Shown: one piece after another, positions 1 to 64,000 of the stretch
Position numbering within the stretch: position 1 is the first letter of the stretch
Layout: every line of letters begins with the position of its first letter
NCBI GenBank assembly: GCA_016214745.1
Contig: JACRNW010000006.1
Location: 13,367-77,366 of the forward strand
Length of the DNA stretch: 64,000 nucleotides
From: Candidatus Falkowbacteria bacterium
GTDB taxonomy: Bacteria; Patescibacteriota; Patescibacteriia; XYB2-FULL-38-15
Direction: 5' to 3'
Translations under genes and position numbers: made by a program
Notes under the pieces: generated by a model
What the model was told of the DNA's origin: nothing
The model's database searches: none
What the model saw: the letters and a program-made list of their open reading frames with translations, nothing else

Positions 1-565
1 GCTCAAGAGCAATTTCCCTATGACGCCGAGGCACATCAAATGTTTTCCCGATTTTATATTGCTTACTGTATTGTTCTTTTACCATGTAAACAAATCCGTC
101 AGTTTTTTCTAAATCTGATATTTCAGAATTATCATCGTAAGTTGTTGGCTTGGTATCTGGTAAAAACTGAAGAATGTCTGAATATTCGCTATTATCAGTT
201 GCATAGTTTCTAACAAGCTCAAGTCGCTTGCTGGCATTGCCGAGGCGAAAAATAGCCTCATAGCTTGGGAAAGATTCATTTATCCTTTTTTCTATTTTCA
301 TGTCAGACTGTGCCGGAAATTGTTTGTTTTTTCGAGTTAATAAAATGATGCTATGAATCATGAACTCATTGCTGTAAGCTTTTTTCATTTCATTTTTTTC
401 GAGACCTGCTTCTTTGATAGCAGAGTTCCAGCTGCGCCAATATTTTCCCAACCAAGCACTATTTGGTATCCCAGTTAATTTACAAAATTTCCGTATGCCT
501 AATGGTTTGCCCCCATTTTCATCGGCGGTACGTTTGATTTCTAAAATTATTTCTTCTTTTGTCAT
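1..565 (-). CDS. T5orf172 (GIY-YIG-like) domain protein, C-terminally truncated by the window edge
   Basis: Minus-strand ORF starts at ATG (565-563) and is still open at position 1. Its C-terminal part reads GFVYMVKEQYSKQYKIGKTFDVPRRHREIALE, which fits the T5orf172 motif (G.VY...YKIG.T...R..E). It is missing from the supplied ORF track. Confidence 0.45.
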   Translation of the reverse strand, partial: MTKEEIILEIKRTADENGGKPLGIRKFCKLTGIPNSAWLGKYWRSWNSAIKEAGLEKNEMKKAYSNEFMIHSIILLTRKNKQFPAQSDMKIEKRINESFPSYEAIFRLGNASKRLELVRNYATDNSEYSDILQFLPDTKPTTYDDNSEISDLEKTDGFVYMVKEQYSKQYKIGKTFDVPRRHREIALE

Positions 566-593
566 ATTTAATCTATTATTTAGATGTTTTTTC

Positions 594-1142
594 TTACACT
601 TGCACTTCTTTGCCGCCGGTCGCGACTCGGCCGCCTTGCCACTGGCCGCGGTATTGGTTGCCTTCGCCCAAAACTTCGTGAAAAGTGATGTGAACAACGC
701 GCGCGCCGAAAGAAATTTTAATATTTGATTTTCCGAGATTGCAGAGTCCAAAAGTCAACTCACCCTGATACCCGGGTTGAACGATGCCATTAAAGAGTCC
801 CAGTCCGGAGCGGAAGAGAGTTGTGCGCGGGAAAATAATGCCGGAAACGGTAACGGGCAAATTTACTTTTTCCATCGTCTTTACCAAATAATATTTTCCC
901 GGTTCAAAAACAAAAGAATTATCGCGTTCGGATTTTCCTTCTTCATTTTTTGCCACCAATTTTATGGCCGGAGTGTTTCGTTCTTCCACTCCCAAAAATC
1001 CATCGCCCTCAAGTTCGTAAATTTCTCCGAGCCGCAAATCAAAACCTGCGCCTTCGGGATTATTTTTTTCCCGGTCGCATAAATTTTCCACCAAATTCAT
1101 TTCTTTAACCAATTCGTGTAATTTTTTTATTCCAAGAATCAT
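594..1142 (-). CDS. dcd: dCTP deaminase (Dcd/dUTPase fold)
   Basis: 182 aa with the Dcd-like motifs GFDLRLG...YEL and VQPGYQGELTFGL. The C-terminal 15 aa are encoded by an unusually GC-rich stretch. Confidence 0.65.
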   Translation of the reverse strand: MILGIKKLHELVKEMNLVENLCDREKNNPEGAGFDLRLGEIYELEGDGFLGVEERNTPAIKLVAKNEEGKSERDNSFVFEPGKYYLVKTMEKVNLPVTVSGIIFPRTTLFRSGLGLFNGIVQPGYQGELTFGLCNLGKSNIKISFGARVVHITFHEVLGEGNQYRGQWQGGRVATGGKEVQV

Positions 1143-1236
1143 ATTTTCTAATTACCGTGGAGTTCAGGCTTTAGCCTGTACGTTGCGGCGTTCGTAAAAT
1201 ACACCCTAAAGGGTGAACTCCTATCGATTATAAAGT

Positions 1237-1767
1237 TTATTTTGTAAAATCAATATTGCAATAAACCGGGCCGTCGTATTTCCTGATTTTAATTCCTCGT
1301 TTGTCGGCCAACTCTTGCGCTTCGTTTTCTTCTTCTTTTCCTTCGCCGCCGGTTTTTATCCGTTCGTATTTTTCAAAATAAACTATTTCTTTCACGCCAA
1401 CGTTGTTAAACGCTTTCATACAGTCGTAACAAGGATAAAGAGCGGTATAAACCGTTGCCCCGTTTAATCTTCTCGTATCCTGCGCGTTGATAATGCTATT
1501 TATTTCGGCATGCGCGCCGCGGCAGCGTTTTAATTTTTTAGTAATGGGATCGCCGTCAACTTTCGCGCAACCGACTTCTAAACAATGGTCATCGCCGGCG
1601 GTCGGACCGTTGTAACCCATAGAAACAATTCTTTTATTTGTATCAACCACGACAACTCCGGCGGTATGAAATTTACAGGCGGTGCGTTGCGCGACAATCA
1701 GCGCTAAATTCATAAAAGTTTCGTCCCAAGACAAGCGGTTTTTTCTAGGATTTTGTAAATTACCCAT
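1237..1767 (-). CDS. comEB: dCMP deaminase (cytidine/deoxycytidylate deaminase, zinc-binding)
   Basis: 176 aa with the HAE zinc-ligand motif (CRGAHAEINSI) and the PCxxC motif (YPCYDCMKAF). Confidence 0.8.
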   Translation of the reverse strand: MGNLQNPRKNRLSWDETFMNLALIVAQRTACKFHTAGVVVVDTNKRIVSMGYNGPTAGDDHCLEVGCAKVDGDPITKKLKRCRGAHAEINSIINAQDTRRLNGATVYTALYPCYDCMKAFNNVGVKEIVYFEKYERIKTGGEGKEEENEAQELADKRGIKIRKYDGPVYCNIDFTK

Positions 1768-1860
1768 ATAATTTTATATGTTAGTTAGTCCCTCTATTTT
1801 AGCAAAACGAAAAAGATTAGGCAATTAAAATCAAGGGGGTTGGATAGTGTTAAAATTAAC

Positions 1861-1895
1861 AAAAAAACACCCCGGTTTAGAGGGTGTTTTTCTAT
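1861..1895 (-). terminator. Rho-independent terminator downstream of rplA; hairpin flanked by A-run and T-run, so it can act in both directions
   Basis: aaaaaaacaccccggtttagagggtgtttttc: stem acaccc/gggtgt with a T-run when read on the minus strand. Confidence 0.5.
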
Positions 1896-1906
1896 AGAAA
1901 TTTTAA

Positions 1907-2584
1907 TTACACACTAAGTTTTATTGCCGGACCCATGGTCGTGCAGAGAACGGCGGTTTGGATGTAGACGCCTTTGGCCGCAGCCGGTTTGGCTTTTTTT
2001 ACCGCTTCAATAAACATCGTCAGGTTTTCCAAAAGTTTTTCTTTATCATAGGAAACCTTGCCGAGTAATTGATGGATATTTCCACCGTCGTCGTTTTTGA
2101 AATTAATTTTTCCCTTTTTCAGTTCACTGATGATTTTTTTGATATTTGGATTAACAGTTTCTGTTTTTGGATTTGGCATCAAACCCTTTGGACCCAAAAT
2201 TTTCGCGATTTGCGCCAATTTTGACATCATAGTCGGCGTCGCCACCGCGATTTCAAAATTAGCTCTTTCTGAAGATTTAATCTCTTTAATCAAATCTTCG
2301 CCGCCGACAATTTCCGCGCCGGCCTCTTTGGCTTCTTTTTCCAAAGCCGGTTCAACAAAAGCGGCGATTTTTTTGGTCTTGCCAATGCCGTGCGGCAAAA
2401 CTAAAGTACCGCGCACTAACTGTTCGCCCTTTTTAGGATCAATGCCGAGTTTGATGTGGACTTCCACGCCGGCATCAAATTTTTCCTTAGGGCCATTTTT
2501 GATTAGATCCAAGGCCTCCGCAAAAGAATAACTCTTTTTTGGATCAATGGATTTTTTTACTTCTTGATAGCGTTTTCCGCGCAT
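1907..2584 (-). CDS. rplA: 50S ribosomal protein L1
   Basis: 225 aa, L1 family throughout (MRGKRYQEVKK...GKTKKIAAF...ATPTMM). Confidence 0.9.
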   Translation of the reverse strand: MRGKRYQEVKKSIDPKKSYSFAEALDLIKNGPKEKFDAGVEVHIKLGIDPKKGEQLVRGTLVLPHGIGKTKKIAAFVEPALEKEAKEAGAEIVGGEDLIKEIKSSERANFEIAVATPTMMSKLAQIAKILGPKGLMPNPKTETVNPNIKKIISELKKGKINFKNDDGGNIHQLLGKVSYDKEKLLENLTMFIEAVKKAKPAAAKGVYIQTAVLCTTMGPAIKLSV

Positions 2585-2636
2585 AAGTTTTTTGGTGTGG
2601 TGTTAACGCCCCGAATGGAGCTCCCACTGTTATTAA

Positions 2637-2747
2637 CTACAAATTACAAATTTTGATACAAATATACAAATTCTTGCTTACATGTTGATCTAATAAAAAT
2701 ATACTTTATCGCTATTTGTATATTTGTAAATGATTTGTAATTTGTAG
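2637..2747. repeat. Palindromic intergenic element family P1, copy 1 (inverted relative to copies 2 and 4)
   Basis: The ends ctacaaattacaaat and atttgtaatttgtag are reverse complements. The internal sequence matches copies at 4763-4867, 34918-35026 and 58649-58772. Confidence 0.8.
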
Positions 2748-2752
2748 AGTTA

Positions 2753-3196
2753 TTAAACTTCTTTGTTGTTATTTTCTTTTGATTCTTTGGTTTCTTTGCT
2801 AATCATTTTCCAGTGCCACAAGAATAGGGGAATGGCGACAAGGAGCATGGAAATGTCGCGAACGGCATTTTTCTGTTTTCTCGCGACTTTCATAATTCCT
2901 TGTTGGTCCTGCCAATTTTTATAATCAACGAGCCAGTTTTGAATTTGTTGTTTTTCGTCGGCTGTTAAATCACATTTATCTGCGCAGCGTTCGGCTGTTT
3001 GGCCAAGTTTTATTTCAGATGTCATGAGGTACGGGACTGGCGGCGCCCAATCGTCGGCTTTATCCGCGGTTTTAAAAACCCAGGTTTTGAGCCCGAGATT
3101 CGCGAGATCAACTGTTCCCCAAACAATCATCATTAAAGCAATCAAGGCAATTAGGTAGAAATAAACCGTTCGGATTGAGCTTAGTTTAAAAGCCAT
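2753..3196 (-). CDS. hypothetical membrane protein (2 TM) inserted between rplA and rplK
   Basis: 147-aa ORF with hydrophobic N- and C-terminal segments. No family recognised. Confidence 0.4.
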   Translation of the reverse strand: MAFKLSSIRTVYFYLIALIALMMIVWGTVDLANLGLKTWVFKTADKADDWAPPVPYLMTSEIKLGQTAERCADKCDLTADEKQQIQNWLVDYKNWQDQQGIMKVARKQKNAVRDISMLLVAIPLFLWHWKMISKETKESKENNNKEV

Positions 3197-3199
3197 AGA

Positions 3200-3285
3200 T
3201 TTAGTTAAATAGTTAATCAGTTAAATGGTTAAGTAGTTTTGTCGAAGGCAGTCACCGATTAACTGAGTAACTGATTAGCCAACTA
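3200..3285. repeat. Palindromic intergenic element family P2 (gttaatcagtt...aactgattaac), copy 1
   Basis: Inverted arms agttaaatagttaatcagttaaatggttaag / cgattaactgagtaactgattagccaactatt. Related copies at 8956-9083 and 61178-61286. Confidence 0.7.
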
Positions 3286-3700
3286 TTTCCAAACCCATTT
3301 GCCGCGCCGTGCCTTCAATAATTCTCATCGCCGCGTCAATATCATGAGCGTTTAAGTCGGGCATTTTTTTCTCGGCGATTTCCCGGACTTGCGCCCTGGT
3401 AACCTTGCCGACTTTTTCCTGAAGCGGTTTTCCGGAACCCTTTTCAATTCCCGCGGCTTTTTTCAAAAGTTCGGCCGCCGGAGGGGTTTTTAAAACAAAG
3501 GTGTAGGTGCGGTCCTCAAAAACAGTGATTTCCGCCGGAATGATGTCGCCAGCCATTTTCGCGGTCGCGGCGTTGAACTTTGAGCAGAATTCAGCGATAT
3601 TCAAACCATGCTGGCCGAGCGCCGGGCCGATTGGCGGCGCGGGATTTGCCTTGCCGGCTGGGATTTGTAATTTTATTACTGTTTTAATTTTTTTAGCCAT
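3275..3700 (-). CDS. rplK: 50S ribosomal protein L11
   Basis: 141 aa: [35 protein letters not shown]. Confidence 0.9.
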
Positions 3701-3707
3701 AGAACTC

Positions 3708-3785
3708 GATGCGAATTTACGAATTAATGCGAATGAAACGAATAATTCGTATTATTCGTATACATTCGTATATTTGTATCGCTAC
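3708..3785. repeat. Cargo-less imperfect palindrome related to the termini of the GxxExxY cassette at 22285-22650
   Basis: gcgaatttacgaattaatgcgaatgaaacgaata + attcgtattattcgtatacattcgtata. The reverse complement of the left arm (tattcgtttcattcgcattaattcgtaaatt) nearly equals 22635-22665 (tattcgtatcattcgcattaattcgtaaatt). Confidence 0.6.
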
Positions 3786-3787
3786 AT

Positions 3788-4333
3788 TTATATTTTTTTA
3801 ACTTGTAAAAAATCTAATTCCACCGGAGTTTCGCGGCCGAACATGCTAACCAACACTTTAACTTTGCCGCGAGCTTCGTCAATGGCTGAAATTTTTCCTT
3901 CAAAACCTTTGAACGGTCCATCGTTAATTTTAACCGGCGCGCCAACCGTGACGTCAATTTTATATTGAGGTTCTTCTTCGCCCATTCTTTTCTGCAAAAC
4001 TTTTATTTCTTCATCGGAAAGGGGGGTCGGAATCGTGCCCGTACCGATAAATCCCGTAACGTTCGGAGTGTTTCTGACCACATACCACGAATCGTCGGTA
4101 ACGAGCATTTCCACCAAAACGTAACCCGGGAAAATTTTTTCAATGACCGTCCGGCGTTTGCCGTTTTTTATTTTTATCTTTTTCTCGGTAGGAATCAAGA
4201 CATTGAAAATCTTGTCCTGCATTGCCATGGATTCAATTCTTTGTTTTAAATTATGGGCGACGTTTTCTTCGTATCCGGAATAAGTGTGAATCGCATACCA
4301 GCGCCGGCCTCTTTGGGCTATTTGTTTAGGCAT
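3788..4333 (-). CDS. nusG: transcription termination/antitermination factor NusG
   Basis: 181 aa with an NGN domain and a C-terminal KOW motif (GPFKGFEGKISAIDEARGKVKVLVSMFGRETPVEL). Confidence 0.85.
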   Translation of the reverse strand: MPKQIAQRGRRWYAIHTYSGYEENVAHNLKQRIESMAMQDKIFNVLIPTEKKIKIKNGKRRTVIEKIFPGYVLVEMLVTDDSWYVVRNTPNVTGFIGTGTIPTPLSDEEIKVLQKRMGEEEPQYKIDVTVGAPVKINDGPFKGFEGKISAIDEARGKVKVLVSMFGRETPVELDFLQVKKI

Positions 4334-4334
4334 A

Positions 4335-4380
4335 AATAAAATTCAAAAGTCAAAATTCAAAATTCAAAAATTTTGGATTA
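4335..4380. repeat. AT-rich simple hairpin repeat (aaattcaaaa units), family P4
   Basis: aaaattcaaaagtcaaaattcaaaattcaaaaattttggatt. Similar low-complexity hairpins at 28741-28885 and 31021-31095. Confidence 0.5.
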
Positions 4381-4381
4381 G

Positions 4382-4576
4382 TTATTTTATGTACTTTTCC
4401 AAAAGCCAGGTGAAAAGAAAGTCCAGTGCTCCCAAAAAAGCGGCCACGCCCAAACTTATGCCAATCACAACCAGGGTGTGGTTTATTGTTTCCCGTCTTG
4501 TCGGCCAGACGACTTTTTTCAATTCCTGATACGACTCCCGAAGGTAATTTGTTAATTTGTTTTCAGCAAGTGTCAT
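4382..4576 (-). CDS. secE: preprotein translocase subunit SecE
   Basis: 64 aa with a single C-terminal TM, immediately upstream of nusG in the conserved secE-nusG-rplK-rplA order. Confidence 0.6.
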   Translation of the reverse strand: MTLAENKLTNYLRESYQELKKVVWPTRRETINHTLVVIGISLGVAAFLGALDFLFTWLLEKYIK

Positions 4577-4762
4577 TTATTTTTTCTGCGTTTTTCGGCG
4601 TTATTATCGGCGTTTTTCTGCGGGAATGATAATTTATAGAAGCAGATTTACGCGGATCAAAACGCGGATTTACGCGGAAGATTTTAAGGTTTTTAAAACA
4701 GCCCTGGGGGCTATTTAGGATTAGTATAGCACAGGTTAAAAATAGCGCAAGATCCACTCTGC

Positions 4763-4867
4763 GAATTACAAATTATTTACAAATTTACAAATAACGGAAA
4801 AATGAGTTTTACCAAATTAACGTGTTAGCAAGAATTTGTATATTTGTACCGAATTTGTAATTTGTAG
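4763..4867. repeat. Palindromic intergenic element family P1, copy 2
   Basis: gaattacaaattatttacaaatttacaaataacgg...aattaacgtgttagcaagaatttgtatatttgtaccgaatttgtaatttgtag, directly after the gyrB stop. Confidence 0.8.
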
Positions 4868-4871
4868 TTGA

Positions 4872-6956
<2,085 letters not shown>

Positions 6957-7043
6957 CTAATATTTATTAAGTTATTATAGCATAGAATATTTTATAAAAC
7001 AAGGGGACAAAAGCCCCTCTAAAAGAAGTTTTATAGATAAACT

Positions 7044-7097
7044 TGCCCAGCTTTCGCTGGGAATCCAGAAAAAACGGAATCCCGACGAAAGTCGGGC
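7044..7097. repeat. GC-rich double-hairpin unit G2 (cccagc-UUUC-gctggg ... cccgac-GAAA-gtcggg)
   Basis: gcccagctttcgctgggaatccagaaaaaacggaatcccgacgaaagtcggg. An almost identical unit and a half lie at 31891-31970. Confidence 0.7.
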
Positions 7098-7173
7098 AAT
7101 CTGCAGCCGTTCGCCCAGATTTTATTTTTTTGCTATAATGAAGATGTAATTTACAAATCTTGTTTTTAAAGAT

Positions 7174-8067
7174 ATGGCTACGGGAATTGAAGGAAGAATG
7201 GCCGCGGAGTTGGATCGCCGGCGGGTTTGGGGCTACACTGACGACGAAAATTTTAATCGGGAAATTGCTCAGCCGTGGAAGAGATCGGCGTTTGATCCGT
7301 ACGAGTTTATCGGCAAACCTTATCCGCGAGGGGAAGTGGAAGGAGATTTGAAAAAAATTGATGATATTAAAAAATCCCCGGATTTTAGGCATGAGCGGGG
7401 GAGCGAGACAGTCGCCCTGGAATATGTTTTGATGGATGGAATAAAAGTTCACGGTTGGTTTGGCGATGAAGTTGAATCAGTCCGGAAAACTTCAGAATAC
7501 GATGACGTAAAAAACGGAGTTGATTTTGTCGTAACTTTTTACGACGAAGAAAGCGGTCAGTTTGTTAATCTGGCCATTGACGCCACTACCGCCGTCGACC
7601 GTTTTGTTTTGGACAGGAAAAAAGAAAGAATTTTCAGAAAATTGGGATTTGGAGAAATGGCCAAAGTGAAATATTTTGAAGACCCGGACGGAAATCGGGG
7701 AAAAGTGGAAATGCCTTGCGTCGTTTTGGCTTTGGGACCCGAAAAAACTTTTGAACTTCAAAAAATGCTTGTTGCCGGATCGCGCGAGGAAAAATTTGCA
7801 CCGGAAATGTTTGATTTTTTGGATTCCGCGAGCGAGCAACTGTTTGGATTTATAAATTACACCTTGCATCGGCGCGGATTTTTGGCCCGCGAGAGAGAAC
7901 TTAAAAATTTGGGAGAGATAGCCGGGTTTATGGACCGGCATAGGGGAGATATTGATGAGCCGACGGAAAAAATTATTGACAGCCATTTTGCCGCGTTAAA
8001 AATTATTGGTATGGCCGCGGCGAGAAAGAGAATCGAGCGACAAATTACGCGGGAATCAATACATTAA
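7174..8067 (+). CDS. hypothetical protein
   Basis: 297-aa ORF with non-repetitive composition. No family recognised. Confidence 0.45.
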   Translation: MATGIEGRMAAELDRRRVWGYTDDENFNREIAQPWKRSAFDPYEFIGKPYPRGEVEGDLKKIDDIKKSPDFRHERGSETVALEYVLMDGIKVHGWFGDEVESVRKTSEYDDVKNGVDFVVTFYDEESGQFVNLAIDATTAVDRFVLDRKKERIFRKLGFGEMAKVKYFEDPDGNRGKVEMPCVVLALGPEKTFELQKMLVAGSREEKFAPEMFDFLDSASEQLFGFINYTLHRRGFLARERELKNLGEIAGFMDRHRGDIDEPTEKIIDSHFAALKIIGMAAARKRIERQITRESIH

Positions 8068-8085
8068 AAAAGTAATCATAAAAAT

Positions 8086-8955
8086 ATGGCCATCCAAGAT
8101 CAGCCGACAGATTTTTCCGAAGGTCAATTAAAATTCGCTTCATGGTACGTTTCCCACAAAATTTTATTGAAGAAAATTTTGATTGGTTTTTTGATATTTT
8201 TAAATGCCATTCTTTTGGGCTACGGACTTTACGGACTTGTAAACTACTATTTTATTGAAGGACCGAAATTCGCGGCGGAAATGAGGGAACTTTCCAGCCC
8301 CATTGATTATTCCGCCATAAATCAGGCCGCGGCGCCAAAGAATTTTGAAATCGGAACGACGACGATTTTTTCTTCAGGAAAAGAGAGATATGATTTTGTC
8401 GCGAAAATTTTTAATCCGAACAGCGGCTGGCGGGCCGAATTCACTTACGACTTTTTGGTGGACGGAACGGCGCGTTTGGAGAAGAATGGTTTTACTTTAC
8501 CGGGTGAAGAAAAATTTATTTTTGATTTGGGCGTTTCGGCAAAAAGCAAACCTCGCCAGGCGGTTTTAGAAATAAAAAATTTACAATGGAAGAGGATAAA
8601 CGTCCATGAAATTCCCGATTACGCCGCCTGGCAAGACGAACGCTTGAATTTCATTGTTGAAAATGTAAAATTTACGCCGGCCGCAGTTCAGGAAAATGCG
8701 CTTTCCATCAGCCGGGCTTCATTTACGGCGAGAAACGCCTCGGCCTTTAGTTTTTGGGACGTGGGTTTTGCCGTTCTTCTTTATCGCGGCAGTTCACTCG
8801 CGGGCGTAAATTACATAACTCTTGAAGAATTCCGTTCTGGACAAAACCGTCCGGTTGAAGTAAGTTGGTTTGAGACATTGCCGTCAATAAGCCAGGTAAA
8901 AGTCATGCCGGAAGTGAATATTTTTGATCCGAAAGTGTTCATGCCAGTGGATTAA
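8086..8955 (+). CDS. hypothetical membrane-anchored protein
   Basis: 289 aa with an N-terminal TM (ILLKKILIGFLIFLNAILLGYGLYGLV) followed by a soluble domain. Confidence 0.45.
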   Translation: MAIQDQPTDFSEGQLKFASWYVSHKILLKKILIGFLIFLNAILLGYGLYGLVNYYFIEGPKFAAEMRELSSPIDYSAINQAAAPKNFEIGTTTIFSSGKERYDFVAKIFNPNSGWRAEFTYDFLVDGTARLEKNGFTLPGEEKFIFDLGVSAKSKPRQAVLEIKNLQWKRINVHEIPDYAAWQDERLNFIVENVKFTPAAVQENALSISRASFTARNASAFSFWDVGFAVLLYRGSSLAGVNYITLEEFRSGQNRPVEVSWFETLPSISQVKVMPEVNIFDPKVFMPVD

Positions 8956-9083
8956 AGTCAGTTAATCTGTTAATCAGTTGATTAGTTAATCAGTTTTTGG
9001 TTTTGTTGGGTAGTTTTTGTTTGTGGCAATTTAGTCGCCATTTTTTTAACTGATTAACTATTTAACCATTTAACTATTTAACC
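8956..9083. repeat. Palindromic intergenic element family P2, copy 2
   Basis: gtcagttaatctgttaatcagttgattagttaatcagtt...ttaactgattaactatttaaccatttaactatttaacc. Confidence 0.7.
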
Positions 9084-9086
9084 AAA

Positions 9087-10181
9087 GTGCTCTCGCGGTA
9101 TTTTTCATTTTTAAAACGTTTTGACTGGGTACTCGCGACTTCAGTATTTTTGCTTATGGTTTTAAGTTTAGTCGCGCTTTACAGCATTTCTTTAAGCAAA
9201 GCCCCGCCGGATTTTTTAAATTTTAATAAGCAGTTGATTTTTATTTTTGTCGGCTTGGCGGGATTTTTTGTTCTTAGTATTTTGGATTATAAGTGGTTGA
9301 AATTTTACAGTTTTCCCATTTACGGTCTGGCGATGATTTTGTTAATCGCTGTTTTGATTTTTGGCCAGGTTATTCGCGGAACTCAGGGTTGGTTTGGTTT
9401 TGGTTGGTTTAATTTTCAGCCGGTGGAAGTGGCGAAACTTGCCATGATTATTTTTTTGGCGAAATATTTTTCCCGCGGGGCGCATGAAATTTTTAATTTT
9501 AAATATATCGCGATAAGCGGAGTTTTTTCAGGAGTTTTGATCGGTTTAGTTTTGCTGCAGCCGGATTTTGGTTCGGCGTTGGTTCTTTTTTTCTTGTGGC
9601 TCGCGATGTTATTTTTAATTGGAATAAAGAGATCGCACTTGATTTTACTTTTAGTTTTGGTTGCGGTGCTTCTCGCCGGTTCGTGGTTTTTTGTTTTTCA
9701 GGATTATCAAAAAGAAAGAGTTTTGAGTTTTTTTGACGCTTCGCGCGATCCGCTCGGCCGCGGCTACAATATTACTCAGGCGCAGATTGCCGTCGGTTCG
9801 GGCCAAATGCTCGGCCGAGGAATTGGTTTTGGACCGCAAAGCCAATTGCGTTTCGTTCCGGAAAGCCAGACGGATTTTATTTTCGCCGTTTTAGCCGAAG
9901 AATTGGGTTTTTTGGGCGCGGCGCTTATTCTTGCTCTTTGGGGCGTTATTTTTTGGCGGGTTGTCCGAATCGCGAGACGCGCCCGCGACGATTTCAGCTT
10001 ATTTTTCGCGGCCGGTACAGCGATTGTCTTTTTGATTCAGATTTTTATTAATATTGGTATGACAGTCGGAGTAGCGCCGGTGACCGGTATTTCTTTGCCG
10101 TTTTTAAGTTATGGCGGCAGCGCGCTGGTCGTAAATTTAGCGATGGTCGGGATTTTAGAGAGTATTGCGGCAAGATCGTAA
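9087..10181 (+). CDS. SEDS-family peptidoglycan glycosyltransferase (RodA/FtsW)
   Basis: 364 aa, polytopic, with conserved SEDS segments (QPVEVAKLAMIIFLAKYF; PESQTDFIFAVLAEELGFLG; LPFLSYGGSALV). Confidence 0.8.
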   Translation: MLSRYFSFLKRFDWVLATSVFLLMVLSLVALYSISLSKAPPDFLNFNKQLIFIFVGLAGFFVLSILDYKWLKFYSFPIYGLAMILLIAVLIFGQVIRGTQGWFGFGWFNFQPVEVAKLAMIIFLAKYFSRGAHEIFNFKYIAISGVFSGVLIGLVLLQPDFGSALVLFFLWLAMLFLIGIKRSHLILLLVLVAVLLAGSWFFVFQDYQKERVLSFFDASRDPLGRGYNITQAQIAVGSGQMLGRGIGFGPQSQLRFVPESQTDFIFAVLAEELGFLGAALILALWGVIFWRVVRIARRARDDFSLFFAAGTAIVFLIQIFINIGMTVGVAPVTGISLPFLSYGGSALVVNLAMVGILESIAARS

Positions 10182-10302
10182 ATTAGAAAATAGAAAGTAG
10201 AAAATAGAATTTAGAATCGGCCACTTGACGATTTCGGTGTTTGCTGCTAACATCTAATTATCGTATTTTTTAAAATAATTAATTCATAAATAGAGAATTC
10301 TT

Positions 10303-11019
10303 ATGACCTTTGGTCTGAATGTCAAAAAACGGGAAGTGACTGGTAAGGGAGTAAAGAATCTCCGTAAACAAAATTTGATTCCGGCCGTTATTTATGGAAA
10401 AGACGTGCCGTCCTTAAATTTGCTTGTGGAGTATCTTCCTTTCAGCAAACTTTACAAAGAAGCCGGAGAAAGCACGCTCATTGATTTAAAAGTTGATGAA
10501 GCGACGCCGGTCAAAGTTCTGGTTCAAGATGTACAACGAGATCCACTGACTGGGAAATTCGCCCACATTGATTTTCACCAAATCAAGATGACGGAAAAAC
10601 TTAAAGTGGACGCTTTGTTGAAATTTATCGGTGAAGCGCCGGCCGTGAAAGAACTCGGCGGTACTTTTGTTCACAGCATGGATAAAGTGGAAATTGAATG
10701 TTTGCCGCAAGATTTGGTTCATGAAATTGAAGTTGATATTTCCTCGCTCAAAACTTTTGAAGAGAGAATTCATGTCAAAGATTTAAAGGTATCTTCTGGC
10801 GTGAAAATTTTGGCTGATATGAACGCGACAATTGCCGCGGTTGAAGCGCCTTTAACCGAGGAAGAATTGAAGGCTGAACTTGAAACGCCGGTCGCGGAAA
10901 AAGTTGAAGAAGTTGAAGTTGTGGAAAAAGCCAAGAAAGAAGGAGAAGAAGAGGCCGCAGCCGCTCCGGAAGCAGCGGGCGAGAAGAAAGAAGAGAAAAA
11001 AGAAGAGAAGAAAAAGTAA
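10303..11019 (+). CDS. rplY: ribosomal protein L25/general stress protein Ctc with a long charged C-terminal tail
   Basis: L25 N-domain (GKGVKNLRKQNLIPAVIYGK) followed by a C-terminal E/K-rich extension. Confidence 0.75.
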   Translation: MTFGLNVKKREVTGKGVKNLRKQNLIPAVIYGKDVPSLNLLVEYLPFSKLYKEAGESTLIDLKVDEATPVKVLVQDVQRDPLTGKFAHIDFHQIKMTEKLKVDALLKFIGEAPAVKELGGTFVHSMDKVEIECLPQDLVHEIEVDISSLKTFEERIHVKDLKVSSGVKILADMNATIAAVEAPLTEEELKAELETPVAEKVEEVEVVEKAKKEGEEEAAAAPEAAGEKKEEKKEEKKK

Positions 11020-11036
11020 TAATAGAAATTATTATA

Positions 11037-12128
11037 ATGAAGGAATTATTCTCAAAAATAATTGCTTTTGTGAAGAAACAACCGCGCATTTGGCTGGTTG
11101 TTTCTTTGCTTTTAATTTCAGTTTTTGTGGTGGCCGGCGGAGGTTATTTGCTCCTTTCCAGAACTTCTTTTTTGGATTTTTTTTCCAGAAACAGTTCGGC
11201 GCAAGAAATTAGTAATGTGAATTCATCTTCGGAGAACGGATTTTACCGTTTGATTGACGGGGTGGCTGTTTCCGACGAGACAAAAATAAATCCGCCGCTC
11301 TTCGCCGTGCAGATTGAAAACATGGTTGACGCCAGGCCGCTTTCCGGAGTCTCCGGCGCCAGTTTGGTTTATGAAACTTTAGCCGAGGCCGGCATTACGA
11401 GATTGCTCGCGGTTTACGCGGCGGACGACGATGTGCCGGAAATCGGACCGGTCCGAAGCGCGAGACCATACTTTCTTGATTGGGCTGAAGAATATGGCGC
11501 GCTTTACGCCCACTCGGGCGGCAGTCCGGAGGCCTTGCGATTAATTCCGCAATACGACATTTTTGACCTGAATGAATTCGCAAACGGCAGATTTTTTTGG
11601 CGGTCAAAATCAAGATACATGCCGCACAATCTTTATACTTCAGTTGAACTTTTAAATGAAGCTTTCGCGGCGAAGAATGGCGAGGTAAAAATTTTCTCAT
11701 CTTGGCAGTTTAAAAATGAAGTTTTGGCGGAAGCGCGGCCGAGCGAAGAAAAACGGGCAAAAATTTATTTTTCCACAAAAACCTACGAAGTCGGCTGGCA
11801 ATATGACCGAGAGGCAAATGACTATTTGCGTTATCAGGCCGGCGTCATTCAGCAAGATAGAGACGGTTCCGAAGTTCGGGCAAAAAATATTATTGTTCAG
11901 CTTACTGACGTGATTGTTTTGGACGATGTCGGACGAAAAGATATTGAAACGCAGGGGAGCGGCGACGCGATTGTTTTTCAGGATGGCGTTAGAATCGACG
12001 GAACTTGGCGGAAAGAAACGCGGGGCGACCGGACGAAATTTTTTGATGCGACTGGCGCGGAAATAAAATTCAACCCGGGAGTGACCTGGGTTGAAGTAGT
12101 GCCGATAGATACTGAGGTCGAGTTTTAA
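11037..12128 (+). CDS. DUF3048-like secreted/membrane-anchored protein
   Basis: N-terminal TM, then RPLSGVSGASLVYETLAEAGITRLLAVYA, which resembles DUF3048 (YerB-like). Confidence 0.5.
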   Translation: MKELFSKIIAFVKKQPRIWLVVSLLLISVFVVAGGGYLLLSRTSFLDFFSRNSSAQEISNVNSSSENGFYRLIDGVAVSDETKINPPLFAVQIENMVDARPLSGVSGASLVYETLAEAGITRLLAVYAADDDVPEIGPVRSARPYFLDWAEEYGALYAHSGGSPEALRLIPQYDIFDLNEFANGRFFWRSKSRYMPHNLYTSVELLNEAFAAKNGEVKIFSSWQFKNEVLAEARPSEEKRAKIYFSTKTYEVGWQYDREANDYLRYQAGVIQQDRDGSEVRAKNIIVQLTDVIVLDDVGRKDIETQGSGDAIVFQDGVRIDGTWRKETRGDRTKFFDATGAEIKFNPGVTWVEVVPIDTEVEF

Positions 12129-12139
12129 TTTTAATTTCC

Positions 12140-12212
12140 GTAATTACCCAGTTACCCAATTACTTAATTACAATCTCGTAATTAAGTAACTAATAGTAAC
12201 TAAGTAATTAAA
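12140..12212. repeat. Palindromic element family P3 (taattaccc...gtaactaagtaattaa), copy 1
   Basis: gtaattacccagttacccaattacttaattacaatctcgtaattaagtaactaatagtaactaagtaattaa. Related copies at 36234-36335 and 54313-54358. Confidence 0.65.
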
Positions 12213-12221
12213 TTATTTTTT

Positions 12222-12290
12222 GGTCTCGATTTGTAATATAATAATTCGATCTCGGCCGGCGAGATCTTTTTTTACCCCCACACCAATGCA
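12222..12290 (+). terminator. Two consecutive hairpin terminators after the DUF3048-like gene
   Basis: gatctcggccggcgagatc + ttttttt, then the perfect hairpin acccccacaccaatgcattggtgtgggggt + ttatttc. Confidence 0.6.
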
Positions 12291-12337
12291 TTGGTGTGGG
12301 GGTTTATTTCTCTTTGACTTATGACAGAGGCGCAGTT

Positions 12338-13234
12338 TTATATTTTAAAAATAACAACTCTATTTCTTCCCGCCAGGTCTTGTTTAATCTTTATTTTCGC
12401 GGCGGGAAAACGGCGCTTGATTAGTTTTGTGATAGATTTTTTTTGCGATGGGTCAATTTCGAAGAAACATGAAATATGAAACTTAAAACTTGAAACTTGA
12501 AAATTTTTGATTTGTTTTAGGAGTTGGCGGTAGTAATTGAGGCCGTCAGAACCGCCGTCCAGAGCTTGCTTCGGTTCATATTTTTTAATTTCCGGTTGAG
12601 TATGTCGCCACTGCGTGGTAGTGAGGTATGGCAAATTGGCAACGATTATTAAGTTGGAGTAGCGCCCGTAAGGGCGCGCTTGTGACGCAGCCTCACGGCT
12701 GCTATTCCGCGATGGAATAGTCATCAATGGCTCAAGCAAATTGCCGTGTAGCAAAGTAACGGCGACTTTATGATGAAGAATATTTTTTCGCGCTACTTTT
12801 AACGCCGCCGCCGAAATTTCTGTGGCGAAGATTTTTGCTTTGGGAAGATGGTGGGCGAGTGTTATGGCGATGGCGCCGCTTCCGGTTCCGACATCAATGA
12901 TTGCAGTTGGATTTTTATCTATTGCGGCTTCAACTAATGTTTCCGTTTCGGGGCGGGGGATTAGAACATTTTTATCAACAAAAAAATCCAGGCCGTAAAA
13001 ATATTTGTGGTCCGTGAGGTAGGCGATTGGTTCATGCCGTACTCGCCGAGCAATAAGTTTTTTAAATTTAGCCAGTTGTCCCGCGGCCAATTTTTTTTTA
13101 GGATGCGCGTACAAAAATTCTTTTGGTTTTTTTGTAACAAAAGCTAAAAGAATCTCTGCATCCAAGGCAGGGGAGGAAATTTTATTTTTTTGTAAAATTT
13201 TTATTGCCTCAATGAGCGATTGCTTGATAGTCAT
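12338..13234 (-). CDS. prmC: release factor glutamine methyltransferase PrmC/HemK, carrying a roughly 20-aa in-frame GC-rich insert
   Basis: DVGTGSGAIAITLA (SAM motif I) and IVANLPYL (NPPY-type motif). I place the start at MTIKQSL because the upstream in-frame codons lie inside the terminator hairpin of the neighbouring islet gene. The insert is MTIPSRNSSREAASQARPYGRYS, encoded by hairpin-forming GC-rich DNA at 12655-12728. Confidence 0.75.
   Translation of the reverse strand: MTIKQSLIEAIKILQKNKISSPALDAEILLAFVTKKPKEFLYAHPKKKLAAGQLAKFKKLIARRVRHEPIAYLTDHKYFYGLDFFVDKNVLIPRPETETLVEAAIDKNPTAIIDVGTGSGAIAITLAHHLPKAKIFATEISAAALKVARKNILHHKVAVTLLHGNLLEPLMTIPSRNSSREAASQARPYGRYSNLIIVANLPYLTTTQWRHTQPEIKKYEPKQALDGGSDGLNYYRQLLKQIKNFQVSSFKFHISCFFEIDPSQKKSITKLIKRRFPAAKIKIKQDLAGRNRVVIFKI
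12655..12728. repeat. In-frame GC-rich palindromic mini-insert inside prmC
   Basis: Hairpins agcgccc-gtaa-gggcgcg and ctattcc-gcgat-ggaatag lie between the conserved HemK motifs, where homologs have about 7 residues. Confidence 0.55.
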
Positions 13235-13316
13235 AGCGTTATTATAACATAAAAAAAGGCCTGAGCACTTGCGCACTCAGGCACCTCCTTGGAATTCGTT
13301 CCGCGGTGGGCTACGT

Positions 13317-13853
13317 TCAGGTGGGCTTGCCGGCGGTGGGCTCGACGACCTCCAGCTCCTCCTCGACGACCTCGGCTTCCGGAGCGTCAGCTTCTTCCGT
13401 GGCGGCTTTCGTGGCCTCCGCTCGGCTCTCGGTGACACAAGCGTCGAGCTCACGGTAGGGGAAAGCGTTGACGAGGTTGCTCCACGTGACGGGGTGACCG
13501 TCGGAGTCTTCCGTGTGGAGGAACTCCTCGAAAGCCGTCACAGTTTCATCGTGAGGGATTCGCTTGAACAGCTCGTCGACGAACAACTTGAAGTCCTTGG
13601 TGGCCGCCTCGAAGAGAGTCAGATTGTCCTCCACGCTTCCATGCCAGCCGGCGTAGAAGGGTCCGACGATCTTCGCGAAGCCGTGCAGTCCGACGAGACG
13701 CTTCAGGCCGGCGACGAAGCTCGGCTTCAGGCCCTCGCCGGGGATGGCCAGGATCTTGGCCACGATGTCCTCGACCCTCAGGAACCCCGTCAGGTAAGCC
13801 TTCTCCAGGCCGTCCGCAAGAAATACCTTCGCCATTTCCCGTCTGTCTTCCAT
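13317..13853 (-). CDS. GC-rich islet protein A (hypothetical, acidic C-terminal tail)
   Basis: MEDRREMAKVF... of about 178 aa. It has its own promoter (TTGACA-17-TAATGT at about 13918-13946, minus strand), an SD (gaaggaaaacc) before the ATG, and a hairpin plus T-run terminator (13259-13285, minus). GC content is far above that of neighbouring genes. Confidence 0.5.
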   Translation of the reverse strand: MEDRREMAKVFLADGLEKAYLTGFLRVEDIVAKILAIPGEGLKPSFVAGLKRLVGLHGFAKIVGPFYAGWHGSVEDNLTLFEAATKDFKLFVDELFKRIPHDETVTAFEEFLHTEDSDGHPVTWSNLVNAFPYRELDACVTESRAEATKAATEEADAPEAEVVEEELEVVEPTAGKPT

Positions 13854-13917
13854 GGTTTTCCTTCGCTTGCCTTTGCCCGCGACACGCGGGGAATTTTGGC
13901 AAGACCTTTCTACCCGC

Positions 13918-13946
13918 ACATTAGTTTAAAAAATTTTGTTTGTCAA
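13918..13946 (-). promoter_or_regulatory. sigma70-type promoter of islet gene A
   Basis: Minus-strand read cTTGACAaacaaaattttttaaacTAATGT: 17-nt spacer, placed about 60 nt upstream of the ATG. Confidence 0.45.
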
Positions 13947-14122
13947 GATAAAAAAAGAGCCCGCGGACTGCCGGGAGGGGGTGGGAGGTCTAAGACCTTT
14001 CCACGCGGCAGTACGCGGGCTTCGCGCCGGGGCTCTCCTGTGGTTTCGGGAGGGGCGCGAATTTGGACGGAGAACGAGCGGGTTAGGAACTCGCAGCTCT
14101 CACGTTGTTCGGGGGTGGACTA

Positions 14123-14335
14123 CTACTGGTCGGTGCCGTGAAGGCGGTATTCGCGCGCCTTCCGCCTGGCTCCTTCGGCTTGGCGGCGTTCCTCCTCGTC
14201 GTCGGGGATGAACCCGTCGGCGCGGCGATGATTCGGCCGACGCCTCTCGATCACGAACGGCCCTCCGTCCGGAATGATGCGAGATCCGTCGCGCGAGAGA
14301 GGCGTGCCATCGTGCATGAAAACTCCCTTTGACAT
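14123..14335 (-). CDS. small basic GC-rich protein (about 70 aa)
   Basis: The SD GAGGAGG lies 6 nt upstream of ATG: MSKGVFMHDGTPLSRDGSRIIPDGGPFVIERRRPNHRRADGFIPDDEEERRQAEGARRKAREYRLHGTDQ. Confidence 0.3.
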   Translation of the reverse strand: MSKGVFMHDGTPLSRDGSRIIPDGGPFVIERRRPNHRRADGFIPDDEEERRQAEGARRKAREYRLHGTDQ

Positions 14336-14500
14336 CCCTGTCCTCCTCAACCTTCCCTACGATCTCTATTGACAACTCGTCCCGTCCATCGGGCCGAGAT
14401 GTAGGGCCACCTTCCTTGCGTTTTGACGCGTGTCAACGGCGCAAAGCCACCCTGTTTGTTGATTTCATAATATTACAAAAAGATTAATTTGTCAACCCCC

Positions 14501-14529
14501 TTGACAAATTTTTTAATTATGATAGAGTA
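14501..14529 (+). promoter_or_regulatory. sigma70-type promoter (TTGACA, 16-nt spacer, TGaTAGAGT extended -10) overlapped by the inverted repeat ttgtcaa-ccccc-ttgacaa
   Basis: Read directly from the sequence. No protein-coding ORF follows it. Confidence 0.4.
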
Positions 14530-14534
14530 TTACG

Positions 14535-14855
14535 GCAAGGGTAATGGGGAGTCCTGTTCGGCTGATGCCAGCAGCGCACTGGCGTCATGGGTAATCTTTT
14601 TTCATCCCAAATCTAGAGCCCCTGGTTGGCGAACAGCGCGTTGATGCGCGGCCGACCTTGAGGCAAAGGACCCACGGGGTGGTCAGCAGGAACCCGGTCC
14701 GCGAGCTGCCCGTGAAGCAGACGTGGACTGAAATCTCCCCCGCGTTTTCGATCCTCCAAATCCGCTTTTAGCGGGTAAGGAGGTCACCCTTCTTTGCACA
14801 CCGCTACGTTTCGCGTTGTGCCTGTCGGTCGAACACCTGTTCGGCCGACTCTTTT
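14535..14855 (+). ncRNA. Candidate structured GC-rich non-coding RNA of about 320 nt (identity unknown)
   Basis: A promoter at 14501-14529, no ORF longer than 10 codons, and a strong terminator at 14818-14855 (gtcggtcgaacacctgttcggccgac + tctttttt). About 60% GC in an AT-rich genome. I could not match tmRNA, RNase P or SRP signatures by eye. Confidence 0.3.
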
Positions 14856-14880
14856 TTATATCAAAATTTATATCAAAAAA

Positions 14881-15083
14881 CCGGCCTTGCGGCCAGTCAA
14901 TTTTCCCCTCTTAAGGTAAGAGGGGCTGGGCCTGCCCGCAACGCCAGCAACCTGCCCGCTAATGCAAGCATAGCGTTGCAGGCGGGGCTGGCTTGCGTGG
15001 CGGGCGGGGGCGTTATGAGCGGCGATTTTAAAATCCACGGTTCATAACGCCACCCAACCCCCCCTTATCTTAAGGGGAGGGGT
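14881..15083. repeat. GC-rich composite element G1, copy X (flanked by ccccttaagg-type mini-hairpins)
   Basis: The roughly 130-bp core (cccctcttaaggtaagaggggctgggcctgcccgcaacgccagcaacctgcccgctaatgcaagcatagcgttgcaggcggggctggcttgcgtggcgggcgggggcgttatga...) is nearly identical to the reverse complement of 33070-33200. The last hairpin encodes the prfA C-terminus and stop. Confidence 0.8.
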
Positions 15084-16122
15084 TCATTGTTTCTTTTTTC
15101 AACACTTCAATGATCGGGTCAAGTTCGCCATCCATCACGTTATTTATACTATGCCAACTTTCTTTAACGCGGTGATCGGAAACGCGGTCTTGAGGAAAAT
15201 TATAAGTTCTGATTTTTTCCGCGCGCATGGCCGAACCGATCTGCGAACGTCGCGCCGCGACTTCCGCCGCCTGGCGTTTTTCCTGCTCCATTACAAAAAG
15301 TCGGGCGCGCAAAACTTGCATGGCTTTTTCCCGATTTTGCTGCTGGGAACGTTCGTCTTGGCAGGCGACAACAAGGCCCGACGGAATATGAGTAATACGC
15401 ACGGCGGAATATGTCGTTTGCACGCTCTGCCCGCCATGGCCGCCGGATAAAAATGTATCAACGCGCAAATCTTTTGGTTCAATTTTAATATCAATTTCTT
15501 CAGCTTCAGGAAGGACGGCGACGGAAGCGGTTGAAGTATGAACCCGGCCGCTTTTTTCCGTTTCCGGAACGCGCTGAACGCGATGCACGCCGCTTTCAAA
15601 TTTTAAATTTCCCCAAGCACCTTTTCCGATAACAGAAAAAATAATTTCTTTAAAACCTCCAAGGTCAGTGCGGTTGGCCGAGATCAATCTTGTCTGCCAG
15701 CCCTTGCGCTCGGCAAAGCGCGAGTACATTCGGAAAAGTTCGGCGGCAAAAATTGCGGCTTCATCGCCGCCGGCGCCAGCCCGGATTTCCACAATAATAT
15801 TTCTTTTGTCCAACGGATCTTTCGGCGTCAGTTCTTCTTTGATTTCCGCTTCAAGCGCCGACTTTTCTTGCCTAATTTTTTCCAATTCTTCTTTGGCAAT
15901 GACAGCCAATTCGGGAATGTCTTGCGCAGCAACGGTTTCCGTGTCAGTTTCTTCCTTTTCCAGTTTATGAAATTTATTTATTTTTTCCATTACTTCTTTT
16001 AAGTCGCTGTATTCCCGCGAAACGGTTTTCAGTTTTTCCGGATTAGAAACCACCTCGGGGCGGGCGAGTTCGGCCTCGAGTTCGGCAAAACGTTTTTCAG
16101 CTTTAGCGATTTCAGGAATCAT
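15070..16122 (-). CDS. prfA: peptide chain release factor 1
   Basis: 350 aa with GGQ ([12 protein letters not shown]) and the RF1-type PxT-like tripeptide ([14 protein letters not shown]). Confidence 0.9.
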
Positions 16123-16221
16123 AAATTATTTAAACATCTAAACATTTAAACATTTTAACATAAATTCTAACATAAAAACATGATAACAAAAACGTTACCA
16201 TGTTTTATGCAAATTGAATAG

Positions 16222-16479
16222 CTACTTTGTTTTTTTGGCGCGCGGCTTCTTTTCTTTTTTCGTCGCGGAAATGGCCGCCTTCTTTTCCATTTTTTCTTTG
16301 AATTTTTCAACGCGTCTCGCCGAGTCAACAAGTTTCTGTTTGCCGGTATAGAACGGATGGCAGGCGGAACACAACTCAACCTTGATTTCTTTCATGGTTG
16401 ATCCAACAGTAAAAGCGTTGCCGCAGGCGCAGGTTACTTTTGCTTTTGGATAATATTCTGGGTGGAGGTCTTTTTTCAT
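16222..16479 (-). CDS. rpmE: 50S ribosomal protein L31 with a lysine-rich C-terminal extension
   Basis: [28 protein letters not shown]...[13 protein letters not shown]. Confidence 0.8.
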
Positions 16480-16488
16480 AATTATTGA

Positions 16489-16923
16489 TTATTGTTTTTG
16501 ATTAATATCTTGTTCTTTTTGATTATGCAGGAATTTGGACCTTTGTGTCAAGGCGAAGATGGAAAGAAGGGCAATGTAGGTCGCCGTGAATTCGGAAGGC
16601 ATTTTGTATTTTCCCCCGGAGACGATAGCAGTAATGATAAAGAAAAAAATTAAAATTGTCCAGAGAATAACAAAAAATTCGCCTTTGCGTTTTGAAAAAT
16701 GAGAATCTTGCCAGCGGTCAAATTCTTTGGTCCCGGCGTAAAGGCCTAGGATAGAGATATAAATAATGGAAATTGCCGCGGCGTATCCGCTGAATTTATC
16801 GTTAGTGAAAAAATCAAACATGAAAAACCCCATGGACGCGAAAGTCCAGAGATTGGTCAATTGCCTCCAGATTTTGTCGTTTGATTTTTCCGTTTGTAGC
16901 GGGTCCATATTTTTGACGAACAA
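16489..16923 (-). CDS. hypothetical membrane protein (4 TM)
   Basis: 144-aa hydrophobic ORF. Confidence 0.4.
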   Translation of the reverse strand: MFVKNMDPLQTEKSNDKIWRQLTNLWTFASMGFFMFDFFTNDKFSGYAAAISIIYISILGLYAGTKEFDRWQDSHFSKRKGEFFVILWTILIFFFIITAIVSGGKYKMPSEFTATYIALLSIFALTQRSKFLHNQKEQDINQKQ

Positions 16924-17117
16924 TCGCGTCTTTAATTTAGCACAGATAGGTTAAAGAATCAAGAGGCCCCCTTGCATTATTTTTAAATTCGTGTAAAATA
17001 AGCATAAAGTCATTAATTAACAGTAATCCCACATGTTTTGCCTTTAAAACTTGCTCCTGATCCGGCGCTCGCCGGACCCGCAAGTTTTGGCGAAACAGAG
17101 GCAAAAAGGAAAAAATT

Positions 17118-17885
17118 ATGCCGGAAATCCCGACAATGTTGGAAATGCTCCAGGCCGGTGTTCACTTTGGACACAAGGCCTCAAAATGGCATCCAAAAAT
17201 GAAGCCGTACATTTTTGGAGAACGGAGCGATGTCCACATCATCAACTTAGAAGAAACGGCGAAAAAATTAAAAGAGGCGTTAGATTTTATTAAAAAAACA
17301 ACAGCCGCGGGCGGAGTTGTTCTTTTTGTTGGTTCAAAAGAACAGGCCAAAGAAATTGTGAAACGCTACGCCAAAGACGCCGGCGCGCCCTACGTTGTAA
17401 CCCGCTGGCTCGGCGGAACTTTTACGAATTTCAAAACCATCAAGAGCGTGACCGACCGGTTTACCGATTTAAAAAACAAAACGGCGACCGGCGGACTTGC
17501 CAAATATACTAAAAAAGAGCAACTGAATTTCCAAAAAGAAATTGTGAAATTGGAAGAATTGGTTGGCGGCATAGAAACTTTGAAGAAATTACCGGAAGCG
17601 ATTTTTGTCATTGACGTCAGGGCGGAAAAAACCGCTGTGGCCGAAGCGAGAAAGAAAAAAGTGCCGGTCGTGGCGCTCTGCGACACAAACATTAATCCGG
17701 ACGACGTTGATTATCCGATTCCTTCAAATGACGATGCGGTTAAAACAATTGAAATGATGGTTGGTCTTGCCGCCGCGGCCGTGAAAGAGGGGAAAGCGGA
17801 GTTTGAAACGAAAAAAGTTTCCGCTCCGGAAAAACCGGCGGCTCCGGCCGTGAAAGCAGAAGAAGTGAAGGAAGAGAAAAAATAA
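17118..17885 (+). CDS. rpsB: 30S ribosomal protein S2
   Basis: MPEIPTMLEMLQAGVHFGHKASKWHPKMKPYIFGERSDVHIINL. Confidence 0.9.
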   Translation: MPEIPTMLEMLQAGVHFGHKASKWHPKMKPYIFGERSDVHIINLEETAKKLKEALDFIKKTTAAGGVVLFVGSKEQAKEIVKRYAKDAGAPYVVTRWLGGTFTNFKTIKSVTDRFTDLKNKTATGGLAKYTKKEQLNFQKEIVKLEELVGGIETLKKLPEAIFVIDVRAEKTAVAEARKKKVPVVALCDTNINPDDVDYPIPSNDDAVKTIEMMVGLAAAAVKEGKAEFETKKVSAPEKPAAPAVKAEEVKEEKK

Positions 17886-17961
17886 TTTTTATAAAAACAT
17901 ATAAACATCTAAACATACAAACAATTGTTTAAATGTTTAAATGTTTGAATATTTAAATATT

Positions 17962-18552
17962 ATGATCGTAAATCCAAAACTTGTTTCCGAGCTCCGCAAT
18001 GAAACCGGCGCCGGCGTTGTTGAATGCAAAAACGCCCTGGACGAAGCGAACGGAGACATCGCAAAAGCGATTGAAATTTTGAGAAAAAAGGGTGAGATTA
18101 AAGCCGCGAAAAAATCGGCCGAACGGACAACCAAAGAAGGTTTGATTCATGCTTATGTCCACGCGAACGGCAAAGTCGGAGCGATGATTGAAATGAGTTG
18201 TGAAACTGATTTTGTGGCGCGGAATGAAGAATTTCAGGCTTTGATTCATGATGTCGCGATGCAAGTCGCGGCGACTAATCCGTTGTACGTAAAACCCGAA
18301 GACGTGCCGGAAGAAGTGGTTGCAAAAGAAAAACAGATGTATCTTGAAGAATTGCAGGGGCAGGAAAAACCGCCGATGGTAGTGGAAAAAATTCTCGCGG
18401 GAAAATTGGAAAAATATTTTGAAGATGTTTGTCTCTTAAACCAGCCGTTCGTTAAAGACGAGGATATTACAATTGGAGAATTAATAAATCAAAAAATCGC
18501 CAAGATCGGCGAGAAGATTGAAGTGAAGAAATTTGTTAGGTTTCAGATTTAA
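17962..18552 (+). CDS. tsf: elongation factor Ts
   Basis: EF-Ts N-terminal UBA-like region (ELRNETGAGVVECKNALDEANGDIAKAIEILRKKG) and core. I place the start at ATG 17962 rather than the track's 17941. Confidence 0.85.
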   Translation: MIVNPKLVSELRNETGAGVVECKNALDEANGDIAKAIEILRKKGEIKAAKKSAERTTKEGLIHAYVHANGKVGAMIEMSCETDFVARNEEFQALIHDVAMQVAATNPLYVKPEDVPEEVVAKEKQMYLEELQGQEKPPMVVEKILAGKLEKYFEDVCLLNQPFVKDEDITIGELINQKIAKIGEKIEVKKFVRFQI

Positions 18553-18555
18553 TTT

Positions 18556-19347
18556 ATGAAGATAGTTGAGGTCCAATTTACGCCGTGGGGAAGGATTTAC
18601 GACTTTGATGCCGGAGAATTCAATTTTCCGATAGGTGATTTTGTGGTTGTGAAAACAGATCTCGGCGTGGAAATGGGCAAAGTGGTTGGCGCGAAAGAAA
18701 TTGGCGCGAAAGAAATTGAAACGGCCAAACTTGAAATCAAACCGATTTTCAGAAAGGCCAGCACGGCCGACATGATAAAATTCAAAGAAAAAGAAGGTCA
18801 GAAGAAAGAAGCGCTTTCGGTCTGCAAGCAGTTGGTTAAAAAATACAATCTGCCGATAAAATTAATCGACGTCCACTTTTCTTTTGATGGTGGGCGTGTT
18901 ACTTTTGCTTTTGTGGCCGACGGACGGGTGGATTTCCGCGATTTAGTCAAAGATTTGACCAGAATTTTTCAGAAATCAATCCGCCTTCAGCAGTTAGGTA
19001 TCCGCGACGAAGCAAAAATTTCCGGCGATGTCGGCGCTTGCGGCCGGAATCTTTGCTGCCAAAAATTTAAAAAAGATTTGGGAAATATTTCTTCGGATTT
19101 GGCCGACCTCCAGCAAATTGCTCATCGCGGTTCGGACCGTCTGACCGGTGTTTGTGGGCGGCTGATGTGTTGTTTGGCGTATGAGCAGAAAACTTACGAA
19201 GAAGCGGTAAAAAAACTTCCGCCGGTTGGCACGAACGTCCGGACGGACCGCGGCCGGGGAAAAGTAATCGGCTGGCATACCCTAAAACAGTCAGTTGATG
19301 TAAGATTAGAAGAGGGGACAATTATTGAAGTTCCCATCAAAAAATAA
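18556..19347 (+). CDS. PSP1 domain protein (YaaT/RicT-like)
   Basis: Conserved Cys-rich PSP1 C-terminal region ([10 protein letters not shown]...[13 protein letters not shown]). Confidence 0.65.
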
Positions 19348-19379
19348 TTTTAAAAAAATTAATTAAATTTGGAGGAAAT

Positions 19380-20390
19380 ATGCCAAAAATCAAAGTCGCG
19401 ATCAACGGTTTTGGCCGAATTGGCAGACAATTTTTTGCCATTGCCCAAGACCATCCGAATCTTGATGTCGTCGCGGTAAACGACCTAACCGATCCGGCGA
19501 CCCTGGCTCATCTTTATAAATATGATTCCGTCTACGGCGTGCATCCGGGAAAAGTGTCGGCCGGCAAAGATTTTATCCAGGTTGACGGACAGAAAATAAA
19601 AATTTTTGCGGAAAAAGATCCGGCCGCATTGCCCTGGAAAAAATTGGGCGTTGATGTGGTAGTTGAATCAACCGGTATTTTCACCGACCTGGAAGGCGCC
19701 TCCGCCCACATAAAAGCCGGTGCCAAGAAAGTGGTGGTTTCCGCGCCATGCAAAGGCGAGGTGCCGACTTTCGTCATCGGTTGTAATGAGGAAAAATATA
19801 ATCCTAAAACTGAACACGTAATTTCCATGGCATCTTGCACAACAAACGCCATGGCGCCGATCGCAAAAGTTCTGAATGATAAGTTCAAAATTTTAAAAGG
19901 CACGATGACAACCTGCCACAGCTATACGAATGATCAGCGATTGCTTGATTTGCCGCATAAAGATCTTCGCCGCGCCAGAGCCGCCGCTCTGTCCATGATT
20001 CCGACGACAACCGGCGCAGCCAAGGCGGTGGAAAAAGTTATTCCGGATTTGAAAGGAAAATTAAACGGTTTGGCCATTCGCGTGCCGACGCCAATAGTTT
20101 CTTTACTTGATTTTTCTTTGGTGGTGGGAAAAAACGTGACGGTAGATGAAGTGAACAACGCTCTTCGCACCGCCGCAGCCAAAGATTTGAAAAATATTTT
20201 AATGGTGAGCGATGAACCGCTCGTTTCAGTTGATTTTAAAAAAACAACTTTTTCTTCCATCGTTGACGCGGAATTAACAATGGTTGTCGGAGAAAATTTG
20301 ATAAAAGTGATTGCCTGGTATGATAATGAATGGGGTTACAGCACGCGGCTCGTGGAATTCGCGGAAATGGTGGGAGAAAAATTGAAGTAG
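19380..20390 (+). CDS. gap: glyceraldehyde-3-phosphate dehydrogenase
   Basis: NGFGRIGR Rossmann motif and active-site SCTTNAMAP. Confidence 0.9.
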
Positions 20391-20424
20391 CAAGTATTAA
20401 GTATAAAGTAGCAAGTATAAAAGT

Positions 20425-20455
20425 CCGCCAGAGGCGGACTTTTTTGTCGTTGTTT
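20425..20455 (+). terminator. Rho-independent terminator of gap
   Basis: aaaagtccgcc-agag-gcggactttttt. Confidence 0.7.
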
Positions 20456-20498
20456 TATGTTATAATAATATAATAGAATTATAATATATAGAATATTT

Positions 20499-21122
20499 AT
20501 GTTTTACCGCGCAATGAGAATTATTTTTTGGTCGGCTTTTTGGTCGGCCTTTGTTATGGCCGCCTTTTTCGGATGGCAAAAAGACGTGTTTGGCGTCGTA
20601 ACTTTTCTTTTGGGGGCCGTGGGTTTATTATTTTTATTTTTATTTCAAAAATCAAAATTATTTTTAAAATATTATAACCCCTCGTTCGGCGACACCCTTC
20701 TCGGGTTTAGCGGCATAATTTTCTTAATTGGCGATCTTGGAAATTTATACCTTTATGATAATTGGGCTTCTTATTGGTTTGGGTTTGACACCGTGGCTCA
20801 TTTTGCCATTCCTGCGCTTTTTATGATTGTGGGTGCTATGCTCTATGAACTTTTGCGGATAAGACGTGGCGTACCAAAAGCAGTTGAGGTAATTTTTGTT
20901 TGCGCTGTAACGGTCGTAGCATTTTCTTTTTTGTGGGAATTTTTTGAAAAACAAAGCGACGTTTGGTGGAGTACAAAAATGTTTTGGAATCCAACTCGAC
21001 CGATTGCCGTTGATACGGCCAGTGATTTAATCGCGGATTTTTACGGCGTGTTTGTGGGCGGCATTTTAATTTTTAAAAATTGGATTGGCTGGAATAAAAA
21101 ATGGCTGAAGAAAAACAGTTAA
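20499..21122 (+). CDS. hypothetical polytopic membrane protein
   Basis: 207-aa hydrophobic ORF. Confidence 0.4.
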   Translation: MFYRAMRIIFWSAFWSAFVMAAFFGWQKDVFGVVTFLLGAVGLLFLFLFQKSKLFLKYYNPSFGDTLLGFSGIIFLIGDLGNLYLYDNWASYWFGFDTVAHFAIPALFMIVGAMLYELLRIRRGVPKAVEVIFVCAVTVVAFSFLWEFFEKQSDVWWSTKMFWNPTRPIAVDTASDLIADFYGVFVGGILIFKNWIGWNKKWLKKNS

Positions 21123-21212
21123 CATTTAACAGTTAACAATTAACAGGCGATGACGGGTGCGGGTTTATGCCCGTTCTTTTTTATGTTATAATGTTTTAAT
21201 GTTAAAAATTTT

Positions 21213-22259
21213 ATGACGCATGCGGAGTTACAAAAATTCATAGCATTTTTGATGAAGCGCGGCTGGACAGTTTTTGCGCCGGAAAAACGGCCGGGAGAGG
21301 TTGTTTATGCCGAAGTGCAAGACGCCGCCAAAGTTAAGTTGATTTCCGAACCGCCGCTGCATTCATTTAAAAGATTTTTGGTTCCGCCCGAGGAAACGCT
21401 TTTTGAGTACGAAAAAGACAAACTGAACGAGGTTCGCGATGCGGGAATAAAAATTCCGAAGCAAGTGATTTTTGGCATTAATCCGGTTGATCTGAAAGCG
21501 ATTGTAATGTTAAATCAAATTTTTGAGCGAGATCCCTGGTATCAGGAACGGATGCGGCGGACGCTTATCATCGGCCAGAGTTTAATCCCGGCCGATGTTG
21601 AACATAATATTTTTCAAATTAAATACGAAGAAGACATTTTGGAACATCTGCAGTTTGATATTTTTTTGGAAGTGCAGCCCCTCACCCCTGCCCGCAACGC
21701 CAGCGCTAGCGTGGCAGGCGGGCCAACCCTCTCCCCAAAGGGGAGAGGGGCAGAGTATTTTGTCTACACCGGTTCGGAAGAAGGGCAAAGCAGTTTGGAA
21801 GATTTCGGTTATGAAGATTATGAGCACATCGCTTTCGCCGGACCGATCAGGGAAGAGGGTTTTGATCCCATGATGGTAAAATACCGCGACGCGCTCCGAA
21901 AAACTTACAAAAAAGAAATTTGGGAAAATGATATCGGCGCGCGTTGTATTGAGTGCGGCAAATGCACGCTTATTTGCCCGACCTGTTTTTGTTTTGATAT
22001 GAAAGATCAGCCGGATTTAGTGGGCGATGGCGGGGTGCGCAAGCGCGCTTGGAGCGCTTGTTTTTATAATGATTTTTCCGAAGTCGCCGGCGGGCATAAA
22101 TTTTTAAAAACTACGGCCGAGCGGATTCATTTTTGGTATTATCATAAATTTGTCCGAATTCCGGACCAGATTCAGATTATGGGTTGCGTCGGCTGTGGCC
22201 GGTGCGCCAAGGTCTGTCCGGTGAACATAAATATTTTTAAAGTTCTGGCGGCATTGTGA
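21213..22259 (+). CDS. hydB: [NiFe]-hydrogenase group 3b beta-like subunit (4Fe-4S; AsrA/HydB-like), carrying an in-frame GC-rich insert
   Basis: Two Cys clusters ([16 protein letters not shown]; [13 protein letters not shown]). The segment [26 protein letters not shown] is encoded by the G1-related GC-rich hairpin DNA at 21676-21752. Confidence 0.65.
21676..21752. repeat. In-frame GC-rich element inside hydB (a shortened G1 derivative plus the mini-hairpin ctccccaaaggggagagg)
   Basis: Shares cctgcccgcaacgccagc with G1 copies at 14925 and 33160. The local GC jump is visible in the sequence. Confidence 0.6.
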
Positions 22260-22272
22260 TTGCGATACGAAT

Positions 22273-22662
22273 ATGCCAATACATACGAATGATACGAATA
22301 AAATCATTTATAAAGAACTTTCTTATAAGATTAATGGTATTTTATTCAGGGCGCATAATGAGTTGGGTCGGTATTGTCGCGAAAGGCAGTACGCCGACAA
22401 ATTGGAAGAACTTTGGAAAGAAAATAAGATTAATTACAAAAGAGAAAAGAAAATGCTTGGCGATTTAGTGACAGGTAACATTCCCGATTTTTGTATAGAA
22501 GACAAGATATTGTTAGAAATTAAGGCAAAAAGTTTTATTGTCAAAGAAGATTATTATCAAATACAGCGGTATTTGCAGACAAATAAAATTAAGTTGGGGC
22601 TATTAGTCAATTTTAGAAATCGTTATCTCAAACCTATTCGTATCATTCGCATTAATTCGTAA
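22273..22662 (+). CDS. GxxExxY family protein (PD-(D/E)xK-like small protein)
   Basis: 129 aa matching the GxxExxY family pattern ([22 protein letters not shown]...[45 protein letters not shown]). Confidence 0.7.
22285..22650 (+). mobile_element. GxxExxY gene cassette bounded by 16-bp inverted repeats that overlap the gene's own first and last codons
   Basis: acgaatgatacgaata at 22285-22300 against tattcgtatcattcgc at 22635-22650 (15 of 16 complementary). It sits between hydB and the gamma subunit. A related cargo-less palindrome lies at 3708-3785. Confidence 0.4.
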
Positions 22663-22707
22663 ATTAGTATCGATTTTGGATTAGTCATCTATGGATAGCA
22701 GTTTTTT

Positions 22708-23520
22708 ATGCATAACCCATATCAAACCACGACTGTTAAAATTCTAAAAATTGAGGACGAGGGTTCGCGGTCTAAACTTTTTACACTTGAAGCGCCACGC
22801 GACTTTACGGTTCGGAGCGGCCAGTTTGTGGAAATTTCTCTGCCGGGATATGGCGAAGCGCCGATTTCTCTTTGTTCTGATCCGTCAGTCAAAAATAAAT
22901 TTGAGTTGTGCGTTCGAAAAGCCGGAATGGTGACGGGCGCCCTGCACGCCTTGAAAGTGGGCGATAAAGTCGGGGTGCGCGGGCCGTACGGCCGGCCGTT
23001 TCCCGCGGAAATTGGTAAACAAAGAAATTTGCTTTTGGTGGCCGGTGGTTTGGGTTTGGAACCGTTGCGTCCCGCGATTTGGGAAATCATGAAAAACCGC
23101 GAGCAGTATAAAAAAGTCCAAATTTTTTACGGTGCTTGCGACGAAAATGATTTGCTTTTTACAAAAGATTATGATGAGTTGAAGAAAAAAATTGATCTTC
23201 ATATAACATTAGACAAACCAAAAGGCCTTCAAACTCCGGTGGCTTGCGGCACGGGCGTGGTGACAACGCTTTTTGATCACGTTAAACTTTACGAAAATCC
23301 CGTAGCATTTTTGTGCGGCCCGCCCGTGATGTATAAATTTGTTATCAAAAAATTAAAAGAATTAGCTTTTTTGGACAGTGATATATATCTATCGCTTGAG
23401 CGGCGGATGCATTGCGGCGTCGGCGTCTGCAATCATTGCGCCGTCGGAAGTTTTTTTGTCTGCCAGGACGGTCCGGTTTTTTCCTGGGCCGAGTTGAAAG
23501 ATATAAAAGGAGCGATTTAA
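22708..23520 (+). CDS. hydG: [NiFe]-hydrogenase group 3b gamma-like subunit (FAD/NAD-binding oxidoreductase with a 2Fe-2S C-terminal region, PyrK-like)
   Basis: LVAGGLGLEPLRP (NAD-binding) and the C-terminal Cys cluster CGVGVCNHCAVG...C. Confidence 0.65.
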   Translation: MHNPYQTTTVKILKIEDEGSRSKLFTLEAPRDFTVRSGQFVEISLPGYGEAPISLCSDPSVKNKFELCVRKAGMVTGALHALKVGDKVGVRGPYGRPFPAEIGKQRNLLLVAGGLGLEPLRPAIWEIMKNREQYKKVQIFYGACDENDLLFTKDYDELKKKIDLHITLDKPKGLQTPVACGTGVVTTLFDHVKLYENPVAFLCGPPVMYKFVIKKLKELAFLDSDIYLSLERRMHCGVGVCNHCAVGSFFVCQDGPVFSWAELKDIKGAI

Positions 23521-23541
23521 TGTTTAAATAAAAAATTTGAT

Positions 23542-24813
23542 GTGTGCTTAACCATTCCCGGTAAAGTTATAGAAATTAAAGATCAAAATGCCTTACTCAA
23601 AACATCAAGTGGAGTAAGGCAAATTAATATTGGGCTCATATCACGCGTAAAAGTAGGTGATTGGCTTCTTGCTTCAATTGATTTAGCGGTCAAAAAAATA
23701 AAAGCGAAAGATGCGGAGGAAATTTTAGAATTACTCAGCGGAAAAAAAATAACAGATACAAATAACGTTAGTTTTAAATTTAGAGAAATTCTAAAAAATG
23801 CTCAAATTGGAGATTTAACAAAAGAAGAAATTATTTATTTACTTAAAACGGAAGGGCAAGAAAAGGAAGTATTATTTTCCGAGGCAGATGCGGTGTGTAA
23901 AGAAAATTTAAAAGATTTTATTTGCTTACATGCGATTGTTGAATTTTCAAATTATTGCGCAAATAATTGTTTTTATTGTGGGCTCCGGAGCGAGAATAAA
24001 ACTGTTGTCCGTTATAGAATGAGTATTTCGGAAATTGTTAAAGTCGCAAATGAAGCGGTCAACAAAATCGGCTATAAGATGATTGTGCTCCAGTCGGGCG
24101 CGGATATGCAATACACAGATGAAATGTTGGTTGAAATTATTAAAAAAATTAAAGCCAAAAGTCGGTGTTTTATTTTTATGAGTGTGGGGGAGCGAAGCGT
24201 TCAATGTTACAAAAAAATGAAAAAAGCGGGGGCGAATGGCGTTTTATTTAGATTTGAAACTTCAAATCCGAAACTTTATAATATTTTACATCCTAAAAAT
24301 ACTTTAAAGGGTGGGCTTCAAAATCGGTTGGCTCTTTTGCGAGAGATAAAAAAAATGGGATATTATATTTCATCAGGTCCGATTATAGGATTGCCCGGCC
24401 AGACTCTAGAAGATTTAGCAGATGATATTTTGATGATGAAAAAATTGAGCGTTGGCATGGCTTCAATGGGCCCGTTTATTCCGTGTGACGGGACACCCTT
24501 AGCGGGCGAGTCGCACGGCGATGTTGAACTTTCTTTAAAGACAATTGCTGCTTCTCGTCTTTTGATACCGAAGGCGCGCATTCCGGTAACAACAGCACTC
24601 GAAACACTTGATCCGCAAAACGCGCGTAAACGAGGATTGCAAAGTGGAGCCAATTCTTTAATGTTTAATTTGACTCCGGCGAAATATCGCAGTAAATACA
24701 AAATTTATCCAAATAAATTTCACGGGCGAGATAAAGATTTGGAAGATTTTGCCCTATACAAGGGAAAGGAGAGTTGGGAAATGCTCACAAGAGAATTTAA
24801 AAAATATATTTGA
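23542..24813 (+). CDS. HypC-like domain fused to a HydE-like radical SAM enzyme
   Basis: GTG start. Residues 1-70 read MCLTIPGKVIEIKDQNALLKTSSGVRQINIGLISRVKVGDWLLASIDLAVKKIKAKDAEEILELL (HypC/HupF signature MC.IP with Cys2). The radical-SAM core HAIVEFSNYCANNCFYCGLRSEN closely resembles HydE/BioB-family CxxxCxxC regions. Confidence 0.7.
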   Translation: MCLTIPGKVIEIKDQNALLKTSSGVRQINIGLISRVKVGDWLLASIDLAVKKIKAKDAEEILELLSGKKITDTNNVSFKFREILKNAQIGDLTKEEIIYLLKTEGQEKEVLFSEADAVCKENLKDFICLHAIVEFSNYCANNCFYCGLRSENKTVVRYRMSISEIVKVANEAVNKIGYKMIVLQSGADMQYTDEMLVEIIKKIKAKSRCFIFMSVGERSVQCYKKMKKAGANGVLFRFETSNPKLYNILHPKNTLKGGLQNRLALLREIKKMGYYISSGPIIGLPGQTLEDLADDILMMKKLSVGMASMGPFIPCDGTPLAGESHGDVELSLKTIAASRLLIPKARIPVTTALETLDPQNARKRGLQSGANSLMFNLTPAKYRSKYKIYPNKFHGRDKDLEDFALYKGKESWEMLTREFKKYI

Positions 24814-24815
24814 TT

Positions 24816-26189
24816 ATGGAAATAATTAATCAAGAAAAAATTTTTGATATTTTGGAAAAAACAAAAGACGCGAGCCAGAGCCGTTTTGAAGAAATAATTA
24901 ATAAAGCGAAAAAGATAAAAAGTTTAGATTTAGAAGAGGTGGGCATTTTGATAAATATTAGCGATGAAAAATTGATACAGAAAATGCAACAGGCGGCGCG
25001 CGAGATAAAAATGGCAATTTACGGGCCACGCCTGGTTTTGTTTGCCCCACTTTATGTTTCAAGTTTTTGTATCAACGACTGTGAGTATTGCGGTTTTCAT
25101 TGCCGGAATGCGACGCCGCGGAAAAAATTATCTTTGGATGAAGTGCGGCAGCAGGTGGAAATTTTGGAAGACATGGGGCACAAGAGATTGCTTTTGGAAT
25201 TTGGTGAAGATCCAAAAGAAAATCCGATTGATTATGTAACAGGTGTAATTAAAACAATTTATGCTACTAAAAAGGATCGCGGTTCAATTCGTAGAGTTAA
25301 TGTTAATATCGCCGCAACGAGCGTGGAAAATTATAAAAAATTAAAAGAAGCGGGGATCGGTACTTATCAACTTTTCCAAGAAACTTATCATCGGCCGACT
25401 TACGAAAAACTTCATTGCGGTCCAAAGGCGGATTACGATCGACAGATTACGGCCATGGATCACGCTTTTGCGGGAGGAATTGATGATTTGGGAATCGGTG
25501 TGCTGTTTGGTCTTTATGATTGGCGTTTTGAGGTTTTAAGTTTAGCGGCACACGCAGATTATATGGAGAAAACTTTTGGCGTCGGGCCGCACACTATTTC
25601 CGTCCCGCGCTTCCGTCCCGCGCCGACAGTTGATTTTAAATCAGAACACGAAGTCAGCGACAATGATTTTTTGAAACTTATCGCCATTTTACGTTTAGCA
25701 GTGCCATATACCGGAATGATTATGTCTACTCGCGAATCGCCGGAAATAAGGCGCCAGGCGTTTGAAATAGGAATTTCGCAAACGAGCGCGGGATCGCGTA
25801 CAACTCCCGGGGGATATAATGAAAAAAATAAAAAAGAAGAATTAGCTCAGTTCAATTTAAGTGATCACCGCACTTTAGATGAAATCGTCCGTGATATTTG
25901 TAAATTGGGATATTTACCGAGTTTTTGTACAGCCTGTTATCGAAGCGGCCGGACTGGCGATGACTTTATGAAGTATGCCAAAGCGGGAACGATACAAAAT
26001 TTTTGTCAACCAAACGCCATTTCAACTTTCAAGGAGTATCTTCTGGATTACGCAACGCCCGAAACGCGCGAGGTGGGGGAAGAAGTGATTAAAAGAGAAA
26101 TTAAAAAAATAAAAGACGCGCGGGTGCGTCAAAAGTTAGAAGAAAAACTCTCTCTGATAGAAAAAGGAAAACGCGATTTGTATTTTTAG
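24816..26189 (+). CDS. HydG/ThiH-family radical SAM tyrosine-lyase-like protein with a HydG-type C-terminal CX2CX22C motif
   Basis: N-terminal cluster FAPLYVSSFCINDCEYCGF. The C-terminal FCTACYRSGRTGDDFMKYAKAGTIQNFC has exactly 22 residues between the second and third Cys. Start placed at ATG 24816 (MEIINQ). Confidence 0.7.
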   Translation: MEIINQEKIFDILEKTKDASQSRFEEIINKAKKIKSLDLEEVGILINISDEKLIQKMQQAAREIKMAIYGPRLVLFAPLYVSSFCINDCEYCGFHCRNATPRKKLSLDEVRQQVEILEDMGHKRLLLEFGEDPKENPIDYVTGVIKTIYATKKDRGSIRRVNVNIAATSVENYKKLKEAGIGTYQLFQETYHRPTYEKLHCGPKADYDRQITAMDHAFAGGIDDLGIGVLFGLYDWRFEVLSLAAHADYMEKTFGVGPHTISVPRFRPAPTVDFKSEHEVSDNDFLKLIAILRLAVPYTGMIMSTRESPEIRRQAFEIGISQTSAGSRTTPGGYNEKNKKEELAQFNLSDHRTLDEIVRDICKLGYLPSFCTACYRSGRTGDDFMKYAKAGTIQNFCQPNAISTFKEYLLDYATPETREVGEEVIKREIKKIKDARVRQKLEEKLSLIEKGKRDLYF

Positions 26190-26265
26190 TAGGACTACAG
26201 AATCTAAATAGAGTGAGTTATTGGAAAATAAACGGAGGAAGCGGTACGACTTCCTCCGTAGTGGA

Positions 26266-26904
26266 TTAGCGAAAGATTTTGAGAATTTCGCCAAAATCTT
26301 TCGCTTCGTTGCCAAAATTCCGCCGAGCGTAACACTCAGCGATTTCGGGGCGTTCGATGAGTGTTGAGAGGGAATTTATTGGCACTTTGTGTTCTTCTGT
26401 TCCAACTGTTTTGGCGGCAAAAACAGCGGAATAACCTTTTGTGGAAGATGCCCGTTGTTTTACCCAAGTGAGAGCCCACCACTCGGCAACGGGAATGAAA
26501 CTTTTGTTTTCCTTCCGCAGTTTTCCGACTGTCTCGCCGGAAGAAATTACGTCGTCTATCACTACGACGGTTTTTATTCCGACCAAGACTCCAGGGTTAA
26601 TCCTGCCGACATAAGATCGGGGATTTTCTCCAGGAATCCAAACCCTTTTGGCGTGGGGAAATGCTTTCCATGGCCACTGCCAGAGCCAAAACGGGTCCAC
26701 TTTTTCAATGTACTTTTTGACAATCGACGCTCCGTTACCAGGCAGCACGATTAGTGTTGACCATGGATCAAGGTGTTCCCAGCCCTGCCACGCCAACAAA
26801 TTGCTTGTCATTTCTTGTGCGTCAAGAATTGTCAACCCGAATTTCCCGGCCAAAACTTCCTTGACACCGGCTTCTACACCAACATCAACGATCAAGTACC
26901 CCAT
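26266..26904 (-). CDS. phosphoribosyltransferase (type I PRTase)
   Basis: PRPP-binding motif VVVIDDVISSGETV. Start placed at MGYLIVD. Confidence 0.55.
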   Translation of the reverse strand: MGYLIVDVGVEAGVKEVLAGKFGLTILDAQEMTSNLLAWQGWEHLDPWSTLIVLPGNGASIVKKYIEKVDPFWLWQWPWKAFPHAKRVWIPGENPRSYVGRINPGVLVGIKTVVVIDDVISSGETVGKLRKENKSFIPVAEWWALTWVKQRASSTKGYSAVFAAKTVGTEEHKVPINSLSTLIERPEIAECYARRNFGNEAKDFGEILKIFR

Positions 26905-27075
26905 TTTCTTCCTCCTTTGTGCCTCTAGTTGGCAAAAGAAAAACCCCTTCTCTTTCAAGAAGGGGTTTATGGTCTTTGAGATCTTAGTAAATATATCAAA
27001 CACAACCAACCTCTTCTTGGAAGAGTCGATCGTGATGATGATTGGAAGTCGGAATTATGTCAGAGAATATTTTAT

Positions 27076-27612
27076 TCATACGGGGTTATTCAAAAGTTGC
27101 AAGGTTTTTTTAACTGCTTCTTCGGCGGTCTTAACGACATAGCAGGGAAAACTTTTGCGTCCTTTTAATTTTAAGCTACTCAAAATGTTTTCTCCGAAAC
27201 CTTTAATGAAAATTAATGGCTTTTTGTATCTATAAGCAATAGCCAGTTCAGCTAAAGTTCCTGCATCCCCGGGTAAAACAATAATTGCATCGCAACTTAA
27301 AATACCGGCAAAAAGAAAATCGCCAACATCAATTGGGGTACAGATTTCTATACTTACCCATGGATTTGACGAACCTCTTTCTCTCCCCGGAGTGCCTACA
27401 GTGATGCCACCAGCCTTATAAGCGGCTCGGCAAGCTGCTTCAACTACTCCGCTACAACCGCCGGTAATTAAAACAACATTATTTTTAGCCGCTGCCTTGC
27501 CTACTTTTCTGGCCACGTCTAACATCTTAATTCTCTCTTGCTTATTTTTTGGTAAATTAATTTCTTCGGGACCGATAATGCCAATTTGATATTTTTTTTG
27601 TGGTTTGTTCAT
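27076..27612 (-). CDS. Rossmann-fold nucleotide-binding protein, TIGR00725/LOG-like
   Basis: IGIIGPEE...VVLITGGCSGVVEAACRAA...PGDAGTLAELA pattern. Confidence 0.55.
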   Translation of the reverse strand: MNKPQKKYQIGIIGPEEINLPKNKQERIKMLDVARKVGKAAAKNNVVLITGGCSGVVEAACRAAYKAGGITVGTPGRERGSSNPWVSIEICTPIDVGDFLFAGILSCDAIIVLPGDAGTLAELAIAYRYKKPLIFIKGFGENILSSLKLKGRKSFPCYVVKTAEEAVKKTLQLLNNPV

Positions 27613-27825
27613 ATGTTTATTTTAAAATTAAAAATAAAAAACCTCTTGGAAAGAGGTGCAATTTCGTTGATTTAAATAAAATTTATTACCACGACAAGAC
27701 CTCTTTCCTAAGAAATGAAAGAGACGTGATGATGATAAATTTTATTTATATCTTTTTTCATGATTTTAATATACATGATATTAAATATTTTGTCAAATTT
27801 TTAGAGTAAATAGTTTTTGACAATC

Positions 27826-28728
27826 TCAGACAATACTCTTTTTTAGGACCGGCGCAGCGGAGATGATTTTTATTTTGGGAATTTGTTTTGCTTTTAGCAT
27901 GGGATAAGTGTCGGTTATCAAGACTTCCTTAATGGGTGATTTTTTTATTCTCGCGATGGCCGGGCCGGAGAGAACGCCGTGAGCGGCGGCGGCATAGATG
28001 GCGCGGGCGCCGGCACGGTGAAGTGCTTCGGCCGCGCCCGCGAGCGTCCCGGCCGTATCGATCAGGTCGTCAACCAAAACAATGTTTTTATTTTTAACGT
28101 CCGCGCCTTTTGGCAGTGAAATGCGAGCCACATTCGGCCGCGGTCTGTATTTTTTGCAATAGCCGACCGGACCAGCCAAGTTTTTCTTGCCATAAATTTT
28201 CGCGAATTGTTCGGCCCGATGAATCCCGCCTTGGTCTGGAGAAAAAATTAATAAATTATTAAGACACATTTTTTTAAAGTACTCTGCTAACGCCGGATAG
28301 GCACTTAAATGGACAAGCGGCTTGGTAAAAAATTTTTCGTTTTGTCCGCTGTGAAGATTAAAAGTTAAAATTTTGTCCGCACCGGCTGCGGCCAGCAAAT
28401 CAGCCATTAATTTTGCCGTAAGCGGCGCGTTCGGTTGGTCAATCCAATCCTGTCTGGCGTAGCCAAAATAGGGGATAATGACATTTATTTTTTTGGCGGC
28501 GGCGGTTTTTAAAGCATTAATTAAAATGAGTAACTTCAAAAGATTATCCGACGGCGGCATGGTGGAACCAATAACCCACGTCGCCTTGCTGCGAACTTTT
28601 TCTTTTGGCCGGACATAAAGTTCGCCATCGGAGAAATTTTTTATTTCTAAATGGCCGAGTTTGAGGCGGGCGTGGCGTACAAGTGCCTTAGTCAAATCGG
28701 GGTTAGTGTTTGTGGAGAAGAGAAGCAT
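27826..28728 (-). CDS. prs: ribose-phosphate pyrophosphokinase
   Basis: Prs N-terminus (MLLFSTNTNPDLTKALVRHARLKLGHLEIKNFSDGELYV) and the PRPP loop VLVDDLIDTAGTL. Start placed at ATG 28728. Confidence 0.8.
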   Translation of the reverse strand: MLLFSTNTNPDLTKALVRHARLKLGHLEIKNFSDGELYVRPKEKVRSKATWVIGSTMPPSDNLLKLLILINALKTAAAKKINVIIPYFGYARQDWIDQPNAPLTAKLMADLLAAAGADKILTFNLHSGQNEKFFTKPLVHLSAYPALAEYFKKMCLNNLLIFSPDQGGIHRAEQFAKIYGKKNLAGPVGYCKKYRPRPNVARISLPKGADVKNKNIVLVDDLIDTAGTLAGAAEALHRAGARAIYAAAAHGVLSGPAIARIKKSPIKEVLITDTYPMLKAKQIPKIKIISAAPVLKKSIV

Positions 28729-28740
28729 AAAAATTACAAA

Positions 28741-28885
28741 TCTAAAATTACAAATCCTAAATAAATTCAAAACTCAAATATCCAAATTCAAAACTTTTTG
28801 GATTTAGATATTTGATATTATTTGGAATTTGGTGCTTTGAATTTGGAATTTTAAAATTTTGCATTTTGATTTTTGATGTTTGATT
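28741..28885. repeat. AT-rich simple hairpin repeat cluster (family P4)
   Basis: caaatatccaaattcaaaac / tttgaatttggaattt inverted low-complexity units. Confidence 0.5.
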
Positions 28886-29544
28886 TATTCTTTGCCGAAT
28901 TTTTCCGATTGTTGAAGTAGGGAGACGACTTCCTCATCCATCGTCTGTCCAAACTCTTCATAAAATGCGCCGACGGCGCCGAAAAAGGCGGGGGCATCCA
29001 AATAGATCAATTCGTCGACTTCTTTTTTAATCAACTTCGCCGTGTCGGGCGGCGTGACGGGAATTGCCACAATAATTTTCGCCGCGCCGTAAAGTTTTAC
29101 CGTTTTAATCGCCGCGCGCATGGTGAGGCCGGTGGCTAAACCGTCGTCAACAATGACGACATTTTTATTTTTCAAATCGAGCGGCGGGCGCGTGCCGCGA
29201 TAGAGTTTTCGCCGCCGCTCCGCCTCAATTTTTTCTTTGGCAATTTCGTTGTCTAAATAACTCTGATTAATTCCGTAGGCGGCAATAGTTTGTTCATCAA
29301 AAATTCCCTCGCCGGTCTCGGTGATGGCTCCGATCGCAAACTCGGGATTTCCCGGTGCGCCGATTTTTCGAGGAACCACAATGTCCAGCGGCAGGTTTAG
29401 CGCCTCCGCCACTTTAAAACCGATGACCACTCCGCCGCGCGGCAGGGCCAGAATTATTGTGTTTGGGGCATTTTTGTATTTTTGCAGGACTTGGGCCAGT
29501 TTTTGTCCGGCGTCGAGACGGTCTTTGAATGTCATATTAATCAA
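28885..29544 (-). CDS. phosphoribosyltransferase (type I PRTase)
   Basis: 219 aa with VVIVDDGLATGLTM. Confidence 0.6.
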   Translation of the reverse strand: MINMTFKDRLDAGQKLAQVLQKYKNAPNTIILALPRGGVVIGFKVAEALNLPLDIVVPRKIGAPGNPEFAIGAITETGEGIFDEQTIAAYGINQSYLDNEIAKEKIEAERRRKLYRGTRPPLDLKNKNVVIVDDGLATGLTMRAAIKTVKLYGAAKIIVAIPVTPPDTAKLIKKEVDELIYLDAPAFFGAVGAFYEEFGQTMDEEVVSLLQQSEKFGKE

Positions 29545-29665
29545 TTATACCGTTTTTCATGGTTTTTAAAAAGTGGTATAATGTGATAAGGAATCGGGAA
29601 TCGGGAATTAAGGTTATTGCATTATTAAATTTTCCGTAATTCCTAATTCATAATTTATTTACAAT

Positions 29666-30499
29666 ATGCCAGCCAAACCATCCTTTAACGTAAAATTATT
29701 TTTAGAGGAGTTTGTGATTTTTGGTCTTGTTCAGGCCTTAAGCATTTGGGCCGGCCTTTACTTTTTCTCTCACGCCGACTTGGCCGAGATAAAAATTACC
29801 ACTTCTCTCTGGCAGTTTGTCATTGCTTTTGCCATTGCCACGGTTTTGATGATTATCGCCTTGCGGCTCGTGAAGGGAAGTTTATTTTTTAAGACGCTGT
29901 TTTTTTTGGTGAATTTTTTGGGAGCGGGAATAATTTTCGGCATTTTTTTGCCGATGCCCGTGGCCGCCGTTTTGGCGTTTGTTTGGGTTGCCCTCCGGTT
30001 TTTTGTGCCGCGCATTTGGTTGCATAATTTGACAATTATTTTGGGATTGGGAGGCGTTGCCGCGGTTTTCGGCTTGTCGCTGTCCATTGCCGCGGTTTTG
30101 GTTATTTTGTTTGTTCTCTCAATTTATGATTACATCGCCGTTTATAAAACAGAACACATGGTGGAAATGTTTCGGGAGTTGGTGCATCGGGGAGTGATTT
30201 TCGCGGCAATCTTGCCGCTTAAATTTAAAGGTTGGACGGCCGATCTGGCCGAGATTCGGCCGGGCGGTGATTTTATCTTTTTCGGAACGGGCGACTTGAT
30301 CTTACCCTCGATTCTTGCCGTTTCGGCTATTTCGTACGGTCTGGAGAGCGTGGCTTTTTCGGTGGGCGGATCATTTGTCGGGCTCGTAGTTTTGCACATT
30401 TTGTTTACCAGTCAGCGAAAGCGAGCTCCCATGCCGGCTCTGCCGCCGCTCGTATTGTTTTCCGCATTGGGTTTTGTCATTTCATTGTTGATAAAATAA
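29666..30499 (+). CDS. presenilin/signal-peptide-peptidase-like intramembrane aspartyl protease homolog (A22 family)
   Basis: Polytopic. YD motif (LSIYDYIAVY), GxGD motif (FFGTGDLILP) and a PAL motif (MPALPP) occur in the expected order. Confidence 0.55.
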   Translation: MPAKPSFNVKLFLEEFVIFGLVQALSIWAGLYFFSHADLAEIKITTSLWQFVIAFAIATVLMIIALRLVKGSLFFKTLFFLVNFLGAGIIFGIFLPMPVAAVLAFVWVALRFFVPRIWLHNLTIILGLGGVAAVFGLSLSIAAVLVILFVLSIYDYIAVYKTEHMVEMFRELVHRGVIFAAILPLKFKGWTADLAEIRPGGDFIFFGTGDLILPSILAVSAISYGLESVAFSVGGSFVGLVVLHILFTSQRKRAPMPALPPLVLFSALGFVISLLIK

Positions 30500-30513
30500 T
30501 CCGCAAATACGGT

Positions 30514-31020
30514 ATGAAGGTTTTAATGGTTATTGCGCAAAAAGATTTTCGCGACGAGGAGTTTTTTGAGCCGCGTGAAGTTTTTATTAAAAATGGTACG
30601 GAAGTGAAAGTCGCGAGCCAAAAGTTAACGGAAGCCCGCGGCCGATTGGGAGGCACAACCATACCTGACGTGACGATTGGCGAGGCGGAAGCTCAAGATT
30701 TTGCCGCCGTAATTTTTGTCGGTGGGCCGGGCGCGGCGGTTTATCTTAATGATTCGGCGGCGCATAAGTTAGCCAGAGATTTTTATGCCGCCGGTAAAAT
30801 TGTGGCCGCGATTTGTCTTGGTCCGTCCATTTTGGCCAATGCGGGATTGCTTCGCGGAGTGAGAGCGACTTGCACTCCGAGCGAGCAAGAAAATTTGAAG
30901 ATGAGGGGAGCGGAGTATACCGGAGCGCCGGTCGAAGTGGACGGGAAAATAGTGACGGCCTGCGGGCCCGAAGCGTCGAGGGAGTTTGGGAAGAAAATAG
31001 TCGAACTGCTAAAACAATAA
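30514..31020 (+). CDS. DJ-1/PfpI family protein
   Basis: 168 aa with the nucleophile-elbow Cys (AAICLGPSILANAG). Confidence 0.8.
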   Translation: MKVLMVIAQKDFRDEEFFEPREVFIKNGTEVKVASQKLTEARGRLGGTTIPDVTIGEAEAQDFAAVIFVGGPGAAVYLNDSAAHKLARDFYAAGKIVAAICLGPSILANAGLLRGVRATCTPSEQENLKMRGAEYTGAPVEVDGKIVTACGPEASREFGKKIVELLKQ

Positions 31021-31095
31021 ATCAAAACCAATATCCAATATCAAATATCAAATATCTTTTGGCGGATATTGGCTATTCGCTATTAGATATTAGAA
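31021..31095. repeat. AT-rich simple hairpin repeat (atatcaaatatc units)
   Basis: ccaatatccaatatcaaatatcaaatatc...gatattggctattcgctattagatatt inverted. Confidence 0.45.
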
Positions 31096-31108
31096 TAATT
31101 GTAAACGA

Positions 31109-31867
31109 ATGAATAAACCCACACTCGCTATTGCCAGTATGACTTGTTGCGAGGGTTGTCAGGTGGAGATTTTAAATTTAGGAAAACGACTTCTGGATCT
31201 TTTCCAAGTTTTTGATTTGGGAAATTTTTCCTGGGCCGAGGAAAAAAAGGAGAGGCCGAAATACGACGTGGCGGTGATCGAGGGAACTCCGCTCACGCAT
31301 GAGGATGTAAGATATTTGAAAGAATTGCGGAGAAAATCAAAAATTTTGGTTGCCATCGGAAGCTGTGCGCATTTGGGCGGAGTTCAGGAAATAAAAAATT
31401 ACGCCGAGAAAAATAAAAATGAAAAAGTAAAATACGTTTACCCAAAATATCAGCGGATACAAAATCCAACGGTCGTGCCGCTTTGGAAAGTGGTAAAAGT
31501 TGATTATACCGTGCCGTGCTGTCCGATTGATAAAGATGAATTTTTCCGGGTGATTTCCGATATTGCTTTTGGCCGCGCGCCAAAAATTCCTTTACGTCCA
31601 GTTTGCTTTGAATGCCAGACGAGCGGATACGAGTGTCTTTTGCAAAAAGGTCAGCCGTGTATGGGGCCAATTACGATCGGCGGCTGTAAAGCGATTTGTC
31701 TTCGGAGTAAAAGATTTTGTTATGGCTGCCGCGGGCCGCTTCCCGGAGCCGGGCCGCAGATTAAAAAACACTTGCGAAATATTGAAAAATTAGTTGGGAA
31801 AAAATATCTTCGCGAAATTATGGAAACCTACGGCGCGGAAGATGATTTTTTGCGAATTGAGAAATAA
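31109..31867 (+). CDS. hydD: [NiFe]-hydrogenase small (delta-like) subunit
   Basis: TCCEGC (proximal cluster), GSCAHLGG and the distal Cys motifs. Confidence 0.7.
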   Translation: MNKPTLAIASMTCCEGCQVEILNLGKRLLDLFQVFDLGNFSWAEEKKERPKYDVAVIEGTPLTHEDVRYLKELRRKSKILVAIGSCAHLGGVQEIKNYAEKNKNEKVKYVYPKYQRIQNPTVVPLWKVVKVDYTVPCCPIDKDEFFRVISDIAFGRAPKIPLRPVCFECQTSGYECLLQKGQPCMGPITIGGCKAICLRSKRFCYGCRGPLPGAGPQIKKHLRNIEKLVGKKYLREIMETYGAEDDFLRIEK

Positions 31868-31890
31868 GATATTTTGTTTGATATTTCAAC

Positions 31891-31970
31891 CGGAATCCCG
31901 ACGAAAGTCGGAAAATTGCCCAGCTTTCGCTGGGAGTCCAGAAAAAACGGAATCCCGACGAAAGTCGGGT
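31891..31970. repeat. GC-rich double-hairpin unit G2, 1.5 copies
   Basis: ggaatcccgacgaaagtcgg...gcccagctttcgctgggagtccagaaaaaacggaatcccgacgaaagtcggg. Compare 7044-7097. Confidence 0.7.
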
Positions 31971-32027
31971 TTTTGATTTCTCCCCTTAAGGTAAGGGGAG
32001 ATTAAGAGGGGTGAAATGGGGTTGACA

Positions 32028-32056
32028 AACTTGCTAAAATGTGTTATTCTAAATTG
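32028..32056 (+). promoter_or_regulatory. sigma70-type promoter (gTTGACAaac-17-TATTCT) preceding a hairpin-dense roughly 300-nt leader of islet gene D
   Basis: Read from the sequence. The leader at 32060-32360 contains at least 6 GC-rich hairpins (ctccccgaaggggagag, ctccctttaaaaaagggagag, cccccctttatcaagggggga and others). Confidence 0.35.
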
Positions 32057-32365
32057 TTAGTAAATAGTTCTTTTAAAGGTAAAACCCCCTCACTCCAACT
32101 CTCTCCCCGAAGGGGAGAGAGAGTTTCCTCGCCCCACTGGGGAGAGGACTAAGGTGAGGGGGCAACAAGTTCCCAGTTTTCTTTTGGCGGTTTTAAATCC
32201 CTCTCTAACTCTCCCTTTAAAAAAGGGAGAGAAATTCCCCCCTTTATCAAGGGGGGATTAAGGGGGATTTGCGAAGACCCCCAAAAGAAGGCTGGGAATT
32301 TCTCTCGGCCAGAGACAGCAACGTAGTCGCCGCGGGCGACCAGTTGCGAAGAAGGAGAACGAGTC

Positions 32366-32869
32366 ATGAGCGACGAGTTCAGGATGACGACGGGACAGGC
32401 GCATGAGTTGGCGATGGCCTTCGGTCGCAACGGCTGGACCAACGCCGACGTGAAGAAGATGTCTGAGGGCGATCTGCTCGCCCGACTGCTACCGGTCATC
32501 CGGGGGCAGGCCGACGTGAAGAAGCCGGAAATCCCGACCGAGATGACCGTCGGCGGCCGCGTCTACGAGATCCTCTCCTTCCTCCGGGAGGAGGACAACG
32601 GATTCGTCCGCGGCGACGTGATGGTCTCCCGGGCGAAGGAGCTCGGCGCCAACCTCGGCAAGGAGGACTGCGAGTTCCTCCTCACCCACCAGGACGAGAT
32701 TCCGCCCGCGTTGCGGGGCAAAGTCGTCTTCGTCTTCCCGGACTTGCGGCGCCCGGGCGACCGCGAGCACGTCGCGTACCTCCACTGGGACGACGGCGGC
32801 TGGTACCGGCACTGGTACTGGCTCTCGGACGACTGGGACGGCTACGATCGTCTCCTTCGCCGCAAGTAG
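32366..32869 (+). CDS. GC-rich islet protein D (hypothetical, W/D-rich C-terminus)
   Basis: SD gaaggag before the ATG. 167 aa with high GC3. Shares a weak DCEF/FEEF-L-x-T motif with islet proteins A and C. Confidence 0.45.
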   Translation: MSDEFRMTTGQAHELAMAFGRNGWTNADVKKMSEGDLLARLLPVIRGQADVKKPEIPTEMTVGGRVYEILSFLREEDNGFVRGDVMVSRAKELGANLGKEDCEFLLTHQDEIPPALRGKVVFVFPDLRRPGDREHVAYLHWDDGGWYRHWYWLSDDWDGYDRLLRRK

Positions 32870-33018
32870 TGTCCTTGGACCCTGGGTAACTCGGCCCTTC
32901 AAACCGGCCTGGTCGCTCGGACCCTCGGACACTTTGTCCCTTGGCCCCACTTCAAATCCAATGCTTCACAAAGCAAAGGAAATGAAGCGGGGCCGTTTTT
33001 TTATTTAAGATTTTAGAT

Positions 33019-33207
33019 TTTCTCCCCTTAAGGTAAGGGGAGACTAAGAGGAGTTATGAACGGTGGATTTTAGTGCTACGGTTCATAACGCCCCCGCCCG
33101 CCACGCAAGCCAGCCCCGCCTGCAACGCTATGCTTGCATTAGCGGGCAGGTTGCTGGCGTTGCGGGCAGGCCCAGCCCCTCTTATCTTAAGAGGGGAGCG
33201 TTATACT
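33019..33207. repeat. GC-rich composite element G1, copy Y (inverted relative to copy X)
   Basis: The reverse complement of 33070-33200 matches 14908-15040 almost base for base. Confidence 0.8.
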
Positions 33208-33265
33208 GATTTTTTTATTTATCTTTTTATGATATAATGAATAAAATTAGTGAAGAGAATAAATT

Positions 33266-34558
33266 ATGAAAATAAAAATAAGCCACCTCGCCAAAATTGA
33301 AGGGCATGCCAGTTTTTTTGCCGATATGCTCGCCGGCGATATCAAAAACGCCAAATTGAAAATTACGATTGGCGCGCGTTTGATTGAATCAATAATTTTA
33401 AACCGCAATTATATTGAAACGCCGATTGTGACCTCGCGCATTTGTGGCATATGTTCGGTGGCGCACAATATCACAAGCATTAAAGCGATTGAAAACGCAT
33501 TAAAAATAAAAATAAATCCTCAAATTGAACGGCTCCGAAAAGTTTTGGTTTTGGCCGAGCCGATCCAAAGCCACGCGGCGCATCTTTTCTTTTTATCTTT
33601 ATCCGATTTTTTCAAATATGAAAGCGACATTGATTTGATGAAAAAATATCCCGACCTCGCCAAAAAAATTATTTTGATTCGCGATTTTGGAAATAAAATT
33701 AAAGATGTGGTCGGCGGAAGAGATATGCACATGATCGTGACGGAAATCGGCGGGTTTAGAAGAGTGCTTGATGATAAAATAATTCAAAAATTAATTGATG
33801 AAACTGAAGGCGTGCTAGAAGCCGCGATTGGCGTGGCGAAATTTTTTCGGGCGCTTGATTATCCGAAATATGAACGGAAAGTGGAATTTGCGGGACTCAC
33901 CGCGCCGCGCGAGTATGCTTTTTATGACGGCGTAATTGGATCAACTATGGAGTCGGCACGTCCCGTGAAAAAATTCTATAAAGAACTTGTGGAAAAGCAA
34001 ACTGCGGACGATCCGACCAAGCGCGCGCGGCACGAGGGCAAAAGTTTTATGGTCGGCGCGATTGCGCGGTTAAATTTGAGCCACAAATTTTTAAATCCCG
34101 AAGCGAAAAAGTTTTTGACTTTTTTTGACAAATCCCTCTCCAACTCTCCCTTTGGAAAAGGGAGAGGGTCTGTTCTCACGTTTAACACTTTTCACAATAT
34201 TTACGCCCAGTCTGTGGAGCTCGTTCATTGCGTTGAAGAGGCGCAAAAACTGCTCAAAGAATATTTGCGCGATAAATCAAGAAATTTGATGGTAAAATAT
34301 ACTTTAAAAAACGGCGAAGGACTTGGAGCGACCGAGGCGCCGCGCGGCACGCTTTATCATTATTATAAAATTGATAAATATGGTGTGATTCGCGCTTGTA
34401 ATATTATTACTCCGACGGCGCAATTTTTGGATAATTTGGAAAATGATTTGGAAAAATATTTGAATGAGGCAAAAATCAAAGATGAGAAGGATAGAAAATG
34501 GAAAATAAATATGATGGTGCGCGCGTACGATCCTTGTATGACATGTGCTACACACTAA
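33266..34558 (+). CDS. hydA: [NiFe]-hydrogenase large subunit (group 3-like, about 430 aa), ending exactly at the C-terminal His
   Basis: N-terminal RICGICSVAH (L1 motif) and C-terminal DPCMTCATH followed by stop, so there is no cleavable extension. An in-frame hairpin insert lies at 34133-34170. Confidence 0.8.
   Translation: MKIKISHLAKIEGHASFFADMLAGDIKNAKLKITIGARLIESIILNRNYIETPIVTSRICGICSVAHNITSIKAIENALKIKINPQIERLRKVLVLAEPIQSHAAHLFFLSLSDFFKYESDIDLMKKYPDLAKKIILIRDFGNKIKDVVGGRDMHMIVTEIGGFRRVLDDKIIQKLIDETEGVLEAAIGVAKFFRALDYPKYERKVEFAGLTAPREYAFYDGVIGSTMESARPVKKFYKELVEKQTADDPTKRARHEGKSFMVGAIARLNLSHKFLNPEAKKFLTFFDKSLSNSPFGKGRGSVLTFNTFHNIYAQSVELVHCVEEAQKLLKEYLRDKSRNLMVKYTLKNGEGLGATEAPRGTLYHYYKIDKYGVIRACNIITPTAQFLDNLENDLEKYLNEAKIKDEKDRKWKINMMVRAYDPCMTCATH
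34133..34170. repeat. In-frame GC mini-hairpin element inside the hydrogenase large subunit
   Basis: tccctctccaactctccctttggaaaagggagagggtc encodes SLSNSPFGKGRGS. It is near-identical to the intergenic copy at 32208-32231 (tccctctctaactctccctttaaaaaagggagag). Confidence 0.6.
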
Positions 34559-34655
34559 AGTTAAAAGTTAAAAATTAAAAGTGCAAAGTTACAGTTTAAA
34601 GTTTAAAGGTTTTTTCAATAACTTTTAACTTTTCACTTTACACTTCTAACTTGTT

Positions 34656-34913
34656 ATGCATGACCTTCACGAAGCAGACAGAATTTTAAAATTAGTTTTG
34701 GATCACGCCGAGCGCCATAAGTTGAAGTCGGTGACAAAAGTCGTTATCGGACTTGGCAGCGTGATTGAGCATGGTTCGGAAATAAATCCGGAAAATTTAA
34801 AATTTAATATTGGCGTGCTGGCGCGTCAAACTATGGCGGAAAACGCGGAAGTGGTGGTTAAAAAAATAAAAGCCGATACTTGGGAACTTGAAGAAATAGA
34901 GGGGGATAAATAA
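34656..34913 (+). CDS. hypA: HypA-like N-terminal domain protein (nickel-insertion factor) lacking the C-terminal zinc finger
   Basis: MHDLHEADRILKLVLDHAERHKLKSVTKVVIGLGSVIEHGSEINPENLKFNIG matches the HypA N-domain pattern (MHE-type N-terminus). 85 aa with no Cys; the ORF stops immediately before P1 copy 3. Confidence 0.5.
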   Translation: MHDLHEADRILKLVLDHAERHKLKSVTKVVIGLGSVIEHGSEINPENLKFNIGVLARQTMAENAEVVVKKIKADTWELEEIEGDK

Positions 34914-34917
34914 ATAT

Positions 34918-35026
34918 CTACAAATTACGAATTCGGTACAAATGTACAAATTTTTTCTAACACGTTAATTTAAAAAAACGTAATTTGTCGTTATTTGTAT
35001 ATTTGTAAATAATTTGTAATTTGTAG
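34918..35026. repeat. Palindromic intergenic element family P1, copy 3 (inverted relative to copies 2 and 4)
   Basis: ctacaaattacgaattcggtacaaatgtacaaattttttctaacacgttaatt...ttatttgtatatttgtaaataatttgtaatttgtag. Confidence 0.8.
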
Positions 35027-35032
35027 TAGCAT

Positions 35033-36253
35033 ATGAAATTAAAAACCATAGATGAAATTAAAAATTTAAAAGGCAAGAAAGTTTTAGTCAGAGTTGATTT
35101 TAATGTTCCGCTAAAAAAATCCGGAGCGAAAATTGTCGTGGCCGAGGATACGAGAATTAGAGCAGCTCTGCCCACGATTAAATATCTCCTAGAACACGGC
35201 GCGAAAGTTATTTTGATGAGCCATCTGGGCGATCCGGGCGGAAAAGTTAAAGCGTCGCTCGGTTTAAAACCGGTTGGCGCGACTCTCGCGAAAATTTTAG
35301 CCATGAAAGGCGCGGCGCCGACAGATTGGGTCGGCAAAAAGGGCTTGGGAAAAATTGACGCAATGCGAAACGGCGAGATAATGCTTTTGGAAAATTTGCG
35401 TTTTCATCCGGGTGAAGAAAAAAATGACGTAAAATTTGCCGCGGGACTTGCAAGTTTGGCGGATATTTATGTGAATGATGCTTTTGCCGCCGCTCATCGG
35501 GCGCACGCTTCAATTACCGGCGTGCCAAAATTTTTGCCAAGTTTCGCCGGGCTATTAATGGAAAAAGAAATCAATGTTTTAGGCGGACTGCTCTCAAAAC
35601 CAAAAAGGCCATTTGTGGCTTTAATCGGCGGGGCAAAAATTTCCACGAAAATAAGAGTGGTAGAAAATTTGCTTAAAAAAGTTAATTTTCTTTTACTCGG
35701 CGGAGCCTTGGTAAATAATTTTTTCGCCGCGGCCGGTTATGGCATCGGCGCTTCAGTTTTTGAAAAAAAAGAATTAAAGACAGCAAAGAAATTTTTAAAA
35801 AATAAAAAAATAGTTTTGCCGGTTGATTTTGTGGTCGGCGATTTTAAAGGTAAAAAGGCCTGGGTCGCGCCAGTGGCGCCAAGGCGCAGTGTGCTTTGTA
35901 AGAAGCCATATGCACTTCTAGATATCGGGCCCGAGACAATAAAAAAATATTCCGGAATTGTCAGAAAATCACAAACTATTGTTTGGAACGGTCCGATGGG
36001 ATATTTTGAAATTAAAAAATACAGCCACGGAACAGTCGCGCTGGGCCAGTTAATCGCCGCCAGGTCAAAAGGAAAAGTTTTTGGCGTGGCCGGCGGGGGA
36101 GAGACAATTGAAGCGCTCGGGAAAACGGGCATGGCGGAATACATTGATCATATTTCTACCGGCGGCGGAGCGATGCTTGAATTTTTGGAAGGGAAAATGC
36201 TGCCGGGGATTAAACCATTATTAAAAAATAGTAATAATTACCTAATTACCTAA
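35033..36253 (+). CDS. pgk: phosphoglycerate kinase
   Basis: 406 aa with RVDFNVP and the C-terminal GGGA motif region. The last six codons (NNYLIT) lie inside P3 copy 2. Confidence 0.9.
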   Translation: MKLKTIDEIKNLKGKKVLVRVDFNVPLKKSGAKIVVAEDTRIRAALPTIKYLLEHGAKVILMSHLGDPGGKVKASLGLKPVGATLAKILAMKGAAPTDWVGKKGLGKIDAMRNGEIMLLENLRFHPGEEKNDVKFAAGLASLADIYVNDAFAAAHRAHASITGVPKFLPSFAGLLMEKEINVLGGLLSKPKRPFVALIGGAKISTKIRVVENLLKKVNFLLLGGALVNNFFAAAGYGIGASVFEKKELKTAKKFLKNKKIVLPVDFVVGDFKGKKAWVAPVAPRRSVLCKKPYALLDIGPETIKKYSGIVRKSQTIVWNGPMGYFEIKKYSHGTVALGQLIAARSKGKVFGVAGGGETIEALGKTGMAEYIDHISTGGGAMLEFLEGKMLPGIKPLLKNSNNYLIT

Positions 36254-36335
36254 TTACCTAATTACCAAACCATCAAAATATAAATTTAGATTGAAGAATG
36301 GGGTAACTAAGTAATTGATAGTAATTAAGTAATAA
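36234..36335. repeat. Palindromic element family P3, copy 2
   Basis: aattacctaattacctaattaccaaacc...ggggtaactaagtaattgatagtaattaagtaat. Confidence 0.65.
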
Positions 36336-36341
36336 AAATCT

Positions 36342-37118
36342 ATGGAAAACTGTTGTTGGCCATCGTGGAAAAATAATAAACTTTTTACCATCCTCATTGT
36401 GTTGGTAATGATTGGACTTTTTGGACTTTTAGCCACAATCGTTACAAACAATTTGAAGAGTTATAGATATATCGGAAAGCCGACGGCCGAGCGGGATACG
36501 ATTGCGATCTCCGGCGAAGGTAAAGTGACGGCCATCCCCGACATTGCTACGATTGATGTGGGTTTAATGACGGAAAAATCAGACGTGAAAAGCGCTCAGC
36601 TTGAAAATACGACAAAGATGAACAGGCTCATTGCGAATTTAAAAAATTTAGGCGTTGAAAGTAAAGATATTCAGACAAGTTATTATAATATTTATCCGCA
36701 GTACGATTGGCCGAATGGCAAGCAGGTTTTGCGCGGTTATCAAGTTAGCCAGGGCGTGACCGTTAAAATCAGAAATCTTGATAAAATCGGCGATATTTTG
36801 GCGGCGGCCGGAGAAGGCGGAGCAAACCAGGTGAGCGGATTATCTTTTAACATTGACGATCCTGAAGCTTTAAGACAAGAAGCAAGGGTTAAGGCGTTAG
36901 AGAATGCCAAGACAAAAGCTGAGGCGTTGGCAAAAGTGGCCGGCGTTGGGCTCGGCAAGATAGTTTCTTTCAGTGAATACGCGAGTACGCCGTACTCCGC
37001 ATATAAATCCATGGAAGCATTGGGTTTGGGCGGCGGCGGAGCAGCTCCTTCGCCCACAGTTGAAGCCGGGAGTATGGACATTGTGATAGACGTGACTGTT
37101 AGTTACGAAATAAAATAA
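36342..37118 (+). CDS. SIMPL/DUF541 (BP26/OMP28-like) periplasmic protein
   Basis: N-terminal TM, then a SIMPL-domain pattern (QVLRGYQVSQGVTVKIRNLDKIGDIL...EALRQEARVKALENAKTKAEALAK). Confidence 0.65.
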   Translation: MENCCWPSWKNNKLFTILIVLVMIGLFGLLATIVTNNLKSYRYIGKPTAERDTIAISGEGKVTAIPDIATIDVGLMTEKSDVKSAQLENTTKMNRLIANLKNLGVESKDIQTSYYNIYPQYDWPNGKQVLRGYQVSQGVTVKIRNLDKIGDILAAAGEGGANQVSGLSFNIDDPEALRQEARVKALENAKTKAEALAKVAGVGLGKIVSFSEYASTPYSAYKSMEALGLGGGGAAPSPTVEAGSMDIVIDVTVSYEIK

Positions 37119-37193
37119 GTTAGTTAGTTGTTGATAATAAATACAAAAAGTATAAAGTAGCAATATCTTTAGTTACTTTATGCTTTTAGTTTT

Positions 37194-38756
37194 ATGGCTA
37201 AAAATCATAAAAAACCGACAGTTCTCATCATCTTGGACGGTTGGGGCGTTGCGCCGCCGGGGCCGGGTAATGCCATTACTTTAGCTAAAACGCCAACTAT
37301 GTCCGCGCTTTGGAATGAATTTCCTCATACTTTGCTTTCCGCGCACGGCCGAGCCGTTGGTTTGCCGGGAGATCAGGAAGGAAATTCCGAGGCGGGCCAC
37401 ATGAATTTGTCAGCCGGATGGATTGTTAAGCAAGATGCCGTTTATATAAATGAGGGCATTAAAGATGGAACGTTTTTTAAAAACACGGCTTTTCTTGAAG
37501 CCCTGGAGCACTTAAAAAAATATAATTCAAAAGTTCACCTGATGGGTCTGCTTTCAAACGGCGAGAGCGCTCATTCCTTTCCCGACCATCTTTACGCCGT
37601 GCTGGATCTCCTGCATAAACACGAAGTAAATAAAATTTTTTTGCATTTATTTACTGATGGCAGAGACTCTTCCCGTTTTGCCGCGATTAAATTATTGCCG
37701 AAATTAAAAACCCATTTTCATAATGATGAAAAAATAGCGACTATTATGGGGCGGTTCTACGCCATGGATCGCATAAAAAAATGGTCAAGAATTGAAGCGG
37801 CTTACAACGCGATGACCATGGGCCATGGAGCGGCGGCCGAATCCGCCGAAGCAGCAATTTCTTCCGCTTACAATCGCGGTGAAACAGATGAATTTATTAT
37901 GCCGACCGTGATTGTTAATGACCACAAGCCATTAGCGACGATTGATGATAATGATGTGATAATTTTTTTCAATTTGCGATCTGACCGGGCTAGAGAAATT
38001 ACCAAGACATTTGTGCAAGAAGATTTCACGGAAAAAAATCCAGGTTCGTTTAAAAGAAAAAAAATTGCTAAAAATATCAGGTTCGTGGCCTTGACTGATT
38101 TCGGCCCGGATTTGCCGCACATTTTAACCGCTTATCCTTCCCGTGAAATTTTCTCCGCTCTGCCGGCGGTTTTTCGCGATAAAAAACAAATTTATATCGC
38201 CGAGGCGGAAAAATACGCCCACGTTACGTATTTTTTTAACGGAGGCAACGCTGACCCGCTTTACGGAGAAGAAAGAGTGAGAATTCCATCGCCGTCGGTG
38301 GCGCACTACGAAGAAAAGCCGGAAATGAGTGCGGAAAAAGTTACCGCAGAAGTTAGGCGCTGCATTGACGGCGGGCAATATGATTTTATTGCCGTCAATT
38401 TTTGTAATCCCGATATGATTGGTCATACGGGAGATTTGTCGGCTGGAATTAAAGCAGTAGAAGCGGTTGACGCATGTATCGGGAAAATTGTTAGAGGAGT
38501 ATTTAGGATGGATGGAACGGCGATCGTGACGGCTGATCATGGAAATATTGAGGAAATGATAAATGAAAAAAGCGGAGAAATTGACACTGAACATTCAATA
38601 AATCCGGTGCCGCTCATTATTATCGGACCGCGGTTTAAAAATTTAAAACGGAAAAAATTGCGAGGGGGAGTGCTCGCCGATGTGGCTCCGACCATTCTTG
38701 ATGTGATGGGAATCACGACACCGAGGGAAATGACGAGAAAAAGCCTACTTTCATAA
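37194..38756 (+). CDS. gpmI: 2,3-bisphosphoglycerate-independent phosphoglycerate mutase (paralog 1)
   Basis: ILDGWGVAP and the catalytic-Ser region NSEAGHMNL, with C-terminal metal-binding motifs. Confidence 0.85.
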   Translation: MAKNHKKPTVLIILDGWGVAPPGPGNAITLAKTPTMSALWNEFPHTLLSAHGRAVGLPGDQEGNSEAGHMNLSAGWIVKQDAVYINEGIKDGTFFKNTAFLEALEHLKKYNSKVHLMGLLSNGESAHSFPDHLYAVLDLLHKHEVNKIFLHLFTDGRDSSRFAAIKLLPKLKTHFHNDEKIATIMGRFYAMDRIKKWSRIEAAYNAMTMGHGAAAESAEAAISSAYNRGETDEFIMPTVIVNDHKPLATIDDNDVIIFFNLRSDRAREITKTFVQEDFTEKNPGSFKRKKIAKNIRFVALTDFGPDLPHILTAYPSREIFSALPAVFRDKKQIYIAEAEKYAHVTYFFNGGNADPLYGEERVRIPSPSVAHYEEKPEMSAEKVTAEVRRCIDGGQYDFIAVNFCNPDMIGHTGDLSAGIKAVEAVDACIGKIVRGVFRMDGTAIVTADHGNIEEMINEKSGEIDTEHSINPVPLIIIGPRFKNLKRKKLRGGVLADVAPTILDVMGITTPREMTRKSLLS

Positions 38757-38775
38757 ATTAATTTAATATTGTATT

Positions 38776-40350
38776 ATGCGTCCAAAACCAGTGGCTCTTG
38801 TTATCTTAGACGGATGGGGGATTGCTCCAAAGGGGAAGGGGAATGCTATTGCTGGCGCCAATACGCCGAATTTTAATAAATTGGTCGCCGCATATCCGGC
38901 GATGACCCTCAGAGCTTCCGGAGACGAGGTTGGACTTTCTTGGGGTGAAATGGGAACCTCGGAAGTTGGTCATTTAAACCTCGGTACGGGGCGAATTTTT
39001 TATCAGACACTTCCCAGAATTAACAAAGCCATTGGAGATGGTTCATTTTTTCGCAACAAAATTTTGCGGGAAGCGGCGGAGCGCGTCAAAAAACATAAAT
39101 CAAATCTTCATTTGATGGGCCTTACAAGCGTCGGGCGCGTGCATACCACGATTGAACACCTCTACGCTCTTCTAAAATTTGCCAAGGAACAAAAAATAAA
39201 AAATGTTTTTATTCACGTTTTTTTAGATGGCCGAGATACGATTTATAATAGCGGCATTGATTTTGTAAAAAAACTTCAGGAAAAAATTAAAGAGTACGGC
39301 GTCGGGCATATCGCCACGCTCTCCGGGCGTTTTTACGCCATGGATCGCGACAACCGTTGGGACAGAACGGAAAAAGCTTACAGGGCTATCGCTGAAGGAA
39401 AAAGTGATGAATATTTTTCCGATCCGGTGAAGGCGATAGAATCTTCATATAAAAATAAAGTTTATGATGAAGAGTTTGTCCCGGTTGTAATTTTGGAAAA
39501 GAAAAAGCCTGTTGCCACATTCGGAGAAAATGACGCCGTGATTTTTTTCAACTATCGCGCCGATCGGGCAAGACAGATGACTAAAGCCTTTATCACGGAA
39601 AATTTTTATAAATTTGAAAGAACACAATTTTTTCCGAAATTATTTTTTGCCACGATGACAGAGTATGAAAAAGATTTACCGGTTAAAATTATTTTTCCGC
39701 CGGAAGAAATAAAAATTTGTTTGGCGAAAGTTTTAAGCGAAGCCGGATTAAAACAGCTCCATATCGCGGAAACGGAAAAGTACGCTCATGTTACGTTCTT
39801 TTTTAACGGTATGAAAGAAGAAGAATTTCCCGGAGAGGACCGGATTATTGTTCCTTCGCCGCACGTTGCTTCCTACGACCAGAAACCGGAGATGTCCGCC
39901 AAAATTATCACCGAAAAGATAATTAAAGAAATTATGTCGCAAAAATATGATTTTATGGTGGTCAATTTCGCGAATGCCGATATGGTTGGGCACACGGGAA
40001 AATACGAGCCGACCGTCCGGGCCGCTGAAATGGTTGATAAATGCCTGGGCCAGATAGCTGATGTAATTTTGCCCATGGGCGGAGTTTTGGCGATTACCGC
40101 CGATCACGGTAATGCCGAAGAAGTTTTTAATCTGCAAACGGGCGAAATTGATAAAGAACACAGCACAAATCCCGTGCCGCTTATTTTAGCCGGCAAAGAT
40201 TTGAAAAATAATATGGCAGAATCCCAGGCGGCTGGAACTGACCTTAGTTTAATGCCGCCGGTTGGAGTTTTGGCTGATGTCGCGCCAACAATTTTAAAAA
40301 TTATGGAAATAAAACAACCGGGAGAGATGACGGGCACGGCATTGATTTGA
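38776..40350 (+). CDS. gpmI: 2,3-bisphosphoglycerate-independent phosphoglycerate mutase (paralog 2, about 45% identical to paralog 1 over the N-terminus)
   Basis: ILDGWGIAP and TSEVGHLNL. A tandem paralog. Confidence 0.85.
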   Translation: MRPKPVALVILDGWGIAPKGKGNAIAGANTPNFNKLVAAYPAMTLRASGDEVGLSWGEMGTSEVGHLNLGTGRIFYQTLPRINKAIGDGSFFRNKILREAAERVKKHKSNLHLMGLTSVGRVHTTIEHLYALLKFAKEQKIKNVFIHVFLDGRDTIYNSGIDFVKKLQEKIKEYGVGHIATLSGRFYAMDRDNRWDRTEKAYRAIAEGKSDEYFSDPVKAIESSYKNKVYDEEFVPVVILEKKKPVATFGENDAVIFFNYRADRARQMTKAFITENFYKFERTQFFPKLFFATMTEYEKDLPVKIIFPPEEIKICLAKVLSEAGLKQLHIAETEKYAHVTFFFNGMKEEEFPGEDRIIVPSPHVASYDQKPEMSAKIITEKIIKEIMSQKYDFMVVNFANADMVGHTGKYEPTVRAAEMVDKCLGQIADVILPMGGVLAITADHGNAEEVFNLQTGEIDKEHSTNPVPLILAGKDLKNNMAESQAAGTDLSLMPPVGVLADVAPTILKIMEIKQPGEMTGTALI

Positions 40351-40367
40351 ATCAAAAATTAAAAAAT

Positions 40368-42995
40368 ATGGATTGGCACGCGGAAGAAATTCATAAAATT
40401 TTTTTAGAACTTAAAACCACTGAAAGTGGTTTAAGTTTTGATGAGGCAAAAAAAAGACTTTTAAAATACGGTGAAAATAAATTGCCCGAAGAAAAGAGAC
40501 TGGCAAAATTAAAAATTTTCTTAAACCAATTTAAAAGTCCGTTGATTTATATTTTGCTTATAGCCGCCGCGATTACCTTTTTTTCCAAAAATTTTGTTGA
40601 TACGGGGGTGATTCTTGCGACGGTTTTTTTAAATACGATTGTTGGTTTTTTTGAAGAGAATAAAGCGGAACGCGCGATTGAGCAACTGAGGAAAGTTTTG
40701 GAATATAGAGCTACGGTTTTAAGGGGCGGGCAAGAGCATAAAATTAAAGCCGAAGAATTGGTTCCCGGGGATATAATTTTGGTTGAAGCCGGGGATAAGA
40801 TTATGGCTGACGCGCGCCTCCTGGACGCAAAAAATTTACAGGTTGTTGAAGCTGCGCTGACGGGAGAATCCAGCCCTTCCCGCAAAAATACTGACCTCTT
40901 GGATAAAGGCATTCCCTTGGCTGATCGAGAAAATATGTTGTATATGGGTACGACCATTGCCCGTGGTCGCGGCTTGGCAGTAGTGGTAGAAACGGGTCTT
41001 AATACGGAATTAGGTAAAATAGCGAAAGCATTAAGTGAAATTTCCGAGGAAAAAACTCCGCTGCAAAAACAGATGATTAATTTCGGCAAATGGTTGGCGA
41101 TTGTTTTTTTAATTGTTTCGCTGGTTCTTTTTTTGATTGGAATTTTTCAGGGCAGGCCCATTTTTGAAATGTTTTTAATAGTTGTTGCCGTAGCTGTTGC
41201 TTCGGTTCCCGAGGGGTTGGTTATTTCTCTGACAGTGATTTTAGCTGTTGGAATGCAGAGAATTTTAAAAGAGCAGGCATTGGTAAGAAAATTAATTGCC
41301 GCGGAAACCTTGGGGAGCGTATCAATTATTTGTTCGGATAAAACCGGAACGCTTACTCTCGGGAAAATGTTGGTAGATCATATTTTTACCGAAACCGGCA
41401 GTGAAAAAACAAAAGTCAAAGTTTTAGAAATCGGATTGCTCTGCAACAACGCAATTATTGAAAATCCGGAAAACGATCTTAAGGATTGGGTAATTTCGGG
41501 TGACCCGGTAGATCAGGCGTTATTTTTAGCCGCTGTCCAAATAGATTTGAGTAAAGCTGATTTAGAAAAAACCAAACCTCGGATAGATGAAATTCCTTTT
41601 GATGAAGAACGAAAGTACATGGCGACATTGCATAAAATCAGAAGTCAAAAATTTGAAACGAAAAATTTAATTTATGTCAAAGGAGCGCCAGAAAAAATTT
41701 TGGAAATATCGGGTAGTTTAGAATCGGATGGAAAAGTGGAAAAATTTACCCCCGCATTAAAGAAAAAATTCTATAAAGAAATAGATGATTTGGCGAAGAG
41801 AGGTTTGAAATTGTTGGCGGTTGGCTGGAAAGAGGCTCCGGGGGTAGAAAAATTAAACGATAATGGTTTGGAAAATTTGGTTTTGACTGGTTTGGTTGCT
41901 TTTAAGGATCCTCTCCGACCGGAAGCCCCGAGAGCCATACAGTTATGCCGGGAGGCGGGGATTAGGCCGATTTTAGTGACTGGCGATCATAAACTAACGG
42001 CCCAAACAATCGCCCGAGAAGTTGGTCTTATGGCAGAAGAAAAAAATATTTTGGAAGGAGCAGAGCTGGATAAAATCGGCGATGAAGAATTCGCAAAAAT
42101 TTTAAAAAATATTGACATTTACGCGAGAGTTGAACCGCGCCATAAATTAAGGATTATTGAGGCATGGCAAAAAAAAGGAGAAGTTGTGGCCATGACCGGC
42201 GACGGAGTTAATGATGCGCCAGCTCTGAAAAAGGCGGATGTCGGCGTTGCTCTCGGTTCGGGAACGGATGTGGCAAAGGAAGTTTCCGATATAGTTCTTT
42301 TGGACAATAATTTTAATGGTATTGTGAAGGCCGTAGAGCAAGGAAGGTCTATTTTTGAAAGTGTCAGAAAGATGCTTGTTTATTTTCTTTCAGATGGGTT
42401 TTGCGAAGTGATTCTTGTCGGAGGAAGTTTACTTTTAGGTTTTCCTTTGCCGGTTTTGGCCGCCCAGATTCTTTGGGTTAATTTAATTGAACATAGTATG
42501 CCGGCCATGACACTTGCTTTTGAGCCGGCAGAAAAAGAATTGATGCTTGAAAAACCGAGGAAAAAGCATGGACCGATTTTGGATCCGGAAATGCAAGTAA
42601 TTATTTTGTGTGCGGGAATTTTGACCGATCTTTTGCTTTTTGGCTTGTTCTATTTTCTCTGGAAAACAACAAATGATTTAGCTTATGCGAGGACCATGAC
42701 TTTTGCCGGCCTGGCGGTTGATTCACTTTTTTATATCTGGAGCTGCAAGAGTTTGCGATTTTCCATTTGGCAGAAAAATCCTTTTAAAAATAAATTTTTT
42801 AACATAAGCATAGTTTTAAGTTTTGCGATGTTACTTGTAGCCCTGTATCTGCCGTTTTTACAGAAGATTTTAAGAGTGACTAAGCTGGGATTGGGCGACT
42901 GGACGATATTGCTCGGGCTTGGTATTTTAAATATAATATTAATAGAGACGGTTAAATACTTTTTTATTTCCAGGAGAAGAATAATAACTGATTAA
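40368..42995 (+). CDS. P-type cation-transporting ATPase (type II-like)
   Basis: DKTGTLT phosphorylation motif and TGDGVNDAPALKKADVG hinge. Start placed at ATG 40368 (the track uses TTG at 40347). Confidence 0.85.
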   Translation: MDWHAEEIHKIFLELKTTESGLSFDEAKKRLLKYGENKLPEEKRLAKLKIFLNQFKSPLIYILLIAAAITFFSKNFVDTGVILATVFLNTIVGFFEENKAERAIEQLRKVLEYRATVLRGGQEHKIKAEELVPGDIILVEAGDKIMADARLLDAKNLQVVEAALTGESSPSRKNTDLLDKGIPLADRENMLYMGTTIARGRGLAVVVETGLNTELGKIAKALSEISEEKTPLQKQMINFGKWLAIVFLIVSLVLFLIGIFQGRPIFEMFLIVVAVAVASVPEGLVISLTVILAVGMQRILKEQALVRKLIAAETLGSVSIICSDKTGTLTLGKMLVDHIFTETGSEKTKVKVLEIGLLCNNAIIENPENDLKDWVISGDPVDQALFLAAVQIDLSKADLEKTKPRIDEIPFDEERKYMATLHKIRSQKFETKNLIYVKGAPEKILEISGSLESDGKVEKFTPALKKKFYKEIDDLAKRGLKLLAVGWKEAPGVEKLNDNGLENLVLTGLVAFKDPLRPEAPRAIQLCREAGIRPILVTGDHKLTAQTIAREVGLMAEEKNILEGAELDKIGDEEFAKILKNIDIYARVEPRHKLRIIEAWQKKGEVVAMTGDGVNDAPALKKADVGVALGSGTDVAKEVSDIVLLDNNFNGIVKAVEQGRSIFESVRKMLVYFLSDGFCEVILVGGSLLLGFPLPVLAAQILWVNLIEHSMPAMTLAFEPAEKELMLEKPRKKHGPILDPEMQVIILCAGILTDLLLFGLFYFLWKTTNDLAYARTMTFAGLAVDSLFYIWSCKSLRFSIWQKNPFKNKFFNISIVLSFAMLLVALYLPFLQKILRVTKLGLGDWTILLGLGILNIILIETVKYFFISRRRIITD

Positions 42996-43001
42996 TTTTA
43001 T

Positions 43002-43820
43002 ATGCCGGAATTACCAGAAGTGGAAACAATCAGACGGCAATTACTCGCGAGGATAAGGGGGAGAAAGATTAAATCAGTTGAAGTTAAACTGGCGAGAATG
43101 GTTAACGTTCCGGCCGCGGAATTTGAAAAAACGGTGGCCAACGCGAGCGTAAAAAATATCCGCCGGCGGGCGAAGATTTTAATTTTTGATCTTTCAAACG
43201 GCTGGAGTATCGCCGTTCATCTAAAAATGACCGGGCAGTTGATTTATGACGGTAAGGAAGGAATCGGCAAGTCGCACATTATTTATACTTTTTCCGACGG
43301 TCACAAGTTAAAGCATTATGATTTTCGCCTTTTTGGATATGCAAAGTTAATAAAAACCGATGAGATGGAAAAACTTTTGGCTAAAGAAAATTTTGGCCCC
43401 GAGATTTTGGACGGAAATTTTTCCTTGGTGATATTTAAAAATTTGTTGGCAAAGAAACCAAGGGCAAAAATTAAGCCGCTTTTAATGGATCAGAAGTTTA
43501 TTGCCGGTGTGGGAAATATTTACGCGCAAGAGGCATGTTTCTGCGCCAGAATTTCGCCGAAAAGAATTGTCGGCACCCTGGCCGCAGAGGAAATTAAAAA
43601 TCTTTATCAGTGTCTTCAAAAAATTCTCGCCGCCGCCCTCGCGCGAGGCGGTTCATCGGTTGACGCTTACGTCAACGCGCTGGGAGAAAAGGGCGGCTAT
43701 GTACCATTTTTAAAAGTTTATGGGCGGGAAGGCAAGCCGTGTATTGGCTGCCGCGGAAAAGTTAAAACAATTAAATTAGCCGGGCGAGGAACAAGTTTTT
43801 GCCCCAGCTGCCAGCGATAG
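43002..43820 (+). CDS. mutM: formamidopyrimidine-DNA glycosylase
   Basis: MPELPEVE N-terminus and the C-terminal zinc finger CxxC...CPSCQR. Confidence 0.8.
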   Translation: MPELPEVETIRRQLLARIRGRKIKSVEVKLARMVNVPAAEFEKTVANASVKNIRRRAKILIFDLSNGWSIAVHLKMTGQLIYDGKEGIGKSHIIYTFSDGHKLKHYDFRLFGYAKLIKTDEMEKLLAKENFGPEILDGNFSLVIFKNLLAKKPRAKIKPLLMDQKFIAGVGNIYAQEACFCARISPKRIVGTLAAEEIKNLYQCLQKILAAALARGGSSVDAYVNALGEKGGYVPFLKVYGREGKPCIGCRGKVKTIKLAGRGTSFCPSCQR

Positions 43821-43860
43821 TTATTAAGTTCATAAGTTTTTAAGTTTATAAATTTTTAAA

Positions 43861-44382
43861 ATGGATTTTTATTTTTTCCAACTCATTAATAATTTAGCTG
43901 GCCGATGGCAGCCGCTTGATTGGTTCGGTGTTTTTTGCGCGGAATACTTAATTTTCATTATGGCCTTTGCGATTATTGTTTGGACGATTTTTAATAAAAA
44001 TAATCAGCGCGCGGACGCGGTCATAATTTTAGAAATTATTTTAGCGTCTTTCTTGAGTTATCTTGTAAAAATTTTGGTTAATTTAATTTATTTCAGGTTG
44101 CGACCGTTTGTCGCTCACGACGTAAATTTGTTGATAGGAAAAATATCCGACGGTTCTTTTCCGTCGGCGCACACGTTTTTATCTTTTGTTATGGCTTTTG
44201 GAATTTATTATTACAATAAAAAATTAGGAATCGTTTTATTAATTTTGGCGGCGTTTGTCGGTATTTCCAGAATTTATGTCGGAGTGCATTATCCGTCAGA
44301 TGTTTTGGGCGGAATAATTTTAGCATGGCTTTCAGTATACTTAGTAAATAAGGTTAATTGGAAAAAATTATTAAAAATATAA
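43861..44382 (+). CDS. PAP2-family phosphatase
   Basis: SFPSAHT and GVHYPSDVLGG motifs. Confidence 0.65.
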   Translation: MDFYFFQLINNLAGRWQPLDWFGVFCAEYLIFIMAFAIIVWTIFNKNNQRADAVIILEIILASFLSYLVKILVNLIYFRLRPFVAHDVNLLIGKISDGSFPSAHTFLSFVMAFGIYYYNKKLGIVLLILAAFVGISRIYVGVHYPSDVLGGIILAWLSVYLVNKVNWKKLLKI

Positions 44383-44397
44383 CTTGAATAGTTATTT

Positions 44398-45459
44398 ATG
44401 AAAATTGTAATTCGCGCCGGCGGGTCAGGAACCAGGCTTTGGCCGGCCAGCCGCGAAAACAATCCAAAACAATTTCAGGCGTTGATTGGTAAAAAGACTT
44501 TTGTTCGCGACACCGTCGATCGCGTGAAGCCGCTTCTTAAAAATAACGGCGATCTTTTTATTTCAGTGAATCAAAAAATGGCCGGAAGATTAAAAAAAGA
44601 AATTTCGGAATTGCCGGTTAAAAATATAATTTTGGAGCCGACGGGGCGAAACACCGGGCCGGCGATGTGTCTTGAAAGTTGTTTTTTGGCTCGCCGTTTT
44701 GGAGAAGACGCGATTGTCGCGAGTTTGCCTTCCGATGATTATATTTCCGATGCAGTTTCTTTTCGCGCCATGCTCCGGGAGGCGGAAAAATTTTTGGAAA
44801 AAAATTCCGGCTACATTGTCACGCCGGGCGCGAGGCCGACTTACCCGGACGCGGGATACAGTTACATAAAAATTGGAGAGAAATTAGCCGGGGACAAAGA
44901 AACAAAAATTTTTAAAGTCGCGGACTGGGTGGAAAAGCCGGATGTTCATCACTGCAAAAAATTAATCCAGTCGAGAAAATATTTTTATCATACAGGAATG
45001 TATATTTGGGAACTGAAGACTGTTTTGGATTTATTTAGAAAATTTCAGCCGGAGATGTATGAAGTTTGCTCACTCGTTGCCGAAGGCCGTCGGGTCGGCG
45101 ATTACGAAAAATTACCAAAAATTTCGGTTGAGACGGCCATCACGAATAGAGCGCCAAAAATTGCCGTTGCTATTTCGGAAAAATTTGTCTGGAGCGATTT
45201 GGGTAAATGGCAGATCATAGCCGAGATGCTTTCTAAAGATGCGAAAGGCAACGTGACAAAAGGAAAAAATATTTTGATTGATACAAAAAATTCTTTGGTT
45301 TACGGCCCGGAAAATAAGTTGGTCGCCACGATTGGTTTGGACGGGATTGTTATTGTTTTAACGGAAGACGCGCTGTTAGTTTGTCCAAAAGATAGGGCTG
45401 GGGAAGTAAAAAAGATTGTGGAGGAGCTGGGCGAGAGAGGATTAAAAAAATATTTATAA
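44398..45459 (+). CDS. mannose-1-phosphate guanylyltransferase-like nucleotidyltransferase
   Basis: N-terminal IRAGGSGTRLWP motif. Confidence 0.65.
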   Translation: MKIVIRAGGSGTRLWPASRENNPKQFQALIGKKTFVRDTVDRVKPLLKNNGDLFISVNQKMAGRLKKEISELPVKNIILEPTGRNTGPAMCLESCFLARRFGEDAIVASLPSDDYISDAVSFRAMLREAEKFLEKNSGYIVTPGARPTYPDAGYSYIKIGEKLAGDKETKIFKVADWVEKPDVHHCKKLIQSRKYFYHTGMYIWELKTVLDLFRKFQPEMYEVCSLVAEGRRVGDYEKLPKISVETAITNRAPKIAVAISEKFVWSDLGKWQIIAEMLSKDAKGNVTKGKNILIDTKNSLVYGPENKLVATIGLDGIVIVLTEDALLVCPKDRAGEVKKIVEELGERGLKKYL

Positions 45460-45472
45460 TTTTTCAATTTTT

Positions 45473-46498
45473 ATGAAAAAAATTATTTTTTTGGGAATAC
45501 TTGTTATTTTAGTCATTACCGGCTGGACTATTTTTGTGCCGCCGTCGGAAGATCCCACGGAGAAAAATTTTGTTATTGGGAAGGGTGAGGGCGTTCATGA
45601 AATAAGCCAGCACTTGAAAGAACAAAATTTTATTAAAAATGAATTTGTTTTTGAAACTTACGTTTGGCTAAAAAAAGTCCAGAGTAAATTTATGGCTGGC
45701 GAACACGCGTTAAGACAGAACATGAGAGTTTGGGAAATTATTTCGGTTCTAACTTCGCCCGGCGAAACAAACGAGCGTGATATAAAAATTCTTGAAGGAT
45801 GGAATAACCGCGAGATCGCGAATTATTTAGACGGCGAGGGAGTGGTTAATAAAGATGTTTTTTTGGAAGCAGTTTTGAGTTATAAATTAGGAAATACAGA
45901 TTATGAATTTTTAGAGGATAAACCCGAAGGAGCTACGCTTGAAGGTTATCTTTTCCCCGACACTTACAAAATTTACAAAAAATTTCCGGCGGAACTTTTA
46001 GACGGCAAAGATGAAGCATCAGCCATGGCCAATCACATTATTAAAAAGATGCTGGAAAATTTCAATCAGAAACTATCAGCCGAAATGAGAGCAGAAATCG
46101 CCAAAAATAAAAAAACAATTTTTGAAATTATCACCATGGCGTCAATCATTGAAAAGGAAGCGCGCGGAGAAGATATGGCCATGGTGGCAGATATTTTTTG
46201 GCGAAGAATTGATGAAGGCATTGCCCTGCAGTCTGACGCCACGGTAAATTACGCGACCGGGAAATACGAAACTCAGCCGAGCTTAGACGATTTAAAAATT
46301 AATTCGCCTTACAATACTTATAAATATCGGGGCCTGCCCGCGGGACCGATCGGGAATCCGGGACTTGAGGCCATCCGGGCGGCGGTTTATCCCAAAGCCA
46401 ACAATTATTGGTATTTTTTACACACCAAAGACGGCCAGACAATTTATAGCCGGACATTTGACGAACACAAGGCAAATAAATTGAAATATTTACAATAA
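45473..46498 (+). CDS. mltG: endolytic murein transglycosylase MltG/YceG family
   Basis: N-terminal TM plus YceG-like conserved C-terminal region (LQSDATVNYA...YNTYKYRGLPAGPIGNPG). Confidence 0.7.
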   Translation: MKKIIFLGILVILVITGWTIFVPPSEDPTEKNFVIGKGEGVHEISQHLKEQNFIKNEFVFETYVWLKKVQSKFMAGEHALRQNMRVWEIISVLTSPGETNERDIKILEGWNNREIANYLDGEGVVNKDVFLEAVLSYKLGNTDYEFLEDKPEGATLEGYLFPDTYKIYKKFPAELLDGKDEASAMANHIIKKMLENFNQKLSAEMRAEIAKNKKTIFEIITMASIIEKEARGEDMAMVADIFWRRIDEGIALQSDATVNYATGKYETQPSLDDLKINSPYNTYKYRGLPAGPIGNPGLEAIRAAVYPKANNYWYFLHTKDGQTIYSRTFDEHKANKLKYLQ

Positions 46499-46619
46499 AA
46501 AAGATAAGCGGCGGTGAAGAGAACAATTTTCATCGGTAATGGGGCGGCCTTGCTAAGTGCCGCCTTTTCTGTTAATTTTCTTCGAAGGGGGCGCCGGGGT
46601 CAATGAAAGGAGGTAAGAA

Positions 46620-46946
46620 ATGGGTGGTCTTTCTCCAAAACAGGTTGGGAAGATTCTGAAGCGGAGATTCCCCGAGATGAATCGTCACACTCGTCAGGCG
46701 ATGGAAATTATCTTCAGCCATCTCGTTAACCGGCTGCCGCTTGTTCATCTTCCGTCAGATCTTGATTATCTGGCGCTTGTGGATCCGTCGCTTACCACAA
46801 GATGCCTCATTTGCCTCGTCTGCGGGGATCTGCGGGCCGGCGGCAATGCCCCGATTTACATTAAGGTGGAACCGATTATGGGGCAGGTAGGAGGAGACGG
46901 GGGCTGGCTTCAGATTGTTTCCCGGGAATGGCGGAGAGGGGGGTAG
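46620..46946 (+). CDS. GC-rich islet protein F (hypothetical)
   Basis: SD aaaggagg before the ATG. GC-rich 108-aa ORF bracketed by terminators at 46538-46568 and 46949-46981. Confidence 0.35.
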   Translation: MGGLSPKQVGKILKRRFPEMNRHTRQAMEIIFSHLVNRLPLVHLPSDLDYLALVDPSLTTRCLICLVCGDLRAGGNAPIYIKVEPIMGQVGGDGGWLQIVSREWRRGG

Positions 46947-46948
46947 TC

Positions 46949-46981
46949 CGGCGAACACATGTTTGCCGGCTTTTTTTACTC
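46949..46981 (+). terminator. Rho-independent terminator
   Basis: ccggcgaacacatgtttgccgg + cttttttt. Confidence 0.6.
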
Positions 46982-47030
46982 ATTTTTAAAAATATGATAA
47001 AATAAATAAACAAAATACCTATCCACAATT

Positions 47031-47213
47031 ATGGCAGAAGAAAAAAAATTATCTACGAGAGAAAAAATTTTGAAGGCAGAAGATGCTTATCAGAAGTTTT
47101 CCGATATTATGGCCAAATTATCGCGTCGCCAGAGAACAGTTTTGGAAAAGGCGATAAAGAAGATAGAAGCGCAACAGATAGAGAAGGTACGCAAAAATTT
47201 AAAACTTATTTAA
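47031..47213 (+). CDS. small lysine-rich hypothetical protein
   Basis: 60-aa ORF with helical, coiled-coil-like composition. Confidence 0.3.
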   Translation: MAEEKKLSTREKILKAEDAYQKFSDIMAKLSRRQRTVLEKAIKKIEAQQIEKVRKNLKLI

Positions 47214-47237
47214 ATTTATTATTTTAAAGTTAAAATT

Positions 47238-48680
47238 ATGGCACTTAGAGATTTTGGGGCGGACGAAGCTTTAGAAAAATATGGGAAAGAAAAAGGGACG
47301 GCCGAAAAGTCCGGCGAAGGCTGGACGGCGGATAGAAAGGAATTTGAAGCGGTCCGCAAAGAAAAAAAATTAAGAAAACCGGGGTCTGTTTCTAGATTTT
47401 TTAATCAATTTGGCATTGGAAAATATTGGGAGCGCCTGAATGATTATTTTGAGCAGGAAGAAAGAATGGAAAAGGAAGAGGCCGAAAGGGCGGCGGCCAA
47501 GGAAACAGCGGGGGATGTGAAAGCCGCGGCTGAGGAGAAAGTCGGCGCCATAAAAGCGGAAGGAACGGAAATGCCGAAAAAAATTGAAGCAAGCGCGGCG
47601 CGTGCCGGAGCCGAAGCGGCAGAAGCGGCGCCAATTGTTGCTGAAGCAAAAGCTGAAGAGACGCAAATTGAGCAAGAAGCAGAGGCGGCAAGGGCTGATT
47701 TGGGTGAAGAAGTAGAGATTCTTGAGCAAAGACCCCTAATGGATGAAGTCAAAGAAAAATATGAGAAAAAATATAAAGACACTCCGTTGCGGGAAATTGA
47801 CGTAAGGATTAAATATATTGAGCATCAGATGAAGGCGCAGGATAATCGCCATGATGAGATAGAGGAAGGTTTAAAAAGCGGTAAGCTTTTTAAATCGGAT
47901 GAGTTACGGGCCGAGCAGAAACAAATGGAAGAAAAGCGCGAGTGGTTTGAAACTGAACGGAAGATATTGCTCGAAATTAAAAAAGAAAAAACGCCAGCTA
48001 AGGCTGAAGTGAAAAAAATAAAAGCGGAAGAATCGCTCGCGTGGGAAGAGGCGGAAGAACCAGCCGTTGCCAAAGAAGCTAAAGAAGGGGCAGTGCCTTC
48101 GCCCGCGGAAGTAAAATCAGCTGAAGTTTTGTCTGAAGAAATAATTGAGCCGGCGGAAGAAGAAATGGAAAAAGCTAAGGTTAAACCAGTATCTTTGAAA
48201 AAGAAAAAAATCCAAGCCGGTCCGCCGTCAATTAAGGAGATAAAGCCAGTTGAAGTTTTAGGTGAGGAAGTTATTGGAGCTGAATCACTGACTCTATGGG
48301 ACGAAGTAGAACCGGCAACAATTTCCGTGACAGAAAGAAAAAAAATTGAAACTGGGCGATGGGAACCGAAAATTTCTGCCGAATTTAAGGCTCATGAACC
48401 TAAACTTTTTAGCGAAATGGAAAAGGCATTTTTTGCTAAAGGAGAAAAGGGAAGTAAGGCGCGGCTGGAGCGCATGTTGAGTTCTTTAGAAAAAGTTGGC
48501 GAGGCTTATGCAAAACAAAAGACAGAAAAAGAAATTTCCGCGGCCGACCTGAAGGCGTTAAAGAAATGGATCGCCGAGACGAAGGCGGCAATAAATGTAT
48601 TGCAACGGGCTCCAGAAGAAATGAAGCCGGTAAAAGTTGTGGAGTTGAAGAAAAAGAAGAAAGCGGGAAGAGCGGCCTAG
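47238..48680 (+). CDS. E/K/A-rich low-complexity coiled-coil protein
   Basis: 480 aa with strongly biased composition. Several antisense ORFs in the track are artefacts of this bias. Confidence 0.45.
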   Translation: MALRDFGADEALEKYGKEKGTAEKSGEGWTADRKEFEAVRKEKKLRKPGSVSRFFNQFGIGKYWERLNDYFEQEERMEKEEAERAAAKETAGDVKAAAEEKVGAIKAEGTEMPKKIEASAARAGAEAAEAAPIVAEAKAEETQIEQEAEAARADLGEEVEILEQRPLMDEVKEKYEKKYKDTPLREIDVRIKYIEHQMKAQDNRHDEIEEGLKSGKLFKSDELRAEQKQMEEKREWFETERKILLEIKKEKTPAKAEVKKIKAEESLAWEEAEEPAVAKEAKEGAVPSPAEVKSAEVLSEEIIEPAEEEMEKAKVKPVSLKKKKIQAGPPSIKEIKPVEVLGEEVIGAESLTLWDEVEPATISVTERKKIETGRWEPKISAEFKAHEPKLFSEMEKAFFAKGEKGSKARLERMLSSLEKVGEAYAKQKTEKEISAADLKALKKWIAETKAAINVLQRAPEEMKPVKVVELKKKKKAGRAA

Positions 48681-48740
48681 GGTCTTGCCAAAATTTTAAA
48701 TTTGTGCTATTATTGAATATTAATAAATTAACTTTTTAAT

Positions 48741-49145
48741 ATGTTTAGAGAAGGTGAAGTTCCGCCGGAAGTCGCGGCGGAATATGAAAAAATGGAAGGA
48801 AAAAATATGGAACCAAAACATGAAGCAGCTGCTGCAGTGGAAAGAGAAACTGATGTTGGCAGTTTACAAGCCGGAGTATTAAGCCCAGAAGATTTTGTGA
48901 AGTCGGTTTTAGCCCGCGAAGGCGGAGATCCGAGGAGAGCGGTAATGGCCACCCACAGCATAAAAGAATTTTGGATTAAACAACTTGATGAAGGAAATAT
49001 CACGCCCCAAGAATTTAGTGATGGCGTTTATAACGCCGCGGTCAAAATGCTGAAAGAGAGAAAGGGTCCGACAGAGAAAGAGAAAGCCAGAGAAGAGGCG
49101 CAGAAGGCAAGGCTTGAAAATATTCGGGGAAGACGAGCGGCTTAA
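48741..49145 (+). CDS. hypothetical protein
   Basis: 134-aa ORF followed by a bidirectional terminator at 49160-49200 (agcatcctcggaaagcggggatgct + tttgttttt). Confidence 0.4.
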   Translation: MFREGEVPPEVAAEYEKMEGKNMEPKHEAAAAVERETDVGSLQAGVLSPEDFVKSVLAREGGDPRRAVMATHSIKEFWIKQLDEGNITPQEFSDGVYNAAVKMLKERKGPTEKEKAREEAQKARLENIRGRRAA

Positions 49146-49223
49146 ATTTAAAAGAAAAAAAGAAGCATCCTCGGAAAGCGGGGATGCTTTTGTTTTTGCC
49201 TCCTTTCTTTGCTGGTCTCGACC

Positions 49224-49691
49224 TCATCGAGACAGCCTGACCATGCGAAGCAGCTTGGTGAAGGCGCCGCGGCAGTAAGCCTCTGCGCCGCCGTTTTCGA
49301 CAGGCGTGCCCTCGAGCAGTGTTTCGAACCCTTCGTACAGATCGTGCCGGAAGGTGTTCAGGGCGTGCGTGATTTCCCGCATTACTCGGGCACGGGCGTC
49401 GCGATTGCTCCATTCGCGAGTGGCCCGTTCGTAGGTTTCGCGGCTGATTACGGGCAGCGAATTTCCGGCCCGCATTCGTTCGACCGTCTCCAGAATCACC
49501 CAGAGGTAGTAGAGGAAGGCGAGATTTTCCCAAGTCTCGCCGGGATTCGCTCCGAAGATCTCGGCCAGACCATCCCGCACTTCTTCGAGCCAGTCGGCCG
49601 TAGCCGATTCGTCCGCTCGCAGGTCAACGATCAAACCGTTGAATTGGTCCCGGACAGAATTCCGACGCTTTTTGGCGTGTGTATCTTCCAT
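49224..49691 (-). CDS. GC-rich islet protein B (hypothetical; possible paralog of A and C)
   Basis: Promoter TTGACA-17-TAAGGT (49719-49747, minus) and SD aaaggagg. C-terminal LLRMVRL parallels ILRMIQL of protein C. Confidence 0.45.
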   Translation of the reverse strand: MEDTHAKKRRNSVRDQFNGLIVDLRADESATADWLEEVRDGLAEIFGANPGETWENLAFLYYLWVILETVERMRAGNSLPVISRETYERATREWSNRDARARVMREITHALNTFRHDLYEGFETLLEGTPVENGGAEAYCRGAFTKLLRMVRLSR

Positions 49692-49718
49692 CGTGTCCTC
49701 CTTTCCGAATGGACTCTA

Positions 49719-49747
49719 AACCTTAAATCATTTTTTCTTTTTTGTCA
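49719..49747 (-). promoter_or_regulatory. sigma70-type promoter of islet gene B
   Basis: Minus-strand read cTTGACAaaaaagaaaaaatgattTAAGGT. Confidence 0.45.
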
Positions 49748-49843
49748 AGGGTAAATATTTCTCGTTATCTACGCTCATTCGTTAATAAAATAAAAAAAGA
49801 GGCTAACCTTACCGGCGCCTCTTATTTCTTCCCCCCATCTTCT

Positions 49844-50305
49844 TCAGTCGGCTGCTCGCAGCTCCTTGCTTCGTGCGCGTTCAAGCTGGATCATTCTCAG
49901 GATTACGGCGAAGATGTGTTCAACCAGCCTTCTGACGTGAAGCGACGCGATTGACTCGTTGAGTGTCGGTCTGAACTCACAATCGATGGTCTCGCGAAAC
50001 TGGTCGAAACTTTCATCATCAAGTGCGTTGTTCGGAACTTCACCGAGTCCACGCCATGCCTCGCCGGACGAATTAGAGGAGATTCGCGGCAGTTGATGGT
50101 CCAGCAATTTCTCGACGCTTTGCAGGCCTTTGAACATCACCGACATCGCCTTCAGGAAGTCGGAAGAAGCCAACTCAGAACCCCGAGCTCTTGCCCTGTT
50201 GAAGGCTTTCGCGATTTCGGGGTTGCTTTCCTGGAAGTCCTGGAATTTCTGGAAGGCAAAATTGTGCGGTTCTGCCCTTTCGGACGATTCCTCCTTGTTT
50301 CCCAT
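49844..50305 (-). CDS. GC-rich islet protein C (hypothetical; possible paralog of A and B)
   Basis: Promoter TTGACA-17-TAAAGT (50330-50358, minus) and SD aaaggagg, with the same architecture as gene B. Confidence 0.45.
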   Translation of the reverse strand: MGNKEESSERAEPHNFAFQKFQDFQESNPEIAKAFNRARARGSELASSDFLKAMSVMFKGLQSVEKLLDHQLPRISSNSSGEAWRGLGEVPNNALDDESFDQFRETIDCEFRPTLNESIASLHVRRLVEHIFAVILRMIQLERARSKELRAAD

Positions 50306-50329
50306 ACTGCCCCTCCTTTTCGACTTTTA

Positions 50330-50358
50330 ACTTTAAGATACCATTTCGTTTTTGTCAA
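50330..50358 (-). promoter_or_regulatory. sigma70-type promoter of islet gene C
   Basis: Minus-strand read tTTGACAaaaacgaaatggtatctTAAAGT. The layout is conserved with the gene B promoter. Confidence 0.45.
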
Positions 50359-50414
50359 ACACGATTTTGTGATATGATTGCTAAATAGTTTGTTAAAAAA
50401 TTAACTAAAAGATT

Positions 50415-51065
50415 ATGAAACTTTGGAAAAAAATAGATTGGTTAATGCTCTTTTTTCTTCTTTTGATTTTTGCAGTTGGAATTTATATGGCACCGAATAT
50501 GCCGGACCGGGTTCCGACGCACTGGAATATCCGAGGGGAAGTTGACGGCTGGGGTTCAAAATACATCAATTTATTTTTGACGCCGAGTATTGCTTTAGCA
50601 ACATATCTTTTGATGTCTTTTTTGCCGGCGATTGATCCTTTCCGCAAAAATTATGAAAAATTCGCCAAACCGTATTTGTACTTTAAAATTTTCTTGGCGT
50701 TTTTCTTTGTTTATCTGGAAATATTTTTACTTTATTCCTCAGTCCGTTTTAGCCCGCCGCAGGGGAGTTTGATGTTCGCGATACCCTTTTCTTTACTTTT
50801 ATGTTTTATCGGATGGATTCTGCCGCAACTTAAAAGAAATTTTTTTATTGGCATCAAAACACCGTGGAGTCTTGTTTCCGACGATAATTGGAAAAAGACA
50901 CACGACTTCGGCGGTAAGGTGTTTATTCTGGCCGGCGTGGCGAGTTTAATCGCCGCCTTTTTTGGCAGCGTCGCGAGTTTCGTAGTTTTAATCGCCAGCG
51001 TTTTTGTTGCCGCGTTTGCCACCTTCATTTACAGTTATTTGATATATAGAAAGGAGAAAAAATAA
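50415..51065 (+). CDS. membrane protein, DUF1648/SdpI-like
   Basis: 216 aa, polytopic. The N-terminal region (PNMPDRVPTHWNIRGEVDGWGSKY) resembles DUF1648. Confidence 0.45.
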   Translation: MKLWKKIDWLMLFFLLLIFAVGIYMAPNMPDRVPTHWNIRGEVDGWGSKYINLFLTPSIALATYLLMSFLPAIDPFRKNYEKFAKPYLYFKIFLAFFFVYLEIFLLYSSVRFSPPQGSLMFAIPFSLLLCFIGWILPQLKRNFFIGIKTPWSLVSDDNWKKTHDFGGKVFILAGVASLIAAFFGSVASFVVLIASVFVAAFATFIYSYLIYRKEKK

Positions 51066-51066
51066 T

Positions 51067-51339
51067 ATGGCCAAAGAAAATTTTACCGCCGATGAGGCGA
51101 AAAAAATCGGCGAGGAGTTGGGTATTGATTGGAGTAAGTTTGACGTAGAGCAATTCAGAAAGGGGATGGATGTTGAATTGGAGCATGGCGCGCGCGATCC
51201 ACACACCAACGTCACAAATGATGATCCGCTGACGACCGGGAAAATCGCCCTGGCCCACCTGAATGAATTTCCCGACTACTACACGAGATTGGATAAGTTG
51301 GAAAAAGAAGCAGATGCGTTTTTTCAGAAACAAGTATAA
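51067..51339 (+). CDS. small conserved hypothetical protein
   Basis: 90-aa ORF. Its ATG overlaps the stop of the upstream gene. Confidence 0.4.
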   Translation: MAKENFTADEAKKIGEELGIDWSKFDVEQFRKGMDVELEHGARDPHTNVTNDDPLTTGKIALAHLNEFPDYYTRLDKLEKEADAFFQKQV

Positions 51340-51396
51340 AATTTTTAATCAAAAACACGGCTCCGGGTACGCGGGCCGTGTTTTATTTTGTTTTTG

Positions 51397-53256
51397 TTAT
51401 TGAACCGTTACTGAATAATCATTGCTGTAGAAAACACATCCACCTCCGCCGTTATAGGCGCAAACGCGGAAGTGGTAAGTGCCGGGATCCACGACGTCCC
51501 AGGTATAACTGCCTTTCATGTCAGGCGAGGAAAGATAAACATATTCATTGCCCGGATAAACGGGGTTTGGTTCAAGAGATTTCACCAATTTGTATCCGTA
51601 AGGCGAATTTCCGGAAAGTGCCCAGGAGAGGGTAATCATTCTTCCTGTTTTTATCCAACCGGTCAAGGCTAGAGTTCCATAAACTTCGCCTGAGGCCGCG
51701 CCGTTTGATTTAGCGGTGAGTTTTAAATCATTGCTGTAAGTGCCGCAAGCGCCGCCTTCATAGATGCAAATTCTAAAGTGCCAAACCTTTCCGTCGTTCA
51801 CCTGCCAGAGATAACTTTTGGTATCGGGATTTAAGTAAATCGCCGAATCTCCCGGGTAAGTCGGATAGGCTGTAAGCGATTTTACGAGTTTAAATCCTTT
51901 CGGCGCGGTAATGCCCGAAAGAGACCAGGAAAGATTAATACCGTCAGCGCCGACCCAACCTTTGAGATAAAGTGGCAATGCTTGAACCGCCTCGCCCTTT
52001 CTTGTTACGGTGATTTCTTTTGTCGTGGCATTACCAGAATCATCTTTGGCTTTAATCGCAATTTTATTGCCGCCGACTTTCAAATCAATAATTTTTTCAA
52101 ATGATCCGTCTTTGTTTTCCGCCAAAGCACCATTCACAAAGACTTTGGCTCCGGCCTCGGTCGTGCCGCGCACGGCCACGCGGAGTAATTCGGTTTCAAT
52201 TCCATCTAACGGTTCTCTGATATTTATTTCCGGCGCTGTCACATCAGACAAAACTCCGAGGGGATAAGATTTTTCACTGTCTTCTGTGCGGTTCCAGGCG
52301 TAAAATCCGTCTTGCGCAGTTTCTTCTTTGGGCAGAGGAATTTTTTTTGCCGTATCTTCAATCGGTTTTGTCATATCAACAATTAATTCTTCACCTTCGC
52401 TTACTTCTTTTTCCAAAGTTTCATCATTTTTTACAATTTTTACTTTGACTTTGCTTTCCACAACCTTGACGATAACTTTTTTCTCGCCCTTTTTAACCCA
52501 GTTTGAATTTTCTGTGGCTACGCCAAAAGCCGTGCCGAGCGCCGTTGTTTCTGTGTCGCTGGATTTAACTTTGTAGGTTAAACCAGAAGTTTTATTGACG
52601 CGGCTGTAGGTTTCACCAACCACTTGCGTGACAGAAATATTTTTGTTATTAATTTCTTCTAAAATTACATGAGTATTTTCATCAAGCCGAAGAGCGCTGC
52701 CTTCGTCAAATTCTAAAACTGCCTTGCTTGATTCTCCGGTTCTAAGTTGTGATTGGCCGGCGAGAGTTACGCCTACTGCCACAGGTTTCCATTCGCTGCC
52801 GTTCCAAATTTCAACTTGTCCGTCAGCCACGGAAAGATGCGCCGCCAGCGCGCCGTTAAAATTTCCGGCCGGACCACGGGTAAAATAAATTCCGAGAGCC
52901 AAGGCTATAACGACCACGGCCGCGCCGGCGAGCGCGAGAGTGACTCGACTTAAATTGAAAGGCAGGGTCATAGGAATTTCCTTTCTTGATTCTTGGGTTC
53001 TGGTCTGCTCGTTTATTAAATTTTTAGCAGTTGCTTTAGAACCGACAAGATTAAAATATTTATGATAAAAATTTTCTCTGATGCGGTTTTTTTCTTCCGG
53101 AGAAATAGAAACTTCGCCGGGTCTCGCGAGTCTGGCCGCTTGAATTTTTCCGGCCAGAGTATAGAGAATTTTTTCTTTTACTTCAAGTTCAGCCGGTTTT
53201 TTTTCTTCCCAGGCCTTGATAAATTTTTTTGATTTTTTATTTAAAAATTGAAACAT
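51397..53256 (-). CDS. putative anti-sigma factor with a single TM and two tandem C-terminal repeat domains of about 90 aa
   Basis: Located immediately downstream of the ECF sigma gene. TM LALAGAAVVVIALALGIYF. Repeats read ...GFKLVKSLTAYPTYPGDSAIYL...WHFRICIYEGGACGTYSND and ...GYKLVKSLEPNPVYPGNEYVYL...YHFRVCAYNGGGGCVFYSND. Confidence 0.5.
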   Translation of the reverse strand: MFQFLNKKSKKFIKAWEEKKPAELEVKEKILYTLAGKIQAARLARPGEVSISPEEKNRIRENFYHKYFNLVGSKATAKNLINEQTRTQESRKEIPMTLPFNLSRVTLALAGAAVVVIALALGIYFTRGPAGNFNGALAAHLSVADGQVEIWNGSEWKPVAVGVTLAGQSQLRTGESSKAVLEFDEGSALRLDENTHVILEEINNKNISVTQVVGETYSRVNKTSGLTYKVKSSDTETTALGTAFGVATENSNWVKKGEKKVIVKVVESKVKVKIVKNDETLEKEVSEGEELIVDMTKPIEDTAKKIPLPKEETAQDGFYAWNRTEDSEKSYPLGVLSDVTAPEINIREPLDGIETELLRVAVRGTTEAGAKVFVNGALAENKDGSFEKIIDLKVGGNKIAIKAKDDSGNATTKEITVTRKGEAVQALPLYLKGWVGADGINLSWSLSGITAPKGFKLVKSLTAYPTYPGDSAIYLNPDTKSYLWQVNDGKVWHFRICIYEGGACGTYSNDLKLTAKSNGAASGEVYGTLALTGWIKTGRMITLSWALSGNSPYGYKLVKSLEPNPVYPGNEYVYLSSPDMKGSYTWDVVDPGTYHFRVCAYNGGGGCVFYSNDYSVTVQ

Positions 53257-53266
53257 GTTTGTGAAA

Positions 53267-53836
53267 TTAGAAATTGATTTCCAAAAATTCCGGGTTGCCG
53301 ATCAGATGTTTTCTCATTAAACGCAAAGCTCGGTGAACTCTTACAGCCACGGCGCCTTTGCCGCATCCGACGATTTCCGCGATTTCATCGTTTGATAGTT
53401 CTTCAAAAAATTTTAAAGACAAAACGGTTTGATATTTTTCGGGAAGATTATTTATTGTTTTTCTAATGAATACTTTTCGTTCGTCGTCTTCAAGACTGGA
53501 AACTGCCTTTTTGCCGGTTTCAATTTGCGCCGGTTCGTAGGCCTCGACCGCGTCGGTTAGAATTTCTTTTTTCTTGCGGGTGTAATCAATCAAAGTATTC
53601 CTCGCGATTTTAAAAAGCCAGGCGGCAAAAGAAACGCCGCGGTCGTCATATTTTCCGAGATTCGCCAGGGCCTTAGCAAAAACTTCCGACGTTAAATCTT
53701 CGGCCAATTCTTTTTGCCCGGCGCGGTTTAGAAGAAAACCGTAGATTTTGGGGAGATAATGGTTGTATAATTCCTCAAAAGCGGCTACGTTTTCCTGAGC
53801 TTTTTTGATTAATTGTCGCTCAAGTTCGCGATCCAT
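53267..53836 (-). CDS. ECF-type RNA polymerase sigma factor
   Basis: Sigma-70 regions 2 and 4 (FAAWLFKIARNTLIDYTR; LSNDEIAEIVGCGKGAVAVRVHRAL). Confidence 0.8.
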   Translation of the reverse strand: MDRELERQLIKKAQENVAAFEELYNHYLPKIYGFLLNRAGQKELAEDLTSEVFAKALANLGKYDDRGVSFAAWLFKIARNTLIDYTRKKKEILTDAVEAYEPAQIETGKKAVSSLEDDERKVFIRKTINNLPEKYQTVLSLKFFEELSNDEIAEIVGCGKGAVAVRVHRALRLMRKHLIGNPEFLEINF

Positions 53837-53980
53837 ATTTGACTCCTTGTTTTAAGATAACGCAAGGTTTGATGAAAAATTACAGCTAAAAAGAGGTTTT
53901 TTAAATATTTATTTTATGTTATACTAATAAAGTAATAAAATCAATTTAAAATGCCGCACGGGCGGCTTAATGCAAAAAAT

Positions 53981-54316
53981 ATGGCACTTCTATTTCGTTG
54001 GTTAATTTACGCGGTGGCGATTATGCTTTTAACTTACATTGTGCCGGGCATTTCCGTAAAGAATTTCTATTCAGCGCTTTTAGCCGCGCTTGTTTTGGGT
54101 CTTGTGAACGCCGTAATTCGGCCGCTTATAATTTTACTGACTCTGCCGGTAAATATTCTGACTCTCGGTCTTTTTACGCTCGTGATTAACGCTCTGATGT
54201 TATGGTTTGTCGCTTCAATCGTTAAAGGTTTTGATGTTAAGAATTTTGTAGCTGCCTTTTTGGGCGCCTTGGTTTTATGGGCAGTCGGTTGGCTGACGAA
54301 CGCGTTGACGAAGTAA
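53981..54316 (+). CDS. DUF360-like small membrane protein
   Basis: About 111 aa with 3-4 TM. Start placed at MALLFRW. Confidence 0.5.
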   Translation: MALLFRWLIYAVAIMLLTYIVPGISVKNFYSALLAALVLGLVNAVIRPLIILLTLPVNILTLGLFTLVINALMLWFVASIVKGFDVKNFVAAFLGALVLWAVGWLTNALTK

Positions 54317-54358
54317 TTTGTAATTTGTAATTGGGTAACTAAGTAATTAAGTAATTAA
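54313..54358. repeat. Palindromic element family P3, copy 3 (short)
   Basis: gtaatttgtaatttgtaattgggtaactaagtaattaagtaattaa. Confidence 0.55.
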
Positions 54359-54362
54359 AAAT

Positions 54363-54845
54363 ATGAAAAAAATTATTTTTCTTACGGCGCTAATTTTAGC
54401 GGTTTTAGTTTTATCCGGAGCGGGATGCGCTTGGTTTCCATCCGAGAGGGAAGAGGCGACAAACGTGCCGCGAGAGACGGAAACAAACGTTAACGCGCCG
54501 GCCGATCCAACTGCCGGCTGGGAAGTTTATGAGAGCGTTCCATGGGCAATTGAAATGAAATATCCGTCAACATATAAAACTGTTATTGATACTTATGGCT
54601 GGCCGCATGCCCTGGTTCATTTTATTGAAGTGGCGCCGGGCGCGCAATCTTATCGGGCGCAGATTGAAACTTGGGATAACGAAGGAGATTTTCGTACAAC
54701 TTATGGCCGAGATCCGGCGTATATTGTTGAACACCTAAACGGTAAAAATTGGGTGACAGTTGATTACAACCCCAATCCGACAAATCCGGCCGTGGCCGAA
54801 GAATGGGAATTGATTATTTCCACTTTCCGTTTTACCGCGCCGTAA
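54363..54845 (+). CDS. putative lipoprotein
   Basis: Signal peptide with lipobox (LSGAGCAW). Confidence 0.45.
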   Translation: MKKIIFLTALILAVLVLSGAGCAWFPSEREEATNVPRETETNVNAPADPTAGWEVYESVPWAIEMKYPSTYKTVIDTYGWPHALVHFIEVAPGAQSYRAQIETWDNEGDFRTTYGRDPAYIVEHLNGKNWVTVDYNPNPTNPAVAEEWELIISTFRFTAP

Positions 54846-54867
54846 TCTAAAATCTAAAATATAAATT

Positions 54868-55077
54868 ATGCCAGACATTGATTCAATTTGGGAAGAACTG
54901 CTCGCGCGCTTTGATTATGTCGTGCCCGAAAGCCACGAAGCTTTTATTGAAGAGGCCGAGGCCGCGATCGGCGAACTCACCGAGCTTGGTAAAATTTCGC
55001 CCGAAGAAGACGTCAAAGCGATTATGGAAGCGCTTGAGGTAAGGTGGGATGATTATCTGAAAGAGAAAAAGGTTTAA
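54868..55077 (+). CDS. small acidic hypothetical protein
   Basis: 69-aa ORF. Confidence 0.3.
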   Translation: MPDIDSIWEELLARFDYVVPESHEAFIEEAEAAIGELTELGKISPEEDVKAIMEALEVRWDDYLKEKKV

Positions 55078-55079
55078 GT

Positions 55080-55415
55080 ATGGATGAGGCCAAGTTCAAA
55101 GAGTCCAGGGAATTTTTTTGGACCAAACACGCGATTGCCAAAATGTTTTTTTACGGCCTCGCGCCGAGTCGGGTAAAAAAGATTTTCCGCGCGCCAGATC
55201 GGACCGAAGAGGGAATCGCTCCTCGGACAGTGGCAATGATGCAAAAAGTCGGCAAGGGCAAAAGACAAACAGAGATTTGGGTAATGTGGCAAAAAGGAAA
55301 AAACGGACAGAAAAAAATCATCGCCGCCTGGCGGTATCCAGGGACCAGTCCCGTGAAAGAAATTCCCATCCCGCCAGAAATTTTGGCAGAGCTAAGCTCA
55401 GTTTTGAAGAATTAA
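55080..55415 (+). CDS. hypothetical protein
   Basis: 111-aa ORF followed by the terminator ccggacgcatcgtagtccgg + ttttttg (55433-55460). Confidence 0.4.
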   Translation: MDEAKFKESREFFWTKHAIAKMFFYGLAPSRVKKIFRAPDRTEEGIAPRTVAMMQKVGKGKRQTEIWVMWQKGKNGQKKIIAAWRYPGTSPVKEIPIPPEILAELSSVLKN

Positions 55416-55541
55416 ATAATAAAAAATAAAAACCGGACGCATCGTAGTCCGGTTTTTTGAAAATTTAAAATTTTATAAAAAAAGCCCGAACCGGAAGTGA
55501 GTCAGTCGTGACTCAACTTGTCGGTTCGGGCGCATGGCGCA

Positions 55542-55916
55542 CTACTCGGTCGCGATCATCTGGAACGAGAGTGGTTCTCCGCACTCGCTGCAGTGGAAGC
55601 GCTTGGTCGTTGGCTTGCCAAAGTTCTTGCAGGTAGCCCGTGAACAGGTGCCGATGAGGGCTGGAGTGCCCCGCGTGACCGTGAAGGGCACTTCGGTGAT
55701 CTTGAGTTCCCAGCCCTGCGGCAGAACTTCCCGAAGTTTTTCGGCATTCTTCCTGGCCGTGGCGTCGGAAGAAACTTGGCCGTCCGGCAGATCAGTGAAG
55801 AGAAATCGTCCAGAGCCGACCGGCACCTTGAGATCCGGCGCCTTCGGGTCGTCGCTTGGCCGATAGATTGTAATGTGGTACAGCTTGGGCGTTCCCGGCT
55901 GTGTTGATTCTCCCAT
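55542..55916 (-). CDS. GC-rich islet protein E with a C-terminal zinc-ribbon-like motif
   Basis: TCSRATCKNF...FHCSECGEPL (two Cys pairs). SD ggaaagggagg. Long hairpin terminator at 55470-55530. Confidence 0.45.
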   Translation of the reverse strand: MGESTQPGTPKLYHITIYRPSDDPKAPDLKVPVGSGRFLFTDLPDGQVSSDATARKNAEKLREVLPQGWELKITEVPFTVTRGTPALIGTCSRATCKNFGKPTTKRFHCSECGEPLSFQMIATE

Positions 55917-56039
55917 GATTTACCTCCCTTTCCCTCGCTTCATCTTGGCATTTTGGTTTGATTTTGTCAAGAGATATGGCGCGATAAAGAAAATTTTAGT
56001 ATAATTGATATTAGGGGAAGTAATTTTTAACCTAAATTT

Positions 56040-57959
56040 ATGTTTAAAAAGATTTTTTTCATTTTCGCAGCTTTGGCGATTTTTTTATTTTCCGGCAGTC
56101 AAGTTTTGGCGCAAGAAGAAAAATGGTGGGATTTTGGAAAATGGGCCGTGGATATAAACATCAATAAAGACAGCACTTTTGTCGTCCGCGAAACGCAGAC
56201 TTTTAATTTTCACGGCAATTTCCATTGGACACAGAGGGATATTTCAAAAAATAAATTGCGGGCGATTAGCGACGTGAAAGTTTTTGATGAAAATGGAAAA
56301 GAACTTTTGCCGCCAGAGATAGAAATATCGGAAGACGCAGCCCAGGTCAGTGTAAAAATTAATTTTGATTTAGTTGATACCCAGGCGACTTGGACTTTTG
56401 AATACAAAGTTATCGGCGGCCTTGGATATTTTGATGATCACGACGAACTTTATTGGAACGCGATTTCTGAAGATCGGGATGTGCCGATTAAAGAAGTGGA
56501 AGTTAGAGTTCATTTGCCTGAAGAAGCGTCGGTCGGAGACTTAGAACAGACTCTTTACACCGGGCCGGCCGGCAGTACGGATTCTTCGGGAAATTACAAA
56601 ATCATCGACGGAAAGACATTTAGATTTTGGGGCAGCGATATTGGGGCATACGAAAATTTTACGATTGTCGCCGGCTGGCCAAAGGAAATTGTTTTTGAAC
56701 CGGGCATTTTAAAAATTAATTCCGAGCCTATCGGTGCGGCTGTAATTTTGGATGGGCAAAAAATAAATCTTCGCACGCCAGCCGTTCTTGAAGAAAAGTA
56801 CGAGATTTCTTCCGGTGAGCATAAAATTTCCGTGGCCAAATTCGGCTGGGACGTGAAAGGAGAAGAAGAAAAAACCGTAAAAGTTGAAATGGGTAAAATT
56901 GATACTTTGGATTTTGAACTTAAAGAGACAACGTGGTTTTTTGCGCTGGAGAAACTAAGTTATCTTATTCCAATTTTAATCGGGATTTTTCTTTTTAGAA
57001 GATATAAAAATATTCCCAAAATAAAAAAGACGATTATCGCCCAATATGATCCGCCAAAAGATTTATTGCCCGCAGAAATGGGCGGGCTGGTTTATAACAA
57101 GGTTCGTCCCAAAGATTTTACAGCCACGCTAATCGATCTGGCCTATCGCGGTTATTTGAAAATAATAGAGAGAGAAGAAAAAGTTTTGTGGATGCAGACG
57201 AAAAAATACACTCTCGTGAAAAGGAAAGAATTCGCGAGCGATCCCGGTCTTTCAGATTATGAAAAAGAATTTTTAGAAGCAATTTTCGGAGCAGGTGAGA
57301 CAGTTGAGTTAAGCGATCTGCGAGATATGGCGAGCAAAACTTCTTTTCAAAAAATGATTACCAAGTTACCGAAAGAAGTTTTGGAAAAATTAGTCAAGGA
57401 AAAAGAATATTTTAGATCTATGCCCCTGGCTCGTGAAATGAGTTTTTTGTTGGCATTATTTGCGGCCGGTATTTTTATTTCAATGGTCGTAGTAATGTTT
57501 CCTAATTTTTCTTTTTCAATGTTAGTAGCGATTTTAATATCACTAGGTTTATGGTTTATTTATTTAGTTATTAAGCCCCCGCCGCTTACAGAAAAAGGAG
57601 TTGAGGTAAAATGGCACGCTTTGGGTTTTAAAGAATATTTGCAAGTGGCGGAAAGATTTCGCCTCGGCGCCTTGACGCCGGAAACTTTTGAAAAATATCT
57701 TTCTTACGCCATGGTTTTTGGAGTGGAGAGAAAGTGGGCCGAGAGATTTGCCGATATTTACAAAACGCAGCCGGATTGGTACGAAAGCGGAACGCCGATT
57801 AGCGGATTTAACAGCGTGATTTTTGCAAATTCTCTTTTAGGAATGAAGACAAGCGTGGATTCGGCCATAAGTTACAGTAATCCTTCCGGTTCGTCCGGAT
57901 TTGGCGGAGGAGGCGGAGCCGGCGGCGGAGGAGGCGGAGGAGGTTCAAGCGCCGGGTAA
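56040..57959 (+). CDS. DUF2207-like membrane protein with a C-terminal Gly-rich tail
   Basis: Signal peptide, internal TM pair, and the tail GFGGGGGAGGGGGGGGSSAG. Confidence 0.55.
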   Translation: MFKKIFFIFAALAIFLFSGSQVLAQEEKWWDFGKWAVDININKDSTFVVRETQTFNFHGNFHWTQRDISKNKLRAISDVKVFDENGKELLPPEIEISEDAAQVSVKINFDLVDTQATWTFEYKVIGGLGYFDDHDELYWNAISEDRDVPIKEVEVRVHLPEEASVGDLEQTLYTGPAGSTDSSGNYKIIDGKTFRFWGSDIGAYENFTIVAGWPKEIVFEPGILKINSEPIGAAVILDGQKINLRTPAVLEEKYEISSGEHKISVAKFGWDVKGEEEKTVKVEMGKIDTLDFELKETTWFFALEKLSYLIPILIGIFLFRRYKNIPKIKKTIIAQYDPPKDLLPAEMGGLVYNKVRPKDFTATLIDLAYRGYLKIIEREEKVLWMQTKKYTLVKRKEFASDPGLSDYEKEFLEAIFGAGETVELSDLRDMASKTSFQKMITKLPKEVLEKLVKEKEYFRSMPLAREMSFLLALFAAGIFISMVVVMFPNFSFSMLVAILISLGLWFIYLVIKPPPLTEKGVEVKWHALGFKEYLQVAERFRLGALTPETFEKYLSYAMVFGVERKWAERFADIYKTQPDWYESGTPISGFNSVIFANSLLGMKTSVDSAISYSNPSGSSGFGGGGGAGGGGGGGGSSAG

Positions 57960-58052
57960 AAAGTTTGCGGCAGAAAGGCCGCGCGGTTATTGCTCAAAGT
58001 TTGATTTGAGATTAGAATAAAAGAGAAAGCCGAACCAATCGCATTAAATTTT

Positions 58053-58646
58053 ATGAAAAAGAAGCTCGCAATATTTTTCGTTATAATTTTTTTGGCCAGC
58101 GCCGCCGCGATGTTTTATTGGTATATTGGCGGGATGAAAGAGGCATCGGCCGATTTAGAAGAGGCGAAGCAAGAAGCAAAAAAAGTTGAAGCGAAAGAAA
58201 CGACTGTAAAAGTATTTTTTGGCAATAAAAAAATGAATCAAAAGCAGGCTGATTGTAAGGTTGTTTTTCCGGTTGAGAGAATAGTTGATAATGATTTAAT
58301 TGTAAAAAGGCGGGCGTTTGAAGAAGTGCTTATCGGCCCAACCGCCTCGGAAGCGGCAGAAGGTTATTATTCGGCTTTTCCCAATAAAGACGAAGTGATA
58401 AAATATCGCGAAAGAATAAAACAAGAAACAGGCCAGGCTCCGTACGACGGCGATGAAATAAAAATAAGGAGCGTTAAAATTATGATTGGGATGGCTTACG
58501 TGGATCTTTCTCCGGAAATATTTTCTTACGATAAAGATAACTGCCGGGCCGAGATGATCCGAGAGCAACTTTCCCAAACCGCGAAACAATTTTCAAAAGT
58601 CGGCGGCGCGATTATCACCGTCGGTGGCGTGGAGAACGCGCTTTAA
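58053..58646 (+). CDS. hypothetical secreted/membrane-anchored protein
   Basis: 197-aa ORF with an N-terminal TM. Confidence 0.45.
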   Translation: MKKKLAIFFVIIFLASAAAMFYWYIGGMKEASADLEEAKQEAKKVEAKETTVKVFFGNKKMNQKQADCKVVFPVERIVDNDLIVKRRAFEEVLIGPTASEAAEGYYSAFPNKDEVIKYRERIKQETGQAPYDGDEIKIRSVKIMIGMAYVDLSPEIFSYDKDNCRAEMIREQLSQTAKQFSKVGGAIITVGGVENAL

Positions 58647-58648
58647 AT

Positions 58649-58772
58649 CTACAAATTACAACTCTACAAATTACAAATCATTTACAAATATACAAATAAC
58701 AGTGAAGTGTATTTTACAAAATTAACGTGTTAGTAAAAATTTGTATATTTGTACCGAATTTGTAATTTGTAG
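58649..58772. repeat. Palindromic intergenic element family P1, copy 4
   Basis: ctacaaattacaactctacaaattacaaatcatttacaaatatacaaataacag...aattaacgtgttagtaaaaatttgtatatttgtaccgaatttgtaatttgtag. Confidence 0.8.
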
Positions 58773-58785
58773 AATAGTAGAATGT

Positions 58786-58983
58786 ATGAAGAAATATTCA
58801 TGTGCACGTTGCGGAAAGGGGAGAACGCGCTACCGCACTCCGTCGCCTTTTAAAGTAATGGCGGCCGAACGGGCTAAAAGAGATAAAATATATGCCCCGT
58901 TAGAAGTTCAGCAACGTGCTTCTCAAGGCAACGCACAAAAGGCGAAGCCGACTTACGTCTCTCGTTACGTGGATAAAAGATAA
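58786..58983 (+). CDS. small basic protein with a single CxxC
   Basis: MKKYSCARCGKGRTRY... of 65 aa. Start placed after the P1 repeat. Confidence 0.3.
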   Translation: MKKYSCARCGKGRTRYRTPSPFKVMAAERAKRDKIYAPLEVQQRASQGNAQKAKPTYVSRYVDKR

Positions 58984-59010
58984 AACAATCTATAAACTTC
59001 TAACGGGGTA

Positions 59011-59148
59011 TGGGAAAAAGAAAATTTAGCCGCGGTGTGAAAAAATTTATTCGCGGGGAGAAAGCGCGTTTTCGCCGGGAAACCGCGGATTTGGGCGAGC
59101 AAAAAAGATTAATTGATGAACTCTACAAAAAATTTTCAAAAATATGAA
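59011..59148 (+). CDS. 45-aa basic peptide, translationally coupled (ATGA overlap) to the downstream radical SAM gene
   Basis: MGKRKFSRGVKKFIRGEKARFRRETADLGEQKRLIDELYKKFSKI. Its TGA stop overlaps the ATG at 59144. Below the ORF-track length cut-off. Confidence 0.25.
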
Positions 59149-60277
59149 AAAGATATTTGGTAAAATAAAAAAATTTTCTTTGGGGATTTTTAAATATCTG
59201 GGATTTATAATTAGCTATCGTTTTGGAAAATTAAAATACAACCATTTATTTCTAAATATCACCAGTCTTTGCAACTCTAACTGTGTTTTTTGCGAAGTGA
59301 AGGGTCTAAGTCACAAAGATGATTTAGAATTTGAAAGAATCAAAAAATTAATAAAAGAGGCCAAAGATTTGGGCGTAAGGGGAGTAACTTTTTCTGGCGG
59401 TGAACCATTTGTTTATTATAAAATTTGGGATTTAATAGATTATACTTTGGGTTTGGGCCTTGATTTAAATATAACTTCTAACGGTCTCTTGATTTATAAT
59501 TTTTCCGAAGAGCAGTTTAATGTTCTTAAAAAAATAAAAAATATTTTTATTTCTCTGGAATCGGCGGACGCCGAAACGCATAATCAATTGCGCGGCGGCT
59601 CTGATTTTTTTCAAAAAACAGTTTCCGGCATCAAAAAGTTAGTGGAAAAAAATATTAACGTCATCATCGCTTCGGTTATAAGCAATAAAAATTATTTAAA
59701 GATTGATGATTTGATAAAATTTACGGGTGAACTTGGGGTCCGGGAAATAGTTTTCCAGCCGCTGCACATTTGGACTAACTATGACAGCGTGGAATATTTA
59801 AAAAGCAAAGATCAGATGGTGCTGTCCCCGAAAGAGTCGGCTGATTTAAAAAAGAAAATGAAGGCGTCAATTAAATTGGCCGAAAAAATCGGAGTTAAAA
59901 ATAATTTGGCCAACATTGTCCCATGGATAGATAAATATTTTGAATTTCAAAAGCCGAATCCGGAAAAGGGGCGATGGATAAAAAATATTTTGCCCGGCTA
60001 TAAATGTTTGGAAATATTTACTAAAATTTTTGTCGGAAGCGATGGTGGACTCTTGCCTTGCGCGATGCTTTCGCCGCGCGATAACGTTAAAGACAAGAGC
60101 CTTGAACAATCGTTAAAAAGTCTTAATGAAATGAAGAGGGAAATAAGAAAAGGGCGGTTTCCCGCGGAGTGCGATAAATGTTCCTGCCAAGTCGCTTCAA
60201 ATTTTACATTCAGTCTGATTTTATCGCCGATTAAAAATTTTCGTTATCTGTTAGAATTTATTAAATATAAATTTTAA
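59144..60277 (+). CDS. radical SAM protein with a C-terminal Cys-rich (SPASM/twitch-like) region
   Basis: CNSNCVFC (Cx3Cx2C), GVRGVTFSGGEPF, and C-terminal C...C...CDKCSC. Confidence 0.65.
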   Translation: MKKIFGKIKKFSLGIFKYLGFIISYRFGKLKYNHLFLNITSLCNSNCVFCEVKGLSHKDDLEFERIKKLIKEAKDLGVRGVTFSGGEPFVYYKIWDLIDYTLGLGLDLNITSNGLLIYNFSEEQFNVLKKIKNIFISLESADAETHNQLRGGSDFFQKTVSGIKKLVEKNINVIIASVISNKNYLKIDDLIKFTGELGVREIVFQPLHIWTNYDSVEYLKSKDQMVLSPKESADLKKKMKASIKLAEKIGVKNNLANIVPWIDKYFEFQKPNPEKGRWIKNILPGYKCLEIFTKIFVGSDGGLLPCAMLSPRDNVKDKSLEQSLKSLNEMKREIRKGRFPAECDKCSCQVASNFTFSLILSPIKNFRYLLEFIKYKF

Positions 60278-60287
60278 AACATAAAAA

Positions 60288-60983
60288 ATGAATAATAATT
60301 CTAAAGGTGAAGTTTTGGTAATTTCTCTCGGCGGATCGGCAATCGTGCCAGATGAAGTGGACACGATTTTTTTGAAAAAATTTCGTGAATTTATTTTTAA
60401 TTTTATAAAAAACGGCGGGCGGGCGGTAATCGTGGCCGGCGGCGGCGGGACGAATAAAAAATATAATCAGGCGGCGCAAAAAGTGGCGAAAATTAAAAAT
60501 ATTGATTTAGACTGGCTGGGCATTGCCGCGACAAAGTTAAACGCGGAATTGCTCAGAGTTATTTTAGGAGAAAAGGCGTACGAAAAAGTGGTCGTAAACC
60601 CAACCGTTAAAATTAAAACCAATAAAAAAATAATTGTTGCCGCGGGTTGGCAGCCGGGATGTTCATCCGACAAAGACGCCGTTCTTTGGGCAAAAAGTTT
60701 TGGCGCGAAAAGAGTAGTTAATCTGACAAACATTGATTACGTGTACGACAAAGATCCGCACAAGTTCAGCGACGCCCGGCCGTTGAAAAATTTAAAATGG
60801 GCGGAGTACAGAAAAATGGTTGGGAATAAATGGATTCCGCGAATGCACGCGCCTTTTGATCCGATTGCTTCGCAGTTGGCGGAAAAGTGGGGGATGGAGG
60901 TTGTAATAATGAGAGGTAGCAATTTGGTTAATTTTAGGAGTTTTCTACAAGGAAAAGAGTTTAGGGGGAGTATTTTGGGTTAA
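60288..60983 (+). CDS. pyrH: amino-acid-kinase-family protein, archaeal-type UMP kinase-like
   Basis: VLVISLGGSAIVP and VIVAGGGG motifs; about 230 aa. Confidence 0.55.
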   Translation: MNNNSKGEVLVISLGGSAIVPDEVDTIFLKKFREFIFNFIKNGGRAVIVAGGGGTNKKYNQAAQKVAKIKNIDLDWLGIAATKLNAELLRVILGEKAYEKVVVNPTVKIKTNKKIIVAAGWQPGCSSDKDAVLWAKSFGAKRVVNLTNIDYVYDKDPHKFSDARPLKNLKWAEYRKMVGNKWIPRMHAPFDPIASQLAEKWGMEVVIMRGSNLVNFRSFLQGKEFRGSILG

Positions 60984-61177
60984 GGAATTTGTTTTGTGGA
61001 TAAAATTAGCTTGACAGGTTTTTCTGGGTATTGTAGTATAAATTAATTGACAAGCGAATGAGAGAAATGAATTTATTCATTTCCGAGTGAGCGCAGTCAA
61101 TATAGGGTAAAACCCTCTATTACCAAAGACAGCAGGCGTTTGCCCTAAAAGGCGACTCAATTTCCTGCCGAGGTAAA

Positions 61178-61286
61178 CTAGTTGATCAGTTAAATAGTTA
61201 ATTGGTTAAATAGTTATTGTCTCGTGGTAATTGCCACGATTTTTTGTATCCCGATTAACTAATCAACTGATTAACCAATTAACTGA
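61178..61286. repeat. Palindromic intergenic element family P2, copy 3
   Basis: agttgatcagttaaatagttaattggttaaatagtta...ttaactaatcaactgattaaccaattaactga. Confidence 0.7.
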
Positions 61287-61291
61287 CATAT

Positions 61292-61811
61292 ATGCCTAAA
61301 ACTAAAGAACAAAAGAAACAAACTCTCGCGGAACTTGAAGATAATTTCAAGAAAAGCAAAACGGCGGTTTTTGTTAATTTCCAGGGTTTGAATGTTAAAG
61401 ACACGACTGCCCTTCGTAATCTCTTGCGTAAAGAAAAAATTGAATATGAGGTGGCGAAAAAAACACTTTTGAAACTTGCCGTGGAGAAAATCGGCCAAGC
61501 TGGCGTTGATCCAAAAAGTTTTAATGGTAATATTGCCGTGGCCTTTGGCTTTGAGGATGAAGTGACGCCGGCTAAAGTGTTGAATCACGACCCACGATGC
61601 TTTAAAAATTATCGGCGGAACGCTTGAAAAGAAATTTATTGACGCCGCTAAAGTTATTGAGCTGGCGCAGATTCCTGGCAGACAGGAACTCTTGGCGAAA
61701 TTAGTTGGCAGTATCAATTCGCCGGTTTCCGGTTTTGTAAACGTCTTGGCCGGAAACTTGCGTGGTTTGGTTCAGGTGTTAAAAGCGATTTCAGAAAAAA
61801 AACCAGTTTAA
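61292..61811 (+). pseudogene. rplJ: 50S ribosomal protein L10 with an apparent +1 frameshift near 61586
   Basis: Frame 1 gives residues 1-98 (...EDEVTPAKVLN) and then reads HDPRCFKNYRRNA*. Skipping c61586 continues as TTHDALKIIGGTLEKKFIDAAKVIELAQIPGRQELLAKLVGSINSPVSGFVNVLAGNLRGLVQVLKAISEKKPV to the stop at 61809-61811, which is the expected L10 C-terminal half. Confidence 0.6.
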
Positions 61812-61844
61812 ATATAATTTAATAATTAATAATTTTAAAATTAT

Positions 61845-62252
61845 ATGGCAGACGAAAAAAAAGAAGTGCAAGTGCCGGAAAAATTTAAGGAGCTTGTCGA
61901 GCAAATTGAGAAATTATCAGTTTTGGATTTAGCCGAACTGGTAAAAGTCTTGGAAGAAAAGTTTGGTGTTTCCGCCGCTGCGCCAGTAATGGCCGTGGCC
62001 GCAGGAGCCCCAGCCGCGGGAGCAGCTCCGGCTGAAGAGCAAACCACCTTCAACGTTGAGTTGACTGACTCTGGCGCCAACAAGATCGGCGTCATTAAAG
62101 TGGTTCGCGAATTGACTCAGATTGGTTTGAAAGACGCGAAAGATTTGGTTGATGGCGCGCCGAAGATGGTAAAAGAAGGCGTTGGTAAAGCGGAAGCTGA
62201 AGAGATGAAGAAAAAATTAGAAACTGCTGGCGCCAAAGTTACCTTAAAGTAA
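61845..62252 (+). CDS. rplL: 50S ribosomal protein L7/L12
   Basis: 135 aa with an Ala-rich hinge and C-terminal domain. Terminator at 62262-62292 (acaccccgcaatgatgcggggtgt + ttttaat). Confidence 0.9.
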
Positions 62253-62299
62253 CAAAAATTAAAAACACCCCGCAATGATGCGGGGTGTTTTTAATACTT

Positions 62300-63943
62300 T
62301 TACTGCAGATGAGTCGCGGCAACTTCGTAAACGAAATCGCCGGAAAGCAAATAAATTTTCTTTTCTTTTTCCACCACAACGAAATCTTTCAGCTTATCAA
62401 ATTTTTCGGAAAAATATTGAGTATTGAGTTTGCCTTCTTTATCCAAAACAATCAGCCTTTTGGAAGACGGTTCAAAAACATAGATGAAAGAAGAATCGGC
62501 TGAAGTCCAAATTTTTATTTCCGACGAAAGCGCGGGATCAATTTCGGGCGTAAAATCAACCTGTCGGCCATTTGAAAATTTTAAAATTTTTCCATCCGTT
62601 TTGCCGACATAAATTGAACCGTCAATCGCGATGCTTTTAGCGTTCTGAAGATCAACATTGTCGCGGAGCCAGGCGGCGCCTCCCGCGAAGCCCGTGGCGG
62701 TTGCCAAGTGTTTAAAAATTTGATTATTTTTGGCGTCTAATACGTACAACTTTCCGTTGTAGACGGCAAAATCCGTAATGTCAGTTTCTTTTTCATTTAA
62801 GATTACCTCTAGTTCTCCCAAGACATCGGTCGTGAGATCAAGTTTAAAGAATTTTTTATCCGGCTGGTAAAGAAAGGCCGAGCTCTCGCTCTCCATAAAT
62901 ACTAATCCAAAATTAAGTCCGGAGATGCTTTGGCTCGCGGTTTCATTATTTGCTAAATTGATTTTATAAATAACCGAGGCGGCGCGGTCAAAGGCGTAAA
63001 TATTGTTGTTAGCGACAATAAATTTTAAAACTGAAGCATCGGGGCTGTAGCCGGGAAAATTAGCTACGGCAACCGGATTTTGAACATTTACGACGTGTCT
63101 TAATTTTTCGCGGATTGTCTCAATTTCCGCGGAAATATTTTGGTAAGCCTCTTTTTCTTTTTTAGTTTTTTGCGGGAATTCCGCCAAGAGCACGTCGGCT
63201 TCGGCGAGGGCCGTTTTTGCGCTCGCTTCGTCGTTATAAATCAGACTCGCTTCAATGGCGCTTTTTTTATTTTGAATAACTTCCACTTTTTGCTGCAGGG
63301 CTTTTGCCGCGAGACCATTTTGGTATCTGTAATAAAGCAAGCCAGTACTTCCCGCGAAAAGAGCGACAAAAATTACGGCGAAAATCAGGAGCGTTCTTGA
63401 AAGATTAGGCATTTTTTCCGTTTTCGGCAAGAGGCCGCTCCAGCTTTTTCCAAAATTTTCTGCGGCGCTCTTTAGAGCTCCGCTTCTTTGTCCTTTCCAG
63501 TTTGTTATCAAATAAAAAATAGTTTTTAAAAGATTAAAGAGAAACGAGAGGATGATTTTTATCAAAAAATATGGAATTCTAAGGATGGCCAAAAAGAAGA
63601 GGGAAAGAAATCTAAAGAATTTTTTTGTTCCTCTCGGCGGATGGAATTGCGAAGAGTAATACTCAAGGCGAGCATTATCTTTTATTTCATTTTTTCGAAA
63701 GAGACTTTTGAATCCGCCAAGGAAAGAAAAAATCCCTCCGCCGATATTAAGACCAAGCGACGGAGTGAGCATCTTTTCCGTGTCAGAGGCGGTTTTCAGC
63801 AATCCTTCCATGGAGTGTTGGGGTACGGAAATATGGTCGGTTTTGAGAGGCGCCGGAGCAGGGGATGAAACAGCTTTGATTACCGGAATTTCTTGACGCG
63901 ATTTTATAATCATGAAAGCGAAAGACGTTTCCGGATTAGCCAC
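62300..63943 (-). CDS. hypothetical membrane-anchored protein, possibly a beta-propeller domain
   Basis: 547-aa ORF. The N-terminal 180 aa are low complexity and the true start may lie at an internal Met (MPNLSRTLLIFAVIFVALFAG). Confidence 0.35.
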   Translation of the reverse strand: MANPETSFAFMIIKSRQEIPVIKAVSSPAPAPLKTDHISVPQHSMEGLLKTASDTEKMLTPSLGLNIGGGIFSFLGGFKSLFRKNEIKDNARLEYYSSQFHPPRGTKKFFRFLSLFFLAILRIPYFLIKIILSFLFNLLKTIFYLITNWKGQRSGALKSAAENFGKSWSGLLPKTEKMPNLSRTLLIFAVIFVALFAGSTGLLYYRYQNGLAAKALQQKVEVIQNKKSAIEASLIYNDEASAKTALAEADVLLAEFPQKTKKEKEAYQNISAEIETIREKLRHVVNVQNPVAVANFPGYSPDASVLKFIVANNNIYAFDRAASVIYKINLANNETASQSISGLNFGLVFMESESSAFLYQPDKKFFKLDLTTDVLGELEVILNEKETDITDFAVYNGKLYVLDAKNNQIFKHLATATGFAGGAAWLRDNVDLQNAKSIAIDGSIYVGKTDGKILKFSNGRQVDFTPEIDPALSSEIKIWTSADSSFIYVFEPSSKRLIVLDKEGKLNTQYFSEKFDKLKDFVVVEKEKKIYLLSGDFVYEVAATHLQ

Positions 63944-64000
63944 TTCGCCGAGAAGATTTTTAAGCGTTTCGGCCGCCTCTTCCGGATTTGTCGCGGAAAC

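Follow-up and report, generated by a model that had tools for sequence, protein, structure and literature searches.

A candidate structured RNA gene of about 320 nt between prfA and prmC of a Candidatus Falkowbacteria genome

Related bacterial RNAs

The larger orphan ncRNAs of bacteria are exemplified by raiA, HEARO, ROOL, GOLLD, and OLE. Among the housekeeping RNAs, RNase P RNA (RF00010/RF00011) carries the P4 pairing between GGAAAGUCCGG and ACAGAACCCGGCUUA, 6S RNA is a rod with a central bubble, SRP RNA is marked by the helix 8 motif, and tmRNA by a tRNA-like domain together with a tag frame. Aptamers typically show conservation centered on a junction with variable peripheral helices, and EutX/Rli55 is an example of a riboswitch-containing sRNA that acts in trans. 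Divergent type I toxin–antitoxin pairs include IstR-1/tisB, OhsC/shoB, and OrzO/zorO. The CPR/Patescibacteria have tiny genomes and are almost all uncultured, and to our knowledge very few ncRNAs have been described in them; the literature search returned no paper on Falkowbacteria or CPR ncRNAs of the kind described here. Long GC-rich intergenic regions in AT-rich genomes are known to predict structured ncRNAs (PMC6429828, PMC8632094, PMC8723152).

The prfA–prmC interval of a Candidatus Falkowbacteria genome contains a GC-rich, ORF-less segment of about 320 nt. The window, meaning the whole 64-kb stretch of DNA analyzed, contains it once. With a probability of about 0.5, this segment is a genuine, independently transcribed structured ncRNA gene and belongs to an undescribed family confined to one genus-level group within Candidatus Falkowbacteria (Patescibacteria/CPR). 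It most resembles the orphan ncRNAs from the GC-IGR/DIMPL work of the Breaker laboratory, which are likewise GC-rich ORF-less intergenic segments of AT-rich genomes with their own promoter and terminator; the discovery logic is the same as here (PMC6429828, PMC8632094, PMC8723152). A multijunction fold, conserved junctions, variable peripheral helices, and a patchy accessory distribution are further likenesses. In contrast to those orphans, the islet RNA is much narrower in distribution, with five loci in one clade across the collections searched, the large ones by exact-pattern scan, and the protein genes around it are GC-rich as well. It also matches none of the raiA, HEARO, ROOL, GOLLD, and OLE families of Rfam 15, even at E values up to 10.

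Gene order and transcription signals

Five distinct loci carry the RNA, all within one narrow clade: that of the window, L026, L004 (identical to L007), L003, and L001 (identical to L002). In the window and in the four other distinct Falkowbacteria/Patescibacteria assemblies, the gene order is prfA, RNA, orf70 operon, and prmC (Table 1). Because the prfA terminator faces the terminator of the RNA, the RNA gene is boxed between two terminators. The segment has a GC content of 58%, compared with about 42% for the genome. Since the entire islet is GC-rich (GC3 of orf70 and orf180 of 0.75–0.81), the high GC content is not usable as a signature of RNA structure here. The composition and codon usage of the islet look foreign. 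The region is also rich in small palindromic repeats and contains one 176-nt repeated element. The product of orf70 is hydrophilic and strongly charged (Arg/Glu/Asp-rich). No family match was found for orf70 or orf180 in Pfam, PHROGs, PADLOC, NCBIfam, or the PDB; their AlphaFold models are of low confidence (pLDDT 51 and 61), and profile search yields only eight relatives of orf180.

Table 1. Features of the islet and its surroundings, in window positions
Feature	Position	Strand	Description
orf180	13317-13853		3' of orf70, before prmC
Neighboring unit, outside the RNA	14123-14460	-	Leader and orf70, then orf180, then prmC
orf70	14123-14335	-	70-aa Arg/Glu-rich protein
Leader of orf70	14336-14460	-	About 125 nt, conserved and structured
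Divergent promoter P(-) of the orf70 operon	14467-14495	-	TTGACA-17-TATTAT; 11/12 consensus matches
RNA promoter	14501-14528	+	-35 TTGACA (14501-14506), 16-nt spacer, extended -10 TGaTAGAGT (14520-14528)
Predicted transcript	14535-14857	+	Structured ncRNA of about 320 nt; no Rfam match, no conserved ORF
5' core	14538-14554	+	AGGGUAAUGGGGAGUCC; 5' strands of P1 (AGGGU), P2 (GGGGAG), and P3 base (UCC)
Variable central domain	14555-14730	+	Several hairpins: Ha 14564-14586, Hc 14624-14657, P3 3' strand 14681-14691, P6 14695-14730
Junction and P2 3' strand	14731-14740	+	AAAU and CUCCCC; 92–100% identical
P7 hairpin	14750-14785	+	Long hairpin GA-U-CCUCC-AA-AUCCGCU-UUU-AGCGGGU-AA-GGAGG-UC; 98.6% of cells pair
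P8 hairpin	14796-14821	+	GCACA-C-CGC-UACGUUUC-GCG-U-UGUGC; stem and loop almost invariant
Intrinsic terminator	14824-14857	+	11–12 bp stem, 2–5 nt loop, UCUUUUUU
prfA terminator	14869-14898	-	Faces the RNA terminator; TATATCAAAAAACCGGCCTTGCGGCC is kept whether or not the locus holds the RNA

The predicted promoter of the RNA matches the consensus at 10 of 12 positions, with the TG of the extended −10 element at 14520–14521 and the −10 hexamer TAGAGT at 14523–14528. Its −35 box is invariant in the five homologues, and the −10 hexamer reads TAGAGT, TAGAAT, TAAAGT, or TATAGT, with the TG always present; the hexamers are thus kept despite differing spacers. Transcription is predicted to start at about 14535, which is 0–3 nt 5' of the first conserved bases of the RNA. 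Because the conserved AGGGUAA begins 7–9 nt past the −10 hexamer in every homologue, the boundaries of the transcript match those of the structure. At the other end, a stem of 11 pairs (14824–14849), of which seven are G-C, is followed by TCTTTTTT and has a free energy of −18.1 kcal/mol. It is kept in all five homologues with U-G/U-A changes. A consensus scan alone is not significant, as it finds four promoter-like sites versus 1.8 expected and five terminator-like sites versus 5.8 expected. Both the promoter TTGACA-16-TGaTAGAGT and the canonical terminator with its T-run, already named in a preliminary description of this DNA, hold up in the comparison of the homologues, which differ in the spacer and the flanks. 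The segment does lie on a GC-rich islet, and it is probably transcribed as a separate unit.

The same description had read the palindrome ttgtcaa-ccccc-ttgacaa (14489–14507) as a possible operator. It is more simply explained by two divergent promoters whose −35 hexamers lie back to back. The left half is the −35 box of P(−), the promoter of the orf70 operon, and this promoter is unchanged or almost unchanged in at least 12 loci, among them every RNA-less one. The two boxes are separated by 5 nt in the window and L003, by 7 nt in L004 and L026, and by 52 nt in L001, where a 47-nt insertion splits the halves of the palindrome while both promoters persist. RNA-less genomes retain only the left half. 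In L004 and L026, the spacer forms a perfect 23-nt palindrome (TTTGTCAAGAGACTCTTGACAAA), and given this, an operator shared by both promoters may exist.

The preliminary description gave 10 codons as the longest ORF of the segment; the longest ATG ORF has 16 codons (14544), and if TTG and GTG starts are admitted, there is a 37-aa ORF on the plus strand and a 48-aa ORF on the minus strand. What stands of that claim is that no ORF is conserved, since indels among the homologues shift the frames, and no frame on either strand is shared by the five of them.

Fold and conservation

In the proposed model, a sigma-70–type promoter with an extended −10 element would set the 5' end exactly where the conserved bases begin. 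The transcript would then fold into a scaffold with P2 stacked on P3, a three-way junction of P2, P3, and P6, the long hairpin P7 with its Shine-Dalgarno–like and anti-Shine-Dalgarno–like strands, and the near-invariant P8. This scaffold would bear a fast-evolving, GC-rich central domain of several hairpins, and transcription would end at the intrinsic terminator opposite that of prfA.

The 5' core is 94–100% identical across the five homologues. Herein, P2 is invariant and all of its cells pair. In P1, wobble pairs preserve the pairing in L001, and L003 has one mismatch; thermodynamic prediction recovers P1 for the window and L004, in part for L026, and for no other homologue. In L003 and L001, it misses the base of P3 as well. 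The central domain is 14–78% identical and 128–193 nt long, with many indels that are not divisible by three. In L001, it is unrelated in sequence and unalignable, yet the stretch bounded by these conserved strands of the junction is still helical. P6 closes the three-way junction, which is conserved as AAAU/CUCCCC with GGA-ACC-CGG (14689–14697). P7 pairs an anti-Shine-Dalgarno–like CCUCC with a Shine-Dalgarno–like (UAA)GGAGG; it has a free energy of −18.1 kcal/mol and pair probabilities of 0.97–0.99 in four of the five homologues, and in L026, its loop is swapped for a UUCG tetraloop.

The 3' domain (100 nt) shows identities of 0.88–0.95 across the homologues, compared with third-codon identities of 0.53–0.80 for prfA in the same genomes. 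Since the identity of the core, the junction, and the 3' domain exceeds that of the prfA third codon positions, the RNA is under constraint well above neutral. The third-codon identity of orf70 between the window and L003 is 0.81, as opposed to 0.58 for prfA, and recombination of the islet between lineages is therefore possible. Such recombination could inflate the apparent conservation.

The folding energies of the plus strand correspond to MFE z-scores of −3.1 to −5.0, and the minus strand of the window gives −2.7. P2, P6, P7, P8, and the terminator have high pair probabilities in four of the five homologues. For the 84 proposed pairs, 94.2% of the cells can pair compared with 36–44% when the partners are slid, a contrast that is inflated by the structure having been derived from the window. 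Five pairs are changed on both sides; the covariation score over the five sequences is 0.119 versus 0.094 in shuffles, and 4 of 500 shuffles reach it. Compensatory changes are seen in Ha (A-U/G-U/G-C), at three positions of Hc, and in P6 (U-A to C-G in L004 and L001). With just five homologues available from a single narrow clade, the covariation is modest, and P2, P7, and P8, the helices conserved best, never vary and hence carry no information on pairing.

Comparison with known RNA families

The window was scanned with the 4227 models of Rfam 15, which include the riboswitches and self-cleaving ribozymes, at gathering thresholds. The scan, which the preliminary description had proposed, found neither a housekeeping RNA nor any other family in the segment, and no known ribozyme model matches it. 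Even at E values up to 10, no family match was obtained in the islet with the versions from the window, L001, and L003. The best overlapping Rfam match is SorY with 23 bits versus a gathering score of 111, and its alignment is confined to the terminator and the 3' hairpins, which are generic. A search of the window with ARAGORN returned neither a tRNA nor a tmRNA.

The candidates from the housekeeping RNAs were rejected one by one, in agreement with the preliminary description where tmRNA, RNase P, and SRP RNA are concerned. The tmRNA (RF00023) shows no ARAGORN or Rfam match, no tag ORF, and no T-arm. RNase P RNA shows no covariance-model match; GAGUCCUG and CCCGGUCC do not pair together. Unlike in P4 of RNase P RNA, GGGGAG pairs with CUCCCC and UCC with GGA in the islet RNA. 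SRP RNA (RF00169) shows no match either, and the faint echo of its helix 8 suggested earlier dissolves, as the GAAGCAG belongs to the variable, nonconserved end of hairpin P6 and is lacking in L004, L026, and L001; L004 reads CCUGUUAUGCAGG there. 6S RNA (RF00013) yields no match, and the islet fold is multibranched instead of rod-like. As a whole, the islet RNA shares with the housekeeping RNAs the character of a GC-rich, stable, stand-alone transcript, here a predicted one, and some sequence echoes (GGGGAGUCC versus GGAAAGUCC, CAGGAACCCGG versus ACAGAACCCGG, and GAAGCAG). However, these look-alike motifs form other helices, with GGAACCCGG being the end of P3, the junction, and the start of P6, or they sit in nonconserved hairpin tips. 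Moreover, the islet RNA is absent from close relatives, which is impossible for an essential RNA. The earlier view of a stand-alone, ORF-less structured RNA gene is in line with the promoter and terminator kept in the five homologues.

Possible roles of the RNA

The islet RNA may be a regulatory RNA. We tentatively propose a function in trans, in which the RNA would bind protein or serve as a scaffold, in the form of a small RNP or a protein sponge. The invariant 3' hairpins and the junction would then constitute the recognition surface, and the variable domain would be a tolerated periphery. Such a protein-binding role in trans is favored over antisense pairing.

An orphaned or stand-alone riboswitch-like element is an unlikely identity for the segment. 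Herein, the junction would be the aptamer, and P7 the expression platform, with a strong Shine-Dalgarno sequence (UAAGGAGGU) hidden in its stem; the element would be the relic of a deleted ORF or a ligand-responsive RNA acting in trans. As in riboswitch platforms and EutX/Rli55, a junction domain is followed by a Shine-Dalgarno/anti-Shine-Dalgarno hairpin and then by a terminator. The GGAGG strand of P7 is followed 10 nt later by a UUG, and the ACCC(U) has two possible partners, as it can pair with the 5' AGGGU (P1) or with the GGGU inside P7. An alternative hairpin GGGUGA-GGAGG-UCACCC is possible and maintained via wobble changes in L001, and the conservation is centered on the junction with the peripheral helices being variable. 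However, no ORF follows. The UUG frame crosses the terminator without a stop codon, is shifted by a loop indel in other homologues, and starts with UUA in place of UUG in L026. The next downstream signal is the convergent prfA terminator, which leaves no target for regulation in cis. With −2.7 to −5.3 kcal/mol versus −18.1 kcal/mol for P7, the alternative hairpin is weak, and no aptamer class matches in Rfam. A dead relic, in turn, would not hold 88–95% identity in P7, P8, and the terminator against a neutral level of 53–80%.

Distribution and origin

At least eight related genomes keep orf70 with its leader or the operon but lack the RNA, which is thus dispensable. Judged by prfA, every RNA-positive genome has a closer RNA-negative relative, and the RNA appears to have been lost or gained repeatedly among a few close relatives. 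The RNA gene is probably an accessory add-on to the GC-rich islet with mostly vertical inheritance and repeated loss. Partnership of the RNA with orf70 or orf180 was considered and rejected, as the RNA occurs in L004, where orf180 is missing, and orf70 is found in many genomes that lack the RNA; orf70 as a partner is unsupported by presence and absence because the RNA-less genomes keep it together with its leader. The scan of the genome collection gave 17 matches, 16 of which are chance matches in GC-rich genomes, with only L007 being real. The collection scans find one RNA locus per genome, and no paralogues or repeat copies occur within the window.

The segment could also be functionless passenger DNA. 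In this case, a small mobile element or horizontal transfer would have delivered a GC-rich fragment into an insertion hot spot, and its promoter-like and terminator-like sequences would be irrelevant to the cell. This is quite unlikely, even though the patchy presence, the foreign-looking composition of the islet, and the nearby palindromic repeats and repeated element would fit. The insertion borders are constant between filled and empty loci (TTTGTCAA on the left and TATATCAAAAAACCGG on the right), and the site adjoining TTTGTCAA is an insertion hot spot. Another element, with the inverted ends CCCCGTTARAA...TTCTAACGGGG, occupies it in L027 and L117. However, the conservation is heterogeneous (0.88–1.0 in the core and 3' domain versus 0.14–0.78 in the center), whereas junk would decay uniformly. 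The compensatory changes and the promoter hexamers that are kept while the spacers drift likewise speak against a passenger. A repeated element of the MITE or REP type was rejected on the single copy in the window and the lack of terminal inverted repeats; neither these nor a clear target duplication were found on comparing filled with empty sites. An origin from phages or plasmids was rejected as well, since blastn against the phage and plasmid collections gave no match. In IMG/VR, a 27-nt pattern had no match, and two 15-base patterns gave only chance matches without extended similarity (nhmmer).

Further readings

A more ambitious version of the RNA gene reading is a long shot. The RNA would herein be the founding member of a new functional class, either catalytic or a stand-alone ligand-sensing or protein-sensing RNA, encoded on a GC-rich accessory islet that recombination would move among CPR bacteria. 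The invariant junction and the Shine-Dalgarno/anti-Shine-Dalgarno hairpin would be its active or switching core, for example as a regulated decoy for the anti-Shine-Dalgarno of the ribosome next to release-factor genes.

Base pairing with the mRNA of the divergent orf70 operon, in the manner of a type I toxin–antitoxin pair, or with other mRNAs via a seed, is very unlikely. The arrangement invites the comparison with pairs of the IstR-1/tisB, OhsC/shoB, OrzO/zorO, and OxyS/oxyR type, as an sRNA gene and a small ORF with a long, conserved, and structured 5' leader stand back to back, each under a sigma-70 promoter, and an intrinsic terminator closes the RNA; the large invariant loop of P8 could serve as the seed. 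However, no conserved complementarity of at least 9 nt to the leader or the ribosome-binding site is found in any two lineages, and the duplex energies equal those of shuffled controls. The best target in the window is a 13-mer inside an ORF at 50503–50515, which is at chance level. The U-rich loop could pair with ATGAAAAAAG start regions, yet it is not a conserved feature, being A-rich in L003. In contrast to the described divergent pairs, the islet RNA has about 320 nt and two multiway junctions and is far more complex. The neighboring ORF is hydrophilic and charged, unlike type I toxins, and it persists in genomes without the RNA, which would be intolerable if it were a toxin.

It is highly improbable that the act of transcription itself is the function, with the strong promoter 5–7 bp from the −35 box of P(−) modulating orf70-orf180-prmC by competition or supercoiling and the RNA being secondary. 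The back-to-back −35 boxes of the window, L003, L004, and L026 would suit this, and P(−) probably feeds prmC as well because there is no terminator between orf180 and prmC. Yet the spacing of the boxes is not conserved, given the 52 nt in L001, and the strong conservation of the RNA body and its helices would be left unexplained.

The idea that frameshifts or an atypical start codon conceal a small protein-coding gene is hardly credible and largely refuted, as the stop-free frames of 37–114 codons in individual homologues are what GC-rich sequence would give, none is common to the homologues, most indels have lengths not divisible by three, L004 and L001 lack the ATG of the 16-codon ORF, no candidate except the nonstop UUG frame is preceded by a ribosome-binding site, and the translated frames are low-complexity Arg/Pro/Gly/Ser sequences.

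Significance

The wider significance would be modest if the RNA is one more orphan sRNA. The analysis yields a transcript model with boundaries, helices, and five homologues, which can seed a covariance model. It describes a complex RNA of about 320 nt that is under strong purifying selection yet repeatedly lost, and that lies between the translation-termination genes prfA and prmC. Because it combines such constraint and loss with this setting and a foreign-looking islet, the RNA gene offers a concrete and testable case of possible lineage-specific RNA biology in the CPR.

Genomic context

The ~320-nt GC-rich RNA lies between prmC and prfA (rpmE and rpsB beyond) in an islet of 54–57% GC, compared with ~42% for the window. 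The islet also holds orf70 and orf180, which are probably read together with prmC from the divergent promoter P(−), TTGACA-17-TATTAT; no terminator was found upstream of prmC in this operon. The window belongs to a Candidatus Falkowbacteria (Patescibacteria/CPR) assembly, and the sequence of one islet protein is the same as that of NCBI HZB93_01745. The orf70 product is Arg/Glu-rich with 65–72 aa in most loci, and that of orf180 is all-helical with an acidic tail. Neither matched any family, defense system, or structure, the predicted models being of low confidence, and the pattern of presence and absence ties neither of them to the RNA. The orphan genes of GC-rich islets show a GC3 of 0.63–0.92, compared with 0.39–0.51 in prfA, prmC, rpmE, and rpsB. 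This composition looks foreign, and many related genomes keep the orf70/orf180 islet at the same site. In the related loci L004 and L007, the RNA and orf70 are present and orf180 is absent; its place (7850–8240 in L004, 5320–5720 in L007) is taken by GC-rich sequence containing a tandem duplication, the translated frame of which repeats SEMNKF(I/M)SLTRLII.

Positions of the features in the window
Feature	Position	Strand	Remark
prmC	12338–13276	−	islet flank
GC-rich islet	~13277–15069		holds the RNA
orf180	13317–13853	−	islet
orf70	14123–14335	−	islet
orf70 leader	14336–14460	−	~125 nt
P(−)	14495–14467	−	orf70-operon promoter
Palindrome	14489–14507		
Insertion hot spot	~14496		beside −35 box of P(−)
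RNA promoter	14501–14528	+	
RNA	~14535–14857	+	
RNA terminator	14824–14849	+	
prfA terminator	14898–14879	−	faces RNA terminator
176-nt element	14904–15079; 33022–33197		inverted copies
prfA	15070–16122	−	islet flank
Second GC-rich islet	32020–33210		
Second-islet ORF	32366–32869		167 aa
Islet orphan genes	13317–14335; 32366–32869; 49224–49691 (−); 49844–50305 (−)		GC3 0.63–0.92
Hairpin repeats	7039–7100; 31888–31973		
8-bp-period arrays	3203–3239; 8960–9004; 9047–9087; 16115–16163; 17886–17962; 61172–61216		intergenic
L10 leader	61105–61255	+	RF00557

The leader of the orf70 mRNA is a conserved structured element that is far more widespread than the RNA (L001, L003, L004, L022, L025–L027, L030, L032, L033, and L117). 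One of its hairpins, CUCG-G-CCCG-AUGGA-CGGG-A-CGAG, covaries (CCCG/CGGG versus CCUG/CAGG), the tip of a second is swapped for four unrelated hairpins across lineages, and a long-range helix CCCUA...UAGGG brackets the leader just 5′ of the ribosome-binding site. Rfam offers no match for this leader, which may be an unrecognized cis-regulatory element.

The 176-nt GC-rich element, bordered by CCCCTCTTAAGGTAAGAGGGG-type hairpins, is present in two copies of 90% identity. The copy beside the RNA overlaps the prfA stop codon and gives PrfA its last residues ..KKETMNPSP; in relatives without the element, PrfA ends in ..KKEI or ..KKT, and shorter versions occur in L030 and L033. The second GC-rich islet separates two hydrogenase subunit genes and contains its own promoter (TTGACA-17-TATTCT), a ~300-nt hairpin-rich leader, a terminator, and an orphan ORF (GC3 0.92) for which Pfam, PHROGs, PADLOC, and NCBIfam gave no match. 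It is adjoined by one set of small hairpin repeats (AATCCCGACGAAAGTCGGG); these lie within a 58-nt unit that is 97% identical between the two sites. The AT-rich arrays with an 8-bp period (TAAACATN / AGTTAANN) occur, among other places, just 5′ of prfA, past rpsB, and within the L10 leader region; they may serve as phased elements upstream of promoters or as sites of protein binding.

Transcription signals

The promoter, terminator, and palindrome of the preliminary description were all located where it placed them. The promoter TTGACA-16-TGaTAGAGT matches 10 of 12 consensus positions and carries a TG extension; the terminator comprises 11 pairs (−18.1 kcal/mol) followed by TCTTTTTT. A consensus scan alone does not lift them above chance, and the signals are judged real because of the comparison with relatives. 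Herein, the −35 box is TTGACA in 5/5 RNA-bearing homologues at 16 to 17 nt from the −10 box, with differing spacer sequences; the −10 box is TAGAGT, TAGAAT, TAAAGT, or TATAGT, each preceded by TG, and AGGGUAA, the first conserved bases of the RNA, starts 7 to 9 nt past it. The terminator is kept with wobble changes. It opposes the conserved prfA terminator; hence, there is no downstream target for cis regulation.

The palindrome consists of the −35 hexamers of the two divergent promoters and a few spacer bases. It is perfect over 23 nt in L004 and L026, its halves are split by a 47-nt insertion in L001, and RNA-less genomes have the left half only. The symmetry is present, but its earlier interpretation as a possible operator is weakened, since two −35 hexamers suffice to explain it; a shared operator is possible, though unneeded.

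Proposed architecture and sequence constraint

Single-sequence folding gave z-scores of −4.4, −5.0, −3.1, and −4.6 for the RNA strand and −2.7 for the opposite strand in the window. In the proposed fold, helix P2 (GGGGAG/CUCCCC) is stacked on the base of P3 (UCC/GGA) at a three-way junction, GGA-ACC-[P6]-AAAU-CUCCCC, and distal P3 opens into the variable hairpins Ha, Hb, and Hc. The remaining elements are the 36-nt hairpin P7, in which CCUCC is paired with GGAGG, the nearly invariant 26-nt hairpin P8, and the intrinsic terminator T. P1 (AGGGU/ACCCU) is uncertain: in L003 it contains one mismatch, in L001 it relies on wobble pairs, and its probability is low in both. Compensatory changes occur in Ha (A-U, G-U, and G-C at one position), the outer stem of Hc (G-C to A-U; U-A to C-G or G-C), and P6 (in L004 and L001, U-A to C-G; the distal parts differ in length). 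The P7 loop is exchanged for UUCG in L026, and the central sequence of L001 is unrelated and shorter, yet helical between the same junction strands. Over 84 pairs of a MAFFT alignment, 94.2% of cells are paired, compared with 36–44% with slid partners. Both sides changed in five pairs, and the covariation score of 0.119 (0.094 shuffled) was reached by 4/500 shuffles; the count covers five related sequences, one of which supplied the structure. These statistics are supportive of a conserved fold, not decisive.

Pairwise identity is 0.94–1.00 in the 5′ core (17 nt), 0.92–1.00 in the junction and 3′ strand of P2 (13 nt), 0.88–0.95 in the 3′ domain (100 nt; P7, P8, and terminator), and 0.14–0.78 in the central domain (128–193 nt); third-codon positions of prfA in the same genomes show 0.53–0.80. 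The scaffold is, hence, under strong purifying selection, and the center evolves at or above the neutral rate. At the sequence level, promoter, terminator, and scaffold are conserved and the periphery is variable. For the suggested ORF-less structured RNA with its own promoter and terminator, signals and scaffold are kept in five homologues, and we infer its expression from sequence.

Coding potential and known families

No frame on either strand is common to the homologues, which largely rules out a protein-coding gene. The absence of a real ORF stands; the longest ATG ORF has 16 codons, not 10 as first given, and TTG/GTG frames reach 37 aa (+ strand) and 48 aa (− strand). With Rfam 15 at gathering thresholds, the L10 leader was the sole family matched in the window (47.7 bits; gathering score 44), with none in the RNA. 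At E up to 10, the window region and the L001 and L003 versions yielded noise only, the best match being SorY (23 bits; gathering score 111), which aligns generic 3′ hairpins. ARAGORN found neither tRNA nor tmRNA. These scans agree with the earlier view that the RNA is unlike tmRNA, RNase P, and SRP; its RNase P–like and SRP-like words are parts of other helices or lie in nonconserved hairpin tips. Nor did it match 6S, other Rfam families, a type I antitoxin, or a MITE-like repeat.

Distribution among relatives

Syntenic loci came from protein searches with orf180 and orf70 and from two pattern scans, one over metagenome contigs (27 nt) and one over GTDB genomes (22 nt). The complete unit, from promoter to terminator, occupies the same position in five distinct loci (the window; L026; L004, with L007 nearly identical; L003; and L001, with L002 the same). 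At least eight other lineages (L022–24, L025, L027/28, L030/31, L032, L033/34, L117, and L029) lack the RNA and keep P(−), leader, and orf70. In these, TTTGTCAA runs almost directly into the terminator of prfA (or prs), or other small elements intervene, and nhmmer found nothing. The RNA is, hence, dispensable. By prfA third-codon identity, every RNA-positive genome has a nearer RNA-negative relative, and RNA divergence roughly follows prfA divergence. Our interpretation is vertical inheritance in which the RNA was lost repeatedly. Recombination between the flanks may instead have transferred it, since orf70 is more alike than prfA between the window and L003. A repeat element is out, the RNA being single-copy in the window and confined to one locus per genome; no copies were detectable in phage, plasmid, or IMG/VR collections.

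An insertion hot spot lies right beside the −35 box of P(−), at the end of TTTGTCAA. It holds another small AT-rich element with inverted ends, CCCCGTTARAA...TTCTAACGGGG, in L027 (~1–150) and L117 (~1205–1390), palindromic repeat clusters in other lineages, and the ncRNA gene in five.

Proposed function

The RNA would be stable and act in trans. Protein binding, as an RNP or a sponge, is tentatively favored, at a probability of roughly one in three, because the junction and both P7 and P8, in their stems as well as their loops, are among the invariant parts, because there is neither a conserved single-stranded seed nor a nearby complementary target, and because the large peripheral domain varies freely. 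The invariance of P7, P8, and the junction suggests sequence-specific recognition exceeding what folding needs. P7 has an SD/anti-SD composition, and two GGGU segments vie for one ACCC, so that the RNA may also work like a switch or as a ribosome decoy; however, the alternative fold is weak and no ORF follows the RNA. An antisense role toward the divergent orf70 leader was rejected, as complementarity is not conserved and duplex energies are the same as for shuffles; across the whole window, complementarity is at chance level only.

Orphan structured ncRNAs in GC-rich intergenic regions of AT-rich genomes are a known category (PMC6429828, PMC8632094, PMC8723152). The RNA is of the same kind and, as a family, is without a detectable relative; its novelty is that of a new family inside a known category. 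The core of the preliminary description, a candidate structured ncRNA gene matching no known family, is upheld, and as a candidate for a new gene of this type, restricted to one clade, the RNA is reasonably well defined. Its significance is moderate, orphan candidates being common and this one narrow in distribution and dispensable; the points of interest are its size, its two-junction architecture, the compositionally foreign islet, and its location between release-factor genes in a CPR genome.

Follow-up and report, generated by a model that had tools for sequence, protein, structure and literature searches.

Two near-identical copies of a short GC-rich sequence lie in inverted orientation about 18 kb apart in the 64-kb stretch of Candidatus Falkowbacteria (Patescibacteria, CPR) DNA analyzed here (the window), raising the question of what kind of element they are, what could have copied it, and why the two copies are so much alike. 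Small palindromic repeats are, to our knowledge, common in bacteria, and we know of no mover for most of them. Taken alone, two MITE-like repeats would be unremarkable; the interest of this pair lies in the nesting of one palindrome within another, in the in-frame tolerance of such sequences in genes of CPR bacteria, and above all in a tie to DUF559 genes that crosses phyla.

A repeat finder run over the 64-kb window identified the pair as inverted arms at 14904-15079 and 33022-33197, which are 90% complementary over 176 nt and separated by 17,942 nt. By pairwise alignment, 14905-15019 is the reverse complement of 33083-33197 with one mismatch in 115 nt, located in the loop of a terminal mini-hairpin, and the remaining ~60 nt, comprising the loop of the CGTTATGA..TCATAACG hairpin and the other terminal hairpin, are ~70% alike. 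An earlier note on this DNA had proposed a near-identical inverted pair about 18 kb apart, and the pair is borne out, with an identity on re-alignment (90% over 176 nt) above the 80% that the note had set as its floor. The internal CGTTATGA...TCATAACG hairpin and the terminal mini-hairpins were also found as the note described them, both in the alignment and in a scan for the mini-hairpin CCCCTTAAGNTAAGGGG, which with up to two mismatches gave eight strand-matches at five sites (14907, 15061, 31982, 33024, and 33178) where 0.03 would be expected in shuffles. What did not stand is the description of the pair as a single element of 130 bp: near-identical though the copies are, each is a 78-nt GC-rich hairpin nested in an older inverted-repeat element of ~108 bp. 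Run over the 64 kb, an nhmmer profile of this backbone recovered the two full copies, a single solo end (31976-32013) and nothing else. The copies, their parts and the solo end are as follows.

14904 to 15081, plus strand: copy A of the nested element (backbone plus 78-nt hairpin), between the end of prfA and the prfA terminator.
14905 to 14925, no strand: terminal mini-hairpin of copy A distal to prfA, CCCCTCTTA-agg-TAAGAGGGG.
14928 to 15005, no strand: nested 78-nt GC-rich hairpin ("hairpin 1") of copy A, with boundaries ambiguous by ~3 nt; absent from the orthologous copies in L003 and L005.
15006 to 15055, no strand: inner arms of copy A, GGGGGCGTTATGA / TCATAACGCC, around a short loop.
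15058 to 15081, no strand: terminal mini-hairpin of copy A proximal to prfA, encoding the last residues of the prfA product (..NPSP) and the stop codon (15070-15072).
31977 to 32015, plus strand: solo end unit, a mini-hairpin with a degenerate arm, which repeats the islet-side end of copy B in direct orientation (94% over 36 nt).
33021 to 33197, minus strand: copy B of the nested element, inverted relative to copy A, between a terminator-like hairpin after a 167-aa ORF and hydA.
33096 to 33173, no strand: nested 78-nt hairpin 1 of copy B, with exactly the sequence it has in copy A; the homologous copy in L127 (18891-18989) lacks it.

The ~108-bp backbone is built of two terminal mini-hairpins (CCCCTCTTAAGRTAAGAGGGG) and the inner arms GGGGAGTTATGA and TCATAACTCCCC, arranged from the outside in as terminal mini-hairpin, arm GGGGAGTTATGA, short loop, arm TCATAACTCCCC, and the second mini-hairpin inverted. 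The 78-nt hairpin, the same in both copies, sits between one arm and its terminal hairpin. Read in prfA orientation, the inner arms of copy A give ATG AAC CGT GGA TTT TAA at the place where related elements have a DUF559 ORF. In the minimum free energy fold, the closing stem is formed by the two terminal ~20-nt sequences pairing with each other, each of them being also a hairpin by itself, and it encloses a long GC-rich hairpin and a GTTATGA/TCATAAC hairpin. Compared with shuffles, the predicted fold is very stable as RNA (-113 kcal/mol, z = -8.3), on the opposite strand (z = -7.5) and with DNA parameters (z = -6.7); the two strands are alike in this, which is how a DNA palindrome behaves. The copies have the attributes of a MITE in that they are 176-178 bp long and non-coding except for a 5-codon remnant reading frame, have terminal inverted repeats with ends that are kept in seven related copies, and are polymorphic for insertion at an orthologous site, that of prfA. 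The element matched nothing in plasmid and phage collections, and a scan of the window found no tRNA genes.

At the prfA site the element can be seen as an insertion. The prfA gene (15070-16122, minus strand), whose product is 100% identical to an NCBI protein, is separated from its terminator (14898-14879, minus strand) by copy A, and relatives with prfA 90-94% identical were compared across the prfA-prmC region. Two of them, L135 and L007, are empty at this site, with the prfA stop codon followed by a short A-rich spacer and the same terminator. In L003, L004, and L005 the 108-nt element lies exactly there and gives prfA an NPSS tail, and the window has the same 108-nt element with ~78 extra bases, the GC-rich hairpin, and a prfA tail of NPSP. 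A further relative, L132, carries other hairpin repeats at the site. Given empty, 108-nt and +78-nt alleles at one position, the element is an insertion polymorphism of which the 176-nt form is the nested version. No unambiguous target-site duplication could be called, the flanks being A-rich (..AAA-element-AAAA..) and diverged from the empty alleles.

The window is AT-biased, with a GC content of ~0.40-0.45, and GC-rich stretches of 0.55-0.64 adjoin both copies. Two of these islets, and two further end units of a second type, concern what follows.

13277 to 14903, no strand: islet 1, between prmC and prfA; its minus strand has GC-rich ORFs, and its plus strand a non-coding unit that runs from promoter to terminator.
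31912 to 33245, plus strand: islet-2 block, with a homologous counterpart in relatives, where it lies in the gyrB-ftsW spacer.
32195 to 32231, plus strand: "type-2" end unit, AAATCCCTCTCTAAC plus the hairpin CTCTCCCTTT..AAAGGGAGAG, the architecture that flanks the DUF559 gene of L003/L127.
34130 to 34166, plus strand: second type-2 unit, inside the hydA ORF (33266-34558), in a region that comes out as an insertion when aligned to solved sulfhydrogenase alpha subunits.

The two islets are small and have sigma-70-like promoters of their own, and their ORFs had no match in Pfam, PADLOC or PHROG. In every relative compared, even where the site is empty, a GC-rich islet lies between prfA and prmC and carries a conserved promoter. 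Because L007 and L135 lack the element and still have the islet, islet 1 and the element are independent of each other. The earlier note was right that GC-rich stretches adjoin both copies, and the adjacency is incidental, not a meaningful association; its view of an independent element, as opposed to an islet terminus, agrees also with the islets lying on opposite ends of the element in the two copies.

Copy B separates hydD from hydA, with the GC-rich 167-aa ORF (32366-32869) as its other neighbor, and it lies in a larger segment with a history of its own. From left to right the islet-2 block contains a 58-nt repeat (D8, 31912-31969, its left edge), the solo unit, a promoter, a leader with other hairpin repeats, the 167-aa ORF, a terminator-like hairpin, copy B, and a TATAAT-containing stretch in common with L127. 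The alignment of the segment 32867-33245 to L127 takes in the end of the ORF, the terminator-like hairpin, the entire backbone and ~50 nt beyond, to the TATAAT stretch, and its only gap is the 78-nt hairpin. In L127, L128, and L131 a block of the islet-2 type is located in the gyrB-ftsW spacer. The corresponding spacer of the window (6913-7120) is without the block and keeps D8. The location of the block in relatives, together with the D8 repeat left in the window's own spacer, indicates that a block of at least 1.3 kb was moved or copied with copy B as a passenger.

The two copies offer 115 identical bases in inverted orientation, and an 18-kb inversion between them is possible in principle. 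Neither the assembled sequence of the window nor its comparison with L127 gave a sign of inversion or of misassembly at the repeats: the part of the window from ~6.0 to 31.0 kb, which includes copy A, is collinear with L127, and hydD-hydA and prfA-prmC, both of which are split, retain their expected neighbors in the window. The L127 contig ends before the hydD-hydA junction, and an exact-protein look-up of the window's hydD returned no record. Identical inverted tracts such as these could mislead the assembly of MAGs.

How the two copies came to share 115 nt is suggested by their relatives. The left 63 nt were scored in an alignment of seven backbone copies, and there copy A agrees with its positional ortholog in L005 at 56/63 positions (89%) and with copy B at 44/63, and copy B agrees with L130 at 59/63 (94%) and with L127 at 55/63. 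At the junction by the nested hairpin, copy A matches the B lineage at 14/15 to 14/16 positions and its own orthologs at 11-12/18. Copy A is therefore a mosaic, ortholog-like in its left part and B-like at the junction. The base in the loop of the terminal hairpin was also considered as a marker of the two lineages, and the L127 copy ruled it out. Since the copies belong to two older sequence lineages, the identical tract is better explained as a patch of gene conversion than as fresh transposition. Judged from these alignments, the 115-nt tract, which comprises a terminal hairpin, the nested hairpin and the adjoining arm, was most likely copied by short-patch gene conversion, and we read the direction as one in which the hairpin would have been carried from a B-type copy into the copy at the prfA site. 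The relatives used in the conversion inference are not direct ancestors.

Recent movement of the whole 176-nt composite from one site to the other would suit the inverted ends, the presence/absence polymorphism and a 115-nt tract identical but for one mismatch. The identity ends inside the element, however, leaving the other ~60 nt only ~70% alike, and these diverged parts match the corresponding copies of relatives (89% for copy A and L005, 94% for copy B and L130). Moreover, copies without the hairpin are already present at both sites in relatives, which argues against the pair having originated in a new jump of the complete element, and we regard such a transposition as very unlikely. The earlier note had left the choice between recent transposition and gene conversion; the mosaic structure of copy A speaks for the latter, and the hairpin-less copies at both loci speak against the former.

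The nested hairpin itself is missing from every related backbone copy that could be read, both at prfA (L003, L005) and beside homologs of the 167-aa ORF (L127, L130, L131). Shortened versions of it do occur inside genes. In the window, the earlier note had reported a shortened derivative within hydB, which proved to be real:

21678 to 21746, plus strand: short form of hairpin 1 with an adjoining CCCTCTCCCC/GGGGAGAGGG hairpin, in frame in hydB (21213-22259).

This short form, CCTGCCCGCAACGCCAGC-GCTA-GCGTGGCAGGCGGG, with its adjoining hairpin is an exact in-frame insertion of 23 codons relative to the 84%-identical L127 ortholog. A 45-nt short form likewise lies in frame in a glycosyltransferase ORF of L001/L002, and in both hydB and the L002 glycosyltransferase the palindrome is carried in the manner of RPEs, in frame and without disruption. 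A 25-mer from the nested hairpin had no match in species-representative genomes and two in metagenomes, which have only the ~45-nt short form in common with that hairpin. Units in Dehalococcoidia carry a related secondary hairpin (GGCCTGCCCGCC..GGCAGGCGGG) that starts with the same GGCCTGCCCGC and occupies the same internal position. The short forms standing alone in genes and the related hairpin at the same position in Dehalococcoidia are what one would expect if the 78-nt hairpin were a small mobile palindrome that had inserted site-specifically, and independently, at the same position in both backbones. This is the main alternative to conversion. Against it, the flanks of the hairpin in copy A are no longer those of the orthologs (AACTCCCC-TTAAT-CCCC) and have become B-type (AACGCCCCC..AG-CCCC), as expected of co-conversion and not of a clean insertion, and we consider independent insertion unlikely and prefer conversion.

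What kind of element the backbone represents is suggested by the distribution of its ends. A hairpin-pattern scan with one genome per species found the unit of hairpin plus arm at more than 119 loci, and the matches listed include Nitrospirota, Desulfuromonadales (Geobacter and relatives), Dehalococcoidia, Patescibacteria, Bacteroidota, and Gammaproteobacteria. Among these matches, 112 of 139 occurrences have GTTATG no more than 60 nt after the hairpin, mostly at 8-10 nt and usually within GGGGAGTTATGA, and the hairpin shows covariation, its two variable pairs being Watson-Crick in 136/139 and 137/139 occurrences where ~89 would be expected. Some units are solo ends, others form inverted doublets as in the window or stand back-to-back or in tandem; among the matches listed, most of those in other phyla are solo ends for which no partner lies within 4 kb. 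This majority of solo ends also fits a REP-like repeat that DUF559 genes have merely colonized. Gene starts are in modest excess within 30 nt of a unit (29% vs. 20%). The ATG of GGGGAGTTATG was considered as a general start for host genes and rejected, since the ORFs beginning there have a median of 14.5 codons and 15% of them reach 60 aa, compared with 29% for random ATGs; the long ORFs that do start at a unit's ATG encode DUF559 proteins or belong to assorted host genes.

Clustering of ORFs within 1.5 kb of units at the 119 loci listed gave histidine kinases and DUF559 as the only recurrent families, in an analysis of limited power in which two minor three-locus clusters were left without annotation. 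Among the matches listed, DUF559 ORFs of ~125 aa abut units in at least seven loci. At least four of them begin precisely at the ATG of the unit, and for most the end falls in or at the right arm and hairpin; the module takes its start codon from the GTTATG of the left arm, and its stop codon lies in the right arm or the right hairpin. The unit-linked ORFs match Pfam PF04480 with E = 1e-31 to 1e-36. The same arrangement is visible from the protein side. Of the 120 best homologs of one DUF559 protein, a sample picked by protein similarity and not by hairpin, 88 end in the peptide that the right arm and hairpin encode (..TPPxLPL, ..NSPxPS), compared with 0/120 for an internal control window; some of the 120 have an N-terminal extension encoded by the left hairpin, and in the DNA around two tail-bearing homologs the units are directly visible. 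In L003/L127 a DUF559 gene lies between hydB and hydG, flanked by units of the same architecture and a different hairpin sequence.

DUF559 proteins are labeled in databases as "endonuclease domain-containing protein" or "very-short-patch-repair endonuclease," without a known role. The family is large, one DUF559 query having 1,348 homologs with E ≤ 1e-10. A DUF559 protein matched PDB 3hrl (E = 6e-21) and the PHROG family "homing endonuclease" (E = 3.5e-8), and a Vsr-like/EDxHD fold of the homing-endonuclease type was found for the coding relatives only. Among the PD-(D/E)xK nucleases, DUF559 has been placed in the Vsr clade together with the homing endonuclease I-Bth0305I (PMC3424549, PMC3239194). 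DUF559 genes have also been listed as enriched targets of predicted inversions (PMC9881135), an enrichment that may stem from flanking inverted repeats such as these.

As the same hairpin-plus-arm units bracket DUF559 genes in many phyla, the copies in the window can be understood as ORF-less, MITE-like derivatives of a DUF559 module. We think it probable that they are such derivatives, that their mobility was driven by the nuclease, and that the 115-nt tract was shared by conversion. A DUF559-type nuclease, supplied in trans, would cut at or near the structured ends, and recombinational repair would then copy the element, much as in homing. We know of no transposase that is a PD-(D/E)xK nuclease alone, and such an enzyme would leave integration at new sites unaccounted for. 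No DUF559 gene was found within the 64-kb window, so the local copies are probably inert passengers. More tentatively, and with somewhat less than even confidence, we propose that the units and the ~125-aa DUF559 genes that they bracket form an undescribed class of minimal selfish elements found across phyla, with ORF-less derivatives and a nested hairpin in CPR genomes. In the part of the literature that was accessible to search, no description of these elements was found, and they apparently constitute an undescribed family of minimal selfish DNA.

Three established kinds of sequence have to be weighed against the reading of the units as ends of a DUF559 module. Like REPs and BIMEs, the units are found alone, paired as inverted doublets or clustered in tandem, and they could be REP/REPIN-type repeats moved by a RAYT (an IS200/IS605-like Y1 transposase), with DUF559 genes simply lying among them. 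They have no conserved GTAG-type 5' tetranucleotide, however, but start with CCCC or CTCC and have GGGGAGTTATGA on the 3' side; no recurrent transposase-like family occurs within 1.5 kb of units at the 119 loci listed, two three-locus clusters being unannotated; near-identical units span phyla, unlike the lineage-specific REP/RAYT pairs; and the start and stop codons of DUF559 are built into the arms. Membership in REP/REPIN was rejected, as neither a GT(A/G)G tetranucleotide nor a flanked RAYT gene was found, and we hold this origin to be highly improbable. A role as a functional RNA or regulatory structure, such as a 3'-UTR stabilizer, a terminator or a small RNA gene, for which the element would be conserved, is suggested by the very stable predicted structure (z about -8) and by the position of copy A inside the prfA transcript, between stop codon and terminator. 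Yet the equally good fold of the two strands, the close relatives that have neither the element nor a replacement at the same site, and the presence of copies in both orientations relative to genes and even inside ORFs all argue against it, as does the failure of Rfam to give anything credible at gathering thresholds over the whole window or at E ≤ 1 over 13200-15150; there is little chance that this is the element's primary nature.

The third possibility is that the elements are integron-type attC sites and the GC islets their gene cassettes. CATAAC...GTTATG bears a loose resemblance to R''/R', each islet combines promoter and ORF in a small unit whose composition is foreign, and one homolog of an islet ORF (in L130) lies beside a tyrosine recombinase gene. 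TCATAAC and GTTATGA nevertheless each break the RYYYAAC/GTTRRRY consensus at two positions, the two copies are inverted and 18 kb apart instead of forming a same-orientation array, and islet 1 is present without the element. The L130 recombinase, for its part, scores as XerC/XerD (248 bits) and reaches 122 bits as an integron integrase, below the 265-bit cutoff, and the window contains no homolog of it. An integron origin is hardly credible on this evidence.

If the association of these units with DUF559 is what it appears to be, a large "domain of unknown function" family would gain a biological role, and small palindromic repeats a new route of spreading. Because the repeat ends are physically tied to one small family of nucleases, whether the nuclease cuts the hairpins becomes testable. 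The elements also explain odd terminal tails on predicted proteins, such as ..NPSP in prfA and ..TPPxLPL in DUF559, and they illustrate that reduced CPR genomes tolerate such repeats in essential operons and reading frames.

Several known systems share part of this description. Correia/NEMIS elements of Neisseria and ERIC MITEs are likewise 100-180 bp long, have terminal inverted repeats that fold the whole element into a long stem-loop, lie in intergenic regions or 3'-UTRs where they are co-transcribed with neighbors, and are polymorphic for insertion between close relatives. The elements described here differ in that their sequence is unrelated, no TA or other target duplication can be clearly called, both terminal repeats form hairpins of their own, the ends are near-identical across phyla, and the coding relative carries a PD-(D/E)xK endonuclease and not a DDE transposase. 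With REPs and REPINs they have in common a short, GC-rich palindromic unit that may stand alone, in an inverted doublet or in a cluster, and they differ from these in being without a GTAG-type motif or RAYT association and in not being restricted to a lineage. PATEs derived from IS200/IS605 resemble them in having end hairpins and a conserved short motif 8-10 nt from the hairpin foot; that assignment was rejected because the terminal hairpins here are inverted and not direct (loop AGR at one end, YCT at the other), and there is no TnpA or TnpB gene. As in the RPEs of Rickettsia, palindromes are tolerated in frame, here in hydB, probably hydA, the L002 glycosyltransferase, and the C-terminal tail of prfA. 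With a host from a different phylum (Patescibacteria) and shorter inserts (45-80 nt), sequence homology to the RPE families is not to be expected, and the inserts further differ in being linked to a larger two-ended element and an endonuclease gene. A parallel to the coding module may be drawn with homing endonucleases of the I-Bth0305I type (Vsr-like/EDxHD), where a small nuclease of Vsr-like PD-(D/E)xK fold likewise belongs to a compact selfish module and ORF-containing and ORF-less alleles of the same flanks coexist. In contrast to I-Bth0305I, the DUF559 proteins, with putative cleavage activity, are ~125 aa long, have no NUMOD DNA-binding region and are encoded outside introns and inteins, and they are flanked not by a host-gene target but by portable structured inverted repeats.

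The interval between hydB and hydG looks like a hot spot in which small nuclease genes turn over. In the window it holds one such gene:

22263-22676, between hydB and hydG: PD-(D/E)XK nuclease gene, 129 aa (Pfam PDDEXK_3, E = 1.4e-18)

The first and last codons of this gene lie within ACGAAT-rich inverted repeats of 38-42 nt, a third copy of which is found at 3703-3744. The same spot in the related sequence L127 is occupied by a DUF559 gene that carries its own hairpin units, and this gene and its units are nested inside remnants of the ACGAAT-rich repeats that bound the window's gene. The hairpin+arm units that accompany DUF559 genes can also multiply locally, as shown by a 486-kb Deltaproteobacteria contig (L137; 290-400 and 780-890), where two tandem units precede the DUF559 gene and three follow it; the arms of these units are constant (GGGGGAGTTAYGA) and their loops differ.

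The islet-2 block is marked at its left edge by a repeat that is also present in the gyrB-ftsW spacer:

7039-7096 (gyrB-ftsW spacer) and 31912-31969 (left edge of the relocated block): direct repeat, 58 nt, 97% identical

It comprises a pair of small hairpins (CCCAGCTTTCGCTGGG plus CCCGACGAAAGTCGGG) and may be a recombination scar left by relocation of the block. The GC-rich 167-aa ORF within the block (32366-32869) is a member of a 51-protein family, in which every match with a named source comes from Patescibacteria and a single genome can hold several paralogs. At each copy examined (the window ORF, its homologs in the related sequences L128, L130, and L131, and L127 19140-19718) the ORF is served by a promoter of its own, and the small repeat at one constant position of the 5′ leader differs from copy to copy. 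In both L130 and L131 it is the 108-bp element, in L128 a repeat ending in TGTCATTGCGAG, and in the window other hairpin repeats. One leader repeat is found in two genomes:

window 32087-32163 and L128 2708-2790: compact repeat, two CCCC..GGGG hairpins within an outer stem (CCCCCTCAC/GTGAGGGGG)

It is a further compact repeat built on the same principle.

A GC-rich islet (55-70%) separates prfA from prmC in the window (13277-14500) and in all relatives examined (L003, L005, L007, and L132). Its promoter, TTGACA..TAATATTCT, is conserved among them, and it encodes small ORFs of 69-88 aa together, in most cases, with an ORF of 177-236 aa; L007 has the small ORF only. A search of 1.8 billion cluster representatives yielded just nine homologs of the 178/200-aa protein, and Pfam, PADLOC, and PHROG returned no match. 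The prfA-prmC spacer of the window also holds a non-coding stretch:

14501-14860, + strand: ~345 nt, with a sigma-70-like promoter (TTGACA-16-TAGAGT) at its start and a strong terminator at its end

Its predicted fold is strong (z = -4.6), nothing credible was found for it in Rfam, and the corresponding spacers of L003, L005, L007, and L135 have no counterpart. A possible reading of this stretch is a small RNA gene specific to the lineage.

Further repeats and one known RNA element are present in the window:

2649-2751, 4756-4881, 34904-35026, and 58650-58786, both orientations: AT-rich repeat family, 110-123 nt, 84-91% identity, containing ATTTGTATATTTGTA..TTTGTAATTTGTAG
8957-9087, 12128-12210, 16115-16163, 17886-17962, 36303-36335, 54327-54375, and 61172-61287, both orientations: short stretches of AT-rich motifs with a period of ~8 nt
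61105-61255, + strand: ribosomal protein L10 leader

All four copies of the AT-rich family are apparently intergenic. The periodic motifs, of the types TAAACATT and TAACTAAT, recur at many sites in the window and are candidate protein-binding or promoter-associated arrays. The L10 leader matches Rfam RF00557 with 47.7 bits, above the gathering score.

Follow-up and report, generated by a model that had tools for sequence, protein, structure and literature searches.

Maturation of [NiFe]-hydrogenases canonically relies on HypA to HypF and an endopeptidase, as in E. coli and T. kodakarensis, and HydF is required in the known [FeFe] maturation pathway. Two reports come close to the locus described here. 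For CPR bacteria, Jaffe et al. 2020 (PMC7304191) described "hyd1" and "hyd2" hydrogenases, whose beta and gamma genes are "not immediately upstream" of the small subunit, and a neighbouring family, fam002, with HypC homology. The hydrogenase section of that paper does not identify HydE or HydG. Its main text contains none of the terms "maturation", "maturase", "hypA" or "radical SAM", so the meaning of the fusion, the short HypA and the missing C-terminal extension treated below are not discussed in it. The second report places an "Unusual HydE-HypC fusion" within a [NiFe] operon; it concerns Ca. Centrionella anaeramoebae (bioRxiv 10.64898/2026.04.11.717937) and gives the fusion a single sentence, discussing neither mechanism nor HydG. 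The literature on the HypC::HydE fusion amounts to passing mention.

We analysed a window of 64 kb (64,000 nucleotides) from Candidatus Falkowbacteria (CPR/Patescibacteria). The window probably contains a single working locus that encodes a cytoplasmic [NiFe]-hydrogenase of group-3b type, linked to NAD(P). This hydrogenase falls within the "hyd1" clade of Jaffe et al. 2020; clade and layout are as that text describes for "hyd1" and "hyd2". The locus is also likely to have its own minimal maturation kit, composed of HypC::HydE, HydG and a zinc-less HypA. A [NiFe] operon in the tiny genome of a CPR bacterium that has helpers otherwise confined as a rule to the unrelated [FeFe]-hydrogenases suggests an undescribed, shortened assembly of the metal centre. 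The features are as follows.

21213..22259, forward strand: beta subunit (AsrA/ShyB-like, 4Fe-4S dicluster); Pfam Fer4_22 7.5e-32, NCBIfam ShyB 3.8e-37
22263..22672, forward strand: GxxExxY / PD-(D/E)XK ORF (22273-22662) bracketed by 38-nt inverted repeats; PF13366 1.4e-18, TIGR04256 1.1e-16
22708..23520, forward strand: gamma subunit (AsrB/ShyC-like; FAD/NAD(P)-binding, [2Fe-2S] site); NF006220 248 bits, ShyC 222 bits
23542..24813, forward strand: HypC::HydE fusion, GTG start; PF01455 63 bits, PF04055, TIGR03956 HydE 281 bits (cutoff 255)
24810..26189, forward strand: HydG (radical-SAM tyrosine lyase); TIGR03955 600 bits (cutoff 312), PDB 4WCX 587 bits over the full length
26266..29544, reverse strand: lineage-specific insertion on the opposite strand (Pfam), made of the next four genes
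26266-27009, reverse strand: PRT-like ORF; no Pfam match, PRPP-loop-like motif only
27076-27612, reverse strand: SLOG/LOG-like (Pfam)
27826-28770, reverse strand: prs (Pfam)
28885-29544, reverse strand: PRTase (Pfam)
29666..30499, forward strand: presenilin / signal-peptide-peptidase-like membrane protein; PF06550 4.6e-21
30514..31020, forward strand: DJ-1/PfpI gene, between HydG and delta; PF01965 4e-40
31109..31867, forward strand: delta (small) subunit; PF01058 4e-24, ShyD 1.3e-52
31868..33265, no strand: delta-alpha spacer packed with hairpin repeats (families D4, D5, D9, I13)
32366-32869, forward strand: G+C-rich ORF in this spacer (66% G+C)
33266..34558, forward strand: alpha (large, catalytic) subunit; ShyA 255 bits, PF00374, PDB 9E1J / 5YXY ~1e-50
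34656..34913, forward strand: HypA, Ni-binding domain only; PF01155 37.5 bits (cutoff 28.9), profile positions 1-71 of 112
34918..35026, no strand: inverted repeat I2 between hypA and pgk; 34-nt arms, TACAAAT/ATTTGTA units, 85% complementary

An ORF check found the beta, gamma, delta and alpha genes all in the window, with every ORF coordinate of the original prediction matching. The group-3b-like assignment made there also holds. For all four subunits the best models are those of group-3b sulfhydrogenase (ShyA 255, ShyB 128, ShyC 222 and ShyD 179 bits), and the top structural matches are solved 3b enzymes, P. furiosus SHI (9E1J) and T. kodakarensis HyhL (5YXY). These scores are all below the NCBIfam equivalog cutoffs (255 against 700 bits for alpha), so "3b" means 3b-like. 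The likeness to group 3b (P. furiosus sulfhydrogenase I/II and T. kodakarensis Hyh) covers alpha, delta, the AsrA-like beta and the AsrB-like gamma, and the Ni-Fe cysteine motifs are the same. Gamma has Pfam matches to NAD_binding_1, DHODB_Fe-S_bind and FAD_binding_6. Alpha keeps all four Ni-Fe cysteines, with EGH at residue 12, RICGIC at 58 and DPCMTCATH at 422-430, directly followed by TAA. Unlike in group 3b, maturase genes interrupt the hydrogenase genes here.

The separation of a beta/gamma half (21213-23520) from a delta/alpha half (31109-34558) is real, with a 7.6-kb gap (7,588 bp from gamma end to delta start). This gap had been described as filled with unrelated genes, which is correct for only ~4.9 kb (PRTases, prs, SLOG and presenilin-like). 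This part is a lineage-specific insertion that two sister Falkowbacteria also have. A further ~2.6 kb is HypC::HydE and HydG, and here the description fails: in the compact relatives L006 and L001 the same pair is kept between gamma and delta, which makes it part of the operon, and no other neighbour of these hydrogenases is as conserved. DJ-1/PfpI, also taken as unrelated, recurs in the locus: its protein cluster is found in 11 loci, compact L006 included. As for the two PRTases expected, the one at 28885-29544 is a PRTase and the first has only the motif listed above. The prs and PRTase genes occupy the same place in L007 and L008, and the whole 26266..29544 block is missing from L006 and L001. 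The presenilin-like gene, part of the insertion, is present in L007 and absent in L006.

The ancestral order would have been beta-gamma-[HypC::HydE]-HydG-(DJ-1)-delta-alpha-HypA. Genes for nucleotide salvage and a membrane protease (~4.9 kb) may then have entered this lineage's locus after HydG, and small selfish cassettes and hairpin repeats may have taken the gaps and even surface loops of beta and alpha.

Judged by sequence, both maturases are radical-SAM enzymes of [FeFe] type, and one is fused to a [NiFe] chaperone, a point that the original prediction had missed. In the fusion, HypC spans residues 1-65, passes the Pfam cutoff and has the invariant Cys2; the HydE radical-SAM part covers approximately residues 81-401, with CX3CX2C at residue 139. 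PDB matches are T. maritima HydE (5.6e-73) and T. kodakarensis HypC (2Z1C). The AlphaFold2 model (pLDDT 91) has a pTM of 0.90 for the whole fusion, which indicates that the two parts would form a fixed two-domain unit, and its top Foldseek matches are TmHydE. HydG starts with a 4-nt overlap on the stop codon of the fusion gene and keeps both cluster motifs, CX3CX2C at residue 87 and the C-terminal CX2CX22C at residue 373. The matches of both HydG and HydE to solved [FeFe] maturases are full-length.

The locus shares parts with two maturation systems. With canonical [NiFe] maturation it has in common a HypC-type chaperone with its N-terminal Cys and a HypA with the MH(E/D) nickel site. In contrast to that system, HypB, HypD, HypE, HypF and the protease are absent from the window and the CPR locus flanks, HypC is fused to a radical-SAM enzyme and has no His51 equivalent, and HypA has no zinc domain. 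With [FeFe] H-cluster maturation it shares HydG and HydE, bona fide by sequence, motifs and predicted fold. However, the HydF scaffold and [FeFe] HydA are absent nearby, the partners are [NiFe] structural and Hyp genes, and the HypC domain sits on HydE where HydF would serve as carrier. The Ca. Centrionella anaeramoebae operon is similar in its fusion, its FAD/FeS and ferredoxin-type subunits and its reduced genome, and additionally has HybD, HypA and HypB.

A survey of 185,579 species-representative genomes gave 130 relatives that carry the fusion, and 83 non-redundant loci from several phyla were compared; more than 119 protein clusters carry both HypC and HydE domains. HydG lies directly 3' of the fusion in 51 of 77 loci. 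A [NiFe] large subunit is found at most 10 kb from the fusion in 47/83 loci (20/34 among those with full flanks), and 38 of these 47 also have HydG. Absence was counted over 10 kb either side of each locus. HypD, HypE, HypF, HydF and [FeFe] HydA were not found in the 1.35 Mb of flanks of the 83 loci (tblastn with E. coli proteins and motif scan), nor by Pfam in the 64-kb window, for most ORFs of at least 110 aa.

The fusion module accompanies three kinds of [NiFe] enzyme. The first is the CPR 3b-like type. The second comprises sensor-like enzymes of Planctomycetota/anammox bacteria with HypA, HypB, a histidine kinase and response regulators, and the third a Tat-exported NiFeSe enzyme of Deltaproteobacteria with a protease, HypA and HypB. 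One Falkowbacteria genome encodes a single 881-aa HypC-HydE-HydG protein. Among 106 fusions, Cys2, Leu3 and Pro6 of the HypC domain never vary, and at least 90% keep Met1 and Thr4.

The reading we favour, with better than even confidence, is that the radical-SAM enzymes HydG and HydE make an Fe-CO/CN unit that the fused HypC delivers, replacing HypDEF. HydG would cleave tyrosine and, at its C-terminal cluster, assemble an Fe(CO)x(CN) synthon, which the HydE domain would take and process, like T. maritima HydE. The Fe-CO/CN unit would then pass to Cys2 of the enzyme's own fused HypC, not to HydF, and the HypC domain would put it into the apo large subunit, in place of the carbamoyl-phosphate route of HypD, HypE and HypF. 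Nickel would be added by the Ni-domain-only HypA, and proteolysis would be omitted, since the large subunit already ends at His. Gene content, domain identities, catalytic motifs and cross-phylum synteny are direct observations; we infer the chemistry, the transfer to HypC and that HypDEF can be dispensed with.

Several points speak against such a replacement. Known HydG chemistry gives Fe(CO)2(CN), a mismatch with the Fe(CO)(CN)2 required at the [NiFe] site. The conserved His of canonical HypC (E. coli H51) is missing from the fused domain. No HydG is near in 9 of the 47 hydrogenase-linked loci, and 14 full-flank fusions have no hydrogenase within 10 kb (12 of the 14 also lack HydG).

The mismatch would be resolved if the module only supplemented the canonical pathway, with HydG and HypC::HydE providing a single ligand (CO under anoxic conditions being the most plausible) and HypD, HypE and HypF encoded elsewhere giving the cyanides. 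We know of no established CO source under such conditions. In 11 loci a stand-alone HypC lies directly upstream of the fusion and retains the canonical His, and the non-CPR hosts (Desulfobacterota, Planctomycetota) are large-genomed and may have hypCDEF elsewhere. We nevertheless consider this unlikely: HypD, HypE and HypF are never within 10 kb in the 83 loci, whereas HypA and HypB are; CPR genomes are ~1 Mb or less and heavily streamlined; and for a 1,249-gene genome the 2026 preprint gives HybD, HypA, HypB and the fusion as the "full maturation machinery" of the hydrogenase operon, with HypD, HypE and HypF not named there.

It is far less probable that HydE and HydG serve to mature an [FeFe]-hydrogenase whose genes lie elsewhere and that only co-regulation of hydrogen metabolism places them in a [NiFe] operon. 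Both pass curated [FeFe]-maturase models, and HydG matches the bona fide maturase 4WCX at the score given above, but HydE is covalently fused to the [NiFe]-specific HypC with its invariant Cys2, synteny with [NiFe] structural genes and HypA/HypB spans several phyla, and motifs of HydA, and of the HydF that the known pathway requires, are absent from the 1.35 Mb of flanks.

Returning to the route without HypDEF, two further traits are conserved and consistent with a streamlined pathway: the extension-less alpha and the zinc-less HypA. The end of alpha exactly at DPCMTCATH-stop was confirmed from the ORF, His being the terminal residue. The missing extension is typical of the clade, with 32 of 44 linked large subunits ending at this His, and is also seen in the sensor-like Planctomycetota enzymes tied to the same module. 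In contrast, group 3b archetype precursors have 4 residues beyond the His (428-aa chains aligned to 424 only). As predicted, the 64-kb window yielded no HycI/HyaD-like gene, either by tblastn with E. coli HycI or in Pfam scans (most ORFs of at least 110 aa, excluding shadow ORFs and a few others). In Ech/CooH (group 4) and the HupUV/HoxBC sensors (group 2b) the large subunit needs no C-terminal cleavage; its end likewise coincides with the last ligand motif or lies close to it, with no dedicated protease. By contrast, the clade that shows the trait here is 3b-like.

HypA has, as anticipated, no zinc finger: it is 85 aa long, with an MHD N-terminus and zero cysteines. Aligned to full-length HypA, it shows an internal deletion of the ~33-residue zinc domain and retains the last beta-strand. 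The short form constitutes a family of 77 protein clusters; lengths span 53-99 aa, with nearly all at 82-99 aa, and the clusters are all Patescibacteria where a source name is given. Truncation was rejected on the basis of this family, the internal deletion and a stop codon at the same position as in orthologues. No downstream frame encodes CxxC.

The GxxExxY ORF, found between beta and gamma as predicted, looks like a selfish cassette; its inverted repeat (I1) is 82% complementary, and it is missing from L006 and L001. Compared with the L006 orthologue, beta has an in-frame loop insertion of ~20 aa from a G+C-rich hairpin repeat (21723-21747), and hairpin repeat sequence also lies inside the alpha coding sequence. 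The least probable reading, a pessimistic form of the original view in which an operon broken by insertions, with truncated HypA and repeats in coding regions, is an inactive relic whose maturation does not work, could draw on these hairpins, the 4.9-kb insertion, the GC-rich foreign ORF and the selfish cassettes, but every ORF is intact with its metal-binding motifs, the repeat insertions are in frame and confined to variable loops, sister genomes keep the same layout at 60-73% protein identity, and the short HypA is a conserved family.

"GC islet 2" (~32280-33180), which had been placed between the two halves, actually lies between delta and alpha. It has 61% G+C, and its ORF 66%, against 43% for the window. 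This ORF has no Pfam or NCBIfam match and a homologue at the same position in L007. Finally, hypA does stop just before the repeat first called P1 (I2 above), which starts at 34918, five bases past the stop.

HydE and HydG are radical-SAM maturases of [FeFe]-hydrogenases, and HypC is a [NiFe]-specific chaperone. In the window, [FeFe]-type HydE and HydG are embedded in a [NiFe] operon, with HydE fused to HypC. The structural subunits and the two maturases, together with the other ORFs named in the original prediction, were all recovered in place, as follows.

21213-22259, + strand: beta, AsrA/ShyB-like FeS subunit (Pfam, NCBIfam)
22708-23520, + strand: gamma, AsrB/ShyC-like flavin/NAD(P) subunit (Pfam, NCBIfam)
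23542-24813, + strand: HypC::HydE fusion (PF01455, TIGR03956 and PDB matches)
24810-26189, + strand: HydG, full-length (TIGR03955, 4WCX and motifs)
31109-31867, + strand: delta, ShyD-like small subunit (Pfam, NCBIfam)
33266-34558, + strand: alpha, ShyA-like large subunit (Pfam, NCBIfam)

The HypC domain of the fusion reaches 63 bits against PF01455 (cutoff 28.5), and residues 1-64 match HypC of T. kodakarensis (2Z1C). Its N-terminus is Met-Cys, with Cys2 invariant across 106 sequences. The HydE domain scores 281 bits with TIGR03956 (cutoff 255), matches T. maritima HydE at 5.6e-73 and carries CX3CX2C at residue 139. In an AlphaFold2 model this part has Foldseek TM-scores of 0.85-0.91 to T. maritima HydE, and superposes on entries that include some with the HydG product bound. 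Since the model has a mean pLDDT of 91 and a pTM of 0.90, it indicates that the fusion would form one rigid two-domain unit.

The hydG ORF overlaps the stop codon of the fusion by 4 nt. HydG scores 600 bits with TIGR03955 (cutoff 312) and matches the HydG structure 4WCX over its full length with 587 bits. Both the radical-SAM CX3CX2C (residue 87) and the C-terminal auxiliary-cluster motif CX2CX22C (residue 373) are present. Furthermore, HypC, HydE and HydG form a single polypeptide of 881 amino acids in one Falkowbacteria MAG (protein P0201, locus L081, 10001-12646). The triple fusion came to light when an N-terminal query of 125 amino acids was run against 1.84 billion representative proteins, which gave only a handful of 50%-identity representatives.

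In terms of hydrogenase class, the top NCBIfam matches of the four subunits are ShyA, ShyB, ShyC and ShyD, with AsrA and AsrB second, which is the heterotetramer composition of group 3b. Both Ni-Fe ligand motifs are present in the large subunit, the N-terminal RxCGxC as RICGIC at residue 58 and the C-terminal DPCxxCxxH as DPCMTCATH at 422-430, and EGH is found at residue 12. Its best PDB matches are group-3b enzymes, sulfhydrogenase I of P. furiosus (9E1J, 6e-51) and HyhL of T. kodakarensis (5YXY). Among the matches listed, the next large subunits are 7T2R, Mvh 5ODC (presumably group 3c) and further group 3 enzymes, at 1e-43 or weaker. Because the NCBIfam scores of all subunits are well under the equivalog cutoffs, the sequences place the enzyme as 3b-like and not as a close orthologue of the 3b models. 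In its structural genes the locus does not stand out from the hyd1 hydrogenase clade of CPR, to which it belongs.

What the original prediction observed is confirmed, and its interpretation is supported in part. The prediction described a hydrogenase split by 7.6 kb of unrelated genes. A gap of 7,588 bp between gamma and delta is real, but its first 2.65 kb are HypC::HydE and HydG, which are native at this position in relatives. On a 654-kb CPR contig (L001) the order is beta-gamma-HypC::HydE-HydG-DUF6390-delta-GNAT-alpha-x-HypA(85 aa)-pgk. L006, the closest of the compact Falkowbacteria genomes (57-73% protein identity to the window), has beta-gamma-fusion-HydG-DJ-1-delta-alpha-HypA-pgk. Given this gene order, and a DJ-1/PfpI neighbour in 11 loci, the maturase pair belongs to the locus and DJ-1/PfpI probably does too. 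The part of the prediction that holds is the remaining ~4.9 kb, a lineage-specific insertion. The prs and PRTase genes after HydG are common to the window and two other loci (L007, L008), and the presenilin-like gene is also found in L007. Synteny, both among compact relatives and between phyla, rules out a chance insertion of the maturases.

The recurrent position of the DJ-1/PfpI gene is after HydG and before the gene of the small subunit (30514-31020 in the window, 12717-13229 in L006). We speculate that it removes reactive HydG by-products, such as p-cresol or glyoxylate-type compounds. The DUF6390 protein of L001, between HydG and the small subunit (12781-13455), shows weak similarity to HypC in one segment (Pfam E-value 2.8e-4). 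After pgk there are two tandem genes for 2,3-bisphosphoglycerate-independent phosphoglycerate mutase (37194-38756 and 38776-40350), and the same duplication is seen in L006 and L083.

The best 120 matches of the fusion correspond to 119 protein clusters, all with both domains and 51-88% identity. We found 130 relatives in 185,579 species-representative genomes, most of them CPR. The other hosts are Ca. Kuenenia, Brocadiaceae, Ca. Wunengus, other Planctomycetota, Ca. Methylomirabilis and Desulfobacterota/Syntrophales MAGs. The neighbourhoods of 83 non-redundant loci (1.35 Mb, up to 10 kb of flank per side) were searched by tblastn with the proteins of the window and the Hyp proteins of E. coli, and 1,424 ORFs were clustered without bias. 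In 51 of 77 loci the fusion is immediately followed by HydG. Within 10 kb, 47 of the 83 loci (20 of the 34 with full flanks) have a [NiFe] large subunit; for a gene placed at random in a genome of 1 Mb, simple inference would give about 2%. The most common neighbour families are alpha, delta, gamma and beta, followed by a response regulator, DJ-1, stand-alone HypC, short HypA, pgk and HypB.

Searches with E. coli proteins (tblastn) and motif regexes gave zero matches to HypD, HypE and HypF in the window and in the 83 loci with their flanks of up to 10 kb. Similarly, neither HydF nor the [FeFe] enzyme HydA was found in the window or in the 1.35 Mb of flanks, where their signature motifs had only isolated chance matches. 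Pfam scans for hidden hyp or hyd genes, covering most window ORFs from 110 aa upwards except shadow ORFs and a few others, returned only housekeeping genes.

The module, HypC::HydE plus HydG, accompanies three types of [NiFe] enzyme. The first is the 3b-like enzyme of CPR. The second is a Planctomycetota/anammox operon, ordered HypC::HydE-HydG-HypA (with zinc finger)-HypB-small-large, after which come a hybrid histidine kinase and response regulators; its large subunit has 484 aa and ends in CTVH-stop. The third is a Tat-exported NiFeSe enzyme of Deltaproteobacteria, found with cytochrome b, a protease, HypA and HypB. In the locus of Ca. Kuenenia hertensis (L041), where no HydG was seen, a complete type I restriction-modification system (HsdM, HsdS, HsdR and DUF559) has been inserted between the fusion and hypA-hypB (11375-19293).

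A HypA without zinc finger had been predicted, and it is real. The protein has 85 aa and no cysteine, and lacks the zinc domain with its two CxxC pairs. It retains the Ni domain with an MHD N-terminus (PF01155 37.5 bits, cutoff 28.9, profile positions 1-71), and does not reach the NCBIfam equivalog cutoffs. When it is aligned with HypA of E. coli and Planctomycetota, the zinc-finger segment of about 33 residues is seen to be deleted internally, with the final beta-strand WELEEIEGDK kept and a conserved four-residue insertion, xEHG. The same cysteine-poor form, with 84-95 aa, occurs in ten linked loci. A search of 5.8 billion proteins gave 77 clusters of short HypA, almost all 82-99 aa long, with one fragment of 53 aa, and all the named ones are Patescibacteria.

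The original prediction had also raised a truncation of hypA, possibly by the assembly, and a zinc finger that a one-base correction might restore. Neither is the case. Orthologues share the stop position, which together with the 77 short clusters and the lack of CxxC in the downstream frames rules out an assembly truncation. A one-base correction fails because no downstream frame encodes CxxC, the deletion is internal and the short form is widespread in those clusters.

The large subunit ends as predicted, with a TAA stop codon directly after the His of DPCMTCATH. Archaeal 3b precursors run 4 residues past this His (428-aa chains, aligned only to 424), while alpha of the window has none, and so lacks the short, endopeptidase-cleaved C-terminal extension typical of group 3b. 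The stop codon comes right after the His of DPCxxCxxH in 32 of the 44 large subunits that are linked to the fusion. Those extended by 7-14 residues belong to "hyd2"-type enzymes or to L025 and L034, two loci that also carry a HycI-like protease. In agreement with the prediction, no hycI/hyaD-like gene was found in the window, either by tblastn with E. coli HycI or by Pfam across most ORFs of 110 aa or more.

In the canonical Hyp pathway (HypCDEF), HypD, HypE and HypF make Fe(CN)2CO. In [FeFe] maturation, HydG builds an Fe(CO)2(CN)-cysteine synthon from tyrosine, and HydE takes that synthon as its substrate. The two pathways have so far been treated as unrelated. From the anatomy of the locus, we infer a stepwise route from HydE to HypC as the simplest reading. 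The HydE domain would process the HydG synthon and transfer the Fe-CO/CN fragment to Cys2 in the HypC part of the same protein. The HypC domain would then load the fragment into the large subunit, bypassing HypD, HypE and HypF. Nickel would be inserted by the HypA that has only the Ni domain, and cleavage would be unnecessary.

Judging from the sequences, the module probably matures the [NiFe] enzyme as described. That it fully replaces HypDEF is a more tentative suggestion. Equally tentative is the suggestion of a third, hybrid assembly route, in which the Fe-CO/CN unit would come from the radical-SAM tyrosine lyase HydG via a HypC-fused HydE, without HypDEF. Such a route would be standard in hydrogenase-bearing CPR/Patescibacteria and would be found also in anammox Planctomycetota, Methylomirabilis and Desulfobacterota.

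Some observations stand against the proposed route. The first is ligand stoichiometry, with (CO)(CN)2 at the textbook [NiFe] site versus (CO)2(CN) from HydG. The second concerns the conserved His of HypC (H51 in E. coli), which is implicated in Fe binding together with HypD. It is missing from the fused HypC domains, which have Ser, Thr, Ile, Ala or Phe instead, while the stand-alone copies keep it. Lastly, several hydrogenase loci have no HydG nearby, and 14 loci with full flanks have the fusion and no hydrogenase within 10 kb, 12 of them also without HydG.

The stand-alone HypC with canonical His has 65-120 aa and, in several copies, a His-rich tail at its end. It is found in 11 loci (L019, L040, L049, L058, L062, L064, L065, L067, L076, L078, L082), and in most of these its gene immediately precedes the fusion gene.

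Conserved in several phyla and essentially uncharacterised, the maturation set (HypC::HydE, HydG and zinc-less HypA, without a protease) is a variant that joins parts of both hydrogenase maturation systems. To our knowledge, the source of the CO ligand of [NiFe]-hydrogenases without oxygen is a long-standing question. With HydG and HydE coupled to HypC, HypA and a [NiFe] enzyme, and HypDEF apparently lacking, the operon offers a few-gene system for testing a tyrosine-derived route. If the route is true, tyrosine is the source of the diatomic ligands at these [NiFe] sites, whose CO/CN stoichiometry may then deviate from that of the textbook site. The route would also account for ultra-small CPR genomes keeping a working hydrogenase with so few accessory genes, and could provide a compact maturation kit for heterologous hydrogenase production. 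The automatic annotations of these genes as "[FeFe] maturase" or "biotin synthase" are corrected here.

CPR group-3b-like hydrogenases are well documented, and Jaffe et al. 2020 (PMC7304191) defined the hyd1 and hyd2 clades, with beta and gamma sometimes not adjacent to the small subunit. A neighbouring family, fam002, is given there with HypC homology, and the hydrogenase section of that paper names neither HydE nor HydG. A HydE-HypC fusion is mentioned in one sentence of a 2026 preprint (bioRxiv 10.64898/2026.04.11.717937). Our full-text literature search, whose coverage excludes most subscription journals, found no paper proposing HydG/HydE-dependent [NiFe] maturation, and an earlier description is possible.

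The insertion, the cassettes and the repeats are lineage-level noise. G+C-rich hairpin repeats, CTCTCCCC-loop-GGGGAGAG, fill the delta-alpha spacer, with copies in frame within the beta and alpha coding sequences. Together with a GC-rich ORF, they are located as follows.

21723-21747: G+C-rich hairpin repeat, within beta
31979-32001: G+C-rich hairpin repeat, spacer
32083-32146: G+C-rich hairpin repeat, spacer
32195-32231: G+C-rich hairpin repeat, spacer
32366-32869, + strand: GC-rich 167-aa ORF, 66% G+C (43% for the genome), no Pfam/NCBIfam family
33021-33043: G+C-rich hairpin repeat, spacer
34130-34166: G+C-rich hairpin repeat, within alpha

Compared with the L006 orthologues, the in-frame copies lengthen variable loops by about 20 aa in beta and 7 aa in alpha. 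A similar in-frame insertion is present in the fusion protein of a relative (P0015). The GC-rich ORF is flanked by direct repeats TCTCCCCTTAAGGTAAGGGGAGA and resembles foreign or mobile DNA; L007 has a 191-aa homologue in the corresponding place between delta and alpha.

Selfish-looking small ORFs fill hydrogenase intergenic gaps in many CPR loci (L010, L053, L060, L061, L074, L081, L083 and the window, 22263-22672). Among them are ORFs of the GxxExxY / PD-(D/E)XK, 23S-rRNA-IVP four-helix bundle, GIY-YIG and small methyltransferase kinds. In the window, the GxxExxY ORF has 38-nt inverted repeats on both sides. Between hypA and pgk there is another inverted repeat (34918-35026), with 34-nt arms and TACAAAT/ATTTGTA units, loosely like the arms of the GxxExxY cassette. 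This repeat might act as a terminator or mark a cassette site that is empty.

The composition profile gives further stretches of raised G+C (52-57%) at 13001-15000 and 49001-50000, with no RNA family by Rfam in either. Considering structured RNAs in the GC islets, Rfam gave only the L10 leader at 61105. Promoter-like sites in the window are not above the shuffled expectation. Terminator-like sites are modestly enriched (41 versus 24.5 shuffled, sd 5.2). Neither class defined transcription units, and the terminator-like enrichment fits the hairpin repeats.
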